DNA of 54,042 bases from Candidatus Melainabacteria bacterium. GTDB lineage: Bacteria > Vulcanimicrobiota > JABDET01. The position numbers and the translations under genes are program-made. This document shows positions 1 through 54,042 of the stretch, one piece after another. The stretch spans positions 1-54,042 of the forward strand of contig JABDET010000003.1 in NCBI GenBank assembly GCA_013286945.1, written 5' to 3'. The first letter of the stretch is position 1. Each line of letters begins with the position of its first letter. Below the pieces are notes generated by a model, which had not been told where the DNA came from, did no database searches, and worked only from the letters and a program-made list of their open reading frames with translations.

Positions 1-198
1 GCGCCCCAGATCATCGGTTCCAAGCCAGGCTTCGTGGGACGGAGGAAACAGGCGATGGGTGAGGTCAATGGTGATCGGATTCTTGGGCGAAAGCCACGGG
101 GCAAAAAAAGCAAACGAGAAGAGAACGAACAGGATGAAGAGACTGAACCAAGCCCCAGAATGTTTCCAGAATCTCCGAGACATGCGGAGCATTTCCAT
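1..198 (-). CDS. Peptide ABC transporter permease (DppC/OppC-like), N-terminal part running off the window edge
   Basis: Hand translation of the minus strand (not in the ORF track): MEMLRMSRRFWKHSGAWFSLFILFVLFSFAFFAPWLSPKNPITIDLTHRLFPPSHEAWLGTDDLGR, the typical OppC N-terminus ending in the LGTDxLGR motif. Confidence 0.85.
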   Translation of the reverse strand, partial: MEMLRMSRRFWKHSGAWFSLFILFVLFSFAFFAPWLSPKNPITIDLTHRLFPPSHEAWLGTDDLGR

Positions 199-322
199 GC
201 GAATCACAAGAAAGCCTTTCAAAGCCGCTGGCTCAATAGTTCGAAGTGGACTTCTTCGAACCGAAAATTTGATCTTCCGCAGAAGGAATACGATTCGTTA
301 GGTTTGAATCGCTTCACACGGT

Positions 323-1345
323 ATGGGAGTGATTGCGCGAACACCGAACCGAGTCGATTTTGCGGGGGGAACCCTCGATATTTATCCGTTGTACTTGTTT
401 GAAGATGGAAGTGTCACCGTCAATGTGGCCATTCAAGTTTACAGTACTGCCGAAGTTGAAAAACGAAATGATTCCGAAATTCATTTTCATTCTCACGATC
501 TGAAAAAAGAACTTTCGTTTCGATCGATCGAGGAATGCCGCCCCCAAAACGAGTTGGATTTGCTGATTCGTGCTGTTCGGCATTACCGTCCTTCCAAGGG
601 GATGAAGCTTTCAACAAAAAATGAAGCCCCTCAAGGATCTGGTCTTGGAGCTTCCTCGGCCCTATTAATGGCAGTAAGTGCGGCGATGGCCGAGTTCAAT
701 GGGAACAAGCTTAGCATTCAGCAAATCATCGATATCGGGGCAAACTTAGAAGCTCAAACCATTCGAATTCCCACCGGAAAGCAAGATTACTTGGCTGCCA
801 TGCATGGGGGATTGAATGCTTTTGTCTTCGATGAGTCAGGGATAAAGCGAGAGCCCATTCTTTACCAGGATCAAGAAATCGAATCTCTGGAATCGCGAAT
901 CATTCTTTCGTACACCGGAATCCCTCACTTTTCTGGAGAGAACAACTGGACGATCATGCGCCGCTACATTGACGGGGAATCGAGCACGGTCAACGCGTTA
1001 CGAAGAATCAAGTCAACCGCTTTGAAAATGCGGGAAGCAGTTCTAGCGCGGAACTGGGATGAGATCGGTGATGCCCTCAAAGAAGAGTGGGAAAATCGGA
1101 AAGCGCTGGCTGAAGGGGTGACCACACCGGTCGTGGAGCACTTGATGGCAAAAGCCAAAGAGGGTGGAGCGAAAACGAGCAAGCTTTGTGGCGCTGGTGG
1201 TGGAGGCTGCATGATGACCTGGGTTGAGCCAGACAAGAAAAAGAAAGTAGCCGATGTCTTAAAGCAAGAAGGGGCAGAAATTCTTCCCTTCAAGGTTTCG
1301 AAATCAGGGCTTGAAGTCAAGCAAAAGACGCACGTGGTTCCGTGA
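323..1345 (+). CDS. GHMP-family sugar kinase (HddA-like heptose-7-phosphate kinase)
   Basis: Motifs PNRVDFAGGTLD, PQGSGLGASS, GKQD and GAGGGG. Confidence 0.85.
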   Translation: MGVIARTPNRVDFAGGTLDIYPLYLFEDGSVTVNVAIQVYSTAEVEKRNDSEIHFHSHDLKKELSFRSIEECRPQNELDLLIRAVRHYRPSKGMKLSTKNEAPQGSGLGASSALLMAVSAAMAEFNGNKLSIQQIIDIGANLEAQTIRIPTGKQDYLAAMHGGLNAFVFDESGIKREPILYQDQEIESLESRIILSYTGIPHFSGENNWTIMRRYIDGESSTVNALRRIKSTALKMREAVLARNWDEIGDALKEEWENRKALAEGVTTPVVEHLMAKAKEGGAKTSKLCGAGGGGCMMTWVEPDKKKKVADVLKQEGAEILPFKVSKSGLEVKQKTHVVP

Positions 1346-1356
1346 TCTTCCTCGTA

Positions 1357-2145
1357 TTATCCTAATCCATTCGCACCAAAGCCAACGTGATGACCAATAA
1401 CAACATGTCCTGCTGGTAGTCTATGACCCTTGAGGCGTGCCTCCATCAGGGAGGACTGCACTCCACGGTGAATGGCTGTCCAGGGCTGAAGGACTTGGTA
1501 GGTTTCGCTCGCGCTTGCTGTGTAAGCTTTGACAGCAACATGTTGAAGAGCACCCCCAACGGTTTCCACAGGGTAGCCTTGTCCTTGCAGATGAAGGACA
1601 CAACCTACGCTAGCATCAAGCATAGTGGGTGCATTCGCCCAGAGCGAGCGGTTGTTAATGGTGCCTTGTTCCGCACCAGGGGCAAAAAGAGAAAGGAGTT
1701 GTTTTTCAAGTTTTGTTTGTTGAGTAGGGGTGTCGCCGCTCTCTGGGAATGCCTTCTTTGGTGGGGACTGATCTCCAAAAAGGAGTCGTTGTGCAACGAA
1801 ATGAAATGCATCGACAGCTCCCGCTTGGGTCGCTTGGGTTAGAAGACCACGGCACTTATCCGCGAGTGCTTCACAACTTTCTTGATTATTGTAGGGAGGA
1901 GTCACAGTCTCAATCAGTTCTCTTCGCGCGACGATTCCGTCACGCTGTGGTGGCACCTGCCCGCTAAAAGGATTCAAGTCATACGTGTCACGCCACGAAG
2001 CAATGTGCCCTCGAAAGATGTCATCATAGAATGCGCTCGGTTTGGCCCTGAGTAAGCCCGTGCCTATGAATTTTTCCAAGACACCAAGAAAAAAACGGTT
2101 TGTATCTCCTATTGGATCTTGATTATGAATAACCATAATGAACAT
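1357..2145 (-). CDS. Hypothetical protein (262 aa)
   Basis: Long ORF filling the gap between two genes, AAGGAG just before the ATG, no recognisable domain. Confidence 0.65.
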   Translation of the reverse strand: MFIMVIHNQDPIGDTNRFFLGVLEKFIGTGLLRAKPSAFYDDIFRGHIASWRDTYDLNPFSGQVPPQRDGIVARRELIETVTPPYNNQESCEALADKCRGLLTQATQAGAVDAFHFVAQRLLFGDQSPPKKAFPESGDTPTQQTKLEKQLLSLFAPGAEQGTINNRSLWANAPTMLDASVGCVLHLQGQGYPVETVGGALQHVAVKAYTASASETYQVLQPWTAIHRGVQSSLMEARLKGHRLPAGHVVIGHHVGFGANGLG

Positions 2146-2225
2146 TGCTCCTTGTAAACAATTGGTATCACTGGGAATACTTTTTCTAGTTTACCCCATT
2201 TAGTGCGGAAATGGCAAGAGAAGAT

Positions 2226-2242
2226 TGTTACAAACTTGTTAA
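2226..2242 (-). promoter_or_regulatory. Direct-repeat box TTAACA-N5-GTAACA upstream of the 1357..2145 ORF
   Basis: Same 11-bp-period hexamer pair as upstream of the 24.6-30 kb orphan genes; GTGATAC about 70 bp downstream. Confidence 0.45.
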
Positions 2243-3121
2243 TTCTTCGATACCCCCGTGAAAGCCGGTGAGAAAAAGGCCGGCAATGATAGCGGCCCCA
2301 CCGATGATTTGCAAGAATTGCGGGGTTTCGCCAAGCATGGGCCATGCCACAAGAAGACCAACCAAAGGGATAAGATTGCTGTAGGCTGAAGTCCGCGCAT
2401 TTCCTCGTTCTCCAATGGCCCGATACCAGAGAACTTGGGCAAGTGCGATTGAGAGAATGGCGCTGTAGAAAAGAGCTCCCCAATCTCGCCCGGTGATGAT
2501 ACTCCAGTTCTGATGAAGCAAGGATGGAATAGAACAGAGAAACAAGAAGAACGCGCCAGTCCAAAGGGTTGCCGCCGTGGTGGCCATCGCTCCGTACTTG
2601 CGAACAAGAGGGGCAGAGGCCACAATGTAGATAGACCAGACAATCCCGGCCAAGAAAACCGTAAGATCCCCGCGAAGGGTTCCCTTTCCAAGCCCAATGG
2701 CGGAATGACTTCCGATCACAACAAGCCCCACCCCGAACAACGAGGCGAAAATGCCACCCCACATCCGTGGACTTACTTTTTCTTTTTCCAGCATGACCGC
2801 AAAAAGAGCTACAAAAACAGGGGTTGTGGCCAGAATCAAGCTTGTGTTTCCGGCCAAAGTCCAGCTGACACCAAGAATAAAAAGAATTTGGTAAAAAGTG
2901 TTTCCAAGAAGTCCAACCACAATCACTTTCCCCCAATCTTTTCTGAATGAGGGGAAAGTTCGGTTGTATCCTTTGAAGAGAATGAAAATCACCAGTGAGG
3001 CAATCAAGAATCGAATTCCATTGAAGGTGAGTGGAGAAAAATGATTCAGTGCTTCTTTCACAATGGAGTAGTTCAGTCCCCAAACAAAGACAAGGAAAAG
3101 AAGAGACAAATCGGTCATCAA
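2228..3121 (-). CDS. DMT/EamA family transporter
   Basis: About 10 TM segments, WGLN..RFLIA motif, duplicated EamA halves. Confidence 0.92.
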   Translation of the reverse strand: MMTDLSLLFLVFVWGLNYSIVKEALNHFSPLTFNGIRFLIASLVIFILFKGYNRTFPSFRKDWGKVIVVGLLGNTFYQILFILGVSWTLAGNTSLILATTPVFVALFAVMLEKEKVSPRMWGGIFASLFGVGLVVIGSHSAIGLGKGTLRGDLTVFLAGIVWSIYIVASAPLVRKYGAMATTAATLWTGAFFLFLCSIPSLLHQNWSIITGRDWGALFYSAILSIALAQVLWYRAIGERGNARTSAYSNLIPLVGLLVAWPMLGETPQFLQIIGGAAIIAGLFLTGFHGGIEELTSL

Positions 3122-3125
3122 TTGA

Positions 3126-3518
3126 CTATCTGCGTGACATTCCGAACATTCCGGCGGAAAATAACATGAGGAGGATGGTCAGAATCAGATACCCAAATCC
3201 AAAAATTCCTCCGACCCAAACCCCCACCAGTGCATGGACTCGACCTTTTGCTTCAGGATGTTCCCTTGCATAGCTTAATCCTTTTATCCCTAAGATGAAG
3301 GCAGTGATGCCGAGAAGAATTCCAAGACACGGAATCAGCGAGAAAACCCCGAGGTAATAGGCAATGAGGGCATAAGGGTTTTTGTACGGAATGATGGTCG
3401 AAACCACTGAATCATCACTTGGGCTCGGTATTTGCGATAGAACAGGAAGTGGTTTTCCACATTTTTGACATTGAGGGAGAGCATTATCATTTGATGTGCC
3501 GCAGTCTGGACAGTACAT
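3126..3518 (-). CDS. Zinc-ribbon plus DUF4190-like membrane protein
   Basis: CPDCG...CQKCG ribbon followed by ALIAYYLGVFSLIPCLGILLG hydrophobic segments. Confidence 0.8.
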   Translation of the reverse strand: MYCPDCGTSNDNALPQCQKCGKPLPVLSQIPSPSDDSVVSTIIPYKNPYALIAYYLGVFSLIPCLGILLGITAFILGIKGLSYAREHPEAKGRVHALVGVWVGGIFGFGYLILTILLMLFSAGMFGMSRR

Positions 3519-3533
3519 GGTGAACCTCCTGGT

Positions 3534-3617
3534 TTAGTTTTTTCCTAATTCACCGGAGCTGATTAAGTGAATAATTTCTTCCAAATCCCCTTTCATGAAT
3601 CGGTCTTCTTCAAGGGG
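3534..3617 (-). pseudogene. 3'-terminal fragment resembling histidine ammonia-lyase (HutH) C-terminus
   Basis: IPLEEDRFMKGDLEEIIHLISSGELGKN* resembles the HutH C-terminal DRFxxPDIExxxxLxxxGxL pattern; no upstream hutH body is present. Confidence 0.5.
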
Positions 3618-4151
3618 TATTATGGTGGATGGATCGATCAATCCTTGATGGGTTGTATGGACATTCTCCTTGCTTTTCCAAGCATTCTTTTGGCGATCGC
3701 GATTGTGGCCATTCTTGGACCAAGCCTTCCCAATGCTACCCTCGCCATCGGCATTGTGGGGATTCCGCTCTTTGCACGACTCACACGAGGCCAAGTCTTA
3801 GCCATCAAACCCTTGGAATACGTGGAAGCGGCACGCGCTATCGGAAACCCAAATTGGCGTATTCTCTTGTTTCACATCCTCCCCAACTGTTCAGGAATCT
3901 TGATTGTGCAATTGGCTCTGGGTCTTGGAGGTGCAATTTTGGATCTGGCTGGACTCAGTTTCCTTGGCCTCGGGGCTCAACCCCCGGCTCCTGAATGGGG
4001 CGCCATGCTTTCCGATACGGTCCGCTTCCTTGAGAAAGCCCCTTGGACCGTGATCTTCCCAGGCCTGATGATCACCTTCACCGTTTTGGGCTTTAACTTA
4101 TTGGGAGACCGATTCCGGGATTGGCTTGACCCTCGGCGTTCTCTCATCTAA
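3612..4151 (+). pseudogene. Peptide ABC transporter permease (DppC/OppC-like), C-terminal part lacking its N-terminus
   Basis: Similarity begins at GYYGGWID; EAA motif (YVEAARAIG) and LSFLGLGAQPPAPEWG; the first 16 codons of the called ORF (3567) are not permease-like. Confidence 0.8.
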
Positions 4152-6392
4152 AAGCAATTCGAACCCAATCGTTCCATCATGATCGGTTCGGTAAACATAA
4201 GGAATCCTTTTCCGAAGTCTTTTGAGTGTGAGAGGGGATGGATGATGGTAAAGATTGTGCTCGCCGACAGAAACCACTGCGATCCGCGGGGATACCGCTC
4301 TTAAGAAATCTTCCGTGGACGACGTGCCACTTCCATGATGCGGAACTTTTAAGATCTGACTTCGGAGTAAGCTTTTTGGATGGAGGTGGTTAAGGAGCGC
4401 TTTTTCTCCTTCCAGCTCGACATCACCAGCAAACAAAATCTTGACATCACCAATCTCAAGCTGGCTCACCACGGAGTTGTTGTTGAGATCCGAATGCGTT
4501 CCGTGCAATAACGGAAACTCCGGCCAATAAAGATTGAGGGTTGCACCTTCGGCAAGCTGGATTTTCTCGTGGTCATGAACAAAGAGTAATGGAATCTTGC
4601 ATTTCTTTGCTTCTGCTAAGAATGTCTTATACAGCGGCGAAGGGGTCGAAAGATCTGGAAGCCAAATCCGTTTGACTTTGAAATGTTGTAGAACCGCCAA
4701 CATTCCCCCCAGATGATCCAGATGCGGATGCGTGAGAAGAATCCCATCAAGAACATTCACTCCGCGCGCACGAAGTGCGGGAACCACTACGCGTTCACCC
4801 ACCGAAAATCCATCGAGTTCTGTTTCCGTTGGACTTCCCCCTGCATCCAAGAGAAAAGTCTTTCTTTGAATCGAAAGAATGGCCGAGTCTCCTTGCCCTA
4901 CATCCAAAAAAGTAATGCGTGTCGGTGGACTCACGAAAAAACTTCGAATCCAAAAACATGCGAGTAACCCAGACGTCGTTGCGAACAAGATCTTTCCTTG
5001 CCGAGTCTTGATCAGCCACAAGCCAACTAAACTCAGATAGAAAAGAAAAATAGTCAAAAGGTTAGGGGTACTGACGGATTGATAGGCCAAAGGAATCTCA
5101 CTGCAAACTTTGACAATCCAAAGCATCAGGCTTAACACGACTTGGTGACAAGAAGAAACCATCATAGCGGCTGATTTCCAGAGAAAGCTTAGCCCAAAGC
5201 TTAAGCTTCCGAGAAACATCGAGACAGCGGATAAGGGAACAACCAAGAGATTAGCCAAAGGCGAAATCAAAGAAAACGTGTGAAAGTAATAAGCAAGAGG
5301 AATCAAGATCGGAAGTTGAGCGGAGATCGTCACGCTGATTGAATCCGCGATCCATTTTGGCAAGAAGCTTAATTTCAAAGCCAACGGCTCAAAAAAGAAA
5401 AGAATGCCAAAAACCGAGAGAAACGAAAGCTGAAATCCTGGATCAAAAAGCCAAAATGGATTAACGAGCAGCAAAATAAAAGCCACAAGGAGAAAAGCAT
5501 CCAAGCTATCTCGTCCTCGCCCTAACAAGAGGGCAATCGCCGCGCACAGCGCCATCAAGACTCCTCGCAAAAGGGGTGGTTCAGGCCCGATGAGAAAGGC
5601 ATAACCAAGAACGGCTAGCCCTGCACCAACCAATCGAACCTGAAATGGACATTGCCACAGAAGAAACCAAATGCCGAGGGAAACCAAGGCAACCTTCAGT
5701 CCTGAAGCCACCAAGAGATGATACGTTCCCGTAACGCGAAACTCATCCATGACATTGTCTTCGATTTGCCGATGATCCCCAAAGAAAATTCCTTTGGCTA
5801 GAGAATCATACGGTGCTAAAAGAGAAAACGAAAACCACGATTCCATCGACTCGCGACTTTGACTGGCCCATGAAAGAAAGGGACGGTTTTTCTCTTCTAT
5901 AGCCTTCGAGATAAAATAAAAATGATGGCAACCCTTTGCTTGGTATGCACTCCCCTTTCTTGAAAGTTCATCCAAGACCCCTTCGGCTTGAATTGTCGAG
6001 TGAAGAGAAAAATATTGGGGTGAGTAAACCAGAACCTTGGCTTGAAGCGGATGCCATCTCTGGCCAAAATAAGCCTGACTTGTTTTTCCTAAAAAGCGAT
6101 AGTGCTCCGGGGTTGCAACCGGTGTTTCATCCACCTCGAGCCTGAAAACCATCGTTTGGCCGTTTAATCCTTTTAACGAATCGTCTCGATATGAATCCGA
6201 AAGCATGCCATAGCGAAGACCTGCTACAGAAAAAAAGAGAAAGAAGATCGGCCAAAACCGCAAGCCTTTCCACAAAGAAGCCATGAGGCAAACCCCAAGG
6301 AGTCCCCACCAAAAAAGAGTGTGAACCCCAAGAAACTTCGCCACAAGGATCCCAAGAATTACAAAACCAAGCGGAAGAACAACGGGAGCCAC
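4098..6392 (-). CDS. comEC: DNA internalization competence protein ComEC/Rec2
   Basis: Competence domain (HLLVASGL, GFQLSF) fused to a metallo-beta-lactamase domain (DVGQGD, THPHLDHLGG, KVPHHGS). Confidence 0.95.
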   Translation of the reverse strand: MAPVVLPLGFVILGILVAKFLGVHTLFWWGLLGVCLMASLWKGLRFWPIFFLFFSVAGLRYGMLSDSYRDDSLKGLNGQTMVFRLEVDETPVATPEHYRFLGKTSQAYFGQRWHPLQAKVLVYSPQYFSLHSTIQAEGVLDELSRKGSAYQAKGCHHFYFISKAIEEKNRPFLSWASQSRESMESWFSFSLLAPYDSLAKGIFFGDHRQIEDNVMDEFRVTGTYHLLVASGLKVALVSLGIWFLLWQCPFQVRLVGAGLAVLGYAFLIGPEPPLLRGVLMALCAAIALLLGRGRDSLDAFLLVAFILLLVNPFWLFDPGFQLSFLSVFGILFFFEPLALKLSFLPKWIADSISVTISAQLPILIPLAYYFHTFSLISPLANLLVVPLSAVSMFLGSLSFGLSFLWKSAAMMVSSCHQVVLSLMLWIVKVCSEIPLAYQSVSTPNLLTIFLFYLSLVGLWLIKTRQGKILFATTSGLLACFWIRSFFVSPPTRITFLDVGQGDSAILSIQRKTFLLDAGGSPTETELDGFSVGERVVVPALRARGVNVLDGILLTHPHLDHLGGMLAVLQHFKVKRIWLPDLSTPSPLYKTFLAEAKKCKIPLLFVHDHEKIQLAEGATLNLYWPEFPLLHGTHSDLNNNSVVSQLEIGDVKILFAGDVELEGEKALLNHLHPKSLLRSQILKVPHHGSGTSSTEDFLRAVSPRIAVVSVGEHNLYHHPSPLTLKRLRKRIPYVYRTDHDGTIGFELLLDERTPRVKPIPESVSQ

Positions 6393-6433
6393 CTTATTGG
6401 CCTTCCAAGGTACTTTGAAATCCCCTGCCAGTC

Positions 6434-6889
6434 TTAAACGACGGTTAAGCGGCGGAGGCCGAGCTCTCGTAAAGCCTGAAGCGCTAGGTGATAACTTAGG
6501 TGGCCGAATCCGCTAATCTGGCCGATGCAAACCGGGGAAATGATCGAACGTTTGCGAAATTCTTCTCGGGCAAAAACGTTGGAAAGGTGAACTTCAACCA
6601 CGGGAATTTTCACGGCGGCAATCACGTCTCGTAACGCATAGCTTGAATGGGTTAACGCCCCCGCGTTCAAAACAATTCCTGAAGCCCAGGTTCGGGCCTC
6701 TTGGATTGCGTCAACCAAATCTCCTTCGTGATTCGATTGGCGAATATCAACCACCATTCCTAATTCCTTTGCCCACCCTTCAATTTTTCGACCCAGCTCT
6801 TCAAAGGAATCTTTCCCGTAAATCTCTGGTTCTCGCTCACCGAGAAGATTGAGATTGGGGCCATTTAAAACAAGAATTTTCATGGTCAT
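6434..6889 (-). CDS. aroQ: Type II 3-dehydroquinate dehydratase
   Basis: LNGPNLNLLGEREPEIYG and EVHLSNVFAREEFR. Confidence 0.97.
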   Translation of the reverse strand: MTMKILVLNGPNLNLLGEREPEIYGKDSFEELGRKIEGWAKELGMVVDIRQSNHEGDLVDAIQEARTWASGIVLNAGALTHSSYALRDVIAAVKIPVVEVHLSNVFAREEFRKRSIISPVCIGQISGFGHLSYHLALQALRELGLRRLTVV

Positions 6890-8040
6890 TTTCCTTTTTC
6901 ACCCCTTAACTCGGTTAGCACATTCATCACCAGATTTTCTGGAATATTTTCTTTAACGACCGCTTTGCCCAGATCCGAAAGAAGAACAAAGCGAAGTGAT
7001 CCTGTCCGTTTCTTGTCTCGTCCCATGAGGCCAAGAAGTGTTTCAGGCAAGATATCCTCATAGCGAACAGAAAAACCAAGCTTCACCAAGAGGGCTTCCA
7101 CCAGACGGGTCGTCTTCCTAGAAAGCCGCAGAACCTTTTCAGACAAGAGACAGGCGCCTACCAATCCGATGGCCACCGCTTCTCCATGGGTATACCGCTC
7201 GTAGTGGGTAGCTGTTTCGATCGCATGAGCAAACGTGTGCCCTAAGTTCAAGAGCATCCGTTCGCCCCTTTCCTCAGGGTCGCGTTCAACGATCGCCAGT
7301 TTTCCTGAAATCGACCGCAGAAGAAGGGAGTCAAGAATTTCTTCCTTCTCTTTCTCTTTCGCACTCGAAAACTGGAACGCTTCTCGGAAAGCTTTTTCCC
7401 CTTCCAGCATGCACATCTTGATGATCTCAGCAAAGCCATTCCGAAATTCGCGTGCGGGGAGTGTCTTTAAAAATTGCGAATCAATGAAGGCAAACTGTGG
7501 GTGATAAAAGGTTCCCACCAAGTTTTTCCCTTCGAGAAGATTGATTCCCGTCTTTCCACCAATGGCGGCATCCGCTTGGGCAAGGAGTGTCGTGGGAATT
7601 AAGATCAGTGGAAGGCCCCGCATGTAGGTCGATGCCACAAATCCGACCAGATCGGTGATGACTCCCCCACCTAAAGCAACCACGAGGGTGGTCCGTCGTG
7701 CACTGATTTCTACCAATCGACTGTAAAGATTCTTCGCAGATTGCAAATTCTTGTTGATTTCTCCTCCGGAAATCTCAATGACCTGAACCGGGTGGCCTGC
7801 TTTTTCGAGTAAGCTTGTTACTTGATCTCCAAAAACAGTAAAAACAGTCTTGTCCGCAACCAAAGCAATATCCGAAAACTGAATTGAGGAAAGAGCGTTT
7901 GGAAGTTGCTCAAGTGATCCGCGACCAACCAGGAGTTGGACATTTCCATGGGGAGTTCGAAGTCGAAGTTTTCGGAGGGAACGACGGATTTTCGACGATT
8001 TCTTTGATTCGAGATCCAAGGTAAGCATCGATCCCTTCAT
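6886..8040 (-). CDS. aroB: 3-dehydroquinate synthase
   Basis: GGGVITDLVGF, PTTLLAQADAAIGGKTG, LNLGHTFAHAIE. Confidence 0.96.
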   Translation of the reverse strand: MKGSMLTLDLESKKSSKIRRSLRKLRLRTPHGNVQLLVGRGSLEQLPNALSSIQFSDIALVADKTVFTVFGDQVTSLLEKAGHPVQVIEISGGEINKNLQSAKNLYSRLVEISARRTTLVVALGGGVITDLVGFVASTYMRGLPLILIPTTLLAQADAAIGGKTGINLLEGKNLVGTFYHPQFAFIDSQFLKTLPAREFRNGFAEIIKMCMLEGEKAFREAFQFSSAKEKEKEEILDSLLLRSISGKLAIVERDPEERGERMLLNLGHTFAHAIETATHYERYTHGEAVAIGLVGACLLSEKVLRLSRKTTRLVEALLVKLGFSVRYEDILPETLLGLMGRDKKRTGSLRFVLLSDLGKAVVKENIPENLVMNVLTELRGEKGK

Positions 8041-8048
8041 GGCTGCTT

Positions 8049-8570
8049 CTATTTTTCAGCTGCCAAATCAATGCCAAGCAATTCCAAGATCTTATCCGAC
8101 ACTTGCTCTGGCGTGAGTCCGGTGGTATCGACCTGAGTTCCTATTTTTTTATAGAGAGGTTCCCTTTCCTTGAGAAGCTCGAGTGCCGCATTCAACCCAC
8201 CCTTTAAGAGAGGCCGAGTCTTGTCCTTAGCCAAACGTTTCTTAAGCTCTTCTTCCGAAGCCACCAAACAAACAATGGCGGAATTCTCAGTGGCCATGGA
8301 CAATGTTTCTGGATCGAGCAGTGTGCCACCACCCGTAGAAATCACCACTTCGTTCATCGAAACAAGCCCTTCGAGACAGCGCTTTTCAAGCTTTCGAAAA
8401 TACGCTTCTCCTTTCCGTTCAAAGATTTCAGAAACCGGCATCCCTTCCGTGGTTTCGGCCAAACCATCCGCATCGAAAAAAAGCCACTTCAACTTGGAGG
8501 CCAACACCTTTCCAACCACGGTTTTTCCGGTCCCCATGAATCCGGTAATGATCACGCGTTTAGAGTTCAT
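8049..8570 (-). CDS. aroK: Shikimate kinase
   Basis: GFMGTGKT P-loop, STGGG, RPLL. Confidence 0.96.
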   Translation of the reverse strand: MNSKRVIITGFMGTGKTVVGKVLASKLKWLFFDADGLAETTEGMPVSEIFERKGEAYFRKLEKRCLEGLVSMNEVVISTGGGTLLDPETLSMATENSAIVCLVASEEELKKRLAKDKTRPLLKGGLNAALELLKEREPLYKKIGTQVDTTGLTPEQVSDKILELLGIDLAAEK

Positions 8571-9700
8571 CGACGGCTAACCATCTCCTGATACGTTTTG
8601 TAACTCTGCGTTACTTCGGTCATTGAATCCCCCGCAAATTTCTCTTGGAAGAAAGTCGCCAACACCAGGGCCACCATGGCTTCTCCAACAACACTCGCCG
8701 CGGGAACTGCACACACGTCGGCCCGCTGATAATGAGACTTTCCAGGTTCCTTTGTCGCCATGTCCACGGAAGCCATCGGCTTGCGTATGCTTGAGATCGG
8801 CTTCATGTAACCGGTGACTAAGACCGGCTCTCCGTTAGAGATTCCCCCTTCAGTTCCTCCTGCACGGTTCGAATGACGGAAGAATCTTCCTTCCTTGTAT
8901 CCGATCTGATCGTGTGCTTCAGATCCCTTTCGCCGTGAATTCTCTAACCCTTCTCCAATTTCTACCGCTTTGATGGCCTGGATGCTTATGATGGCTTGAG
9001 CAAGGGCGGCATCGAGGCGATTATCCCATTGAACGTGACTTCCGAGCCCAACGGGAACTCCCTCGGCGATGACGAGAAAAGCGCCACCGAGCGAATCCCC
9101 TTCTTCTTTACATCGATCGATCAATTCCATGACAGCTTTTTCTTCTTGGGGAGAGGGAAACCGAAGGGGGGAACTTTCCACCTGACTTCTTAGTTGCCGA
9201 ATCGACAGGGACGGAGGACGCGAAACAATCCCCCCGATCTCGGTGACGATTCCTAAAATGTCGACACCAAATTGAGCTAAAAATTTCTTTGCAATCGCAC
9301 CAAGGGCTACTCGAGCAGCGGTTTCACGAGCACTGGCACGTTCCGAGATCGCTCGAATATCGGTTTGGTCATATTTCAAAAGTCCAGCCAAATCCGCGTG
9401 GCCAGGTCTTGGAAAATTGATCGGGGGGAGCTTATCTTCGCGCTGCAACTGCCAATCTTTGTTTTCAATCATGACCGCAATCGGTGCCCCGGTGGTCTTG
9501 CCCCGGAAAACACCCGAAAGCAAGATGGCTTGGTCACTCTCAATCTTCATTCGTCCACCACGACCATAACCGGCCATACGCCGCTTGAGATCGCCGTTTA
9601 AGTCTTCCTCGGCGAGGGGAAGACCGGAGGGAATGCCTTCAATAAAACCGATCAAGCACCGACCATGTGACTCACCGGTGGTAAGAAAACGCAAAGTCAT
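8567..9700 (-). CDS. aroC: Chorismate synthase
   Basis: GESHG, PRPGHAD, ERASARETAARVA. Confidence 0.98.
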   Translation of the reverse strand: MTLRFLTTGESHGRCLIGFIEGIPSGLPLAEEDLNGDLKRRMAGYGRGGRMKIESDQAILLSGVFRGKTTGAPIAVMIENKDWQLQREDKLPPINFPRPGHADLAGLLKYDQTDIRAISERASARETAARVALGAIAKKFLAQFGVDILGIVTEIGGIVSRPPSLSIRQLRSQVESSPLRFPSPQEEKAVMELIDRCKEEGDSLGGAFLVIAEGVPVGLGSHVQWDNRLDAALAQAIISIQAIKAVEIGEGLENSRRKGSEAHDQIGYKEGRFFRHSNRAGGTEGGISNGEPVLVTGYMKPISSIRKPMASVDMATKEPGKSHYQRADVCAVPAASVVGEAMVALVLATFFQEKFAGDSMTEVTQSYKTYQEMVSRR

Positions 9701-10548
9701 TCAAGCTCCTTAAGCAAGGCTTTTTCCATCACTTCTTCGGGGGCTTCCAATCCTGTCCAGCGGTAGAAAGATTTCATACCTTGGTAAAGGAGTATTTTGT
9801 ATCCCTTAACCAAAGTCCCCTTTGCTTGTTCCCCTTTTACAAGCCAGGGTGTGGTTTTAGGCCAATAAATCCAATCCACCACTAAGACTTTCTTCCGAAA
9901 CTTAATCTCCGGCAAAAAGGGGAGTATTTGGCACGCTTCGAGAGGGGCCGCATTAACAAAGATCTCGGGAGCTTCCAATTGCTCTTTCCAGGTTTTTTCG
10001 TCAGAACCGACCACTTCAAGGTTATAGTCAAGGCTGTAATGCTTTGCAAACCAAGTCAGCAATTCGTGGAGACGTTTCAAGGTGCGGCTTGAAACCACAA
10101 ACTGCTTGATTCCAAGGAGGGCTAATGCCTCAATGGTGGCTCGTGCTGCTCCCCCTGCTCCAAAAATAAACGCCGATTTTTTGGAATCGAAAGCATATCC
10201 CGTTTGCACCATCGCCTCGAGTGACCCATCCACATCAGTATTTTCCCCATGGCTTCTGTATTCTTTGAAGAGGACCGTATTCACCGCTTCCAGCTTTTCT
10301 GCTCGAGGTGAAAGCTCATCGAGCAAAGGGACTACTTTCTCTTTAAAAGGAATCGTAATGTTCAACCCAAGATATCCCCCATGTTTGGCTTCTTCAAATC
10401 GGGTTAAAAAGTCTTCCGGGGAAATTGAAATAGCCTCATAACAAAAAGGAAGACCTAAGTGGCGAAACGCCTCGTTATGCATGGCTGGAGAGAGACTTTT
10501 CGAAACTTCTCCACCGAACAAAGCAATCTTCGTTTGTTTTAAAAGCAC
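9697..10548 (-). CDS. aroE: Shikimate dehydrogenase
   Basis: SLSPAMHN, NITIPFKE, NTDVDG, GAGGAARA. Confidence 0.95.
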   Translation of the reverse strand: MLLKQTKIALFGGEVSKSLSPAMHNEAFRHLGLPFCYEAISISPEDFLTRFEEAKHGGYLGLNITIPFKEKVVPLLDELSPRAEKLEAVNTVLFKEYRSHGENTDVDGSLEAMVQTGYAFDSKKSAFIFGAGGAARATIEALALLGIKQFVVSSRTLKRLHELLTWFAKHYSLDYNLEVVGSDEKTWKEQLEAPEIFVNAAPLEACQILPFLPEIKFRKKVLVVDWIYWPKTTPWLVKGEQAKGTLVKGYKILLYQGMKSFYRWTGLEAPEEVMEKALLKELE

Positions 10549-10615
10549 AATATCATAGAATATACAGGCAGGAATGGCAAGTCTCCTTTAGAGAATTTCA
10601 TTGCGGAGGTGGGAA

Positions 10616-12385
10616 ATGCGATTTTGGATTTTCATGTTAGCCGTCTTCTTCTTCATCTCGGGGGTAAGTTTTTCGAAATCGAGCAGAAATCAGAACACCC
10701 TGCTCCAGCAAACCTTCGAACAGCTCTTTAAAGAACCGAACCTCACCGTAAACGTACAACTTAAGTACAAAGAACGCAAACAAGACATTTCCGGATTCAT
10801 AAACCTAAACTTCATTCGGCAAGAAGATCGTGTCGCTGCGATTGCAAAAGTCCATGGCGATCTAAAAGAAATGCAAATGGATTTTCAAGGACAAGCCAAA
10901 CTCGTTGACCACCGATTTTATTTTATCTTAGACCAAAGCCCTTTTGGGAAAGCAGATGAAATTGGCCAATGGTTTGTGCTCGATCCCGCTTTTCTTTCTC
11001 CTCTGAAGCCGGCTCCTGAGAAACCCGTTCACATTGCTTTCCCTCCGGAACTGGCTCTAAAACTTCGTGCAGCAGAGGAAGTTGAGGAAAAAGGAGACGA
11101 AAAATTAAACGGAATCAAAACCCATCACTATGTTGTGAAGATCAAATTGGCCAATTTGCTCAATGCACTTCCGACTCTCCCATCACAGCAGATTCCATTT
11201 TCAAATGAGGCGTTCAAAGCCTTATCTCATCTAAAGCCAATCGTCGTTGATTTGTGGATAGGGAAGACCGATGGCCGGCTCTATCAGGCCAATGCCCCAA
11301 TTTTCGACGTGGGAAGCCTGAAAGCCAACATCAACTACCACGTAAAAAAATCAGAGGAGACTTTTCGGGTTCCGGTGGATCCTATCGATGGACGAGCCTT
11401 GGGCTTGGTTCCCCATGACTTATCAACCAAGTTTCTCGAATCGAAAACTAAACCGACTGAAAAAGTGGTCAGCTCGCTCCCCGGCACCACCATCGACTTC
11501 CTTCCGCTTGCCCCCTATGGAGGACCACCACTGGACGAACTGAAGAGTTTTTGCGAAAACAAATTTGGGCTCAAGAATATCGTCATCCTTCCAGAAGCCC
11601 CCCTTAACGAGCAAGCTTTTAACACCGAAAGGCGACAATACACCGCCGAAGAGCTTCTCTTAAGCGCGGATAAAACTTCAACCCCTGGCCACTATCTCAT
11701 CGCCTTTACAGACAAAGACGTTTACAGCAAGCAATCCCCAAGCTACGCTTTCGTTTCCCTCTGGGGGGAACAAAACCACGAAATCCTCTCATTGGCTCGA
11801 CTCGGGTCGAGCTCTATGCTTTATTTGCCGCGTTCAGAAAAACTTCTTGCCCGAAGTCTTGGCTATCTCTATTGGAAACTTCCCCCCACCTCACTCCCCG
11901 AAGACTTGATGTATGATTCTGTCATGAATATTCCAGACGATTTCGATCACATGGGAGAACATTTCTTAAATGATGAAAGCTCGCCATTCCTTGAAGATGG
12001 CATTTCGAAGGAAAGCCAGAGAAGATACACCGATGCAGAAATCGCATTCGAAAAGGCCATACAAATAAACCCCGTTAACGTCAAAGCCTATATGCATCTT
12101 GCCAAGACTGAGTCAGCGCTTGGAAAAGACCACGAAACCATCCAAGTCCTTGACAAAGTTTTGCTGGTTCGCGGAAAAAACGACGATGCCTTCGCCCTGT
12201 TGGGCCAAAGCTATGAAAAACTTAAGCAACCTGAAAGGGCGCTTTGGGCCTATCGTGCCGCTTCACTTCTTAATCCCAAGCGAAGCGATGTCTTGTACCG
12301 TGAAAGCGCCCTTTATGGCCAGCTCGGGTTATCAGAGAAAGCGCTAGAAGCTATGCAAAAAGCCAAAGCCGCCGACAAGCCCTAG
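10616..12385 (+). CDS. Exported multidomain protein: LppX/LolA-like region, degenerate archaemetzincin-like domain, C-terminal TPRs
   Basis: N-terminal signal peptide; GDEKLNGIKTHHY...VDLWIGK; AFNTERRQY..TDKDVY..SLARL; helical TPR repeats at the end; GGAGG before ATG 10616. Confidence 0.6.
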   Translation: MRFWIFMLAVFFFISGVSFSKSSRNQNTLLQQTFEQLFKEPNLTVNVQLKYKERKQDISGFINLNFIRQEDRVAAIAKVHGDLKEMQMDFQGQAKLVDHRFYFILDQSPFGKADEIGQWFVLDPAFLSPLKPAPEKPVHIAFPPELALKLRAAEEVEEKGDEKLNGIKTHHYVVKIKLANLLNALPTLPSQQIPFSNEAFKALSHLKPIVVDLWIGKTDGRLYQANAPIFDVGSLKANINYHVKKSEETFRVPVDPIDGRALGLVPHDLSTKFLESKTKPTEKVVSSLPGTTIDFLPLAPYGGPPLDELKSFCENKFGLKNIVILPEAPLNEQAFNTERRQYTAEELLLSADKTSTPGHYLIAFTDKDVYSKQSPSYAFVSLWGEQNHEILSLARLGSSSMLYLPRSEKLLARSLGYLYWKLPPTSLPEDLMYDSVMNIPDDFDHMGEHFLNDESSPFLEDGISKESQRRYTDAEIAFEKAIQINPVNVKAYMHLAKTESALGKDHETIQVLDKVLLVRGKNDDAFALLGQSYEKLKQPERALWAYRAASLLNPKRSDVLYRESALYGQLGLSEKALEAMQKAKAADKP

Positions 12386-14737
12386 CTAAGGCGAAACTTT
12401 TTCTCGAACTTCGTCGTTCAAAAGCTCGAGGAAAACTTTCACCACGTCAGGATCGAACTGTGTACCCGATCCCTTTTCCAGTTCAGCTTTAGCCTTTTCA
12501 AGAGAAAACGCTTTTCGAAACGCGTGATCTTCAAGCATCGAAAAATACGCATCCACCACAGAAATGATCCGCGCACCCAAATGAATATCACTCCCGGAAA
12601 GGCCAACCGGATAACCTTTGCCATCATAGTGTTCCTGATGCTGTGCAATGATGGCCGAAACGCGCTGAAAAATCGGGAATTGACCCACGAGCGTTCCCCC
12701 GATTTCCGGATGAAGCCTAACCGCATCCCTTTCTTCTTGACTTAAAGGACCACGCTTTCTTAAGAGTTTCTTTCCAACAGCAATTTTGCCGAGATCATGA
12801 AGCAATGCAGCAATTCGGACTACACTAATTTCTTCAAGGGGGACCTTCATTTTTTTCGCTACTTTCGTGACCCAGGTCGCCACCTTAACCGTACGGCCAG
12901 GGGATCCCCCTTCTCGCACATCCAAGAAATTAGCGAGCATTCGCGCAATTTTAAGCATCAAGAAACTTTGCAATCGCTCTACTCCCAAAATGCGCTCTCG
13001 TTCGCTTCGCGCTTTGATCTTCCGCGTAAATGAAATCACTTGATTTCTCCCGAGCGACTTGGCAAAGTACAAGGCAGAATCAGCCGCCTCAATCAAACTG
13101 GGCTTGTCTCCAGCATCATGCGGTAGGCATGCGATGCCTAAACTGATCGTCACCCTTCCCACCTGAGGCAAAAAAGCAAAATCAGCATTCTCAACACTCT
13201 TTCGCAACCGCTCTGCCACTTCTAGAGCCATGGCTTTAGAAGTGTGCGGCAGAATAATGCCAAACTCTTCTCCCCCATATCGAGCCACAATATCCCCTTC
13301 TCGAATACATTTTTCAGCAATTCTTGCAATTTCTTTTAAGATGAGATCCCCGGTTCGATGCCCGTATTGGTCATTAAATTTCTTGAAGTGATCAATGTCA
13401 AACAAGATAAACGAAATCTCAAACCTTTCACGACTTGCTTTGGCCACTTCTTTATCCAGAAGTTCTTGAAGCAATCGATGATTGTAAAGACCGGTGAGCC
13501 CATCTTTCGTAGCAAACCCAAGGGTGTCTTCATAAAGGTAGGCATTTTGAATGGCTACAGCAGCCACATTAGCTAAAGTGCTTAAGAGCTTCAAGTCTTC
13601 TTCGGTGTAAAGTCGTCGATTGGGGCTTGTCACTTCCAAGAAACCCAAAGGCCGATCCCCCAGCTGAAGCGGCACGTTCATGGACGATTCCTGATTGGCG
13701 TACAGTTTCTCGAGAAGAACCATCGCTTCTGGATCCCAAGCCCGAACGGCTCGCCATCGCTTCCCAATCGAATCGTCCACAATCATCCCATACCCTTTTT
13801 GTGGAACCACGAGAATTGCTCCCTCTGACTGCTTCCATTTAAGCTCTCTGCCCGCTATGAAGGGTTGATTGCTCGCACTCAAGGACAACAACACTTCCCC
13901 ATCCTCAGCGTTTAACAGAAAAACTTGAGCCCGTTCGCACGGAATAATCCGCTCAACCACATCCAAGAGAACTTGCAAGGCACGCTTCAGAGAAAGGCTT
14001 GTTCCAAGATAGTGGCTTGCTTCAAATAGAAGGGAAAGCTCTCGGATTTTTTTGTCAAGCTCGCGATTGGTGTTCTGAACACGAAGCGCGTAGTGGGCTA
14101 TCGCAAATGGAAAAACAAAAACAAGGAGAATGCCTGGCTCAAGCCTGTAAATTAATGCAACCAAAACTCCGATGGGGAGATTAACGAACAAGTGAAAGAA
14201 GATTCCTTCCAGTCGACCTTTCCATACGCTCAAGAAGTCACGATGTTCGGATAAGCTAATGATCCCTGAAAGAAGAAAATGGCTTACGGCAAAAATGGTC
14301 GACGTAGTAACAATGAACGAAACGACATTTCCAAAACTCCAAAGTGAACCCACGGGAGAATAAAGGAGACTGTAAATAATTCCACCGATCGAATAAGCAA
14401 GAATAAGTTGCGAAACATTAAAGATAGCACGATACCAAACTCGCCCTTGGAGGATTTCTGAAAGGGTAACCGCCAAAAAGACAATCCAAAGAAGTGGGGT
14501 AAGTCCAAAGAGCAAGAAGGCTGCAAAATACAGAATCCCCGAAACACGGACTGGGTTTCGATCCGCCGCCGGTAAGGGGAGAATTTCGAAAAACAAACTG
14601 AAAGCAAGAAACGATAAGAGTGGCCATACGCTAAAGTTCTGAACACTCGGATGTACCGTGAAATAAAACAGAAAACTCCCTGCCGCAAGCCCAGCCACAA
14701 AAATATACCAGCGGACACCACGTGAAAGCAGGTTCAA
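12386..14737 (-). CDS. Membrane-anchored GAF-GGDEF-HD-GYP protein (diguanylate cyclase)
   Basis: N-terminal TM helices, GAF, DIDHFKKFND...RYGGEEF, HDLGK...GKGYP. Confidence 0.9.
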   Translation of the reverse strand: MNLLSRGVRWYIFVAGLAAGSFLFYFTVHPSVQNFSVWPLLSFLAFSLFFEILPLPAADRNPVRVSGILYFAAFLLFGLTPLLWIVFLAVTLSEILQGRVWYRAIFNVSQLILAYSIGGIIYSLLYSPVGSLWSFGNVVSFIVTTSTIFAVSHFLLSGIISLSEHRDFLSVWKGRLEGIFFHLFVNLPIGVLVALIYRLEPGILLVFVFPFAIAHYALRVQNTNRELDKKIRELSLLFEASHYLGTSLSLKRALQVLLDVVERIIPCERAQVFLLNAEDGEVLLSLSASNQPFIAGRELKWKQSEGAILVVPQKGYGMIVDDSIGKRWRAVRAWDPEAMVLLEKLYANQESSMNVPLQLGDRPLGFLEVTSPNRRLYTEEDLKLLSTLANVAAVAIQNAYLYEDTLGFATKDGLTGLYNHRLLQELLDKEVAKASRERFEISFILFDIDHFKKFNDQYGHRTGDLILKEIARIAEKCIREGDIVARYGGEEFGIILPHTSKAMALEVAERLRKSVENADFAFLPQVGRVTISLGIACLPHDAGDKPSLIEAADSALYFAKSLGRNQVISFTRKIKARSERERILGVERLQSFLMLKIARMLANFLDVREGGSPGRTVKVATWVTKVAKKMKVPLEEISVVRIAALLHDLGKIAVGKKLLRKRGPLSQEERDAVRLHPEIGGTLVGQFPIFQRVSAIIAQHQEHYDGKGYPVGLSGSDIHLGARIISVVDAYFSMLEDHAFRKAFSLEKAKAELEKGSGTQFDPDVVKVFLELLNDEVREKVSP

Positions 14738-14786
14738 CTCACTTCATCCCCATATCCAAGTCTTGCTGAGGTTTTAGGTCGAGGGA

Positions 14787-15068
14787 CTAAATCCACTTCT
14801 CTTCTTGATTCGGCCCCTGGAGGAGCTCCATGAGCTTGTTCGCAAAAGTGTGATGAGGAGAAGGAGCATTGCTGAGCTCCGGGTTTTCTAAGAGGTTGAC
14901 AGTCCGACCTCCAAGTTTGCTAAGACTAACCTGATCGGGCCGTGAACCGGGGAGTTGTTCTTTCCTGGCGGAAGGGAGCAAACCTTTCTCTTCCCCTTGA
15001 CCGCTAACCCCTGGATGGGGCGTAAAGGGGCTAATTGGGTTTGTAGAAGGATTGCTGTTGTTAGCCAT
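14787..15068 (-). CDS. Small hypothetical protein with disordered N-terminus and DQVSLS motif
   Basis: ORF fills the intergenic space and has its own promoter-like sequence. Confidence 0.6.
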   Translation of the reverse strand: MANNSNPSTNPISPFTPHPGVSGQGEEKGLLPSARKEQLPGSRPDQVSLSKLGGRTVNLLENPELSNAPSPHHTFANKLMELLQGPNQEEKWI

Positions 15069-15076
15069 CTACTCTT

Positions 15077-15105
15077 ATCTTACGGCAGTTAACATCAAAA
15101 GTCAA
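15077..15105 (-). promoter_or_regulatory. Sigma70-type promoter TTGACT-N17-TAAGAT
   Basis: -35 at 15105-15100, -10 at 15082-15077, 8 nt before the ATG at 15068. Confidence 0.55.
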
Positions 15106-16547
15106 GAACACCAGCAAACATTGGGTTTGCGAGCTGCCAGCACATCATCGACCCGCGACACAGGGGTCGAATACGGCGCCCCCTGAACAAGCTCGGGATT
15201 CTTCTCCGCTTCTTCAGCAATTTTTATCATCACCTCGATAAAGCGGTCCAAAGTTTCCTTGCTTTCGGTCTCGGTTGGCTCAATCATGAGTGCCTCGGCA
15301 ACAATGAGCGGAAAGTAAACGGTGGGAGGATGGATCCCGTAATCCAAGAGCCGTTTCGCGATATCCAACGCTCGGACGTTATGGGCCTTTTGTCGTTTGG
15401 CTGAGAGGATAAACTCATGCTTGCAGATTCGATCATAGGGGAGATCGTAATATTTCTTGAGCGCCTGCATGAGATAATTTGCATTTAAAACCGATATCTC
15501 CGCTATTTTTCGGAGACCGCCAGGGCCTTGGGCCAACGTGTAAGCTAACCCTCTCACCAAGTGAAGAAAGTTGCCGTAGTATGCTTTCACTCGACCTATG
15601 CTTTTCGGACGATTTTCGTCTAGAGCATAATGTATGGAAGAGGCCTCTTGTTTCTTTTCGGTGATCACCGGAAGCGGAAGATACGGCTCAAGAAAAGCCT
15701 TCACCCCAATCGGGCCAGCACCTGGGCCACCTCCCCCGTGTGGTATGCTGAAGGTCTTGTGGAGGTTCAGGTGCACCACATCAAAACCAAAGTCTCCAGG
15801 GCGCGCAATGCCTAAGATGGCGTTCAAATTGGCTCCATCATAATAAAGGAGGCCCCCCTTGGCATGAACTCGTTTTGCAATCTCGAGCGTGTTTTCATCA
15901 AAGAGACCTAAGGTGTTTGGATTGGTAAGCATCAAAGCCGCCACATCGGGAGACAGAGCGGCATCCAACGCTTCCAAGTCGACTCCACCCCTTGCATTCG
16001 AAGGAATTTGAACCACCTTAAAACCGAGCATGGCAGCTGTGGCCGGATTCGTCCCATGCGCAGAGTCGGGCACCAACACTATGTGTCGATTTTCCCCTCG
16101 ATCCCGAAAGTAAGCCCGGATCATGATAAGTCCCGTTAACTCTCCGTGAGCCCCTGCCGCCGGTTGCAATGAAACGGCATCCATTCCGGTGATTTCAGCT
16201 AAAATTTTCTGCAGAAGAACCAGGAGCTCCAGAGCCCCTTGGATCTGATGCTCGGGTTGGAATGGATGAAGATCGGCAAACCCCGGAAGTCCAGCCAGCT
16301 CATCATTAATTTTCGGATTATACTTCATGGTGCACGAGCCAAGCGGATAAAAATGAGTATCAATTGAGAAGTTCAGTTGGCTTAGCCGAGTGAAATGACG
16401 AACAACGTCGAGCTCCGAGAGCTCAGGAAGTTCAAGATCCTTGCGCAAATCATCGGTTGGGAGCGGCTCAAGGGGTACATCCAAGGTGGGGAGTTGATAC
16501 CCTGGCCGGCCTGGAACGCTCTTTTCAAAGAGGAGCGGTTCAGCCAT
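15102..16547 (-). CDS. gcvPB: Glycine dehydrogenase (decarboxylating) subunit 2
   Basis: [31 protein letters not shown]. Confidence 0.97.
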
Positions 16548-17910
16548 GCAGACACCCTTCTCTCGTTAAGCGAGGCGCTTCTTCAAGCTTCCGCGTGAAG
16601 CAATCAATTTCTTCGCGTCGATTCACTTCGGTGACGGTCAAAAGAATGGCATCTCCAAATTCAGGATAATCCTGAGTGAGAGGATACCCAGAAAGAATCT
16701 TTTCCTTTTCCATAAGATTCATAAATTCAGAAGCCTTGATTGGTGTTCGAAGCACAAATTCGTGATAAAAGGGTGCATTAAACAGTGGCTTTAGTGCGCC
16801 TGTTTTCGTCCATTGTCGAAAGGCATAGTGAGCCTTGTGATAGCACTGAGCACTCACCTCTTTAAAGCCCTCTTTTCCGAGCAAGCTCAGATAAATCGCA
16901 TTGGCCACCGCGCAAAGGGATTGGTTGGTGCAAACATTGGACGTTGCCTTTTCACGACGAATGTGTTGCTCGCGGGCTTGAAGGGTCAAGGTATAGGCAA
17001 GCTTTCCCTTACTGTCCAGCGTTTGCCCTACTAGCCGACCTGGAATTCGTCGCATGTACTCCTTGGTGGTCGCGATAAATCCGACGTGCGGGCCGCCAAA
17101 CGACGGGGGAATACCCAGACTTTGTCCTTCCCCTGCCACGATCGAAGCCCCCCGTTCACCTGGAGGCTTGAGTAAGCCCAAGGCTACCGGCTCAACAACC
17201 GCTACGACCAGCAATGTGCCATGTTTCTTGCAGATGGAAGCTAACGCTTCCAGCGGTTCAAGGAGACCCAGAAAATTAGGGTATTGAACAAGAAGAGCCG
17301 CTGTTGGATTCTTTGAAAGATAGGCTTCCACTTCCTCAGTCGACGTCAATCCTTCAAAGAGTGGCGTTTCTTTTATCGGAAGATTTCTTCCATGAAAATA
17401 AGTTCCAACCACCTGACGATAATGAGGATGAACGGCACGACTTACCAGGAGATTTTCTTTCCCGGTGATATCGAGGGCCATCAAAGCGGCTTCCGCAAGA
17501 GAAGTGGCCCCATCATAGTGCGAGGCGTTAGCCACATCCATCCCCACCAATTTACAAATGAGTGTTTGGAATTCGTAGATCGATTGAAGTGTCCCCTGAC
17601 TTGCTTCCGCTTGATAAGGGGTATAAGCTGTCGCAAATTCACCTCGCGAAATTAAAGCCTTCACCGCCGAGGGGATGTCGTGGCGATAAACGCCCGCCCC
17701 TAAAAAGGAAGTTTGATCCGCCAAGGCAAGATTTTTTTTCGCCAGTTCAGAAAAGCTTCGCCGCAATTCCTGTTCGGACATCGCCGGTGGCACTTTCAAA
17801 CCCTTTTTAAGTTTTACTTCTTCTGGAATATCAGAGAAAAGCTCGTCAATGGCCCCAATCCCAATGGCTGAAAGCATTTGTTTAATCTCTGACGGAGTGG
17901 CGCCAATCAT
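16540..17910 (-). CDS. gcvPA: Glycine dehydrogenase (decarboxylating) subunit 1
   Basis: [26 protein letters not shown]. Confidence 0.97.
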
Positions 17911-17919
17911 TCGGTTGGC

Positions 17920-18297
17920 TTAAGCCTTTACCAAACCAAGATAATCTGGGGCTTTCAAAAGACTCGAAACCTCGCTTGGATTGCTCATTTCTACCACAAA
18001 CATCCATCCTTCCCCATACGGATCTTGGTTGACTTTTTCTGGATGATCGTTTAAAGTAGAATTCACTTCAATCACCGTACCTGAAACCGGAGCATAAATC
18101 TCGGAAACCGCTTTCACTGATTCAATCACGCCACACGGAGTCATTTGCTTGACGTTCCCACCCTTTTTGGGAAGCTCAATATAAACAATATCGCCAAGCT
18201 GTTCTTCCGCATGATCGGTCACCCCGACCTTGGCTTTTTTCCCGTCAATTGAAATCCACTCATGCTCCTTGGTGTACAATCGATCTTCAGGTACCAC
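17920..18297 (-). CDS. gcvH: Glycine cleavage system H protein
   Basis: YTKEHEW, ESVKAVS lipoyl-lysine motif, DPYGEGW; GTG start at 18297 preferred over the longest ORF. Confidence 0.96.
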   Translation of the reverse strand: MVPEDRLYTKEHEWISIDGKKAKVGVTDHAEEQLGDIVYIELPKKGGNVKQMTPCGVIESVKAVSEIYAPVSGTVIEVNSTLNDHPEKVNQDPYGEGWMFVVEMSNPSEVSSLLKAPDYLGLVKA

Positions 18298-19390
18298 GTT
18301 TAACACTTCCTTGAACGAACGGTTTCTTGCTAACAATCGCTGGGTGGGGTTGACCACGAACCTCAACGGAAATTTCTGATCCAACCGAGAGCCATTCGGT
18401 GAGCATAGTTTCCACAAGCCCTAAACCAATCCCCTTCTCCAGGGTGGGGGAAAAAGTCCCACTGGTTACTCGACCGACATTTTTTCCCTCAAGAAGAATT
18501 GGATAATCTTTTCGCGCCACACTCCGATCGTCCATGGTGAAAGCAATCAATTTTCGAGGCACTTCCATCTCTTTTTGTCGAAGCAACGCTTGCTTTCCAA
18601 TGAATTTCTCTTTCTCAAATTTAACGACCCGAGATAATCCAACTTCCAAAGGGGTGGTGGTTTCATCCATGTCATTTCCGTACAACAAATAGGTGGCTTC
18701 CAATCTCAGAGTATCTCTCGCACCAAGACCGATCGGTGGGATTTCTCTTTCTCGAATCTTTTCCCATAACAGGGGCGCCTGTTTCGCCTCCACGTAAAGC
18801 TCGAATCCATCCTCTCCGGTGTAGCCGGTGCGCGAAATGATTGCGGGTATTTCAAAAACACTGGATTGGATAAAATGATAGTAAGACAGCGCTGACAATT
18901 TGTCGGGACAAAAGTGTTGAAGGAAAGTTTCAGCAGGTGCTCCTTGAATGGAAAGAAGCGCAATCTCATCCGTTCGATTCTTGACTGAAACATCGGGAGG
19001 AAGATGTTCCTCCAACCATTTCGAAATTTTGTCGGTGTTGGAAGCATTCACCACCAACATGAACTTGTTTTCCATTCGATAAACAACGAGATCATCCAAG
19101 ATTCCACCATCGTCACGACACATCACCGAATACAGCGCTTGGCCCGGTTTGACCAAGGTGAGGTTTCCGGTGATCATCTCCGAGAGGAAATCTAAAGCTC
19201 CCTCTCCTGAAATCTCAAGTTCCCCCATGTGTGACAAATCAAAAAGACCAAGCTTTTTTCGAACCGTCCGGTGTTCCTCAAGAATGCCTCGATATTCCAG
19301 CGGCATTTGCCAGCCAGCAAAAGGGATTAGCTTGGCATTTTCTTTCTGGTGCTGACCAAACAGTGAGGTGGTTTTCAGGGTTTCTTCCAT
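18287..19390 (-). CDS. gcvT: Glycine cleavage aminomethyltransferase T
   Basis: FDLSHMG, SRTGYTGEDGFE, GLGARDTLRLEA; start position approximate. Confidence 0.97.
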   Translation of the reverse strand: MEETLKTTSLFGQHQKENAKLIPFAGWQMPLEYRGILEEHRTVRKKLGLFDLSHMGELEISGEGALDFLSEMITGNLTLVKPGQALYSVMCRDDGGILDDLVVYRMENKFMLVVNASNTDKISKWLEEHLPPDVSVKNRTDEIALLSIQGAPAETFLQHFCPDKLSALSYYHFIQSSVFEIPAIISRTGYTGEDGFELYVEAKQAPLLWEKIREREIPPIGLGARDTLRLEATYLLYGNDMDETTTPLEVGLSRVVKFEKEKFIGKQALLRQKEMEVPRKLIAFTMDDRSVARKDYPILLEGKNVGRVTSGTFSPTLEKGIGLGLVETMLTEWLSVGSEISVEVRGQPHPAIVSKKPFVQGSVKRGT

Positions 19391-19438
19391 GATGAGTGGT
19401 TTTATGTTCCTCACTTGTAGGAACACTTCCTACCAGCC

Positions 19439-20461
19439 CTAGGGCCTCCCGAGAATCTCTCCATCGACAAGTCCTGCAATCTGTAAGAACTCCTGTCCTG
19501 AATAAAAGCGCAAGAGCTCGAGCTGCACCGTTTCGAGGGTAATGAAGTAATCTTGGGTGGCCACATCCGCTCGTCCGCGGGAAACAATCAAGGTTCCAGG
19601 CTTTGCTCCTTCGTCATTGGGTCTTGAGAGTCGAGCTGACCAAATTCGCAAGATAAGATTTCTAAAAATCGTCATCGCTCCCAAGAAAGGGGAGCCAGCA
19701 CGAATAAGAGCCAGGATGTTCATGGCCTTTTCATCCCAATTGATTTCGAGAACCGATGCGTCAGGAATCAGGCCATAGGTCGCTAAAGAAGGGTCCTGTG
19801 GAGCTCTTGGAAGGGACTTCCCTGCGGCGAGTTCGCGTAATGTTTGAAGCAGCAACTGGATTCCAACCGATGCACATTTCAGTGTCAGTGTTCCGGCCGT
19901 TTCTTGAGAATCCACCGGAATCTTCTGAACGTAGTGAATGTCCCCCGCATCAAACTCATTGGTCATTTCATGAATCGTAACACCCGTTTCTTTGTCCTGA
20001 TTCAAAATGATCCAAAAATAAGGAAATGAACCTCGATAGCGGGGCAAGAGAGCCGGATGCCAGTTAATTCCGCCAAGGGGGGCCATTTGTAGAATTTCCG
20101 GAGGAACTTTCCTCAAGAAACTCATGGCGGCAATCACGGAAGGTTTTGTCTTTTTGAACGCCTGCTGAAATTCAGCGGAATGAAGCGTATCGGGATTAAA
20201 GAGGGGGACTCCTTTTCCATCAGCCAGCCGCTTCAAGTCTTGGGGAAAACTATGACGTGTTGTCTTGGGAGCTAAAGTCACCACCGAAGAAACACGAAGC
20301 CCGGAATTAAGCAATTCAGACAAAACCCAGCTCGCCACTGGGGGATCGCTAAAGAAAGCAACAGAAAAATGGTCCAAGCTACTGCCAAGTTCTTCCAGAC
20401 TTGCACCATGTCCTGTGTGAAGGAAAGGGAGATCACGATTCGAACTAAACACTGTGGCCAT
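19439..20461 (-). CDS. Methionyl-tRNA formyltransferase-like (Fmt/ArnA-type) formyltransferase
   Basis: NWHPALLPRYRG, ETGVTIH, DAGDI; true start probably downstream of 20461. Confidence 0.85.
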   Translation of the reverse strand: MATVFSSNRDLPFLHTGHGASLEELGSSLDHFSVAFFSDPPVASWVLSELLNSGLRVSSVVTLAPKTTRHSFPQDLKRLADGKGVPLFNPDTLHSAEFQQAFKKTKPSVIAAMSFLRKVPPEILQMAPLGGINWHPALLPRYRGSFPYFWIILNQDKETGVTIHEMTNEFDAGDIHYVQKIPVDSQETAGTLTLKCASVGIQLLLQTLRELAAGKSLPRAPQDPSLATYGLIPDASVLEINWDEKAMNILALIRAGSPFLGAMTIFRNLILRIWSARLSRPNDEGAKPGTLIVSRGRADVATQDYFITLETVQLELLRFYSGQEFLQIAGLVDGEILGRP

Positions 20462-20918
20462 TTCCCAAGATCAAAATGACGATTTGATGGCTTCCATCAA
20501 TATTACTCCGTTAACCGATGTCCTGCTTGTCCTTCTGATCATTTTCATGATTACGGCGGGAGCCATTCAAAGAGACCGAATTAAAATTCCCACCACCCAC
20601 TACAAAGACAAAGCAAACGAAACAGACCTGGTGGTTTCCATCGGAAGAGACAAAGGCATTTTTGTAGGAGCAAAGCCCGTTGAATTCACGAACCTCGAAG
20701 CCTATCTTGAAAAGCTGGCCAAAGAATTCCCGCTTGATGCAGACGGAAAACACCCCCACAAGATCATCATCAAGTGCGACAAGGATGCACCCTACGGGAT
20801 TGTCGCCGGTGTGATGGACAGTGCCAAGCTAGCCGGATTTACCGATATCTCCCTCGCCACAAAACCGTTAGAAGAAGTAAAAAAAGAGAAAGAAAATGCA
20901 AAACAAAACCGATCGTAA
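20454..20918 (+). CDS. exbD: Biopolymer transport protein ExbD/TolR
   Basis: INITPLTDVLLVLLIIFMI; DKDAPYG. Confidence 0.9.
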   Translation: MAISQDQNDDLMASINITPLTDVLLVLLIIFMITAGAIQRDRIKIPTTHYKDKANETDLVVSIGRDKGIFVGAKPVEFTNLEAYLEKLAKEFPLDADGKHPHKIIIKCDKDAPYGIVAGVMDSAKLAGFTDISLATKPLEEVKKEKENAKQNRS

Positions 20919-22134
20919 AGCCTTGACTTACCTCTTGTTTGCTTTCTTAATTTCTTTCACCCCCATTTTCACGTTTTCAGCAAAGAAGTCTTCTCCCCAG
21001 ACTATCCACGCTCGAGTGCTGGAACAAGAAAAGCTTGGAGAACAATTCATGAAGGAAGAGCGTTGGGCTGAAGCCAAAAAGGCGTATCTCCAACTCACGA
21101 AGCTCGACCCGAAAAATTCCAGTGGTTGGATTCTTTTGGGAGATGCCGAGCTCGAGATGAAAGAATTCCCTCTGGCTAAAGAAGATTATCAAGAAGCGGT
21201 TCTACTTTCCCCCAACGAGCCCCGTGCCAATGCCGGATTAGCCAAATCTTATTTGCTCTTGGGCGAACGAGAAGAAGCGCTTCCTTACTATAAGAAAAGC
21301 TTGGAGACAAACCCTGAGGACCTGTCGCTTAATGAAGCCATCGGAAATTTGTTGCTCGATTTAAAACACAGCAAGGAAGCGCTTCCTTACCTAGAAAAAG
21401 CAAGAAAGCTCGATCCACACAATGTGGCCGTGCTGCAAAATCTTGGATTTCTTTATTATGAAGGTCAGGACTACGAAAAGTCAGTGGAGGTGTATCAAGA
21501 AACCATTAAGCTTCTTCCCGAAAATGCAAGCCTCTACGCCAACCTCGGAGCAGCCCTTTCAAACGCTGGAAAGACGAAGGAAGCCATCGACGCGTTAGAA
21601 AAGGGAATTAAGCTCGATCCAAAAAACGCGGCAGCTCATTCGACCTTGGGTTGGTCCTACCTCAAAGAAAAAAACTTTGCGGAGGCAATCTCTTCCTTTC
21701 AAAACGCCCTTCTTCTTTTTCAATCAGCCCCTGCTTCCCCTGATCCGCTTGCTTACGCCTACTTAGGCCTGGGAATCGCGTTCATCCATGCTGGAAATCA
21801 AAAGGAAGGCCTCAATGCGCTTCTTAAAGCCTCGTCTGTTGCTTCCGAAAACACCACCATTCTTCTCTCACTGGCTGAAACGTATGAAAATTCAAGAATG
21901 ATCGACAAGGCGATTCCGGCCTACCAAAAAGTAGCCTCCTTGGATCCCTCACTTGCAGAACCCCACGAGCAACTCGGAAATCTTTATTACCACAAATCAG
22001 ATTACGCCAAGGCCAAACAAGAATGGGAATCCGCTCTCTCACTTTACGAAAAACAAAACAATCACGCTAAAGCCGATAAGGTACGAGGTTACTTGAGAAT
22101 TCTGGATCCGAACATGACACCTGAAGGAGGTTAG
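20896..22134 (+). CDS. Exported tetratricopeptide-repeat protein
   Basis: Signal or anchor sequence followed by many TPR motifs. Confidence 0.88.
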   Translation: MQNKTDRKALTYLLFAFLISFTPIFTFSAKKSSPQTIHARVLEQEKLGEQFMKEERWAEAKKAYLQLTKLDPKNSSGWILLGDAELEMKEFPLAKEDYQEAVLLSPNEPRANAGLAKSYLLLGEREEALPYYKKSLETNPEDLSLNEAIGNLLLDLKHSKEALPYLEKARKLDPHNVAVLQNLGFLYYEGQDYEKSVEVYQETIKLLPENASLYANLGAALSNAGKTKEAIDALEKGIKLDPKNAAAHSTLGWSYLKEKNFAEAISSFQNALLLFQSAPASPDPLAYAYLGLGIAFIHAGNQKEGLNALLKASSVASENTTILLSLAETYENSRMIDKAIPAYQKVASLDPSLAEPHEQLGNLYYHKSDYAKAKQEWESALSLYEKQNNHAKADKVRGYLRILDPNMTPEGG

Positions 22135-22141
22135 AAAGACC

Positions 22142-22822
22142 ATGAATTTAGAAGCACTCATGCAATACATGGACATTGGGGGGACGTTTGTGGTTTATGC
22201 CCTCATCGCTTGTTCAATCATTGTGGTAGCCATTTGCCTGGAACGTCTGTACGTGGTCATTCGATGTGGCATTGATGGGGAATGGCTCTTAAAGCAAACC
22301 GCGGTTTTTGTTTCTCATGATCGGCTGGATGACGCCATCCAGTTTTGTGACAAACGAAAATGGCTCCTGGCGCAAGTGTTTAAGATTGGTCTTTTTCGTT
22401 CCCATTGCAGCCGCGAAGACATTCTGGACGCGATGAGCGTTGGCATTTCTGATTCCACTCGCGTGCTTGAAGCCAACCTCTCGATTCTTGGCACGATTGC
22501 CGTGATTGCCCCGTTTGTCGGACTTTTCGGAACGGTTCTTGGAATCATCCAAGCCTTTAATGACATTGCCAAACATGGGAAAACAGGAATCGAAACGGTA
22601 GGGGCGGGTGTTGCCGAAGCCTTGGTGACCACCGCGGGGGGACTTTTTGTGGCCATTCTTGCGGTTGTGGCTTTTAACTTCTTTAAATCAAGAATCAAAC
22701 GGATGATTGGAGAAATTTCAGATTACGCCGCTCGCTTGGGCGAACTCTTGTTCTTCAAACAAGCCGGATTGCAGTTTCCTGCGGATCTCGGACTTCCGCA
22801 AAAGTCAGAAAAAGGGAACTAA
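22142..22822 (+). CDS. exbB: MotA/TolQ/ExbB proton channel protein
   Basis: APFVGLFGTVLGII, GVAEALVTTAGGL. Confidence 0.92.
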   Translation: MNLEALMQYMDIGGTFVVYALIACSIIVVAICLERLYVVIRCGIDGEWLLKQTAVFVSHDRLDDAIQFCDKRKWLLAQVFKIGLFRSHCSREDILDAMSVGISDSTRVLEANLSILGTIAVIAPFVGLFGTVLGIIQAFNDIAKHGKTGIETVGAGVAEALVTTAGGLFVAILAVVAFNFFKSRIKRMIGEISDYAARLGELLFFKQAGLQFPADLGLPQKSEKGN

Positions 22823-22833
22823 ATCCTTTAGCC

Positions 22834-23280
22834 ATGGCTGGACTTCGGCACCGGCGGCGTTTCGGGAAACTTCCAGAAGAAGAGGTGATGGCAGAAATCA
22901 ACATCACGCCACTCACCGATGTTCTTTTGGTTCTCCTCATTATTTTTCTGATTGCAGCAGCCGCAGGGGTCTTTGGGTTTAACTTTCGACTTCCCAAGGG
23001 AAGCCCCAAGCAATTTAAAAAAAGCCACTACAAAGGGGTCACGGTCACCATTCCAGCATGGGCCTCTGAAAAGCACGCCGTTTTTGTCGGCTCAAAGCTC
23101 ATCAACCTAGACATCCTCCCCAACTACCTCTACCAAGAACATTTGAAGAAAAATACGACTGAAATAGTGATGCGAATCGACCAAGCAGTCCCTTACGGGG
23201 TGGTTATCGAGGTCATGGATTCAGCAAAGACCGCAAGTCTTGACGACATTTCTTTCGCCGCGCCGGTGGAATCGAGGTAA
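22834..23280 (+). CDS. exbD: Biopolymer transport protein ExbD/TolR (second copy)
   Basis: EINITPLTDVLLVLLIIF; DQAVPYG. Confidence 0.9.
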   Translation: MAGLRHRRRFGKLPEEEVMAEINITPLTDVLLVLLIIFLIAAAAGVFGFNFRLPKGSPKQFKKSHYKGVTVTIPAWASEKHAVFVGSKLINLDILPNYLYQEHLKKNTTEIVMRIDQAVPYGVVIEVMDSAKTASLDDISFAAPVESR

Positions 23281-23288
23281 GGGTGTAA

Positions 23289-24059
23289 ATGGAAGCGTAC
23301 GCGGGGGCAAACGACAGCCTGCTTATCCCAAAACCAAAGCGGGTTTGGGAAGGCCATCTTTTTGCTTTTCTTATCATGGCCCTCTTTGCTCATGCGCTTA
23401 TCTATGCCTTCGTTCTCCGCTACGGAAAAGCGTTTCTACCAAAAAAGAGCTCGCTCATCAGTGTTCACCTGATCAAGGAATTGCCCCCTCCGGCCAAACC
23501 AAAGCTAAAACCCCCACCGCTTCCGAAGCTGAAACCGAGAGTAGCTGAATCGCATTCAAAAGCCGTGGCCCCCTTGCTTCATGTTGAGCAAGTCAAGTTT
23601 CACCAGAAGCCTGCAGAAGATAAGACCGCGGAAAGCAAATCAAACCTTGCACAAATCGACGAACCGAAAGGGGGAACCAAGATTGGAAATCCTGAAGGAA
23701 CTCCGGAAGGGAAAGGGCCTATCGAGAACACTGAAAAAGTCAAGATTCCCCCCCCCATCTCCCATCCGAGGCTGGTGCTCCCTGACCGAAAAGATCCGGC
23801 GGTTCTCGCCCGCTGTCAGCCCCCGTATCCTGACTCGGAGCGAGATCAAGGCATTGAAGGGACGGTCGTGTTGGTGGTAACGGTTGGAAAACGGGGAGAA
23901 GTCCTCGGGGTACAGGTCGCCCAAAGCTCGGGGAACTCAGCCCTGGACGAGGCCGCGGTTCAAAACGTGCGGCAGTGTTGGCGCTTTGCACCCGCCGTCC
24001 AGAACGGGGCCGCGGCGGATTCCCGAATCACCTTCCCTGTCGTCTTCAGGCTACAATAA
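23289..24059 (+). CDS. tonB: Energy transducer TonB
   Basis: N-terminal TM with His, Pro/Lys-rich linker, PPYP..GIEGTV..SSG..LDEAA..WRFAPA. Confidence 0.92.
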   Translation: MEAYAGANDSLLIPKPKRVWEGHLFAFLIMALFAHALIYAFVLRYGKAFLPKKSSLISVHLIKELPPPAKPKLKPPPLPKLKPRVAESHSKAVAPLLHVEQVKFHQKPAEDKTAESKSNLAQIDEPKGGTKIGNPEGTPEGKGPIENTEKVKIPPPISHPRLVLPDRKDPAVLARCQPPYPDSERDQGIEGTVVLVVTVGKRGEVLGVQVAQSSGNSALDEAAVQNVRQCWRFAPAVQNGAAADSRITFPVVFRLQ

Positions 24060-24544
24060 TGAAATTTCAAGTGCGTCTGGGTACCCTTGCTGACCTTCCT
24101 CTTATTCGCGAGCTGGTTCAAGAATGCGCCTTGGCGAGTGTCCCGGAGACCCGCAAAATAGCCCCAGCCTCGATTAACGCGATGGTCGACCTTGTCTTGG
24201 CTGAGCTAAAAAGGGTGTGGTCGACGGCCAGCTCTTTTAAGCTTCTTCTTCTCGAAGACACGTCTAACCGAAAAATCGTCGGCTATCTTTTTCTGTTGGT
24301 GAACCAACTAGAGGCAAGCACAGGTGAAAAACAAACGGTGGTTTCAGATATGGGAATCTCTCCAAGGTATCGGGGAAAGGTGCTTTGGAAGCTTCTTCTC
24401 GGAAAAGCAGAAGAACTAGCTAGAGAAAACAATGACGACTATCTCACTGGGATGATTACGGTCAGCAATAAAGCCTCCCTCGCTATTGCTGAGAAATGGG
24501 GGTTTCAAATCGAACGCTACCAAATGGCAAAGCCCCTGACTTGA
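24059..24544 (+). CDS. GNAT family N-acetyltransferase
   Basis: ISPRYRGKV motif A, SNKASL..KWGF; ATG overlaps the tonB stop (TAATG). Confidence 0.8.
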   Translation: MKFQVRLGTLADLPLIRELVQECALASVPETRKIAPASINAMVDLVLAELKRVWSTASSFKLLLLEDTSNRKIVGYLFLLVNQLEASTGEKQTVVSDMGISPRYRGKVLWKLLLGKAEELARENNDDYLTGMITVSNKASLAIAEKWGFQIERYQMAKPLT

Positions 24545-24551
24545 TTGTCAG

Positions 24552-24628
24552 TTTACAAAAGGTTAACAATTATGACTCAATTTGTTAATGCCAGGAGCTT
24601 TACAAGCGGGTTTCTGTCGTGATATATA
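24552..24628 (+). promoter_or_regulatory. 11-bp-period direct-repeat operator plus extended -10 promoter
   Basis: TTTACA (24552), TTAACA (24563), TTAATG (24585); TTTACA (24599) and TGaTATATA (24620-24628). Confidence 0.6.
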
Positions 24629-24675
24629 CGGTAGGCAATCGAAGCAAAGATGAATTCAAGAAGGAGGTTTTAAAA

Positions 24676-24972
24676 ATGACACCACCAATTGGAGCAGGCA
24701 TCGGCGTAGATCCGAATGTCCTAGCCGCCATGGGTTTTGCAACCCAACAGGCAACGAATTCGACTATCGCGGGGATGTTAGAATCAGGATTAACAGCTCA
24801 ACTCGGTACGGCCACGACAGCCCAAAAGGGGATTTCCGATCGAACATCATTGGCCGCACAAGTGCAGGCTACTACGATGCAAGAGTATTTGGGGTCACTT
24901 GGACAGGTTACGCAAATGACCGCAAAAGGTAACGAAAAAGTCAATCAAGGAAACACCACAAGCGCTGTATAA
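24676..24972 (+). CDS. Small Ala/Thr/Gln/Gly-rich hypothetical protein (98 aa)
   Basis: AAGGAGG RBS before ATG 24676; helical low-complexity composition. Confidence 0.8.
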   Translation: MTPPIGAGIGVDPNVLAAMGFATQQATNSTIAGMLESGLTAQLGTATTAQKGISDRTSLAAQVQATTMQEYLGSLGQVTQMTAKGNEKVNQGNTTSAV

Positions 24973-25147
24973 CCTCTGCCCAAAGTTCATCTTGGAGAGC
25001 TAAGCATACTCCGGTGAGCTTGTAGAGCTAGATTCTTCTCTGCCATCTCGAGAGGAGGGGGTTATAGGTGCTTTTTTGTTTTTCTCCGAAGGCTTCCTCT
25101 TTCTTGACCTGTCATCTATTTTCCTAGAACATATTCCCGTCAAAAAC

Positions 25148-25225
25148 TTTACAAATTGTTAACGAATGCTTCACATCTTATTTACAATTCCCCCTTTACG
25201 AAACCCATTCAGGACGTGATATTGT
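25148..25225 (+). promoter_or_regulatory. Four-hexamer 11-bp-period operator plus extended -10
   Basis: TTTACA 25148, TTAACG 25159, TTCACA 25170, TTTACA 25181; TGaTATTGT at 25217-25225. Confidence 0.7.
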
Positions 25226-25282
25226 TAATAAAATGAAAACAATTTGTACAGCTGTTAAACGCATGAAGGAGGTCCACGCACC

Positions 25283-25588
25283 ATGGGCGGAATTCTAACA
25301 AGCCTCTTAGGAATTGGTGGAGGGCTTTTCGGAAGCACAGGAGTTCAGGCTGCTTCTGCTTATGCTTCAAGTGCAGCCACCGAGTCTCTGATTGCAGGCC
25401 AACAACAATCAGCGCAGACAATCAAAACCGCAAGAATGGCCACCCAGTACAAGTTACAGACTGATGCCAAGGCGACCACGGCATTGGCCATTGCCAGTCA
25501 GAAATACACCCAAACGGCCGCAGCAGCCAAGGAAATGACTCTCTATCGTCAGGCCTCTAAATCTTGGGCCGATATTCTGGGATCTTAA
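25283..25588 (+). CDS. Small Ala/Gly/Ser/Thr-rich hypothetical protein (101 aa)
   Basis: AAGGAGGT RBS; glycine-rich hydrophobic N-terminus and amphipathic C-terminus. Confidence 0.8.
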   Translation: MGGILTSLLGIGGGLFGSTGVQAASAYASSAATESLIAGQQQSAQTIKTARMATQYKLQTDAKATTALAIASQKYTQTAAAAKEMTLYRQASKSWADILGS

Positions 25589-25662
25589 ATTTCCGCAGCC
25601 GTTTCGAGAGATAGCGTCAAGTTGGGACGAGGAAGCATTCAATTTTTCCCGAAACTAGCCGC

Positions 25663-26367
25663 GTGCAGAATAATAAGGACAAGCTTATCCTGGCTTTAGA
25701 TACACCCGATTCCAAAACAGCCTTTAAACTCCTCCCTCCTCTTGAAGGCCTTATTCATAACGTCAAAGTCGGTCCAGGACTCTTCATTCAAGAAGGCCCA
25801 AAATTGATCGAAAAACTCCACAAGAAAGGCTATCGTGTATTTCTGGATCTGAAACTTCACGACATCCCAAACACGGTTCGCTTAGGGGTCAAAGGGGCCA
25901 AAAAACTTGGGGTTTGGATGCTCTCAGTTCATCTTTTGGGGGGAGAGAGAATGCTGAGAGAAGCCCTTGGAGAAGCAGAAGGAAATCCATTCTTGGTCGG
26001 AATTACGGTCTTGACAAGTTTGAATGGCGAGGATCTTAACCAAATGGGGGTTGGCCGTTCCCCCAAAGAGCAGGTGGGTCTGCTGGCGCAAATGGCCAAG
26101 CAAGTGGGTTTAAATGGTGTGGTGGCTTCTCCTCAAGAAACCGCCATGCTTCGCGCAAAACTGGGCCCGAAGTTTATCCTAGTCACTCCCGGAATACGTC
26201 TTCCTGAATCATCAAAGGATGATCAGGAACGGACCCTTTCCCCCCTCGACGCTCTGAAAGCTGGGGCCGATTACCTGGTCATCGGTCGACCGATTCTGGA
26301 AGCTCCAGATCCAAAGCAATCCCTCCTCTCGATTCTTGGCTCAATCGAAGAAACGAAAAAATCATAG
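25663..26367 (+). CDS. pyrF: Orotidine-5'-phosphate decarboxylase
   Basis: FLDLKLHDIPNTV, VTPGIR, DDQER, VIGRPI. Confidence 0.97.
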   Translation: MQNNKDKLILALDTPDSKTAFKLLPPLEGLIHNVKVGPGLFIQEGPKLIEKLHKKGYRVFLDLKLHDIPNTVRLGVKGAKKLGVWMLSVHLLGGERMLREALGEAEGNPFLVGITVLTSLNGEDLNQMGVGRSPKEQVGLLAQMAKQVGLNGVVASPQETAMLRAKLGPKFILVTPGIRLPESSKDDQERTLSPLDALKAGADYLVIGRPILEAPDPKQSLLSILGSIEETKKS

Positions 26368-26412
26368 CACGTGCCACACAATCATTCTAACAAGACCGCC
26401 CTTGCCGAACTA

Positions 26413-26457
26413 TTTACATTTTGTTCATACTTGTCCAATCCTAACTGTGGGTATACT
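26413..26457 (+). promoter_or_regulatory. Direct-repeat box and -10 upstream of the ankyrin gene
   Basis: TTTACA 26413, TTCATA 26424; TATACT 26452-26457. Confidence 0.45.
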
Positions 26458-26495
26458 CATCATGTGCGCAGTCATCACTTAGGGGGAACCAAGAC

Positions 26496-27953
26496 TTGAA
26501 GATCCATTTTCATCCTACAAGCTCCTCCGGAGGGCCTCCTCGTAAAAAGGGAAACTTGTTCCTGGACGCCCTAGCACAAATTCGGCGCGCAGACGCGAAA
26601 GCTGAAATTGGACCGACCCCGAAAAACAATAAGTCATTGCTGAATGCTGCCAAAAAAGGGGATCTGGTTGAACTTCATGTTGCTTTGCTTTCAGGAGCCT
26701 TTGTTGATGCTCGAGATAAACTACAAAACACTCCGCTGATTCTGGCGGCTTGGAAAGGACACACCGAAGTTGTTCGTTCTCTCCTTGAACATAAAGCAGA
26801 TCCGAATGCCCAAGAAACGATCGGCAACACGGCGCTTCAGTTTGCCACTTTCAAAGGGTATGCTAAGGTTGTCTGTTGTCTCCTTGAACATAACGCGGAT
26901 GCTAATGTCCAAAACCAGTATGGGGAAGTACCGCTAATCGTTGCGTCTGGCAAAGGACATGCTGAGGTTGTCCGTTCTCTCCTGCAGCATAATGCAAGTG
27001 TGAATGCCCTGGATCAGTATGGCAATACCCCTCTTATCCTTGCCTCTTCGGGAGGGCATACTGAGGTTGTCCATTCTCTTCTTCAGTATGGCGCCAAAGT
27101 TGATGCCAAAAACCAGTCTGGGAATACCGCGCTTATCGTTGCCGTCTGTCATGAACACACCGAAGTTGTTCGTTCTCTCCTTCAGCACAACGCCAATGTT
27201 AATGCCTGGAACAAGTGGGGCAACACCGCACTTATCATTGCTGCTACCGAAGGACACGTTTCTGTCACGGAGGTTCTTCTCGAAGGAGGGGCAAACCCAA
27301 GAATGACGGGTTTTCAAGGGATTACACCCCTAAGGGTTGCCACAGACGAGAGAATTATTCGGCTTTTACAAGAACGAGCGAATACGCTTGATCGAAGGCT
27401 GCTGGAGGCAGCTAAAAGCGGCGATGGTCAGAACCTGATTGCCGCCTTAGCCAGCGGCGCTGATGTCGAAGCTCGCGACGAACGCGGTTGGACTCCTCTG
27501 TGTGCCGCTTCAGCACGCGGGCATGAGCATGTTATCAAGTCATTATTGCAACTTGGAGCAAAGCTGAATGCTGAAGATACAGAGCTTAACTCGCCTCTCA
27601 TCTTGGCTGCATGGAACGGCAAATTAAATGCGGTAAAGATGCTGGTGGCCCGGGGTGCGGCTTCCGATGATTTCACTGCCATTTTTGCAAAAGGAGTCAG
27701 TATAAATCATCAAAACCGGGCTGGTATGACTGCTTTGCATTGTGCCGCCCAAAACGGATTCTCTGAAATCGCGGGAGTGCTTCTCGACCACAACGCGAGT
27801 CATGGACTCGAGGACACGAATGGTAACTTTCCTCTGGCACTGGCGATTCAGAATCAACACCCAGACGTCGAAGCCGTGCTCCGGAGACGGGGAGCTCCCG
27901 AAAAAAGAGGCTCCCCTCGGGACGATTTCGGAGGTTCTGGCTTTTCTTCGTAA
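26496..27953 (+). CDS. Ankyrin-repeat protein
   Basis: About 10-12 repeats of G.TPL..A...GH.EVV..LL..GA.VN; tandem ~99-bp nucleotide similarity around 26730-27300. Confidence 0.93.
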   Translation: MKIHFHPTSSSGGPPRKKGNLFLDALAQIRRADAKAEIGPTPKNNKSLLNAAKKGDLVELHVALLSGAFVDARDKLQNTPLILAAWKGHTEVVRSLLEHKADPNAQETIGNTALQFATFKGYAKVVCCLLEHNADANVQNQYGEVPLIVASGKGHAEVVRSLLQHNASVNALDQYGNTPLILASSGGHTEVVHSLLQYGAKVDAKNQSGNTALIVAVCHEHTEVVRSLLQHNANVNAWNKWGNTALIIAATEGHVSVTEVLLEGGANPRMTGFQGITPLRVATDERIIRLLQERANTLDRRLLEAAKSGDGQNLIAALASGADVEARDERGWTPLCAASARGHEHVIKSLLQLGAKLNAEDTELNSPLILAAWNGKLNAVKMLVARGAASDDFTAIFAKGVSINHQNRAGMTALHCAAQNGFSEIAGVLLDHNASHGLEDTNGNFPLALAIQNQHPDVEAVLRRRGAPEKRGSPRDDFGGSGFSS

Positions 27954-27988
27954 ATCAGCTTTAATAAGCTTTCGATCTCTGGCCAAAT

Positions 27989-28055
27989 TTAACAAAGAGT
28001 TAACATTGTTTTCATGTCGGGCTCTAGTCAGGGGTGTGGGTCCAAGGTATATAAT
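27989..28055 (+). promoter_or_regulatory. Three-hexamer 11-bp-period operator plus TATAAT
   Basis: TTAACA 27989, TTAACA 28000, TTCATG 28011; TATAAT 28050-28055. Confidence 0.65.
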
Positions 28056-28089
28056 AGAAATAGAACAGAAAACGAGAGAAGGAGAACTC

Positions 28090-29010
28090 ATGAGTAGCGT
28101 TGGTCCGATCAATGATCCAAAACAGCCAAAATTAACTCCACACGATGCCTCAGCAAATCAGGGGAATATCGATGATTCTCGTGCTCGAGCTGCCGACACC
28201 TTACATGCTTCAATGGTGGACAGTGCCGAACAAGTCGGTCAAAGAGGGCAAAACGCTGCGCACCATACAGGTGCCGGTGCTGAACATAAAGTCGAGGCGG
28301 AACCTCTGCCACAAGAAACTTTTGATTATACCGCTCAGTACATCAAGAGCAAGATAGCCGAAGCAAGAGAACAGCTTGGTGTTGCGTTCGCCTATTTGTT
28401 TCTGGATCCAAAGCCAGTGTTTATTGAAAATGCACTTCAACAGGCTTTGGCCACATTTTTGCAAAATAAATCTACCCTGGTTGACGACCAAAAATTACCC
28501 ACGCATTACAAGAAAGATTTCATGAGAATATTGCAAGCACAATTGAAGGATGCGGTTAAGCTGGACGACCTGGAAAGGATGTTTGACGATGCGGTTCGAA
28601 AAGCCGCAGAAAAGCAGGGAAAAAAGCAACCCGTTTCCGGTCAAATGCTGGGGGCCGAGGATCTAGCAAAAGCCCAAGAAGTAATAGGCAACTTAGGCCC
28701 AGGCGAAGGACTGGAGGGTTACGGCAAGATCTCCAAAGGGATTCAAGACGTGGCTTTGGGTTCAGCGGAATCACAAGCTAACGTGTTCAAGCAACAGATA
28801 GGCGTACAGGCAGCGCTTGGGATGAACAGAAACATGTGGGAAATGATCACACTCATTCCGACTCACGCGGCTCACATCATGACCTTGGTGGGAAGCACTG
28901 CAAAACAGATCGTTGGAGATTTAGGTAGCTTGACGGCAGAATGGGTTAAAGGGACAGCCGAGTGGGTTCAGAAGCTTGGCAGAGGTCTTGCAACTCCTGC
29001 CGTTCAGTAA
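28090..29010 (+). CDS. Hypothetical helical protein (306 aa) with disordered N-terminus
   Basis: AAGGAG RBS before ATG 28090; the upstream extension in the ORF track overlaps the ankyrin gene and is likely spurious. Confidence 0.8.
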   Translation: MSSVGPINDPKQPKLTPHDASANQGNIDDSRARAADTLHASMVDSAEQVGQRGQNAAHHTGAGAEHKVEAEPLPQETFDYTAQYIKSKIAEAREQLGVAFAYLFLDPKPVFIENALQQALATFLQNKSTLVDDQKLPTHYKKDFMRILQAQLKDAVKLDDLERMFDDAVRKAAEKQGKKQPVSGQMLGAEDLAKAQEVIGNLGPGEGLEGYGKISKGIQDVALGSAESQANVFKQQIGVQAALGMNRNMWEMITLIPTHAAHIMTLVGSTAKQIVGDLGSLTAEWVKGTAEWVQKLGRGLATPAVQ

Positions 29011-29182
29011 ATTCATTTCCTCTCGATTTTATCCGATGGTTCCCGTTCTAAAGAATTTGCCAAAACTTCCCGAAGTCGCACTTGTCATTGCTGGGAAGCC
29101 CGGTTTGTTCAACTTGTTCAATAGGAAGCGGCCTGAGATCGTCTATTGGTGTTCCAGCTTAGTGTCAGAATCATAATCAGTA

Positions 29183-29218
29183 ATAAAAACGGAGCTGTCC
29201 ACTGCTGTACAGCTCCGT
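29183..29218 (-). terminator. Intrinsic terminator of the 29262..29714 gene
   Basis: 10-bp stem ACGGAGCTGT/ACAGCTCCGT followed by a T-run on the minus strand. Confidence 0.75.
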
Positions 29219-29261
29219 CTAGCTTCTCCAGTTAAGAACTGGTTAATGCATCGACTTATTA

Positions 29262-29714
29262 TTAGACAACTTTGATAGATCCAGTCCTGGAAATGGATGA
29301 TGACCATCCCCGCCAATATTGTCTGAGATCAATCTTGGAAACCAGTGCCCAGGCTCGCCTCTCAGCATCAGCCAATGACTCTTTCGAGGAAGGTCTAGAC
29401 CCTGGAAGCCTTTGCTCGAATCGAAAAGCTTGCGTTGACCATTCTGGATCGTGGCGTACTGCCGAATCGCCCCGGTTTGAAGGGTTCGCGACTGGAGTGA
29501 CCCACACTGGACTAAAACGGGTGTTTGCATTGCGGGTCTGGCTTGTAAGCCCTGTCCCATCGCCATTCATGTTCATTTCTGCTGCTGCAAAATTACCGCC
29601 AACGTGGCGAGCTGCACTGGGTGCTCTTCCATTCTCGTCTGCGGCTGCAACTCCAAGAAATGGATTTCTAGCCCCTACCCCTCCACGAATTACGCTTACT
29701 GCTTGCATACTCAA
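29262..29714 (-). CDS. Hypothetical protein (150 aa)
   Basis: GAAAGGAG RBS, downstream terminator, motif shared with the 30875 ORF. Confidence 0.7.
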   Translation of the reverse strand: MSMQAVSVIRGGVGARNPFLGVAAADENGRAPSAARHVGGNFAAAEMNMNGDGTGLTSQTRNANTRFSPVWVTPVANPSNRGDSAVRHDPEWSTQAFRFEQRLPGSRPSSKESLADAERRAWALVSKIDLRQYWRGWSSSISRTGSIKVV

Positions 29715-29799
29715 TTAGCTCCTTTCATTAGAAATGACGACACACGTATTTCTCAACATTAAGTCTAACCGAAATTGAAAGCAAGATCCACTAAGGGCA

Positions 29800-29921
29800 A
29801 ATAAAGGGAAGGTTAAAAATGGATTAAGCAGAGGAACTTTGCAGCTTTTCGAGAAGTTCATTAAACGTTAACAATTCTTCCCGTTTAGCCTATTCCCTCT
29901 CTTCTTAATCCTTGGTATACT
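29800..29921. promoter_or_regulatory. Divergent promoter region with 11-bp-period boxes on both strands
   Basis: Minus strand: TTAATC, TTAACC, TTTATT (plus positions 29822, 29811, 29800). Plus strand: TTCATT 29857, TTAACA 29868, TGgTATACT 29913-29921. Confidence 0.5.
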
Positions 29922-29959
29922 TGTTTTAAGCTTAAAATTTCAATGGGGTGAATTTCGTC

Positions 29960-30103
29960 ATGGCAACAGTTTCGAGTGTTCAATCACCAGATTTTGCTGT
30001 AGTCGCCCTTAACAATGCCATTAACATGGGGTGGCTTGAACAGACGCCAAGCAAACGGGCCGGAACTATCGCAAGTAAAATGGGTATTATTAAAGAAGAT
30101 TAG
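29960..30103 (+). CDS. Small hypothetical protein (47 aa)
   Basis: MATVSSVQSPDFAVVALNNAINMGWLEQTPSKRAGTIASKMGIIKED*; GGGGTGA RBS; first ORF after the promoter; absent from the ORF track. Confidence 0.6.
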   Translation: MATVSSVQSPDFAVVALNNAINMGWLEQTPSKRAGTIASKMGIIKED

Positions 30104-30139
30104 TGACTTAAGAAAAACCAATCTGGAGGAATGATCGAA

Positions 30140-30841
30140 ATGACAGTTGAGAAAACGAATCCATCGGGAGCCGGCACTCCGGTCGAAGGTAGTACTGGAC
30201 CTCAGGGCGAGACAGGCGGCACCGCAGAATCTGACATTCCAACACCGAAACCCCGTCCGGACACTACTCTCACTCCGGATGACTGGAAAAGAATCAGGAG
30301 AATGTTAAGGCGTCTAGCTGTGCCTGCTCTCGCTGCATCCACTGTGGCTCTAGCAACACCGCAAGGGACTCAACACAGAGCGGCGCCACAAGGAACACAA
30401 CAGACAGTGCCAACGCGAGGCGAGACCCAAGAGTTCCCGTTGCATGAAGTTCCATTTTTTGGCAAGGGTGGGGAAAAGATCGTACGTGAAGGGATGCCAA
30501 AGGAAAATCCAACGAGCAAGGGGACAGGTGACCCGGTCGCGGATCTGCTTGCCAACGTCGATGTACAGGATAAGATTAAAGACAACCTCTTCTTAAACGT
30601 TTTGGCCCAGATCCAAATCGAAGTCGCCAAGGCGGGTATCAACACGTTCTTGATGCAGAAGAAGTGGGAAATTGAAAAGTACTTGTCGTTCGTTCAATGG
30701 GGACAAGACATTGGCCAGCTCCTTGTAAGTTCCTTACTCAGCATGAGAAAAGGCTGGGAACAACTGTTTGCTGACTGGAACAGGGAAGAAAGACGAATTG
30801 CTATGGAAAATATTCGGGCCCGTTCTGGCGGCGGTGGTTGA
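30140..30841 (+). CDS. Hypothetical protein with disordered N-terminus and helical C-terminus
   Basis: GGAGGA RBS 9 nt before ATG 30140; shares the NLFLxxLAQI motif with the ankyrin protein. Confidence 0.8.
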   Translation: MTVEKTNPSGAGTPVEGSTGPQGETGGTAESDIPTPKPRPDTTLTPDDWKRIRRMLRRLAVPALAASTVALATPQGTQHRAAPQGTQQTVPTRGETQEFPLHEVPFFGKGGEKIVREGMPKENPTSKGTGDPVADLLANVDVQDKIKDNLFLNVLAQIQIEVAKAGINTFLMQKKWEIEKYLSFVQWGQDIGQLLVSSLLSMRKGWEQLFADWNREERRIAMENIRARSGGGG

Positions 30842-30874
30842 TGTTTTTCAGGCGGATTGAACTCCGAGGCTAAC

Positions 30875-31945
30875 ATGCCCCTAAAACTAGTCGGAGAAGT
30901 CAATGAAGGTAAATCATCCTGGGCGCCGGTAGCGCAAGCAGGCGGTGGTCGAATATTGCCAAAACGGATTCCAGCAATTCAAGCCGAGCCCCGGACAGAG
31001 CATGTACTCGATCGCTTCGAAGGTGCTCTGCGTGTGAAGCGAATGGAATCCACCCCTTATGAAGAACTTATAAGGAGCCACAATGAGTGCATGGAAATCT
31101 TTTTCGGAGATGGCAAAACAAAACCGACTGCCTTCCAGAGACACGAGCGACTCTACAGTAACATCGAGCAAGACACCCAGAACAAGATTAAGATGGCGGC
31201 TGACGGAATCTACCACCAAATAGAAAAGTTGGTTGCAGAAGCAATCCTAGCCAAATTCAAGAAAAACGGCCCCTTGACGCCAGAAGAGATCGTAGCCACC
31301 GTTAACAATGCGCTTCAACGTAATTTCGTTCCCATCAGTTGTATCGGGGTGGGACTTGACAAAGTATCCCAGAGCTATGTTGGAGTTACTTTGATCATGT
31401 TCAACATGTTTGACCGATATGAGATGGTGGTGAAAGCAGACGTCGACTGCCTTAAGGCAGGTCATTTTGTGGGTCGACTCGCTAGCACACTCCCCATGGA
31501 ATTACCTCGCTTGCAACGACTTTGTCCAAAAGATGCAGTAGATTACAAGGGACGTTCACCAAAATATCCTGATAATATGACGGAAGAGGAGTTTAAATTC
31601 CAGCTAAAGGATAATGAGGCCGATCGCTTCAACACCGAAATAAACATGCGGCGATGGGACTGGGAGCGAGCTTCGGGCAAAGCCATTCGCCGGTTTAACC
31701 GGAGTGTCGCGAAGTATGACCTTCGTCAGGATTGGGTCGATCTGGATGCCCCAACAAGCTTCCTCGCGGACACGGCAGATAGCTGGCGCCCCGGTTATAT
31801 CAGCTCGGACAAACCGTATCCACTTCCACCCCCCTGGAGCAACAAGCATGCTTACACCCAGCATCTGATGGGAAAAGACCGTAAGCCTCCAGAAGAAGAG
31901 CCAATTCTTTACAGTGCCCCCTACGGTCAGAGGCTCGCGGCCTAA
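30875..31945 (+). CDS. Hypothetical protein (~356 aa)
   Basis: Long ORF, GAGG before ATG 30875, no recognisable domain. Confidence 0.78.
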   Translation: MPLKLVGEVNEGKSSWAPVAQAGGGRILPKRIPAIQAEPRTEHVLDRFEGALRVKRMESTPYEELIRSHNECMEIFFGDGKTKPTAFQRHERLYSNIEQDTQNKIKMAADGIYHQIEKLVAEAILAKFKKNGPLTPEEIVATVNNALQRNFVPISCIGVGLDKVSQSYVGVTLIMFNMFDRYEMVVKADVDCLKAGHFVGRLASTLPMELPRLQRLCPKDAVDYKGRSPKYPDNMTEEEFKFQLKDNEADRFNTEINMRRWDWERASGKAIRRFNRSVAKYDLRQDWVDLDAPTSFLADTADSWRPGYISSDKPYPLPPPWSNKHAYTQHLMGKDRKPPEEEPILYSAPYGQRLAA

Positions 31946-32017
31946 AACTGAACTTCCCCATTGCTCATGACGGGAAAAGATGAGTGGGTTAAGCATCCGT
32001 AGAAGAAACCGCAGAAA

Positions 32018-32590
32018 GTGATGAACCAAGACGAGGTCCTCAAAGTCTTTCGAGATTCTGGTGCCTTCTTAGAAGGACATTTTCTCTTAAGCTCCGGTCT
32101 CCACAGCGGTCAATACGTGCAGTGTGCGCGGCTTTTCGAAAATCCACAAGTTGCAGAAAAACTGGTTAAAGATTTAGCGGCTCGAGTCGCTTCACTTCAA
32201 GTGGACTGGGTCATTGGGCCTGCGATGGGTGGAATCCTTTTTGCTTACGCGTTGGCTCGAGAACTGAAAGTACGAAATGCGTTTACTGAACGGGTGAGTG
32301 GAGCCATGACCTTACGTCGAGGATTTGAGATCCCAACTGGAAGCAAAGCATTGATTGCCGAAGATGTCCTCACCACCGGGGGATCCGCACTTGAGGTAGC
32401 CCGCTATTTGGAATCTCGAGAAGTCAAGGTCATGGGAATAACCGCGTTGGTTGATCGAGGAGGCAAGCCCCTTACTTATCCAACGTACTCACTTCTTAAA
32501 CTGAAACTCGAAACGGCCACCCAAGAAACTTGCTCTTTGTGCCAGCAAGGCAAGCCAGTGACAAAACCAGGAAGCCGTGTCACCGCTTAA
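32018..32590 (+). CDS. pyrE: Orotate phosphoribosyltransferase
   Basis: GHFLLSSGLHS, PRPP loop EDVLTTGGS. Confidence 0.96.
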   Translation: MMNQDEVLKVFRDSGAFLEGHFLLSSGLHSGQYVQCARLFENPQVAEKLVKDLAARVASLQVDWVIGPAMGGILFAYALARELKVRNAFTERVSGAMTLRRGFEIPTGSKALIAEDVLTTGGSALEVARYLESREVKVMGITALVDRGGKPLTYPTYSLLKLKLETATQETCSLCQQGKPVTKPGSRVTA

Positions 32591-33923
32591 GCGAACACAC
32601 AAGCGAATCACCTCGCGTTACAAAGAGGCAACCCGGCACCCTCTCCCCGAATTCGCACCCTCCAACACTTTATTTATCTTGCTTTCTATGGAAGGTCCGG
32701 ACCTTTACAGCCAAGCCGGAGGCCTTGGAGTTCGAATGAGTGAGCTCTCGCGTGCGTTAGCGGAAGGAGGGTACGAAACCCATCTTTTTTTTGCTGGAGA
32801 TCCCAAGCTGCCCGGAGTGGAGAAATTGGTTTCTGGTCGATTGACCTATCATCGCTGGTGCCAATGGATCAGCCGGTATCATCCGCTGGGTGTTTACGAT
32901 GGGGAGGAGGGGAAATGCTTAGATTTTGAGAGGAGCTTGCCCCCGTGGGTCATGCAACATGTTCTCCTGGCACAACCAAGAAAGAATGTCGTGATCCTGA
33001 GTGAAGAATGGCACATGGCGAACACCACCATCGCCCTTTCTCAATTGGTTGCAGGAGCCAACCAGCAGAATCGTACATTTTTTCTTTGGAATGCCAACAA
33101 CACGTTTGGTTTCCACCGGATCAACTGGTATGCGCTTCAAAAACATGCAACCCTCACAACCGTCAGCCGATACATGAAGCAAGAAATGCTCTGGCGCCAT
33201 CACGTCCCATCATGGGTCATCCCAAACGGGATCCCGAAGCGATGGCTCAGCCCTATCCCCTTGGAAAAAAGTCGCGAGCTCTCGAAAGCTTTTTCGTGCG
33301 ATCTTCTTCTGGCCAAGGTCGGTCGATTCGATCCCGATAAGCGGTGGGTCATGGCGATTCAAAGCATGGCCATGCTGAAGCGACTTGGCTATCGCCCTAA
33401 GCTTCTCATGCGAGGCGGCATGGAGTCACACGGGGAAGAAGTGCGACAAATCGCCTGGACACTCGGGCTTGAAATCGCCTCCATAAAGCTTCCCAAGGAA
33501 GCGCCTCTTCCACTTTTACTCCAAGCACTGAAAGAGAATCCGAAAGCCGATATTGCTGATTTACGATTTCACATTTCTGAAGAAATGCAACGCGTGATCT
33601 ATCGAGGGGTGGATGCGGTTCTAGCCAACAGCCGACACGAACCTTTTGGCTTGGTTGGCCTCGAGGTCATGGCTTGTGGCGGAGTGGCGATAACCGGGAA
33701 TACCGGCGAAGATTATGCCAAGAATTTCCACAATGCCCTCATGGTGGAAAGTGACGATCCCTCCGAGCTCACCACGTATCTTGCATCGCTGGCTAAAGAA
33801 CCTTCCCTGGGCGAGAGACTTCGAATCGCCGGAAGAGAAAGTGCCAAAACTTTTCTCTGGGACTTGGTGATTGAAGAACTCAAGCAAAAATTGATCTGTC
33901 TCCGGTTATCTCGAGAAGGTTAG
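32577..33923 (+). CDS. GT4-family glycosyltransferase
   Basis: AGGLG, IPNGI, VGRFDPDK, EPFGLVGLEVMACG. Confidence 0.88.
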   Translation: MSPLKRTHKRITSRYKEATRHPLPEFAPSNTLFILLSMEGPDLYSQAGGLGVRMSELSRALAEGGYETHLFFAGDPKLPGVEKLVSGRLTYHRWCQWISRYHPLGVYDGEEGKCLDFERSLPPWVMQHVLLAQPRKNVVILSEEWHMANTTIALSQLVAGANQQNRTFFLWNANNTFGFHRINWYALQKHATLTTVSRYMKQEMLWRHHVPSWVIPNGIPKRWLSPIPLEKSRELSKAFSCDLLLAKVGRFDPDKRWVMAIQSMAMLKRLGYRPKLLMRGGMESHGEEVRQIAWTLGLEIASIKLPKEAPLPLLLQALKENPKADIADLRFHISEEMQRVIYRGVDAVLANSRHEPFGLVGLEVMACGGVAITGNTGEDYAKNFHNALMVESDDPSELTTYLASLAKEPSLGERLRIAGRESAKTFLWDLVIEELKQKLICLRLSREG

Positions 33924-33980
33924 CTGCTTCTTAGAATGACGTTGGAGGAATGAGCGCTTTTCTATTCGAACCATTCCAGC

Positions 33981-34445
33981 ATGGATAAGATGCTCGTACT
34001 CATCAAACCGGATGCTGTTGAACGTGGCTACATCGGGCGAATCATGACTCGAATTGAAGAAAAAGGGATAAAGCTCGTGGCGATAAAGATGGTGCATCTC
34101 AATCGGAAGAAAGCCGAAGAGCTTTATTCTCCTCACAAAGAAAAACCATTTTTTGGGGGACTCGTTGATTTCATTACTGCCTCCCCCATTGTGGCGATGG
34201 TGGCAGAAGGTCCAAGCGTGATTCAACAAATCCGAAAACTTATGGGCTCCACGAATTGTGCCGAAGCCGAACCGGGAACCATTCGGGGAGATCTCGGAAT
34301 CTCGATTCAAAACAATTTGATTCACGGATCCGATTCTGCGGAGTCTGCGAAGCGAGAGATCGCCGTCTTCTTTACCGACCAGGAAATTGCCCACTACACC
34401 CGAGCGCTTGATAAGTGGCTTTTCCCTTCTGAAGCTCGCGTCTAA
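33981..34445 (+). CDS. ndk: Nucleoside-diphosphate kinase
   Basis: IKPDAV, PGTIRGD, NLIHGSDS. Confidence 0.97.
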   Translation: MDKMLVLIKPDAVERGYIGRIMTRIEEKGIKLVAIKMVHLNRKKAEELYSPHKEKPFFGGLVDFITASPIVAMVAEGPSVIQQIRKLMGSTNCAEAEPGTIRGDLGISIQNNLIHGSDSAESAKREIAVFFTDQEIAHYTRALDKWLFPSEARV

Positions 34446-34450
34446 CTCCA

Positions 34451-35296
34451 GTGAGTCAAGTGGCTCAACGCGGAACCCTTTTTGTTTGCCCAACCCCTCT
34501 TGGAAATTTGGAAGACATTACCTTGAGGGTTTTGCGTGTTCTGAAAGAAGTTGACCTCATTGCCGCTGAGAACACCCAACACACCCAGAAACTACTTCAT
34601 CACTTTGACATCCATAAACCAATGGTCAGCTATTATGATTCCGGGTCCTCTGAAGCCAAGGAAGAAAAACTGATTGAAAAACTAAACCAAGGAAAATCAA
34701 TTGCTCTTGTTTCTTCCGCGGGCACCCCGCTTGTGAGTGATCCTGGATTCAAGCTTGTCAGAAGATGCTACGAGGAAGGGTTGTCCGTAGTTTCGCTTCC
34801 AGGACCGTCCGCGTGTGTCACCGCCCTCGTGGCTTCAGGCCTTCCAACGAACCAATTCTTTTTTGCTGGGTTTCTTTCTTCCAAGTCCAAAGCAAGAAAG
34901 ACGATGTTAAAACAAGTCAAGTCATTCCCTGCAACTTTGGTTTTCTATGAAGCTCCCCATCGAATTCTCGAAAGCTTAAAGGATTGTTTGGAGGTGCTCG
35001 GTGACCGCCCTGCCGCCTTAGTACGCGAGCTCACTAAGATTCATGAAGAAGTCATTGGAGGAACACTTTCTCTCATCGTGAAGAAAGTCGAGGAACGTCC
35101 TCCGAAGGGAGAAATCACACTGGTTATTGCCGGCGAAGAAGCGCCAGAGGAAATCGAACCAGGGCAACTAAAACAGGAAATTGAAGCCTTGGTAGAAAAG
35201 GGTGTTTCGATCCGAGAAGCCTCTCGTGAAATTGCAAAAAAATATGACATCTCAAAAAACAAAGTTTACGCTTTGGCTCACAACCTTACTCGTTAG
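34451..35296 (+). CDS. rsmI: 16S rRNA C1402 2'-O-methyltransferase
   Basis: PTPLGNLEDIT, AGTPLVSDPG, YEAPHR, RELTKIHEE. Confidence 0.96.
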   Translation: MSQVAQRGTLFVCPTPLGNLEDITLRVLRVLKEVDLIAAENTQHTQKLLHHFDIHKPMVSYYDSGSSEAKEEKLIEKLNQGKSIALVSSAGTPLVSDPGFKLVRRCYEEGLSVVSLPGPSACVTALVASGLPTNQFFFAGFLSSKSKARKTMLKQVKSFPATLVFYEAPHRILESLKDCLEVLGDRPAALVRELTKIHEEVIGGTLSLIVKKVEERPPKGEITLVIAGEEAPEEIEPGQLKQEIEALVEKGVSIREASREIAKKYDISKNKVYALAHNLTR

Positions 35297-35843
35297 TGCC
35301 CTTTTTGTCTCCGGATGTGGAGGGACAAAGGTAGAGCTTGGTTTTCCTTTAAATGACGGAAATACTTGGACGTATCAAGGAACGGTTACTTATCAGCTTG
35401 GAAAACAACAACAATCGATGCCTGCCCTCACCTTTCAGCTTCATTGCCGAAAGCTTTCACCCAAGCATACCGCTCCTCTCGAACTAACCCTCGTGGAAGA
35501 AACGGAGCCGATTTGGAAAGGTCAATTCGTGACAGCTCCCCAAGGACTTCTGAACCCCTTAACTGGAGAATTCTGGCTTCCGGCAGAAGTCATTGTTGGG
35601 AAAAAATGGAACACGACCTTTGATGGTGACAAAGTAACTTTCATCGTTAGAAGTCAAACCAACACCACGGTTCCTGCGGGCACTTTCCCGACCTATCTCA
35701 TCGATTTTAAAGGACCGAAAAAGGGAACTGGATCCTTTTGGCTCGATCCAGTGGTCGGTGCCGTCGCCCTTGACTGGAACTCGAAAACCCCGGGAGGTCA
35801 ATCGAAAACGCACCTGGAGCTTGTCTCTTACGACTTGCCCTAA
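35244..35843 (+). CDS. Putative lipoprotein, beta-rich
   Basis: Lipobox-like VSGC after a hydrophobic stretch; FPLNDGNTWTY and TVPAGTF motifs; start uncertain. Confidence 0.7.
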   Translation: MTSQKTKFTLWLTTLLVSALFVSGCGGTKVELGFPLNDGNTWTYQGTVTYQLGKQQQSMPALTFQLHCRKLSPKHTAPLELTLVEETEPIWKGQFVTAPQGLLNPLTGEFWLPAEVIVGKKWNTTFDGDKVTFIVRSQTNTTVPAGTFPTYLIDFKGPKKGTGSFWLDPVVGAVALDWNSKTPGGQSKTHLELVSYDLP

Positions 35844-35848
35844 CCCTG

Positions 35849-36274
35849 ATGAAAGTCCCGGTATCGGGTTTCACCATTCTTGATCACACGGCCGACATTG
35901 GGCTTCTTGCAAGCGGACCCAATCTTGAGGAAGCCTTTGTGAATGCAGCCAAAGGGATGTTTTCGATCATCGCTCACGTCGACACTCCCGTTTCGCCACT
36001 CCAACCATTCTCGATTGAAGTGGAGGCAGACTCTCTTGCCGATCTTCTCATCAGCTGGCTTAATAGGCTTCTTTATCTTTATGACACAGAGAAGGTGCTT
36101 TTCAGTCATTTCGAAATTCTTGAATTGAAGCCGACAAAACTCTTGGCCAAGGTTGCTGGTGAGCCAATACAAGACAAACATAAAATCAATACCTACATCA
36201 AGGCAGCCACTTACCATGATGTCCAAGTGATCCAGAATGAACATTGCACGCTTCGTGTAATTTTTGACGTGTAA
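35849..36274 (+). CDS. Archease
   Basis: LDHTADIG, IKAATYH, C-terminal IFDV. Confidence 0.95.
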   Translation: MKVPVSGFTILDHTADIGLLASGPNLEEAFVNAAKGMFSIIAHVDTPVSPLQPFSIEVEADSLADLLISWLNRLLYLYDTEKVLFSHFEILELKPTKLLAKVAGEPIQDKHKINTYIKAATYHDVQVIQNEHCTLRVIFDV

Positions 36275-36291
36275 GAGAAGGATGACCTGTT

Positions 36292-37746
36292 ATGCAAAAA
36301 AATGTTTTGCCACTTGAACAAATCGACTCCTATCGATGGAAATTGCCGATGGAGTACAAGCCAGGCATGCGAGTGGACGGCATCATCTACACGGAGGGGA
36401 AACTCTTGGAAGCCCTCCTGAACGACCAAGCCTTGGAACAAGTGGCGAATGTAGCCACGCTCCCGGGGATCGTGAAAGCCTCGTTAGCCATGCCGGACAT
36501 TCATTGGGGCTATGGTTTCCCCATTGGAGGGGTAGCCGCCACCCGAGTGGAGGATGGGGTTGTTTCTCCAGGAGGGGTCGGATTTGACATCAACTGTGGT
36601 GTTCGTCTCCTCCGAACGAGTTTGACATTCGAAGAGGTTAAACCCAAACTTCGAGAGCTCATTGATCAGCTTTTCCTGTCTGTTCCTACCGGTGTAGGAT
36701 CTTCTGGAAAAATCAAACTTTCCAAAGAAGAAATGCGAAAAGTGATGACTGAGGGAGCAAGCTGGGCTGTTAAGCACGGCTACGGATGGAAAGAGGACCT
36801 CGATCATTTGGAAGAAAGTGGATTCCTTTCTTCCGCAAATCCTGACATGGTTTCCAACGAGGCGGCTCGACGTGGCCAAGATCAGCTTGGGACTTTAGGA
36901 AGTGGCAATCATTTCTTGGAGGTTCAGGTGGTGGATGAAATCTACCACGAAAAAGCGGCACAGGCTATGGGACTTTATCCTGGACAAATTACAATCCTCA
37001 TCCACACCGGCTCACGCGGCCTTGGCCATCAGGTGGCCACCGACTACATCGCCACCATGGGGAAAGCCTTGCAGAAATATGGCCTTAATATTCCAGATCG
37101 ACAATTAGCCTGCACTCCCGTCGAGTCGCCTGAAGGACAAAACTATCTTGGGGGCATGGCAAGTGCCGCAAACTTTGCTTTTGCAAATCGACAATGCATC
37201 ACGCATTGGACTCGAGAAACCTTTGAGCACATTTTTGGGCTTGGTGCGAAGAAAATCGGAATCGAAGTGATTTACGATGTCTGCCATAACATCGCCAAAA
37301 TTGAAGAGCATCAGGTGAATGGGAAAAAAATGAAACTTTGTGTCCACCGAAAAGGGGCGGTTCGCGCTTTCCCGGCTGGGCATCCTGAACTTCCCACCGA
37401 TTACAAGAACATTGGACAACCGATTCCAGTTCCAGGGGACATGGGACGTTTTTCTTACGTGCTTGTTGGAAGTGAGAAAGCGATGGAAGAGACCTTTGGA
37501 ACCACTTGCCATGGCGCAGGTCGGCAAAAAAGCCGGACTCAAGCCAAACGAGAAATCAAGTACCAGGACCTCATTGAAGAATTAGCCTCCAAAGGAATTG
37601 TTCTGAAGGCGAGAAGTCGGGAAACCGTTACCGAAGAAGCCCCTCTGGCCTACAAGAACATCGTCGATGTCGTTGAGGTGGCCCATGGTTCCGGCATTTC
37701 TCCCAAAGTGGCTCGCATGAAACCGATTGGGATTATTAAGGGGTAA
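36292..37746 (+). CDS. rtcB: RNA-splicing/repair ligase RtcB
   Basis: MPDIHWGYGFPIGG, DINCG, GSGNHF, HGAGR. Confidence 0.97.
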   Translation: MQKNVLPLEQIDSYRWKLPMEYKPGMRVDGIIYTEGKLLEALLNDQALEQVANVATLPGIVKASLAMPDIHWGYGFPIGGVAATRVEDGVVSPGGVGFDINCGVRLLRTSLTFEEVKPKLRELIDQLFLSVPTGVGSSGKIKLSKEEMRKVMTEGASWAVKHGYGWKEDLDHLEESGFLSSANPDMVSNEAARRGQDQLGTLGSGNHFLEVQVVDEIYHEKAAQAMGLYPGQITILIHTGSRGLGHQVATDYIATMGKALQKYGLNIPDRQLACTPVESPEGQNYLGGMASAANFAFANRQCITHWTRETFEHIFGLGAKKIGIEVIYDVCHNIAKIEEHQVNGKKMKLCVHRKGAVRAFPAGHPELPTDYKNIGQPIPVPGDMGRFSYVLVGSEKAMEETFGTTCHGAGRQKSRTQAKREIKYQDLIEELASKGIVLKARSRETVTEEAPLAYKNIVDVVEVAHGSGISPKVARMKPIGIIKG

Positions 37747-37752
37747 CCGCAA

Positions 37753-37792
37753 GCGCACATTTTAGATCTTTCGAGAAATCTAAAATGTGCGC
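37753..37792. repeat. Perfect 15-bp inverted repeat (hairpin) after rtcB
   Basis: GCGCACATTTTAGAT-N10-ATCTAAAATGTGCGC with TTCG in the loop. Confidence 0.8.
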
Positions 37793-37859
37793 GCCTTGAA
37801 GACAAGAGTTGTTAGCCTTATTGATCGAGGTTGCTCTGTGTTCTGACCACCGAGTAATA

Positions 37860-37914
37860 TAACCGGTCACAATCCAAATTTGGGCTTGACTTTTGGATTG
37901 TAATCGGTTACGAT
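37860..37914 (+). promoter_or_regulatory. Promoter TTGACT-N17-TACGAT overlapped by a 19-bp inverted repeat
   Basis: Arms 37860-37878 and 37892-37910 (17/19 match); -10 ends 6 nt before the ATG at 37921. Confidence 0.7.
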
Positions 37915-37920
37915 AAGAGC

Positions 37921-38235
37921 ATGGAACTTTCGCAAGCCGCAGCAGCACTCTCCAAAAAAGGAGTTCAGGTTCGTACACGTCGCCGACAGACACTTTGCAT
38001 CGCGTGTGGAAAATCATTCACGGCCCGATCAGCAAAGGCTCAATTTTGCTCAAAATCTTGTTTGGCGAAAGTGTGGTATTCTAGGAAAAATGACGACACC
38101 TACTCGAAGCTTAGAAAGATTCATCAGCTCGTCGATGCACTCATCGGAACAAACCCACGCATTGACGCGACATTGAAAAAGATTTCGAAGCTCTTCATCC
38201 TGGCCAAGATGGACAGCCATCAAAGGATCTCTTGA
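37921..38235 (+). CDS. Small basic zinc-finger protein (CxxC...FCSxxC)
   Basis: CIACGKSF..AQFCSKSC treble-clef-like motif; dedicated promoter. Confidence 0.7.
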   Translation: MELSQAAAALSKKGVQVRTRRRQTLCIACGKSFTARSAKAQFCSKSCLAKVWYSRKNDDTYSKLRKIHQLVDALIGTNPRIDATLKKISKLFILAKMDSHQRIS

Positions 38236-38244
38236 AGAACGTGG

Positions 38245-39279
38245 TTACGGGCGGACTTTTTCTTTGTGCAAATCAAGCGCAAGCTGGATCAATTGTTCAA
38301 TCACATTCGCGGGTTTCTTTCCGCTGGCTTCCCAAAGCTTTAAGAATAAACTGGTGGGGGTCAGCCCTGGAATCGTGTTAATCTCTCCCAAGTAGATCTC
38401 CGAGAGATCGGGTTTTGCGAGAAAGTCGACACGAGCAAACCCTTTGCAATCAAGGGCCAAATACGCCATCCCAGCCCAAACCTGCATCTGCTTTCGAACA
38501 TTGTCCGGAATCTCAGCCGGAACGCGTTTGCCAGAAGGCTTCTTATACTTGGCTTCGTAATCAAAGAATTCATTCGATGGGATGGTTTCCCCAACTTCAG
38601 AGACTTCAGGGAGCTCGTTTCCCATCACCGAAACTTCAAACTCTCGCGCTGAGACAACTGCCTTCTCAATCAAGACTTTGGAATCATGTCGAAAAGCCAA
38701 GTTCAAACCTTTCTCAAGATCCTTTGGCGAATCGACGCGGCTAATGCCAATGCTTGAGCCAAGCCGACAAGGCTTCACAAAAACGGGAAACGGAAATCGC
38801 TTCATGATGTCTTCGACAATGCCATCGGAGAGAAGCTTCCAACTCCACTTTTCAAAACTGTAACTGTCGAGCACGGGCAACCCTTGCTGATTAAACAGTC
38901 GCTTCTGGATTGATTTATCCATGCCGACCGCGGAAGAAAGAACCCCGCATCCAACATAAGGAACATTCAACAGTTCGCACAAACCCTGAATGGTCCCATC
39001 CTCACCAAACGGACCATGCAAGCATGGAAAGATCAAATCGACCTTTTCACCCAGCTTCCCCCACTCTACAAAAAGTTTCCCTTTTTTGAGAACTTGAGTA
39101 AGAGATTGGCCTGCTTTTTGAGCCATTTTCCATTTTCCATTTCGGGCAATTCCAAGGGGAACAATCTGATAACGTTTTGGATTGAGAAGTTCTACAACCG
39201 TTTCTGCGGATCGAATTGAAATCTCGTGTTCAGGAGACTCTCCTCCAAACATCAAGCCCACACGAATTTTCTTTGCCAT
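38245..39279 (-). CDS. ddl: D-alanine--D-alanine ligase
   Basis: GGESPEHEIS, LHGPFGEDG, GSSIG, EINTIPG. Confidence 0.96.
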   Translation of the reverse strand: MAKKIRVGLMFGGESPEHEISIRSAETVVELLNPKRYQIVPLGIARNGKWKMAQKAGQSLTQVLKKGKLFVEWGKLGEKVDLIFPCLHGPFGEDGTIQGLCELLNVPYVGCGVLSSAVGMDKSIQKRLFNQQGLPVLDSYSFEKWSWKLLSDGIVEDIMKRFPFPVFVKPCRLGSSIGISRVDSPKDLEKGLNLAFRHDSKVLIEKAVVSAREFEVSVMGNELPEVSEVGETIPSNEFFDYEAKYKKPSGKRVPAEIPDNVRKQMQVWAGMAYLALDCKGFARVDFLAKPDLSEIYLGEINTIPGLTPTSLFLKLWEASGKKPANVIEQLIQLALDLHKEKVRP

Positions 39280-39322
39280 ACCCTCCGCCTATTCGTCAAA
39301 AAAAAGCAAATCGCCTTGTTTG

Positions 39323-41044
39323 TTATTTACTTTTTTGCCGCTTGGCGCGAATGGTTTTCAGAAACTCGGCGGTGGAAAGGGTATTGACCACATCGGCTGG
39401 TTCAATCCATCCTCGACGAGCATTGGCCACTCCATACTGCAACATCTCGAAATGACTGGTGTTGTGGGAATCGGTATCGATCATGATCTTCACCCCCTTT
39501 TCCTTAGCCATTCGAAGATGCACATCATTGAGGTCAAGACGATCCCAAAACGAATTCAGCTCCATGAATGTCCCGGTCTCCTTGGCTTTATCCAACAATC
39601 GATCCATGTTCACGGCATAAGGCTCACGATACCCAATCAATCTTCCCGTTGGATGTCCGACAATGGTGACATACGGATTTTCGATCGCCTTCATGATTCG
39701 TGCCGTCATTTCTGCTTCACTCATATTAAACTTCGTGTGAACACTCGCCACAGCAAGATCCAGTTCAGCCAAGGCCTCGTCAGGCATGTCGAGGCTCCCA
39801 TCCGATCGGATGTCGACTTCGATCCCACAAAGTAACGTAAAGCCTTTGAACGTTTTCGCCAAGGCACGAATCTCCTTAACCTGTCGCAAAAGAGTCTTGG
39901 CATCCATGCCACCTGTCACCCCAACCAATCGAGAATGATCGGTGATGGCCCCATATTTATACCGCCTGCTGGCCGCAAGAGCCATGTCAGGCAAGGGATT
40001 GCTCCCATCACTCCATAACGTGTGCATGTGGCAATCCCCTTTGATGTCCCCCACCTCGATGAGCTTGGGAAGCTTTCCATCGTAAGCGGCTTCGATTTCA
40101 CCTCGATCCTCGCGAATTTCAGGAGGGATAAAGGGGAGCCCAACACACGCGAAAACTTCTTCTTCGGTTTTTCCACCGACATATTTCTCCCCCTTAAAAA
40201 TCCCGTATTCGTTTAACTTTAATCCTTTGTCTTGTGCCAGTTGACGAAGCCGAATGTTGTGAGCTTTGGAGCCGGTAAAATAGTGGAGTGCCGCCCCATA
40301 CGATTTGGCTTCCACCACCCGCAGATCGCATTGGATTCCCTCACCGACCAGTACTGTTGACTTGGTGTCTCCTTTAGCTACGACCTCCTCCACCAGCGGC
40401 AAACGTGTGAACGTGTCAATGACTTTTTCCGGCTTTTTGCTCACAATCAAGATATCGATATCAGCCACGGTCTCACGCATTCGGCGAAGGCTTCCAGCCA
40501 AATCGATCTGCTCCACTCCCGTTTTTTCCTTTAAGAGTTTAATCAATTGATGTGCGAGCGGAAGCACCTTGCCTAACCCGCGCCGCTCCTTATATTTCAG
40601 TCGGAGCTCGATCCCCTTCAAAATCTTTTCTTCCACCTTCTCTCCCAAGCCCTTTAACTGCCGAATCTTTTCTCCACGTGCGGCCTTCTCGAGATCGGCA
40701 ATGGTTTTGATCTCAAGTTCATCCCAAAGTCTTTTGACTGTTTTTGGACCTAGACCAGGAATTTGAGTCATCTCAATGACCTGAGGGGGAACTTTTTTCT
40801 TCAGCTCTTCGTAGAGCTTCATTTTACCGGTGGTGAGGTACTCTTTGATTTTCCCTGCAATCCCCTCCCCAATTCCGGGAATTTCCTTCCATTTGGCTTC
40901 ATCCAAATCACGAATCTCATGGGGAAGGGTCTCGATGGTCATGGCCGCCTTTCGATACGAGCGGGTTCGAAACGGATTCTCGTTCAGAATTTCTAGAATG
41001 TCAGCGATCTGATTGAAGGTCTTTGCGATCTCGGGGTTGTTCAT
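39323..41044 (-). CDS. polX: DNA polymerase X with PHP domain
   Basis: HhH motifs, GSLRR..DIDI, YFTGSKAHN, PHP HMHT..SDG and DSH. Confidence 0.96.
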   Translation of the reverse strand: MNNPEIAKTFNQIADILEILNENPFRTRSYRKAAMTIETLPHEIRDLDEAKWKEIPGIGEGIAGKIKEYLTTGKMKLYEELKKKVPPQVIEMTQIPGLGPKTVKRLWDELEIKTIADLEKAARGEKIRQLKGLGEKVEEKILKGIELRLKYKERRGLGKVLPLAHQLIKLLKEKTGVEQIDLAGSLRRMRETVADIDILIVSKKPEKVIDTFTRLPLVEEVVAKGDTKSTVLVGEGIQCDLRVVEAKSYGAALHYFTGSKAHNIRLRQLAQDKGLKLNEYGIFKGEKYVGGKTEEEVFACVGLPFIPPEIREDRGEIEAAYDGKLPKLIEVGDIKGDCHMHTLWSDGSNPLPDMALAASRRYKYGAITDHSRLVGVTGGMDAKTLLRQVKEIRALAKTFKGFTLLCGIEVDIRSDGSLDMPDEALAELDLAVASVHTKFNMSEAEMTARIMKAIENPYVTIVGHPTGRLIGYREPYAVNMDRLLDKAKETGTFMELNSFWDRLDLNDVHLRMAKEKGVKIMIDTDSHNTSHFEMLQYGVANARRGWIEPADVVNTLSTAEFLKTIRAKRQKSK

Positions 41045-41068
41045 GGGTAAGCTGTTGGTTAGGGAAAT

Positions 41069-41094
41069 AAAAAAGCCCTTCTTCCATGAAGGAC
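41069..41094 (-). terminator. Intrinsic terminator downstream of the 41128..41322 gene
   Basis: GTCCTTC-N6-GAAGGGC followed by T6 on the minus strand. Confidence 0.6.
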
Positions 41095-41127
41095 CCGCGG
41101 GTCAAAAACTTGAGCTAGAACGCCTTG

Positions 41128-41322
41128 TTAACCTTGACCATTGAACCTATTTCCTAAGCCCCTTTGGCGTTCTAAATGCTGGTTGGCTTGGTTTTGGTTA
41201 ACGACATTGTTGTGCTGGTTTTGCCGTCCCTTGTTTGTTCCTTGCGCGCCACCAGTCTTGTTTGTGTTGTTCACGTTGTTTTGTTGGTCTGGGTGTTGAA
41301 CGTGATTGAGTCGGTCTGCCAT
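41128..41322 (-). CDS. Small Asn/Gln-rich protein (64 aa)
   Basis: AAAGGAGG RBS, own promoter and terminator. Confidence 0.75.
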   Translation of the reverse strand: MADRLNHVQHPDQQNNVNNTNKTGGAQGTNKGRQNQHNNVVNQNQANQHLERQRGLGNRFNGQG

Positions 41323-41373
41323 TTGGTTTCCCTCCTTTCTTTACAAATTGAGGGAAGAGCTCCCCTATTTCTT

Positions 41374-41400
41374 TTATCGGTTGTCCCCCCATTCTTCTTA
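41374..41400 (-). promoter_or_regulatory. Sigma28 (FliA/SigD)-type promoter
   Basis: TAAG-N15-ACCGATAA compared with consensus TAAA-N15-GCCGATAA. Confidence 0.65.
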
Positions 41401-41430
41401 AGGGCCCTTTGTCCCCAATTTATTCCTGAT

Positions 41431-42942
41431 TTATTCCTCGATTTCCAGGGATTCGTCCTTTTTCGGCTTTAACAGGGGAAACAAGACCACTTCCCGGATG
41501 CTCGCGGAATCGCTAAAAAGCATGCACAGTCTATCGATTCCTATGCCAAGGCCTCCGGTTGGGGGCATCCCAAATTCAAGGGCCCTTAAGAAATCCTCAT
41601 CCATCATGTGAGCCTCCTCGTCCCCTGCTTCTCTCAAATCGAGTTGCTTCAGGAAGCGTTGGCGTTGATCGTCTGGGTCATTGAGCTCCGAAAACGCGTT
41701 GGCAAGCTCCATGTGCATCCCGAAAAGCTCAAACCGGTAGGTCAACGTGGGGTCTTCAGGCTTTCGCTTGGCTAAGGGTGAAATCTCGATCGGATAGTCG
41801 ATGATAAAAGTGGGCTGGACCAAATGTGGCTCAACGACCACCTCAAAAATCTTATCCAAGAGTTGCCCCCCATGGGTCTTACCATCGACTGGAATCCGTA
41901 GTCTTCTTGCAATGTCCTTAGCCTTCTCAAAGTCTCGAATTTCCTGAAGCTCAATCTTCCCATATTCCATGAGCGCGCCAGCATAGGACAATTTCTTGAA
42001 TGGGGGTTCAAAGGAGATGGTCTTCCCCTGGTAAGGAACCTGTCTTGTCTTTAGGAGGTCATCCGACAAGAAAACCAACAAGTCTTCCGTGAGCTTCATC
42101 ATCCCTTCATAATCACTGTAGGCTTCATAGACCTCCAGCATGGTGAACTCAGGGTTGTGACGCGTAGAAACCCCTTCGTTTCGAAAAATCCGCCCGATTT
42201 CATAAACGCGTTCGAGTCCGCCTACGATGAGGCGCTTGAGATAAAGCTCGGTAGCAATTCGCAAGTAGAGATCGATGTCAAGCGCATGATGGTGCGTGAT
42301 GAAGGGACGCGCTTCGGCTCCCCCAACTAAACCCGTCATCACGGGAGTTTCCATCTCATGGAAATTTCGCTCATCGAGAAAACGACGAACCAACGAAACC
42401 AATCGGCTCCTCAAAAGAAAAATCTTTCGAACCTCAGGGTTCACGATCAGGTCCAAGTAACGCTGACGATAACGAACTTCCACATCTTTCAATCCATGCC
42501 ATTTTTCCGGCAAAGGATACAAACACTTTGCCAACGGTTGGAAGCGTTCCACGAGAACGGTAAGTTCTCCACGCTTGGTGCGAAACGGACTCCCCTCGAT
42601 CCCAAGAACATCTCCTAAATCCAGCAATTCAAAAATTCCCCATTGTTCTTCGCCAAGCTTGTCTAACTTGAAATACACCTGCACTCTCCCGGACAAGTCA
42701 ACCAAATCCCCAAACGCTGCTTTTCCGTGCAAACGCAAGGCCATCATCCTGCCCGCGATTTGGACACGATCCTCAGAGTGTTCTTCCCCTTTTAGCGGGG
42801 TATAGCGTTCGAGGACATCTTGAACTGAATGCGTGACTTTAACCTGTTGACTGTAGGGGTCACACTTTTGCCGAAGTAATTGCAGGTGCTCACGTCGCTG
42901 TTGGATTTGGTCACTGGCTACCGCTGTCGTCGACTCCTTCAA
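41431..42942 (-). CDS. lysS: Lysine--tRNA ligase (class II)
   Basis: RYRQRYLDL, FRNEG, HNPEFTMLE, GLGIGIDRL. Confidence 0.98.
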   Translation of the reverse strand: MKESTTAVASDQIQQRREHLQLLRQKCDPYSQQVKVTHSVQDVLERYTPLKGEEHSEDRVQIAGRMMALRLHGKAAFGDLVDLSGRVQVYFKLDKLGEEQWGIFELLDLGDVLGIEGSPFRTKRGELTVLVERFQPLAKCLYPLPEKWHGLKDVEVRYRQRYLDLIVNPEVRKIFLLRSRLVSLVRRFLDERNFHEMETPVMTGLVGGAEARPFITHHHALDIDLYLRIATELYLKRLIVGGLERVYEIGRIFRNEGVSTRHNPEFTMLEVYEAYSDYEGMMKLTEDLLVFLSDDLLKTRQVPYQGKTISFEPPFKKLSYAGALMEYGKIELQEIRDFEKAKDIARRLRIPVDGKTHGGQLLDKIFEVVVEPHLVQPTFIIDYPIEISPLAKRKPEDPTLTYRFELFGMHMELANAFSELNDPDDQRQRFLKQLDLREAGDEEAHMMDEDFLRALEFGMPPTGGLGIGIDRLCMLFSDSASIREVVLFPLLKPKKDESLEIEE

Positions 42943-44769
42943 TCGTTCCTCCTCATGGCATACTCAGGGATCAAGCGCTTCAAGAATTCCGCTAAGTTGA
43001 CCTTGTCTTCTTTCTCACAAATCATTTTTATCTCATCCACGGCCCGCGTCAATTCGTCAAGCGGCCGGGTATTTGAGCGCACCACGAGAATCTTCTCAAA
43101 CGATGTCGGTTCAACCTTTTCGTAATCGGCGTAAAGTTTTTCATAAAGTTTCTCCCCTGGCCTTGGCCCCACGATGCTTACCGGAATATCCTTCTCAGGT
43201 TCGTAACCGGCCAAACGAATCATTTGGTAAGCGAGATCAAGAATATTCACCGGCCGTCCCATATCCAGCAAAAAGATTTCTCCTCCGCTTCCAATGGCTG
43301 CAGCTTGAAGAACAAGTTGTACCGCTTCAGGAATGGTCATGAAATACCGGGTCATCTCAGCATGGGTAACCGTGACTGGCCCCCCCCATGAGGATTTGTT
43401 TGCGAAACGTTGGAACAACGCTTCCCCGAGAATCCAGCACATTTCCAAATCGAACAGAGATAAACTGGGGAGCCGGTTGATTTCCACTAGTCACTTCTCG
43501 GTTGAGCGCTTGCAGAAACATCTCTGAAAGCCTTTTTGTTGCCCCCATGATGCTTGCAGGCTGAACTGATTTATCCGTAGAGAGAAAGACAAATTTCTTC
43601 ACTTGGTATCGGAATGCAAGCTTTGCTAAAGTGCAGGTTGCAAGAAAATTGTTTCGAATCGCTTCAAATGGCTGGGCTTCCATGAAGGGAACATGTTTGT
43701 GCGCTGCTGTGTGAAAGACAACATCGGGCTTTGTTGTTTCAAGAATCTTAGCCATTCGTTCCTCATCGCGCACATCTGCAATGATCGGAGTAACCAAACA
43801 GCTCTTTTTCGCTTGCAACTCAAGAAAAATCTCGTAAATCGAGTTTTCGCCATGCCCAATCAGCGCAAGGTGTGAGGGTTGAAAATTCACGATTTGCCGA
43901 CAGAGTTCCCCTCCAATCGAGCCCCCAGCTCCTGTCACAAGAACTGAACGTCCAGAGAGATACGATTGAAGCGATTCCAGGCTAATCGAAATGGGTTCCC
44001 GTCCCAGAAGATCCTCGATTCGAATCTCTCGCACCGGATTAAGCTTGACCTTTCCATTCATGAACTCATGGATGCTCGGTATGGTTTTGAATTCGACATT
44101 GAGACCTTGACAAAGAGACAAGACTTCTTTCATGATCGAAGGGGATGGCAAGGTGATCACCACGTCACGAATGCCTCGCTCCCGAACAACCTTGGGGAGA
44201 TCCGATCGTTTCCCGAGAATGGGAACACCATGAATTCTCAAATTCCTGTTTTCCTCTTCCTCGTCCAGGATCCCGATAGGCCAATAGGTCGAATGCTCCC
44301 GTTTTAGATCGCGAATGACAGCCTCCCCTGCATCTCCCGCCCCAATGATGAGAACTTTCCGCGCCCCAGCGCGCAACGCAAAACCAGAGCTTGCTAGGCG
44401 AAGCAACAATCGAACTCCGCCTAAAAGGAGAAGCGCGAGAAGCCAAGCAATGATGACCACCCCGCGAGGATAGAAATCACCACCACTGACAAACACTGGA
44501 ATCGCGAAAATGCCAAAACTTACCGTCACCGCATTGAAAAGGTGAATCCCATCTTCGATGCTCGCATAACGCCAAAGTTTATTGTAAAGACCAAAGACCC
44601 ACAGGATTCCTGCGCTTAGAACGCAGAGCGTGACGTAGGGAATGATGTTGGGTTGGAGATAACGTGCTGGGATGGCCCCTTCAAATCGAATCACAAGTGC
44701 AACAAGCAAGCTCCCCAAAAGCAAGATGAGATCGACGGTTAAAAGAAAAAGCCGATGATGAAATTTCAT
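42939..44769 (-). pseudogene. Nucleoside-diphosphate sugar 4,6-dehydratase (CapD/PglF-like), frameshifted at a G8 tract
   Basis: ORFs 43357..44769 and 42939..43487 join as ..MGGPVTVTH.. if one G is removed at 43380-43387; motifs TGAGGSIG, STDK, RFGNVL. Confidence 0.88.
43380..43387. repeat. C8/G8 homopolymer at frameshift
   Basis: Seven Gs would restore the frame. Confidence 0.85.
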
Positions 44770-45909
44770 TGTTGTCCCACGGTGGTCTTTTGCTGATGAA
44801 AAATACGGGTAAGGACTTGCGCAATCTGTTCAATCTGGCTTTCCTTAAGATCATAAAAGATCGGAAGGCATAATATTCTTTGGCAAATCCTCTCGGTGTT
44901 GGGTAGCGTTTGACTCCTTGATGCGTACCGCAAGAAAAATTCTTGCTGATGCAACGGGGGAGAAAAATATTTTCGATTGGGAATTCCCTCGCTTTCGAGC
45001 GTGGATGAAACATCATCACGCGAGATAACCCAATCATCCAAGAGAAGAATGGCGAAGTCCTTGTACGAAGAACGAGACTGAGGTTCAATCTCTTGGAACG
45101 CGATGGGGAGGTGACTGAGGGCTTTCTTGTACCCTTCAGCAATTTTGTTTCGACGCTTTGCATGTTCTTCAAGTAAAGCGAGAGCTTCAATGCCCAAAGC
45201 GCCTTGAAATTCCGACATTCGTCCATTGAGCCCTTGGTAATGTGTTTCGTAGTTTTCCGCATGCCCATACTCTCTCATGGATTCAAGCACCTTCGCCAAA
45301 GCCGAATCATGGGTCGCCACGATTCCTCCCTCGCCGGTGCAAAGAAGTTTCGTTGCACTCGTGCTAAAAACATGAATTTTTCCATGACTTCCTGCTGGCT
45401 TCCCCTGATAAGAAGTGCCAAACGCATGAGCAGCATCGAGAATCAAGGGGAGGCCATGCCTTTCGCAAAACGACTCGAGGTCTGAAAGAGGGGGGGGGAT
45501 TACCAAAAACGTAAGGGACCAAAACCGCACGGGTCTCTTGGGAAAGCTTTCCCTCCAAGTCTTTCATGCTCACCGTGAATCGGGTCGAATCACAATCAAC
45601 AAACACCGGCGTCACCTGGTTCCAAAGGAGTGCTTGAACGGTAGCCGTAAAGGTGAACGCGGGAACGAGACAATCACCCCTGACGTTTAATGCTTTTAGC
45701 GCAATCATTAATCCGGTGGTGCAACTTGAGACGGCAAGCGCATTCTTAACCTGCAGGTGCTGCGCCACTTTCTTTTCGTAATCCCGGACAATCGGCCCCT
45801 TTGTCACTCCCCCTTGGCCCCATTGCGAATCGAGATGCTTGGTCACTTGCGCCAGAGGAGGAAGCAGTGGGCGAGCAAAGGGGAGAGGTGGATTAAAGGC
45901 TCTTGTCAC
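44766..45909 (-). pseudogene. DegT/DnrJ/EryC1/StrS aminotransferase (PglE-like), frameshifted at a C9 tract
   Basis: N-half (SSCTTGL, FTFTAT) and C-half (DAAHAFG, K..CTGEGG) join as VFGNPPPLSDLE if one C is removed at 45490-45498. Confidence 0.88.
45490..45498. repeat. G9/C9 homopolymer at frameshift
   Basis: Eight Cs would restore the frame. Confidence 0.85.
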
Positions 45910-46531
45910 CGTAAACCCCTTTTCTCCCCAAAACCAATCCAAAGCTTCTAAAGAAAATCTTCGCATCCAACCAGAACGAAAAATTCTCAATGTATTGGAG
46001 ATCCAATTCGATTCTTTCAGGCCAAGTGAGGGCGTTTCTTCCACTGACCTGTGCAAGTCCGGACATTCCTGGTTTAACAAGTAACCGCCGCCTTTGCTGC
46101 GCGGTGTAGGCGTCTACTTGATACGCCAGAGTGGGCCTTGGCCCAATCAAACTCATTTCTCCTTTGAAAACGTTCCAAAGCTGAGGAAGCTCATCCAAGG
46201 ACCATCGACGCAAGAATCTTCCCAGTGGCGTGATTCGTGGATCCTGTTCACTGGTTTCGTAACCCCCTCTTTTAAGGGCGTCCTTCACCATGGTTCGAAA
46301 CTTATGAACATGAAATGTTTTTCCTAAGTACCCTACCCTTTCCTGGGAAAAGAAAGCAGGGCCCTCTCCGGCCAATTTCACGAGAAGAGCGATCAAGACG
46401 AAGACTGGGAAGAAAAAGATTAACGCCATAAGAGAAACCCCAAAATCGATAGCTCGTTTGATGCGTCGTTTCCAGGGGGGAACATGCTGCAAGATCCAAG
46501 AGAAATCACGATTGGCAAACGAACTATCCAT
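45893..46531 (-). CDS. Bacterial sugar transferase (PglC/WbaP-like phosphoglycosyltransferase)
   Basis: KRAID, KFRTM, SLDELPQLWNV.KGEMSLIGPRP. Confidence 0.93.
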   Translation of the reverse strand: MDSSFANRDFSWILQHVPPWKRRIKRAIDFGVSLMALIFFFPVFVLIALLVKLAGEGPAFFSQERVGYLGKTFHVHKFRTMVKDALKRGGYETSEQDPRITPLGRFLRRWSLDELPQLWNVFKGEMSLIGPRPTLAYQVDAYTAQQRRRLLVKPGMSGLAQVSGRNALTWPERIELDLQYIENFSFWLDAKIFFRSFGLVLGRKGVYGDKSL

Positions 46532-46555
46532 CCATGAAACCTCGCATTTCCCACT

Positions 46556-48810
46556 TCACTGAACATCTTTTTCCCGGAATGAACCGTTAATCCTTTGGCG
46601 AATGAGCTGGTTCTTCGGATCGAGCTCTGAGGCTTTCTGCCACATCCTTGCAGCTTCTTCCCTCTCACCCTCAATCTGATAGATGTCCCCGGCAATAACG
46701 AAACTTGCAGCCCCTCGATTTCCAAGTGCCATGGCCTTTTGAATCGCCTCAAGTGCAGCCTTGTTGTGTTTGAGATTCAGTTCAACGTAAGCAAGCCATT
46801 TCCAGGACTCTCCTGCCAAACGCTCATCCACCTTGGCTTTCTGAAAGTTCTTCTTCGCCTCTTTCAGGTCGCGGCGATTTAAGGACAAGAGTCCTGCAAT
46901 GTAATTCACCTCGGGCTGATCAGGAGCCAGTCGAGACGCAATCTCAATCTCCCCTTCAGCTTTTTTTGTGTTGTCTTTCTTGAGCGCTACCTTGGCTAAC
47001 CCGAGATGTGCCAAGGCCAGTGCGTTTTGATAATCTGGCATTCGAAAAAATTGGAGTGAAAACAACTGGTTTTCTGGATAAAGCGCGATCACCTTTCCGT
47101 AGGTATCTTCGGCTTCTTTCGTTCTTCCTTCCTCCAGCAAAATATCTCCAAGCCTTGTTTGGTGCATCGGATAATTCATCGGGTCAAGGAGAATCGCTCT
47201 TTCGATTAAGCCCTCTGCGTCTCGAATGTCTCCTCCCGTTTGAATAATCGCTTCTCCGAACTCAAACAAATACAAAGGCTTAATCGAATCCAAAGCCAGT
47301 GCCTTTTCAAAATCATGTTTCATCGTGTCAAGATGTGTTTTTTCTCCTGTTTTTCGATAAAGAGCAAAATCCAGCTGTGCCTTGTGTTCATCATAAGAAG
47401 CGTCGTATGGAAACAACCGGAGGGCCCATTCTTCTTTTCTCAAGGCATGCTCGAAGTGCCCTTTCTCTTTTTCTGCTTGAGCTTGCTCGTCGAAAATTGC
47501 ACTGGATTGGATGAAAATTCCTCCGAGAAACAACGCAGCAAAAATCGCTCGAACACCCCATTTGAATGCAGACGTGGGCGAAATGGACTTCCAGGCTGGA
47601 TCAAGCGACACAAGAAGCCCAGCCTCTCCCCAAAACAGGACACTCCATAAAGTGAAGTTTGAGTCAACATCGACCAAGAGATGCAAGACCCCAGCAAGAA
47701 AGCCAAGGAGCAACCCTAAGGGGAGCCAAATGTCCTTCTCTGAAGCGCGAACCGCCCGGAAGCCCGATTGGCCGACCAGAACTAGAATCGCCGCCAGAAT
47801 TGAAAAAGTGAGAATTCCTCCCTCTGACAAAAGTTGAAGGTAAAAATTATGAGGATAACGAGAATACCAAGTAAATCGCTCCTGGAACATCGGGAAAAGC
47901 CGTCCAAACGTATCGAAGCCACTTCCAAAAAACGGATGGTTCAAGAAGATGAGAATAGCCCCCTTCCAAAAAGAAAGACGGGCACTGATGGTCACAAGCC
48001 AACTGGAAGGATTGGTGGTTTTTTCCCATAGCTGATGTACGAAAGGGGTATTCCGATTAAGCGCAAGATAGAAGCTTCCAAAGACCGTGAAGACAAGGCC
48101 GTAAACGGCAACGGATCTGAGTGTCCCGTAGCGCTTGCGCATGACAAACAAAAACCAAAGAATCATCACAAAACAAAAGACCAAGATGGCTCCTCGAGAA
48201 TCGGTAAACGCTAAAGTAAGAACGAACAGAACCGTCACGAGCGCGTACATGAGCCTTCGCAAGCCATCGTCTGAAAAAACCGCCAAACTTGCAGCCAATG
48301 GGATAAGAAGAAGAAGATACCCTGCGAAAACATCACTTTCGTAAAAGGTGGAGGACATGAAAAACACGCTCTTGCCTGCAACCAGCCAGAAAAGATACCC
48401 CACGGCACAAGCGCCAAGTCCTCCGCTTAAAAAAATGAGGGGAAGATCGTATTTCGCCGATTCCTTCCGCCCGATTCCGGTCGCTAAAAGAAAAGTCGCC
48501 ATCCACCCGGCCGTCTTCAAGAAAAAAACGAGACTAGCACCAATGGCGACTGAATGCAGGCAGCTGAAAAACGCTGAAATGAGGAAGGCTAAGGACAGAA
48601 AGAGTGCTTTAGGATGGTGATCGAGCCAAGGAAAGCTTAGACAAACGAAAAAAAAAGCGCGGTATCAAAATAAGCGTCAAGAACTCTCCCCTCAAGACCC
48701 CAAAAAGGGAGCCCAACCAAACGCGAAACCACAGACACGATTCCAAGACCATACAGCCACCACAAGGCCACGCCCAAAACGAAAAGTGTGTAGCGGCGGC
48801 TAGGCTTCAA
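46556..48810 (-). CDS. O-antigen ligase/PglL-like membrane protein with C-terminal TPRs; N-terminus apparently split by a T9 tract
   Basis: DSRGA, ARLSFWKGA..HPFFGSG, PHNFYLQLLSEGG, then TPRs; one extra T at 48648-48656 fuses the upstream hydrophobic ORF in frame. Confidence 0.8.
48648..48656. repeat. A9/T9 homopolymer at a probable frameshift
   Basis: T10 gives the continuous reading ..DTALFFFVCLSFPWLD.. Confidence 0.65.
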
Positions 48811-49873
48811 GTGCCGAAACCTCAACCGATTGCAACGCATCTTTGATACGAGGCAAGCCCTTGTCCATCAGATAGCGAAGCGCACCAAAACTAGTGGATC
48901 CATCCGCCACCATGGCCAGGAAAATGTGGGGAGCGATCGGTTGGAGAACCACGAGCCCCTCATTAAACTCTACCACCCAGTAAATCAATTGGTGAGGAAA
49001 TGCTGAACATTCCTTGAGTACGAGCGAGAGAGTCTTTCCCAGTGTCGCGGAATCAATTTTATCGTCATCAATCGCATGAAAAACTTCCCCTCTTAAACCC
49101 AAAACAAAGAGACCCCTCAGCCCCTTGGTCTTCTTGATTTCCTGTAAAATTGGATCAAGTGCTCCGATAAGCCAAATGACCGCTTTTTCCTTTTCACTCA
49201 AGGTCGGAGATTGGGCACCGGGTTCCTTCTCTTTTTTTGAAGGAACAGCCGCTGCCTCTTTTACTTTTTGTTGAGGTGGCGCTTGCAAGGCTTGAGCCTT
49301 GACCTCAAGCTCATTGATCAAGGAAAGGCGTCTTACGGCCATGTTTTTATTGTATTCAAGAATCGTATCCATAGACGAAGTCTTCAGAAGCGCTGTAAGT
49401 TCTCGAACATCGCTGGTTAATCGTTCTTTCTCAACGGTCAGTTGTTGAAGATAAACGGTGAGATCATCTTCGTCAGGCATGCGTGAAAGCACACTTTGGA
49501 TACTGGAGGAAATCGACTCTGGAGGTGTGGCCTCTCGGGCGAGCATCTCATAAAGGACTCTGGCTTCCGCGTTTCCCCCCTCAATTCGAAACGACTCACT
49601 GAGTTCGCGAAATGCCTCATCGTACATTTTCTGCTCACCATAAATCTTAGCAAGAGCCAGACGAACTTCAATAACCTCGGGCTTAATTTCCATCAGACGG
49701 TGGAAGGCAGAAAGAGCGATGAGATTACGCCCACGACGAAAAGCCACCTCTCCAACAGCCATCAAGGCTGAAGGATCGTCAGGATTGTCCTTAAGGATCT
49801 GTTCAAGCTTTTCCAAATGTGAGTCGAGCGACAATCGATAGCCTTCAGCTGTTTCCGACACTAACCCCTCCAC
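48800..49873 (-). CDS. TPR protein with C-terminal roadblock/LC7-like domain
   Basis: N-terminal TPRs and coiled coil; C-terminal KGLRGLFVLGLRGEV...FGALRYLM resembles MglB. Confidence 0.7.
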   Translation of the reverse strand: MEGLVSETAEGYRLSLDSHLEKLEQILKDNPDDPSALMAVGEVAFRRGRNLIALSAFHRLMEIKPEVIEVRLALAKIYGEQKMYDEAFRELSESFRIEGGNAEARVLYEMLAREATPPESISSSIQSVLSRMPDEDDLTVYLQQLTVEKERLTSDVRELTALLKTSSMDTILEYNKNMAVRRLSLINELEVKAQALQAPPQQKVKEAAAVPSKKEKEPGAQSPTLSEKEKAVIWLIGALDPILQEIKKTKGLRGLFVLGLRGEVFHAIDDDKIDSATLGKTLSLVLKECSAFPHQLIYWVVEFNEGLVVLQPIAPHIFLAMVADGSTSFGALRYLMDKGLPRIKDALQSVEVSALEA

Positions 49874-49886
49874 GGATCAATGCTGC

Positions 49887-51473
49887 TTACCCTGCTGCGA
49901 CCGGCAAGGAGAAAGTAAACGTACTTCCTTTGCCTTCTCCGCTCCGAACCCTCAAATGACCTCCATGTGCTTCAACAATGTATTTTACATTCGCCAGTCC
50001 TAACCCTGTTCCCGCGATCCCTTTGGAGGCTTTCGAATCAACCCGATAAAAACGATCAAACAATCGTGGCAGTTTTTCATGCGGAATTCCGATCCCTTGA
50101 TCGGAGATGTCAACTTCCACAAGGTTCTCAGACCATCGAAGGTTAATCGTAATTTTTCCACCTTCAGGAGAATACTTGATGGCATTCGAGAGAAGATTGT
50201 TCAAAACCTGAATGATGAGATCTTCATCGGCAAACACTTTGGGGACAAAGGCTGGAGGGACAAAGACGATCTCGTGATTCGAGCTTCGCAAAGTTAATGT
50301 AGGAATGATCGAGCGAATGATCTTAATGAGATCGACAGGACGTTGATTGAGCTTGAATTCCCCAGCTTCGAGTTTTGCAAGATCAAGCAAATTATTGATT
50401 AAGCGTACAAGCCTTACCGTTTCTTCATTCACAATCACCAAATAATTATGCAAAGTCTCCGGTGGAAGATCCCGAGACAATATGACTTCGACAAATCCTT
50501 GAATACTGGTTAATGGCGTTTTCAAGTCGTGCGTAACCATCGAGACGATTTCACTTTTCATTTGCGTAACACGTTTGAGCTCGGTAATGTCCTGAAGCAA
50601 AAAAATTACTCCCTGGACAGCTCCATCGACGTTTCTCATCGGGGAGACAATGACCCGAAAAAAAAGTTCTTTTGGCTTTTTCAGGCTGATTTCGGTGAAT
50701 GAGGTCTTTCCGTGGAGCCCCTTTTTCCAAAGATCTTCCAGGCCGATTCCTGAAAACAAGAGCTGGTAGGAACGACCCAGGAGTAGACTCCGGTCAATCC
50801 CAAAAATCCGTTCCGCCGCAGGATTCGTGGTCAAGATGTCTCCCGACAGATTGGTGACCACAAGAGCGTCTGCCATGCTTGAAAGAATGGCTTCAACCTT
50901 CATCTTCTCGTAAGAAAGGGTTTCATTAAGTCGCACCATTTCTTCGACTCGTTCCTTTTCTCCACGATACAAGCGGGCATTTTCCACAGCGATGGCAGCC
51001 TGATCGGCAATGGCAGAGAGAAATCGCAAATGGTCCGTTGTAAATTTAGGAGATGAGGTCGGATTCCGAAGCATCAAGACGCCAATGATTTTTTCCTTCG
51101 TCTTCAGAGGAACACAAAGAGAGCTCTTAATGACATCCTTACGATCGACGAGTGCAGTAAATCGGGAGTCTTCAACCTTTCCATCCAAGAGAAGCGGCTC
51201 TCCTTTTTGAGCCACCCATCCCGCAATTCCCTCCCCTAAGACAACCTCGGTATTTCGAATCACTTCTTCACTTAACCCTTGTGCCACCTCAATGATTAAC
51301 TTACCCTCCGAATTAATTAGCATGATTGACCCTGCTTCGGCTTTGAAAATATCGTTGGTGATGTTCATGATGAATTGGAGGACTGTCTTTAGATCTAGAG
51401 AGGAGTTGATGACGCGGCTGATTTCATACAGCTTGAAAAACTCTTCCCGATCTTGACTCTTAGGCTGAACCAA
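49887..51473 (-). CDS. Cytoplasmic GAF-PAS sensor histidine kinase
   Basis: H-box THDLKTPLTSI, NLLSNAIKYS, DQGIG, GTGLGL; no TM segments. Confidence 0.95.
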   Translation of the reverse strand: MVQPKSQDREEFFKLYEISRVINSSLDLKTVLQFIMNITNDIFKAEAGSIMLINSEGKLIIEVAQGLSEEVIRNTEVVLGEGIAGWVAQKGEPLLLDGKVEDSRFTALVDRKDVIKSSLCVPLKTKEKIIGVLMLRNPTSSPKFTTDHLRFLSAIADQAAIAVENARLYRGEKERVEEMVRLNETLSYEKMKVEAILSSMADALVVTNLSGDILTTNPAAERIFGIDRSLLLGRSYQLLFSGIGLEDLWKKGLHGKTSFTEISLKKPKELFFRVIVSPMRNVDGAVQGVIFLLQDITELKRVTQMKSEIVSMVTHDLKTPLTSIQGFVEVILSRDLPPETLHNYLVIVNEETVRLVRLINNLLDLAKLEAGEFKLNQRPVDLIKIIRSIIPTLTLRSSNHEIVFVPPAFVPKVFADEDLIIQVLNNLLSNAIKYSPEGGKITINLRWSENLVEVDISDQGIGIPHEKLPRLFDRFYRVDSKASKGIAGTGLGLANVKYIVEAHGGHLRVRSGEGKGSTFTFSLPVAAG

Positions 51474-51481
51474 GGGGCTGT

Positions 51482-51961
51482 TTACTTTCTTTCTGCCATA
51501 CGGCGAATCTCGGCTAACAGCCGAAGCGGACTAAATGGCTTTGTTAAGAAAAGATCGGCTCCTGACTCAAGACCGGTTCTCCGCATTCCTTCACCCCGGG
51601 CCGTGATGAGAATTACAGGAATGCTAGCCGTTTCCGAATTGTGCTTTATGGCCTTGCACACCTCAATACCGCTTCTTTTAGGGACAATCACATCCAAGAG
51701 CACCACGTCCGGCTTTTTCTCAACGGTCAGGCTGTAGGCTTGTTCGCCATCGAAGGCTTCGAGGACTTCGTATCCTTCGGGTTCAAGATTTAATCGAAGC
51801 AAACGAACCATGTGGGGCTCATCGTCAACCACCAAAATCGTCTTCTTTTCTCGTTTGGGTTCTGGTTCTGGCCAAGTCTTGTGGCTTGGAAAATTCAAGA
51901 CCTGACTCGATTCGTTTTCTTCCTCTTTCTTCGTTGAGCCCTTTTTTCTCTCCCCGCTCAT
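51482..51961 (-). CDS. Single-domain response regulator with N-terminal extension
   Basis: VVDDE, LLDVIVP, KPFS. Confidence 0.9.
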   Translation of the reverse strand: MSGERKKGSTKKEEENESSQVLNFPSHKTWPEPEPKREKKTILVVDDEPHMVRLLRLNLEPEGYEVLEAFDGEQAYSLTVEKKPDVVLLDVIVPKRSGIEVCKAIKHNSETASIPVILITARGEGMRRTGLESGADLFLTKPFSPLRLLAEIRRMAERK

Positions 51962-52350
51962 GGTTTTAGTTGCTCCTTAACCACAGCCAATAACTTCAGT
52001 GGGCTAAAAGGCTTCGTGAGATAAGCGCTTGCACCCGAATCACGCCATCTTTCTTTATCGACAGGCTTGTCTTTGCTTGTGAGGATGAGCACTGGGATGG
52101 CTTCTGTTTCTTTCGTTGTCTTTAGCTTTCGACAAACCTCATATCCATCCATTCCAGGCATTTGAATGTCAAGAAGAATCAAATCGGGATGTTTTTGACC
52201 CGCGAGTTTCAAGCCTTCGTCACCATTGGCGGCCTGCAATATTTCAAAGTGATCTCCCTCGAGGCTTATTTTTACGAGCTCTAAGATGTGCGGTTCATCA
52301 TCAACCACCAAAATTCGCTTCTTCACCACAGCATTTTCTATACCTTTCAT
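51958..52350 (-). CDS. Single-domain response regulator
   Basis: VVDDE, LLDIQMPGMDG, KPFS. Confidence 0.93.
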   Translation of the reverse strand: MKGIENAVVKKRILVVDDEPHILELVKISLEGDHFEILQAANGDEGLKLAGQKHPDLILLDIQMPGMDGYEVCRKLKTTKETEAIPVLILTSKDKPVDKERWRDSGASAYLTKPFSPLKLLAVVKEQLKP

Positions 52351-52405
52351 ACAGGCCCATTAGAACCTGCTTTCAAAAATCCTTCTCTACTCAGAGAGCG
52401 ATCCG

Positions 52406-52762
52406 TCATCCGGACACTTGGAGAAACAACTTTTTAGTTTGCTTAATCTCGTATCGAATCCGTCCCAGATTGGCTCCAGGAATCGCAATGATGACAAGCA
52501 GTTCTTTAGGTGACAAAGCATCAAAGGTGATGTTCAAGCCGTCATACTCAATGTAACTTTGGCCAGCATTCTCCTTGCCAAGTTCCTTGCCGAGGCTTTC
52601 AGCACTTTTTCTACTCTCGGAAACGAGTCGAACCAAACCTTCAAGCTGATCCAACGAAACCGGAAGAGACTCCAAAATCTCTCCCTTGTCAGAAACAATC
52701 AACGCTCCCTTGAGTCCCTCAAGGCTCTTGAGTCGTTCCAAGACTGATTGATATTGTCCCAT
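52406..52762 (-). CDS. Roadblock/LC7 (MglB-like) protein
   Basis: GLKGALIVSDKGEI...ANLGRIRYEIK. Confidence 0.85.
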   Translation of the reverse strand: MGQYQSVLERLKSLEGLKGALIVSDKGEILESLPVSLDQLEGLVRLVSESRKSAESLGKELGKENAGQSYIEYDGLNITFDALSPKELLVIIAIPGANLGRIRYEIKQTKKLFLQVSG

Positions 52763-52767
52763 CTTAC

Positions 52768-53658
52768 TTACGTTGGCCTTACTAGAACGAGCTCGTCTTT
52801 ATTCACTCCAAGTTTCTTCTGGATGGATGAAACAAATGAAATTCGATTTCCAAGTCCCTTTTTCCCAGTCACTTTATACGACACCGGAGCACTTTGCCCC
52901 ACGATGATTTCGACTTTTTGTACTGTTCCATAACGCGACCATTCGCGTAACACCGTTTCATCAACGCGAACCACATTCCCTCCACCCAAGCGAAGCGCTG
53001 TTGATTCGATGGTGGCTGTAAGCTCACGATAGCGGCTAAGTTCTTCCACCATTTGCTTCCCTTTTCGATCAATCAGTTCGAACTTCTCCCCATAACTATT
53101 GATGATTCCTCCCTCTGAAGAAAGTTTTTCGATAATGTCAGAAACCTTTTCAGGTCCTGTGATGATTTGTCCATAAGCATCAAGGAAATTGTCAGTCACA
53201 ATGTGCCCTTGACTTAAGAGGAAATAAACAGAATCCTTCTTTTCGTTTCCTTGAATCTCGACCACCCCGGTCAGCTTGTCTGAATCAAGAGAGCTTAAGA
53301 GTTTGCGAAACTCCTTTTTTCGAACCTGATAGTTGGCGTACTTTTCCTGAAATGCAAACCAGTTCGATAAGACATCCACGAGATCAGGAGACAGCACGAA
53401 AGAAGATAAGTTCAAGGAGGCCTTGCGAAGTCGATGATAAAGGAGAAGCTCCGAAATCAAAGAAAAATTTCTCCCCGAAATCTCGATGACGCTCTTAACG
53501 ATCCCTTCCTTGAGGAAAGCACAGTAGGCCGTATCACCCGTATCTGCTTTCACATAACCGTTGAAGCCGTGGTGTTGAAGATTAGCCAATTTCAGCTTCA
53601 AATCTTCCAACAAGAGGGGGGTTTCCTTCAACAAAGCATTCCCTCGTGGCAAATTCAT
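52768..53658 (-). CDS. Hypothetical protein with two DUF4388/DUF2226-like subdomains
   Basis: Repeated (F/L)xG(Y/V)(V)...(F/L)xxG.IV pattern; roadblock-cluster context. Confidence 0.55.
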   Translation of the reverse strand: MNLPRGNALLKETPLLLEDLKLKLANLQHHGFNGYVKADTGDTAYCAFLKEGIVKSVIEISGRNFSLISELLLYHRLRKASLNLSSFVLSPDLVDVLSNWFAFQEKYANYQVRKKEFRKLLSSLDSDKLTGVVEIQGNEKKDSVYFLLSQGHIVTDNFLDAYGQIITGPEKVSDIIEKLSSEGGIINSYGEKFELIDRKGKQMVEELSRYRELTATIESTALRLGGGNVVRVDETVLREWSRYGTVQKVEIIVGQSAPVSYKVTGKKGLGNRISFVSSIQKKLGVNKDELVLVRPT

Positions 53659-54041
53659 CCTTTTTCCTCATTCCCCCCAAGATCCAAAGAAATTTCACGT
53701 CCCCTCTTCGGAGAAGGAGTTGACGCCTTCATCAACGATTTCCATGGGTCTTCAATTTCCACCGGAGAATTTGGAGACATGGCTCCAGGGTTCGGAATCT
53801 CGTTCCCAGCCGCGGGCTCTGATGGAATCGCAGTGGTTCTTCCTGGAGGTGGCAGGAGCGCCTCAGGCATACTATTCCCCGGAGAAAAACTGCTGCTTGC
53901 ACTTTCAGTGGGCTTCTCTTCAGAAGGCTCGTTCATTTCTGCCAAATGTTTAAACGGGTCTCTGTATTCTTCACTGGCTGAAGCCACCTCCTCATCCACC
54001 GCATGGCTCCTACGGCTTAAAAAATCCCACCCGAGAGCCAT
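53655..54041 (-). CDS. Pro/Ser/Glu-rich C-terminal part of a gene entering from the right edge
   Basis: Open to the window end; stop overlaps the next start (ATGA). Confidence 0.55.
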   Translation of the reverse strand: MALGWDFLSRRSHAVDEEVASASEEYRDPFKHLAEMNEPSEEKPTESASSSFSPGNSMPEALLPPPGRTTAIPSEPAAGNEIPNPGAMSPNSPVEIEDPWKSLMKASTPSPKRGREISLDLGGNEEKG

Positions 54042-54042
54042 C

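Follow-up and report, generated by a model that had tools for sequence, protein, structure and literature searches.

Phased direct repeats upstream of orphan genes and a flagellar-type export operon in an uncultured soil bacterium of the Vulcanimicrobiota

Results

Repeat arrays in the window

The window, by which we mean the whole 54,042-nucleotide stretch analysed, belongs to the genome of an uncultured soil bacterium whose assembly is 67% complete and measures 1.73 Mb. At 25148..25186 (+) four in-register units, TTTACA, TTAACG, TTCACA and TTTACA, are followed by a -10-like element, TG-a-TATTGT (25217-25225, +), 37-39 nt past the start of the last unit (25181), and then by an orphan gene of 101 aa (25283..25588, +) that has no Pfam family and for which no homologue was found in the 5 related genomes searched. 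A second array (27989..28016, +) has strong TTAACA units at 27989 and 28000, then a degenerate one, TTCATG, at 28011; its promoter, with the -10-like TATATAAT (28048-28055, +) 48 nt past the 28000 unit, has no -35 consensus, and serves an orphan gene of 306 aa (28090..29010, +) whose sole match among 1.84 billion representative proteins is itself. At 24552..24568 (+) the strong units are TTTACA (24552) and TTAACA (24563), with a degenerate TTAATG at 24585 (+). Here a separate -35-like TTTACA (24599-24604, +) stands 18 nt ahead of the -10-like TATATA (24623-24628, +), which begins 60 nt past the start of the 24563 unit; the downstream gene (24676..24972, +), with the Shine-Dalgarno sequence AAGGAGG, encodes an orphan of 98 aa with no Pfam family, in which neither a signal peptide nor a membrane segment was found.

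Two further plus-strand sets, put forward in the preliminary description, each retain one strong unit, but the second unit is degenerate. The site at 26413..26429 (+) pairs TTTACA (26413) with TTCATA (26424), its -10-like TATACT (26452-26457, +) lies at an offset of 39, and an ankyrin-repeat gene (26496-27953) follows. The site at 29857..29873 (+) pairs TTCATT (29857) with TTAACA (29868, inside CGTTAACAATT); its -10-like TATACT (29916-29921, +) lies at an offset of 48, ahead of a gene for 47 aa (29960-30103) and then the orphans 30131-30841 and 30857-31945. All the plus-strand sets described earlier were thus found, but one array had been overlooked, at 2226..2242 on the minus strand. It comprises TTAACA (2242-2237) and GTAACA (2231-2226), with a -10-like TAAACT (2193-2188, -) 38 nt past the proximal unit start and an orphan gene without a Pfam family (1357-2136, -) downstream.

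The plus-strand hexamers belong to a conserved operator, in which 2-4 copies of tGTT(A/T/C)ACAa follow one another head to tail, one helical turn (11 bp) apart. The 11-bp register holds at every position first listed, but the consensus TT[ATC]ACA describes only nine of the 14 plus-strand hexamers (24552, 24563, 25148, 25170, 25181, 26413, 27989, 28000 and 29868), the other five being TTAATG, TTAACG, TTCATA, TTCATG and TTCATT. A -10-like element does follow each plus-strand set, as had been noticed, and in the register seen genome-wide. It had also been said that the sets precede every orphan unit and were not seen before housekeeping genes. The latter agrees with our finding that no array, counted as a pair of units 11 bp apart that each score at least 4 bits, precedes any Pfam-family gene within the window; the former does not stand, as five Pfam-less ORFs (2109-3083, 14787-15068, 35202-35843, 37921-38235 and 52768-54041) have no array.

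The minus-strand hexamers at 29822, 29811 and 29800, earlier assigned to the same operator, read TTAATC, TTAACC and TTTATT, and none of the three matches the consensus. They lie in a set of four 11-bp units (29789..29828, -), CTTAATC / TTTAACC / CTTTATT / CTTAGTG, with a -10-like TAGACT (29767-29762, -) 28 nt past the last unit start and an orphan gene (29262-29714, -) downstream. The pattern [CT]TTAA[CT]C-N4-[CT]TTAA[CT]C has just two occurrences in the 1.73 Mb, at 29789-29828 and ahead of pstS, and we therefore take this set to be a Pho-type box, a different operator that is separate from the main regulon. The pstS promoter carries the distinct (C/T)TTAA(C/T)C unit and no TGTTAACA array, so that the box shared with the pst phosphate-transport operon is the minus-strand one only. 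The pstS gene adjoins a gene for a PhoB-like OmpR-family regulator.

Genome-wide occurrence and promoter register

The 11-bp-phased TT[A/T/C]ACA repeat is real. In the intergenic segments of the genome, TT[ATC]ACA pairs number 24, 17 and 6 at start-to-start spacings of 11, 22 and 33, where 200 dinucleotide-preserving shuffles gave means of 0.20, 0.16 and 0.23 and a maximum of 3; the comparison with shuffled sequence proposed at the outset thus comes out clearly on the side of the motif. Off the grid, at spacings of 9, 10, 12 and 13, the counts are 3, 2, 1 and 0. A relaxed unit model gives 65, 32 and 19 pairs at d=11, 22 and 33 against 0-10 at other spacings. The model was seeded from the hexamer of the preliminary description, and an unseeded count of hexamers with a self-like partner at d=11 agrees with it, GTTAAC, TTAACA and TGTTAA coming out on top (27, 27 and 26 pairs; other spacings give 0.2-1.5). 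The operator unit on the sense strand is tGTTAACAa. In its perfect form, TGTTAACA, the unit is fully palindromic over 8 bp, and the asymmetric units (TGTTCACA, TGTTTACA) hold one orientation towards the gene. Operator sites are AT-rich relative to the 48% GC genome.

Genome-wide we find 86 strand-specific arrays, of which 35 are seen on both strands, and these collapse to 69 loci in the 67%-complete genome. A TATAAT-like -10 follows the start of the strong promoter-proximal unit by 37/38 or 48/49 nt, and across the arrays the -10 is phase-locked at 37/38 (10 arrays), 48/49 (11) and 25/26 (5); 29 of the 86 arrays have an in-register -10 with no more than one mismatch in 6 positions. With the presumed start site placed 7 nt past the -10, the unit registers fall at about -38, -49, -60 and -71, and lone strong units genome-wide also show -10 peaks at 38-39, 48-50 and 59. 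The -10 boxes and gene starts are consensus assignments rather than mapped transcript starts. Judged by eye, promoters of the 37-nt register mostly have no -35 consensus, and several of the 48-nt class have their own TTGAC -35 downstream of the array. A sigma-factor -35 would be a single hexamer 16-18 nt before the -10; here several units are present, and the spacers measure 31 or 42 nt.

Orientation is likewise constrained. For 36 of the 51 non-mirrored arrays a gene start, accepted if it had a Shine-Dalgarno sequence or opened an ORF of 100 aa or more, lies 30-200 nt downstream (median 90.5 nt), and in a simple strand test a downstream gene is found forward for 42 of the 51 and in reverse for 23. 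Two traits of OmpR/PhoB-family operators are therefore present: head-to-tail direct repeats with 10-11 bp centre-to-centre spacing, seen in the peaks at d=11, 22 and 33, and a constant helical phase and orientation with respect to the core promoter, seen in the -10 offsets and the strand bias.

The genes downstream are largely orphans, as had been suggested from the window. Pfam-less genes make up 38 of 51 array-downstream genes and 32 of 80 background ORFs; counting only proteins of 100 aa or more gives 29 of 41 and 15 of 63 (Fisher p=2.6e-6). The orphan targets are lineage-specific, polar and without a Sec signal, and among the remaining targets are ankyrin proteins, peptidases and the flgB-led operon that opens a flagellar-type export cluster. 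In the same-family genome G001, 12 of 20 scanned downstream genes are Pfam-less, and among the rest are SLT, CHAP+SLT, a rod protein and a DSP phosphatase. In G000 an SLT gene inside the flagellar-type cluster carries an array. Peptidoglycan hydrolases (SLT and CHAP+SLT in G001, SLT in G000) are a small minority of targets.

Conservation and candidate regulators

We compared 30 relatives of the same phylum (Eremiobacterota/Vulcanimicrobiota, UBP9-like). In 19 of them TTHACA-N5-TTHACA exceeds the N7 control at least 4-fold, with about 30 to 200 exact hexamer pairs in each enriched genome, and in G001 the promoter layout, array then -10, looks alike by eye. Paired units lie upstream of the FlgB-like gene in 17 of the 18 genomes (8 families) that have one. 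The array-controlled cluster runs flgB ... fliF, G, H, I, J, K, M, N, O, P, Q, R, flhA, and in the distant, flagellin-less G008, 4-unit arrays lie both ahead of the flgB-like gene and inside the cluster. A search of the 98%-complete G001 and G008 for flagellin and filament cap found neither, while the cluster is kept. With 69 loci in the genome, class-wide occurrence and the first operon of the flagellar-type cluster among its targets, the regulon is neither hidden, as first imagined, nor local.

What protein binds the arrays? A winged-helix regulator encoded outside the window had been proposed, and no DNA-binding response regulator is indeed encoded in the window. The genome encodes 4 full OmpR-family regulators (Trans_reg_C winged-helix) and one SARP-like protein. 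Among these the best candidate is the WalR/MtrA-like response regulator encoded on contig C25, whose chance of being the binder we would put a little below even. Encoded in an operon pgeF-RR-HK with a cytoplasmic kinase, it is found at 67-90% identity in 25 of the 30 relatives and is the sole OmpR-family regulator conserved phylum-wide; the other two tested (on C11 and C57) show family-level conservation only, with about 50% identity outside the family. In family f11 (4 genomes) the C25 counterpart has about 52% identity and there are zero motif pairs. Its best NCBIfam match is YycF, at 302.4 bits, under the 340-bit equivalog cut-off, and outside the phylum it is Bacillota regulators that come closest to it (54-62% identity); against CtrA it scores 166 bits where the cut-off is 350, and it does not qualify as a CtrA orthologue. 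In the 415-aa kinase the only domains are HisKA, HATPase_c and a weak GGDEF-like N-domain; membrane, HAMP and PAS parts are absent, and no hydrophobic stretch was seen in its translation. No array lies near the C25 regulator gene, here or at 16 related loci, and so there is no sign of autoregulation. Seven relatives (five f4 genomes, G022 and G027) have a C25 orthologue without genome-wide enrichment, six of which retain the flgB-like site, and in the enriched G003, which is 62% complete, no C25 orthologue was found.

Discussion

The arrays are a known kind of operator serving a new, large regulon, and the mechanism, a phased winged-helix operator, is conventional. The core site of B. subtilis PhoP has four TT(A/T/C)ACA repeats with an 11-bp period, from about -60 to -20. 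The arrays share its hexamer consensus and period, its 2-4 sense-strand units upstream of the -10, its weak or absent -35 and, as predicted here, occupancy by several dimers. They differ in that they are not a phosphate regulon, pstS having its separate (C/T)TTAA(C/T)C box, and in that they serve a far bigger regulon (69 loci), in which orphans predominate. Related direct repeats with 11-nt units are described for Streptomyces PhoP (PMC2275107).

The WalR/YycF box of Bacillota is given as TGTWAH-N5-TGTWAH, and at S. aureus isaA it is placed 49 nt upstream of the start site (PMC6624279), much as the arrays are here. The period is again 11 bp, the operator consensus contains TGTTAA-N5-TGTTAA, wall hydrolases (SLT, CHAP+SLT) are a small minority of the targets, and the candidate C25 regulator has YycF as its best NCBIfam match and Bacillota proteins as its nearest outside relatives. 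Unlike WalRK, however, this regulator falls below the YycF equivalog cut-off (302 versus 340 bits) and its operon kinase is cytoplasmic, whereas WalK-type kinases are membrane proteins with an extracellular loop, HAMP and PAS; the asymmetric units fit the WalR word on the opposite strand only, and the regulon is many times larger. The CtrA box of Alphaproteobacteria, described as TTAA-N7-TTAAC and as controlling flagellar genes (PMC3692519), is contained letter for letter in the GTTAACA-N4-GTTAACA consensus. A flagellar-type basal-body operon is a conserved target here as well, but the phylum is different and the C25 regulator far below the CtrA cut-off (166 versus 350 bits). CtrA sites overlap the -35, and the present sites lie further upstream. 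For PmrA of Legionella and Coxiella, the sequence of the tandem repeat was reportedly given by Zusman and co-workers in 2007. This winged-helix response regulator is described as controlling about 40 lineage-specific effector genes and secretion-system parts (PMC6989116). In both cases a tandem repeat upstream of the -10 marks lineage-specific genes, so that the operator can be used to find them; PmrA, however, serves a type IVB secretion system of intracellular pathogens and reads a different repeat word, and secretion of the present orphans is only a hypothesis.

We think it probable that an OmpR/PhoB-type regulator acts on the phased sense-strand repeats and jointly activates about 70 or more transcription units. 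The binding architecture that had been ascribed to this family is what we find, one shared, phased direct-repeat operator. Tandem dimers of one such winged-helix response regulator would most likely line up on one face of the DNA and bring RNA polymerase to promoters most of which have no -35, switching on the units together. Tandem OmpR/PhoB-family dimers on phased repeats are described as substituting for the -35/sigma region 4 contact (PMC11825685).

Several other readings deserve consideration. A real operator with a binder other than the C25 regulator is rather unlikely, though the strongest of them. The binder might be another OmpR-family regulator, possibly encoded in the third of the genome that is unassembled; with an assembly only 67% complete, the true regulator may be missing from it, and the absence of arrays near the C25 gene points the same way. 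The regulators on C11 and C57, however, are conserved within their family only. Another candidate is the SARP-like HD-GYP-wHTH-BTAD fusion protein on C11, since SARP-type proteins likewise bind 11-bp-phased repeats and this one is encoded here, but the module is patchy (12 of 31 genomes, at most 40% identity) and was not found in 9 motif-enriched genomes. A dimeric helix-turn-helix protein might instead read each palindromic TGTTAACA unit, as the perfect 8-bp symmetry and the 35 of 86 arrays seen on both strands would allow; the one-way asymmetric units TGTTCACA and TGTTTACA fit head-to-tail binding better. It is quite improbable that the repeats are silencer or repressor sites, of the nucleoid-associated, xenogeneic-silencing type, that hold recently acquired orphans off. 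The targets are overwhelmingly lineage-specific and the sites AT-rich against 48% GC, as one would then expect, but the phasing is strictly 11 bp, the -10 register fixed and the orientation single, the sites lie upstream of the core promoter instead of covering it, and in 8 families the element also stands ahead of a flagellar-type operon that is conserved and inherited vertically. Moreover, the scarcity of -35 consensus in promoters of the 37-nt register (by eye) suggests a need for an activator.

Could the hexamers simply be read by polymerase, as the -35 of an alternative sigma factor or an UP-like element? TTNACA resembles the sigma-70 -35 hexamer TTGACA, and the TTTACA at 24599 is a plausible -35, 18 nt before its -10. 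Strong units, however, lie 31 or 42 nt before the -10 rather than 16-18 nt and occur in sets of 2-4 at 11-bp steps, and several 48-nt-class promoters have a separate TTGAC -35 downstream of the array; we regard this reading as very improbable. Hardest of all to credit is the literal B. subtilis PhoP reading, in which the plus-strand arrays are PHO boxes and the orphans belong to a phosphate-starvation regulon. The TT[A/T/C]ACA word and the four-unit layout do match the PhoP core site, and a PhoB-like regulator gene adjoins pstS, but the pstS promoter uses the (C/T)TTAA(C/T)C box, present only twice in the genome, in place of a TGTTAACA array, and the targets of TGTTAACA are the flagellar-type operon and orphans, not phosphate genes.

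On the favoured reading, joint activation by an OmpR/PhoB-type regulator, one conserved switch ties about 70 promoters here to a flagellar-type export cluster, with a two-promoter Pho regulon set apart from it, and a single regulator-kinase pair is nominated for biochemical testing. Through the operator, the largest coherent set of genes of unknown function in an uncultured phylum can be approached from sequence alone, and these orphans can be ranked as one functional group, serving perhaps a motile or a host- or prey-contact phase, or encoding exported proteins. A more adventurous thought, which we consider unlikely, is that genes bearing the operator may encode the cargo of a protein-export machine derived from the flagellum. 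If the orphans, together with the ankyrin proteins, peptidases and phosphatase, are substrates, this would be a new effector-export system in the UBP9-like class of Eremiobacterota (which we take to be Xenobia), and its effector list could be read directly from the TGTTAACA arrays.

Results

An 11-bp-phased operator in intergenic DNA

The 11-bp-phased motif is real, because its paired occurrences stand far above those in shuffles that preserve dinucleotide composition. The preliminary description had placed TT[A/T/C]ACA hexamers on an 11-bp grid before the orphan genes of the window, which is contig C3 of an assembly of 1.73 Mb in 106 contigs (48% GC, 67% completeness). The grid holds for every position claimed, but the hexamer fits at only 9 of 14 positions on the plus strand and at none of three on the minus strand. 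Genome-wide, the strict pair TT[ATC]ACA-N5-TT[ATC]ACA occurs 36 times, 27 of them in intergenic DNA, taken as the 8.6% of the sequence left by a crude ORF mask. In the histogram of spacings, 11, 22 and 33 stand out sharply, and no other spacing is comparable. Pairs lying entirely within intergenic segments number 24, 17 and 6 at these spacings; 200 dinucleotide-preserving shuffles gave means of 0.20, 0.16 and 0.23 and a maximum of 3, clearly not the equal frequency at which the motif was to have been given up. In an unseeded test, where any hexamer is scored for a partner 11 nt further on that differs from it at one position or none, GTTAAC, TTAACA and TGTTAA rank on top. The same test scored GAATTC/TGAATT as a second periodic word, which we rejected as an operator, as it belongs to a dispersed hairpin repeat. 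This element of ~58 bp has at least 25 copies, mostly intergenic (locus L189:19887-19950; C1:62154, C5:23139, C9:1694, C24:9895, C98:793 and ~20 more), and consists of a hairpin rich in GC (CCAGCGGT...ACCGCTGG), then the palindrome GGATGAATTCATCC and TGAATTCA; the second word is thus spurious. A weight matrix for the operator unit drifted on iteration, its sites rising from 130 to 327, and was left out of the results.

The unit has the consensus tGTT(A>T,C)ACAa. The perfect unit, TGTTAACA, is a palindrome, so that 35 of the 86 strand-specific arrays (two or more units 11 bp apart) are mirror images; collapsing these leaves 69 loci. Asymmetric units (TGTTCACA, TGTTTACA) keep a constant orientation despite the palindromic perfect form. 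Gene calls throughout are crude ones made for this analysis, and -10 boxes and start codons are predictions. Of the 51 non-mirrored arrays, 36 are followed on the same strand, at 30-200 nt, by an ORF of at least 100 aa or by a gene start with a Shine-Dalgarno sequence; the distance has a median of 90.5 nt and an interquartile range of 80-102. A simple gene test is passed by 42 of the 51 in forward orientation versus 23 in reverse. The TATAAT-like hexamer starts 37/38, 48/49 or 25/26 nt past the start of the proximal strong unit, that is, the -10 is stepped by one helical turn, and 29 of the 86 arrays have a -10 matching at five or more of six positions within register. By eye, the 37-class promoters have no -35 consensus, and several of the 48 class have their own TTGAC 17 nt upstream of the -10. 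Lone strong units have -10 peaks at 38-39, 48-50 and 59 (51 counts versus ~18 expected), which lends support to the two weak sites of the window, at 26413 and 29868. Every promoter in the window is compatible with the genome-wide registers, and an additional window array, at 2226-2242 on the minus strand, precedes an orphan at 1357-2136.

Pfam assigns ordinary housekeeping genes to the window's flanks (58 window ORFs; shikimate pathway, glycine cleavage, TonB/ExbBD, RtcB, Ddl, LysS); from 24.6 to 32 kb lies a stretch of genes without a Pfam family, broken by pyrF and an ankyrin protein. The one sequencing run containing the region (X1) is labelled soil metagenome. Two sugar biosynthesis genes, Polysacc_synt_2 (42939-44769, minus) and a DegT-type aminotransferase (44766-46080, minus), each appear as two overlapping ORFs covering complementary portions of the Pfam profile, which suggests frameshifts or assembly errors.

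A separate Pho-type box

The minus-strand hexamers had been counted with the shared regulon. They form instead a different operator, otherwise present only before pstS. The box at 29789-29828 (minus) has four 11-bp units, CTTAATC-CATT-TTTAACC-TTCC-CTTTATT-TGCC-CTTAGTG, and with both genome strands counted, there are exactly two occurrences of the pattern [CT]TTAA[CT]C-N4-[CT]TTAA[CT]C. The window copy precedes the 150-aa orphan at 29262-29714 (minus); the other, at L004:696-740, is upstream of pstS on contig C79, where pstS comes after an OmpR-family regulator gene. In both copies the last unit begins 27-28 nt upstream of a -10-like hexamer and so overlaps the -35 position, as in the classical PHO box. 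The sharing of this box with pstS makes the 150-aa orphan a predicted phosphate-starvation gene, outside the main regulon, and predicts a phosphate regulon of two promoters governed by the pstS-linked regulator.

Genes of the main regulon

Of 51 scanned genes that come first after an array outside the window, 38 have no Pfam family at E<=1e-4. Among ORFs called identically in four arbitrary 20-kb regions, 32 of 80 lack a family (p=1.4e-4, all lengths); restricting both sets to proteins of 100 aa or longer gives 29 of 41 versus 15 of 63 (Fisher p=2.6e-6). The other 13 regulon genes could be assigned to families: two ankyrin proteins, an ATLF/M90-like metallopeptidase, a clostripain-family peptidase, an HTH protein, FeeM, an FkbM methyltransferase, a beta-helix protein, a rod protein, DnaA, a Rieske protein, a hexapeptide transferase and Dtd. 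DnaA and Dtd may owe their places to DnaA-box clusters and mirror-image arrays. TTCACA arrays at two loci (L040 and L032; C41:5065 and C19:1904-3142) adjoin TTATCCACA-type DnaA boxes and dnaA, and may be origin or DnaA-box clusters rather than regulon sites.

Hydropathy scanning gave no membrane segment for most regulon proteins, and by eye few have signal-peptide-like N-termini. They are more polar than background: the S/T/P/N/Q/G fraction of residues 2-30 is 0.418 versus 0.309 (p=6e-6). A specific N-terminal export signal is unsupported, since the whole proteins share the enrichment (0.366 versus 0.303). Several proteins (L006-L056 and window 28090) have similar short polar N-termini, MSSVGPINDP, MSGTGPINAP, MTGPGSIGPADPIN and MSESVNPISTP; no alignment-level similarity was found among them. 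A search of 1.84 billion representative proteins with the 306-aa orphan (28090-29010, plus) recovered that protein alone. Five related genomes contained no match to this orphan or to the one of 101 aa (25283-25588, plus), making footprinting at the two promoters impossible. Language-model look-alikes, which are leads only, all scored below 0.9, with 0.82 for the 98-aa orphan (24676-24972, plus) and 0.77 for the 306-aa orphan, whose look-alikes include several type III effector families.

Conservation and the flagellar-type export cluster

Relatives of the genome's most conserved response regulator (see Discussion) bear titles such as 'bacterium UBP9_UBA1432' and 'Vulcanimicrobiota bacterium', which puts the organism in Eremiobacterota/Vulcanimicrobiota; UBP9 corresponds to the class 'Xenobia'. 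The phylum names follow PMC9758169 and PMC11484240. In 19 of 30 relatives the array pattern is at least four times as frequent as its N7 control, kin genomes among these being non-independent samples. Same-family genomes gave 31 versus 3 and 41 versus 4; G008, a distant relative, gave 199 versus 5 and G030 193 versus 28. No excess over the control was seen in five genomes of family f4, or in G022 and G027, and four f11 genomes have zero matches to pattern and control alike. In G001, of the same family, the layout of array then -10 is alike by eye, and 12 of 20 downstream genes scanned have no family; among the others are SLT, CHAP+SLT, a rod protein, PilZ, GH76, a ketosynthase and a dual-specificity phosphatase.

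The footprint stands out most clearly before the flgB-like gene, with paired units upstream in 17 of the 18 genomes having that gene, across eight families, f4 and G022/G027 among them. Many of these promoters carry a four-unit module, GTTAACA-N4-TTAACA-N2-TTG(A/C)TAATA-N5-TAAT. Of the two flagellar-type export sets in the present genome, at L189:6145-20000 plus L168:1209-3236 (C2) and at L190 (C82), the C2 set is the complete and array-controlled one. The flgB-like gene comes first in the C2 cluster, followed by flgC, fliE, fliF, fliG, fliH, fliI, fliJ, SLT, fliK, a rod/hook-like gene, fliM, fliN, fliO, fliP, fliQ, fliR and flhA. A separate array in the 37 register belongs to the SLT gene, both here and in G001, and in G008 four-unit arrays lie before the flgB-like gene and mid-cluster. 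The C2-type set is the sole flagellar-type set in G001 and G008.

Discussion

What protein binds the arrays? It is probably a regulator of the OmpR/PhoB type. Candidates in this genome are four full OmpR-family regulators and a single SARP-like HD-GYP-wHTH-BTAD protein. Only one of the four, on contig C25 (L001:1483-2175, minus), is kept across the phylum, with 90% identity within the family, 67-85% in other families and at least 67% in 25 of 30 relatives; its best matches fall to ~52% in f11 and to 48% in G003, an incomplete genome. An orthologue is present in 18 of the 19 motif-enriched relatives. The C25 regulator scores highest against the YycF/WalR family (302 bits, short of the 340-bit cut-off), followed by MtrA and PhoB; among solved proteins, its best relatives are MtrA and RegX3. 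The order pgeF-regulator-kinase is conserved in the phylum and also found in some Clostridia. The paired kinase (L001:200-1447, minus) is soluble, with no membrane segment, and the weak GGDEF resemblance of its N-terminal domain (E=1.4e-4) hints at a cytoplasmic signal of nucleotide type. The assignment is weakened by the lack of arrays within ~1.5-3 kb of the regulator gene at 17 loci (this genome and 16 related), and by seven genomes that have the orthologue without genome-wide enrichment of the motif. Autoregulation is unsupported, yet unrefuted. We tentatively name the C25 regulator as the candidate binder, with the odds slightly against it. The OmpR-family regulators on C11 and C57 are less likely candidates, having ~50% identity outside the family and no conservation there. 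The SARP-like fusion, also less likely, is patchy (12 of 31 genomes). It is an 833-aa open frame (730 aa within the locus, L005:1-2193) with HD-GYP, TPR repeats, winged-helix Trans_reg_C and BTAD; its gene immediately precedes those of a paired OmpR-family regulator and kinase, and related fusions are abundant in G006 (13 matches).

The position and orientation of the arrays make activation the likely outcome of binding. Dimers of the phosphorylated regulator would sit head-to-tail on consecutive units, on one helix face, from about -71 to -38, and would recruit or stabilise RNA polymerase where the -35 is poor. The B. subtilis PhoP site has the same word and period as the present arrays. The mechanism proposed is that of M. 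tuberculosis PhoP, for which cryo-EM work (PMC11825685) describes one to three tandem dimers replacing the contact of the -35 with sigma region 4. The array consensus includes the WalR box and the CtrA box, in the forms given in PMC6624279 and PMC3692519, respectively. For each of Pho, WalRK and CtrA at least one defining test of membership failed, and it follows that this is a new regulon of a familiar operator type, unusually large and class-wide. Its logic is akin to that of the Legionella PmrA effector regulon, as described in PMC6989116. We note that G001 and G008 keep the array-controlled export cluster, yet flagellin N/C domains (PF00669, PF00700) and FliD (PF07195) were not found in these two genomes, each 98% complete. 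A bold and improbable reading is that the arrays represent the cargo list of a flagellum-derived export machine.
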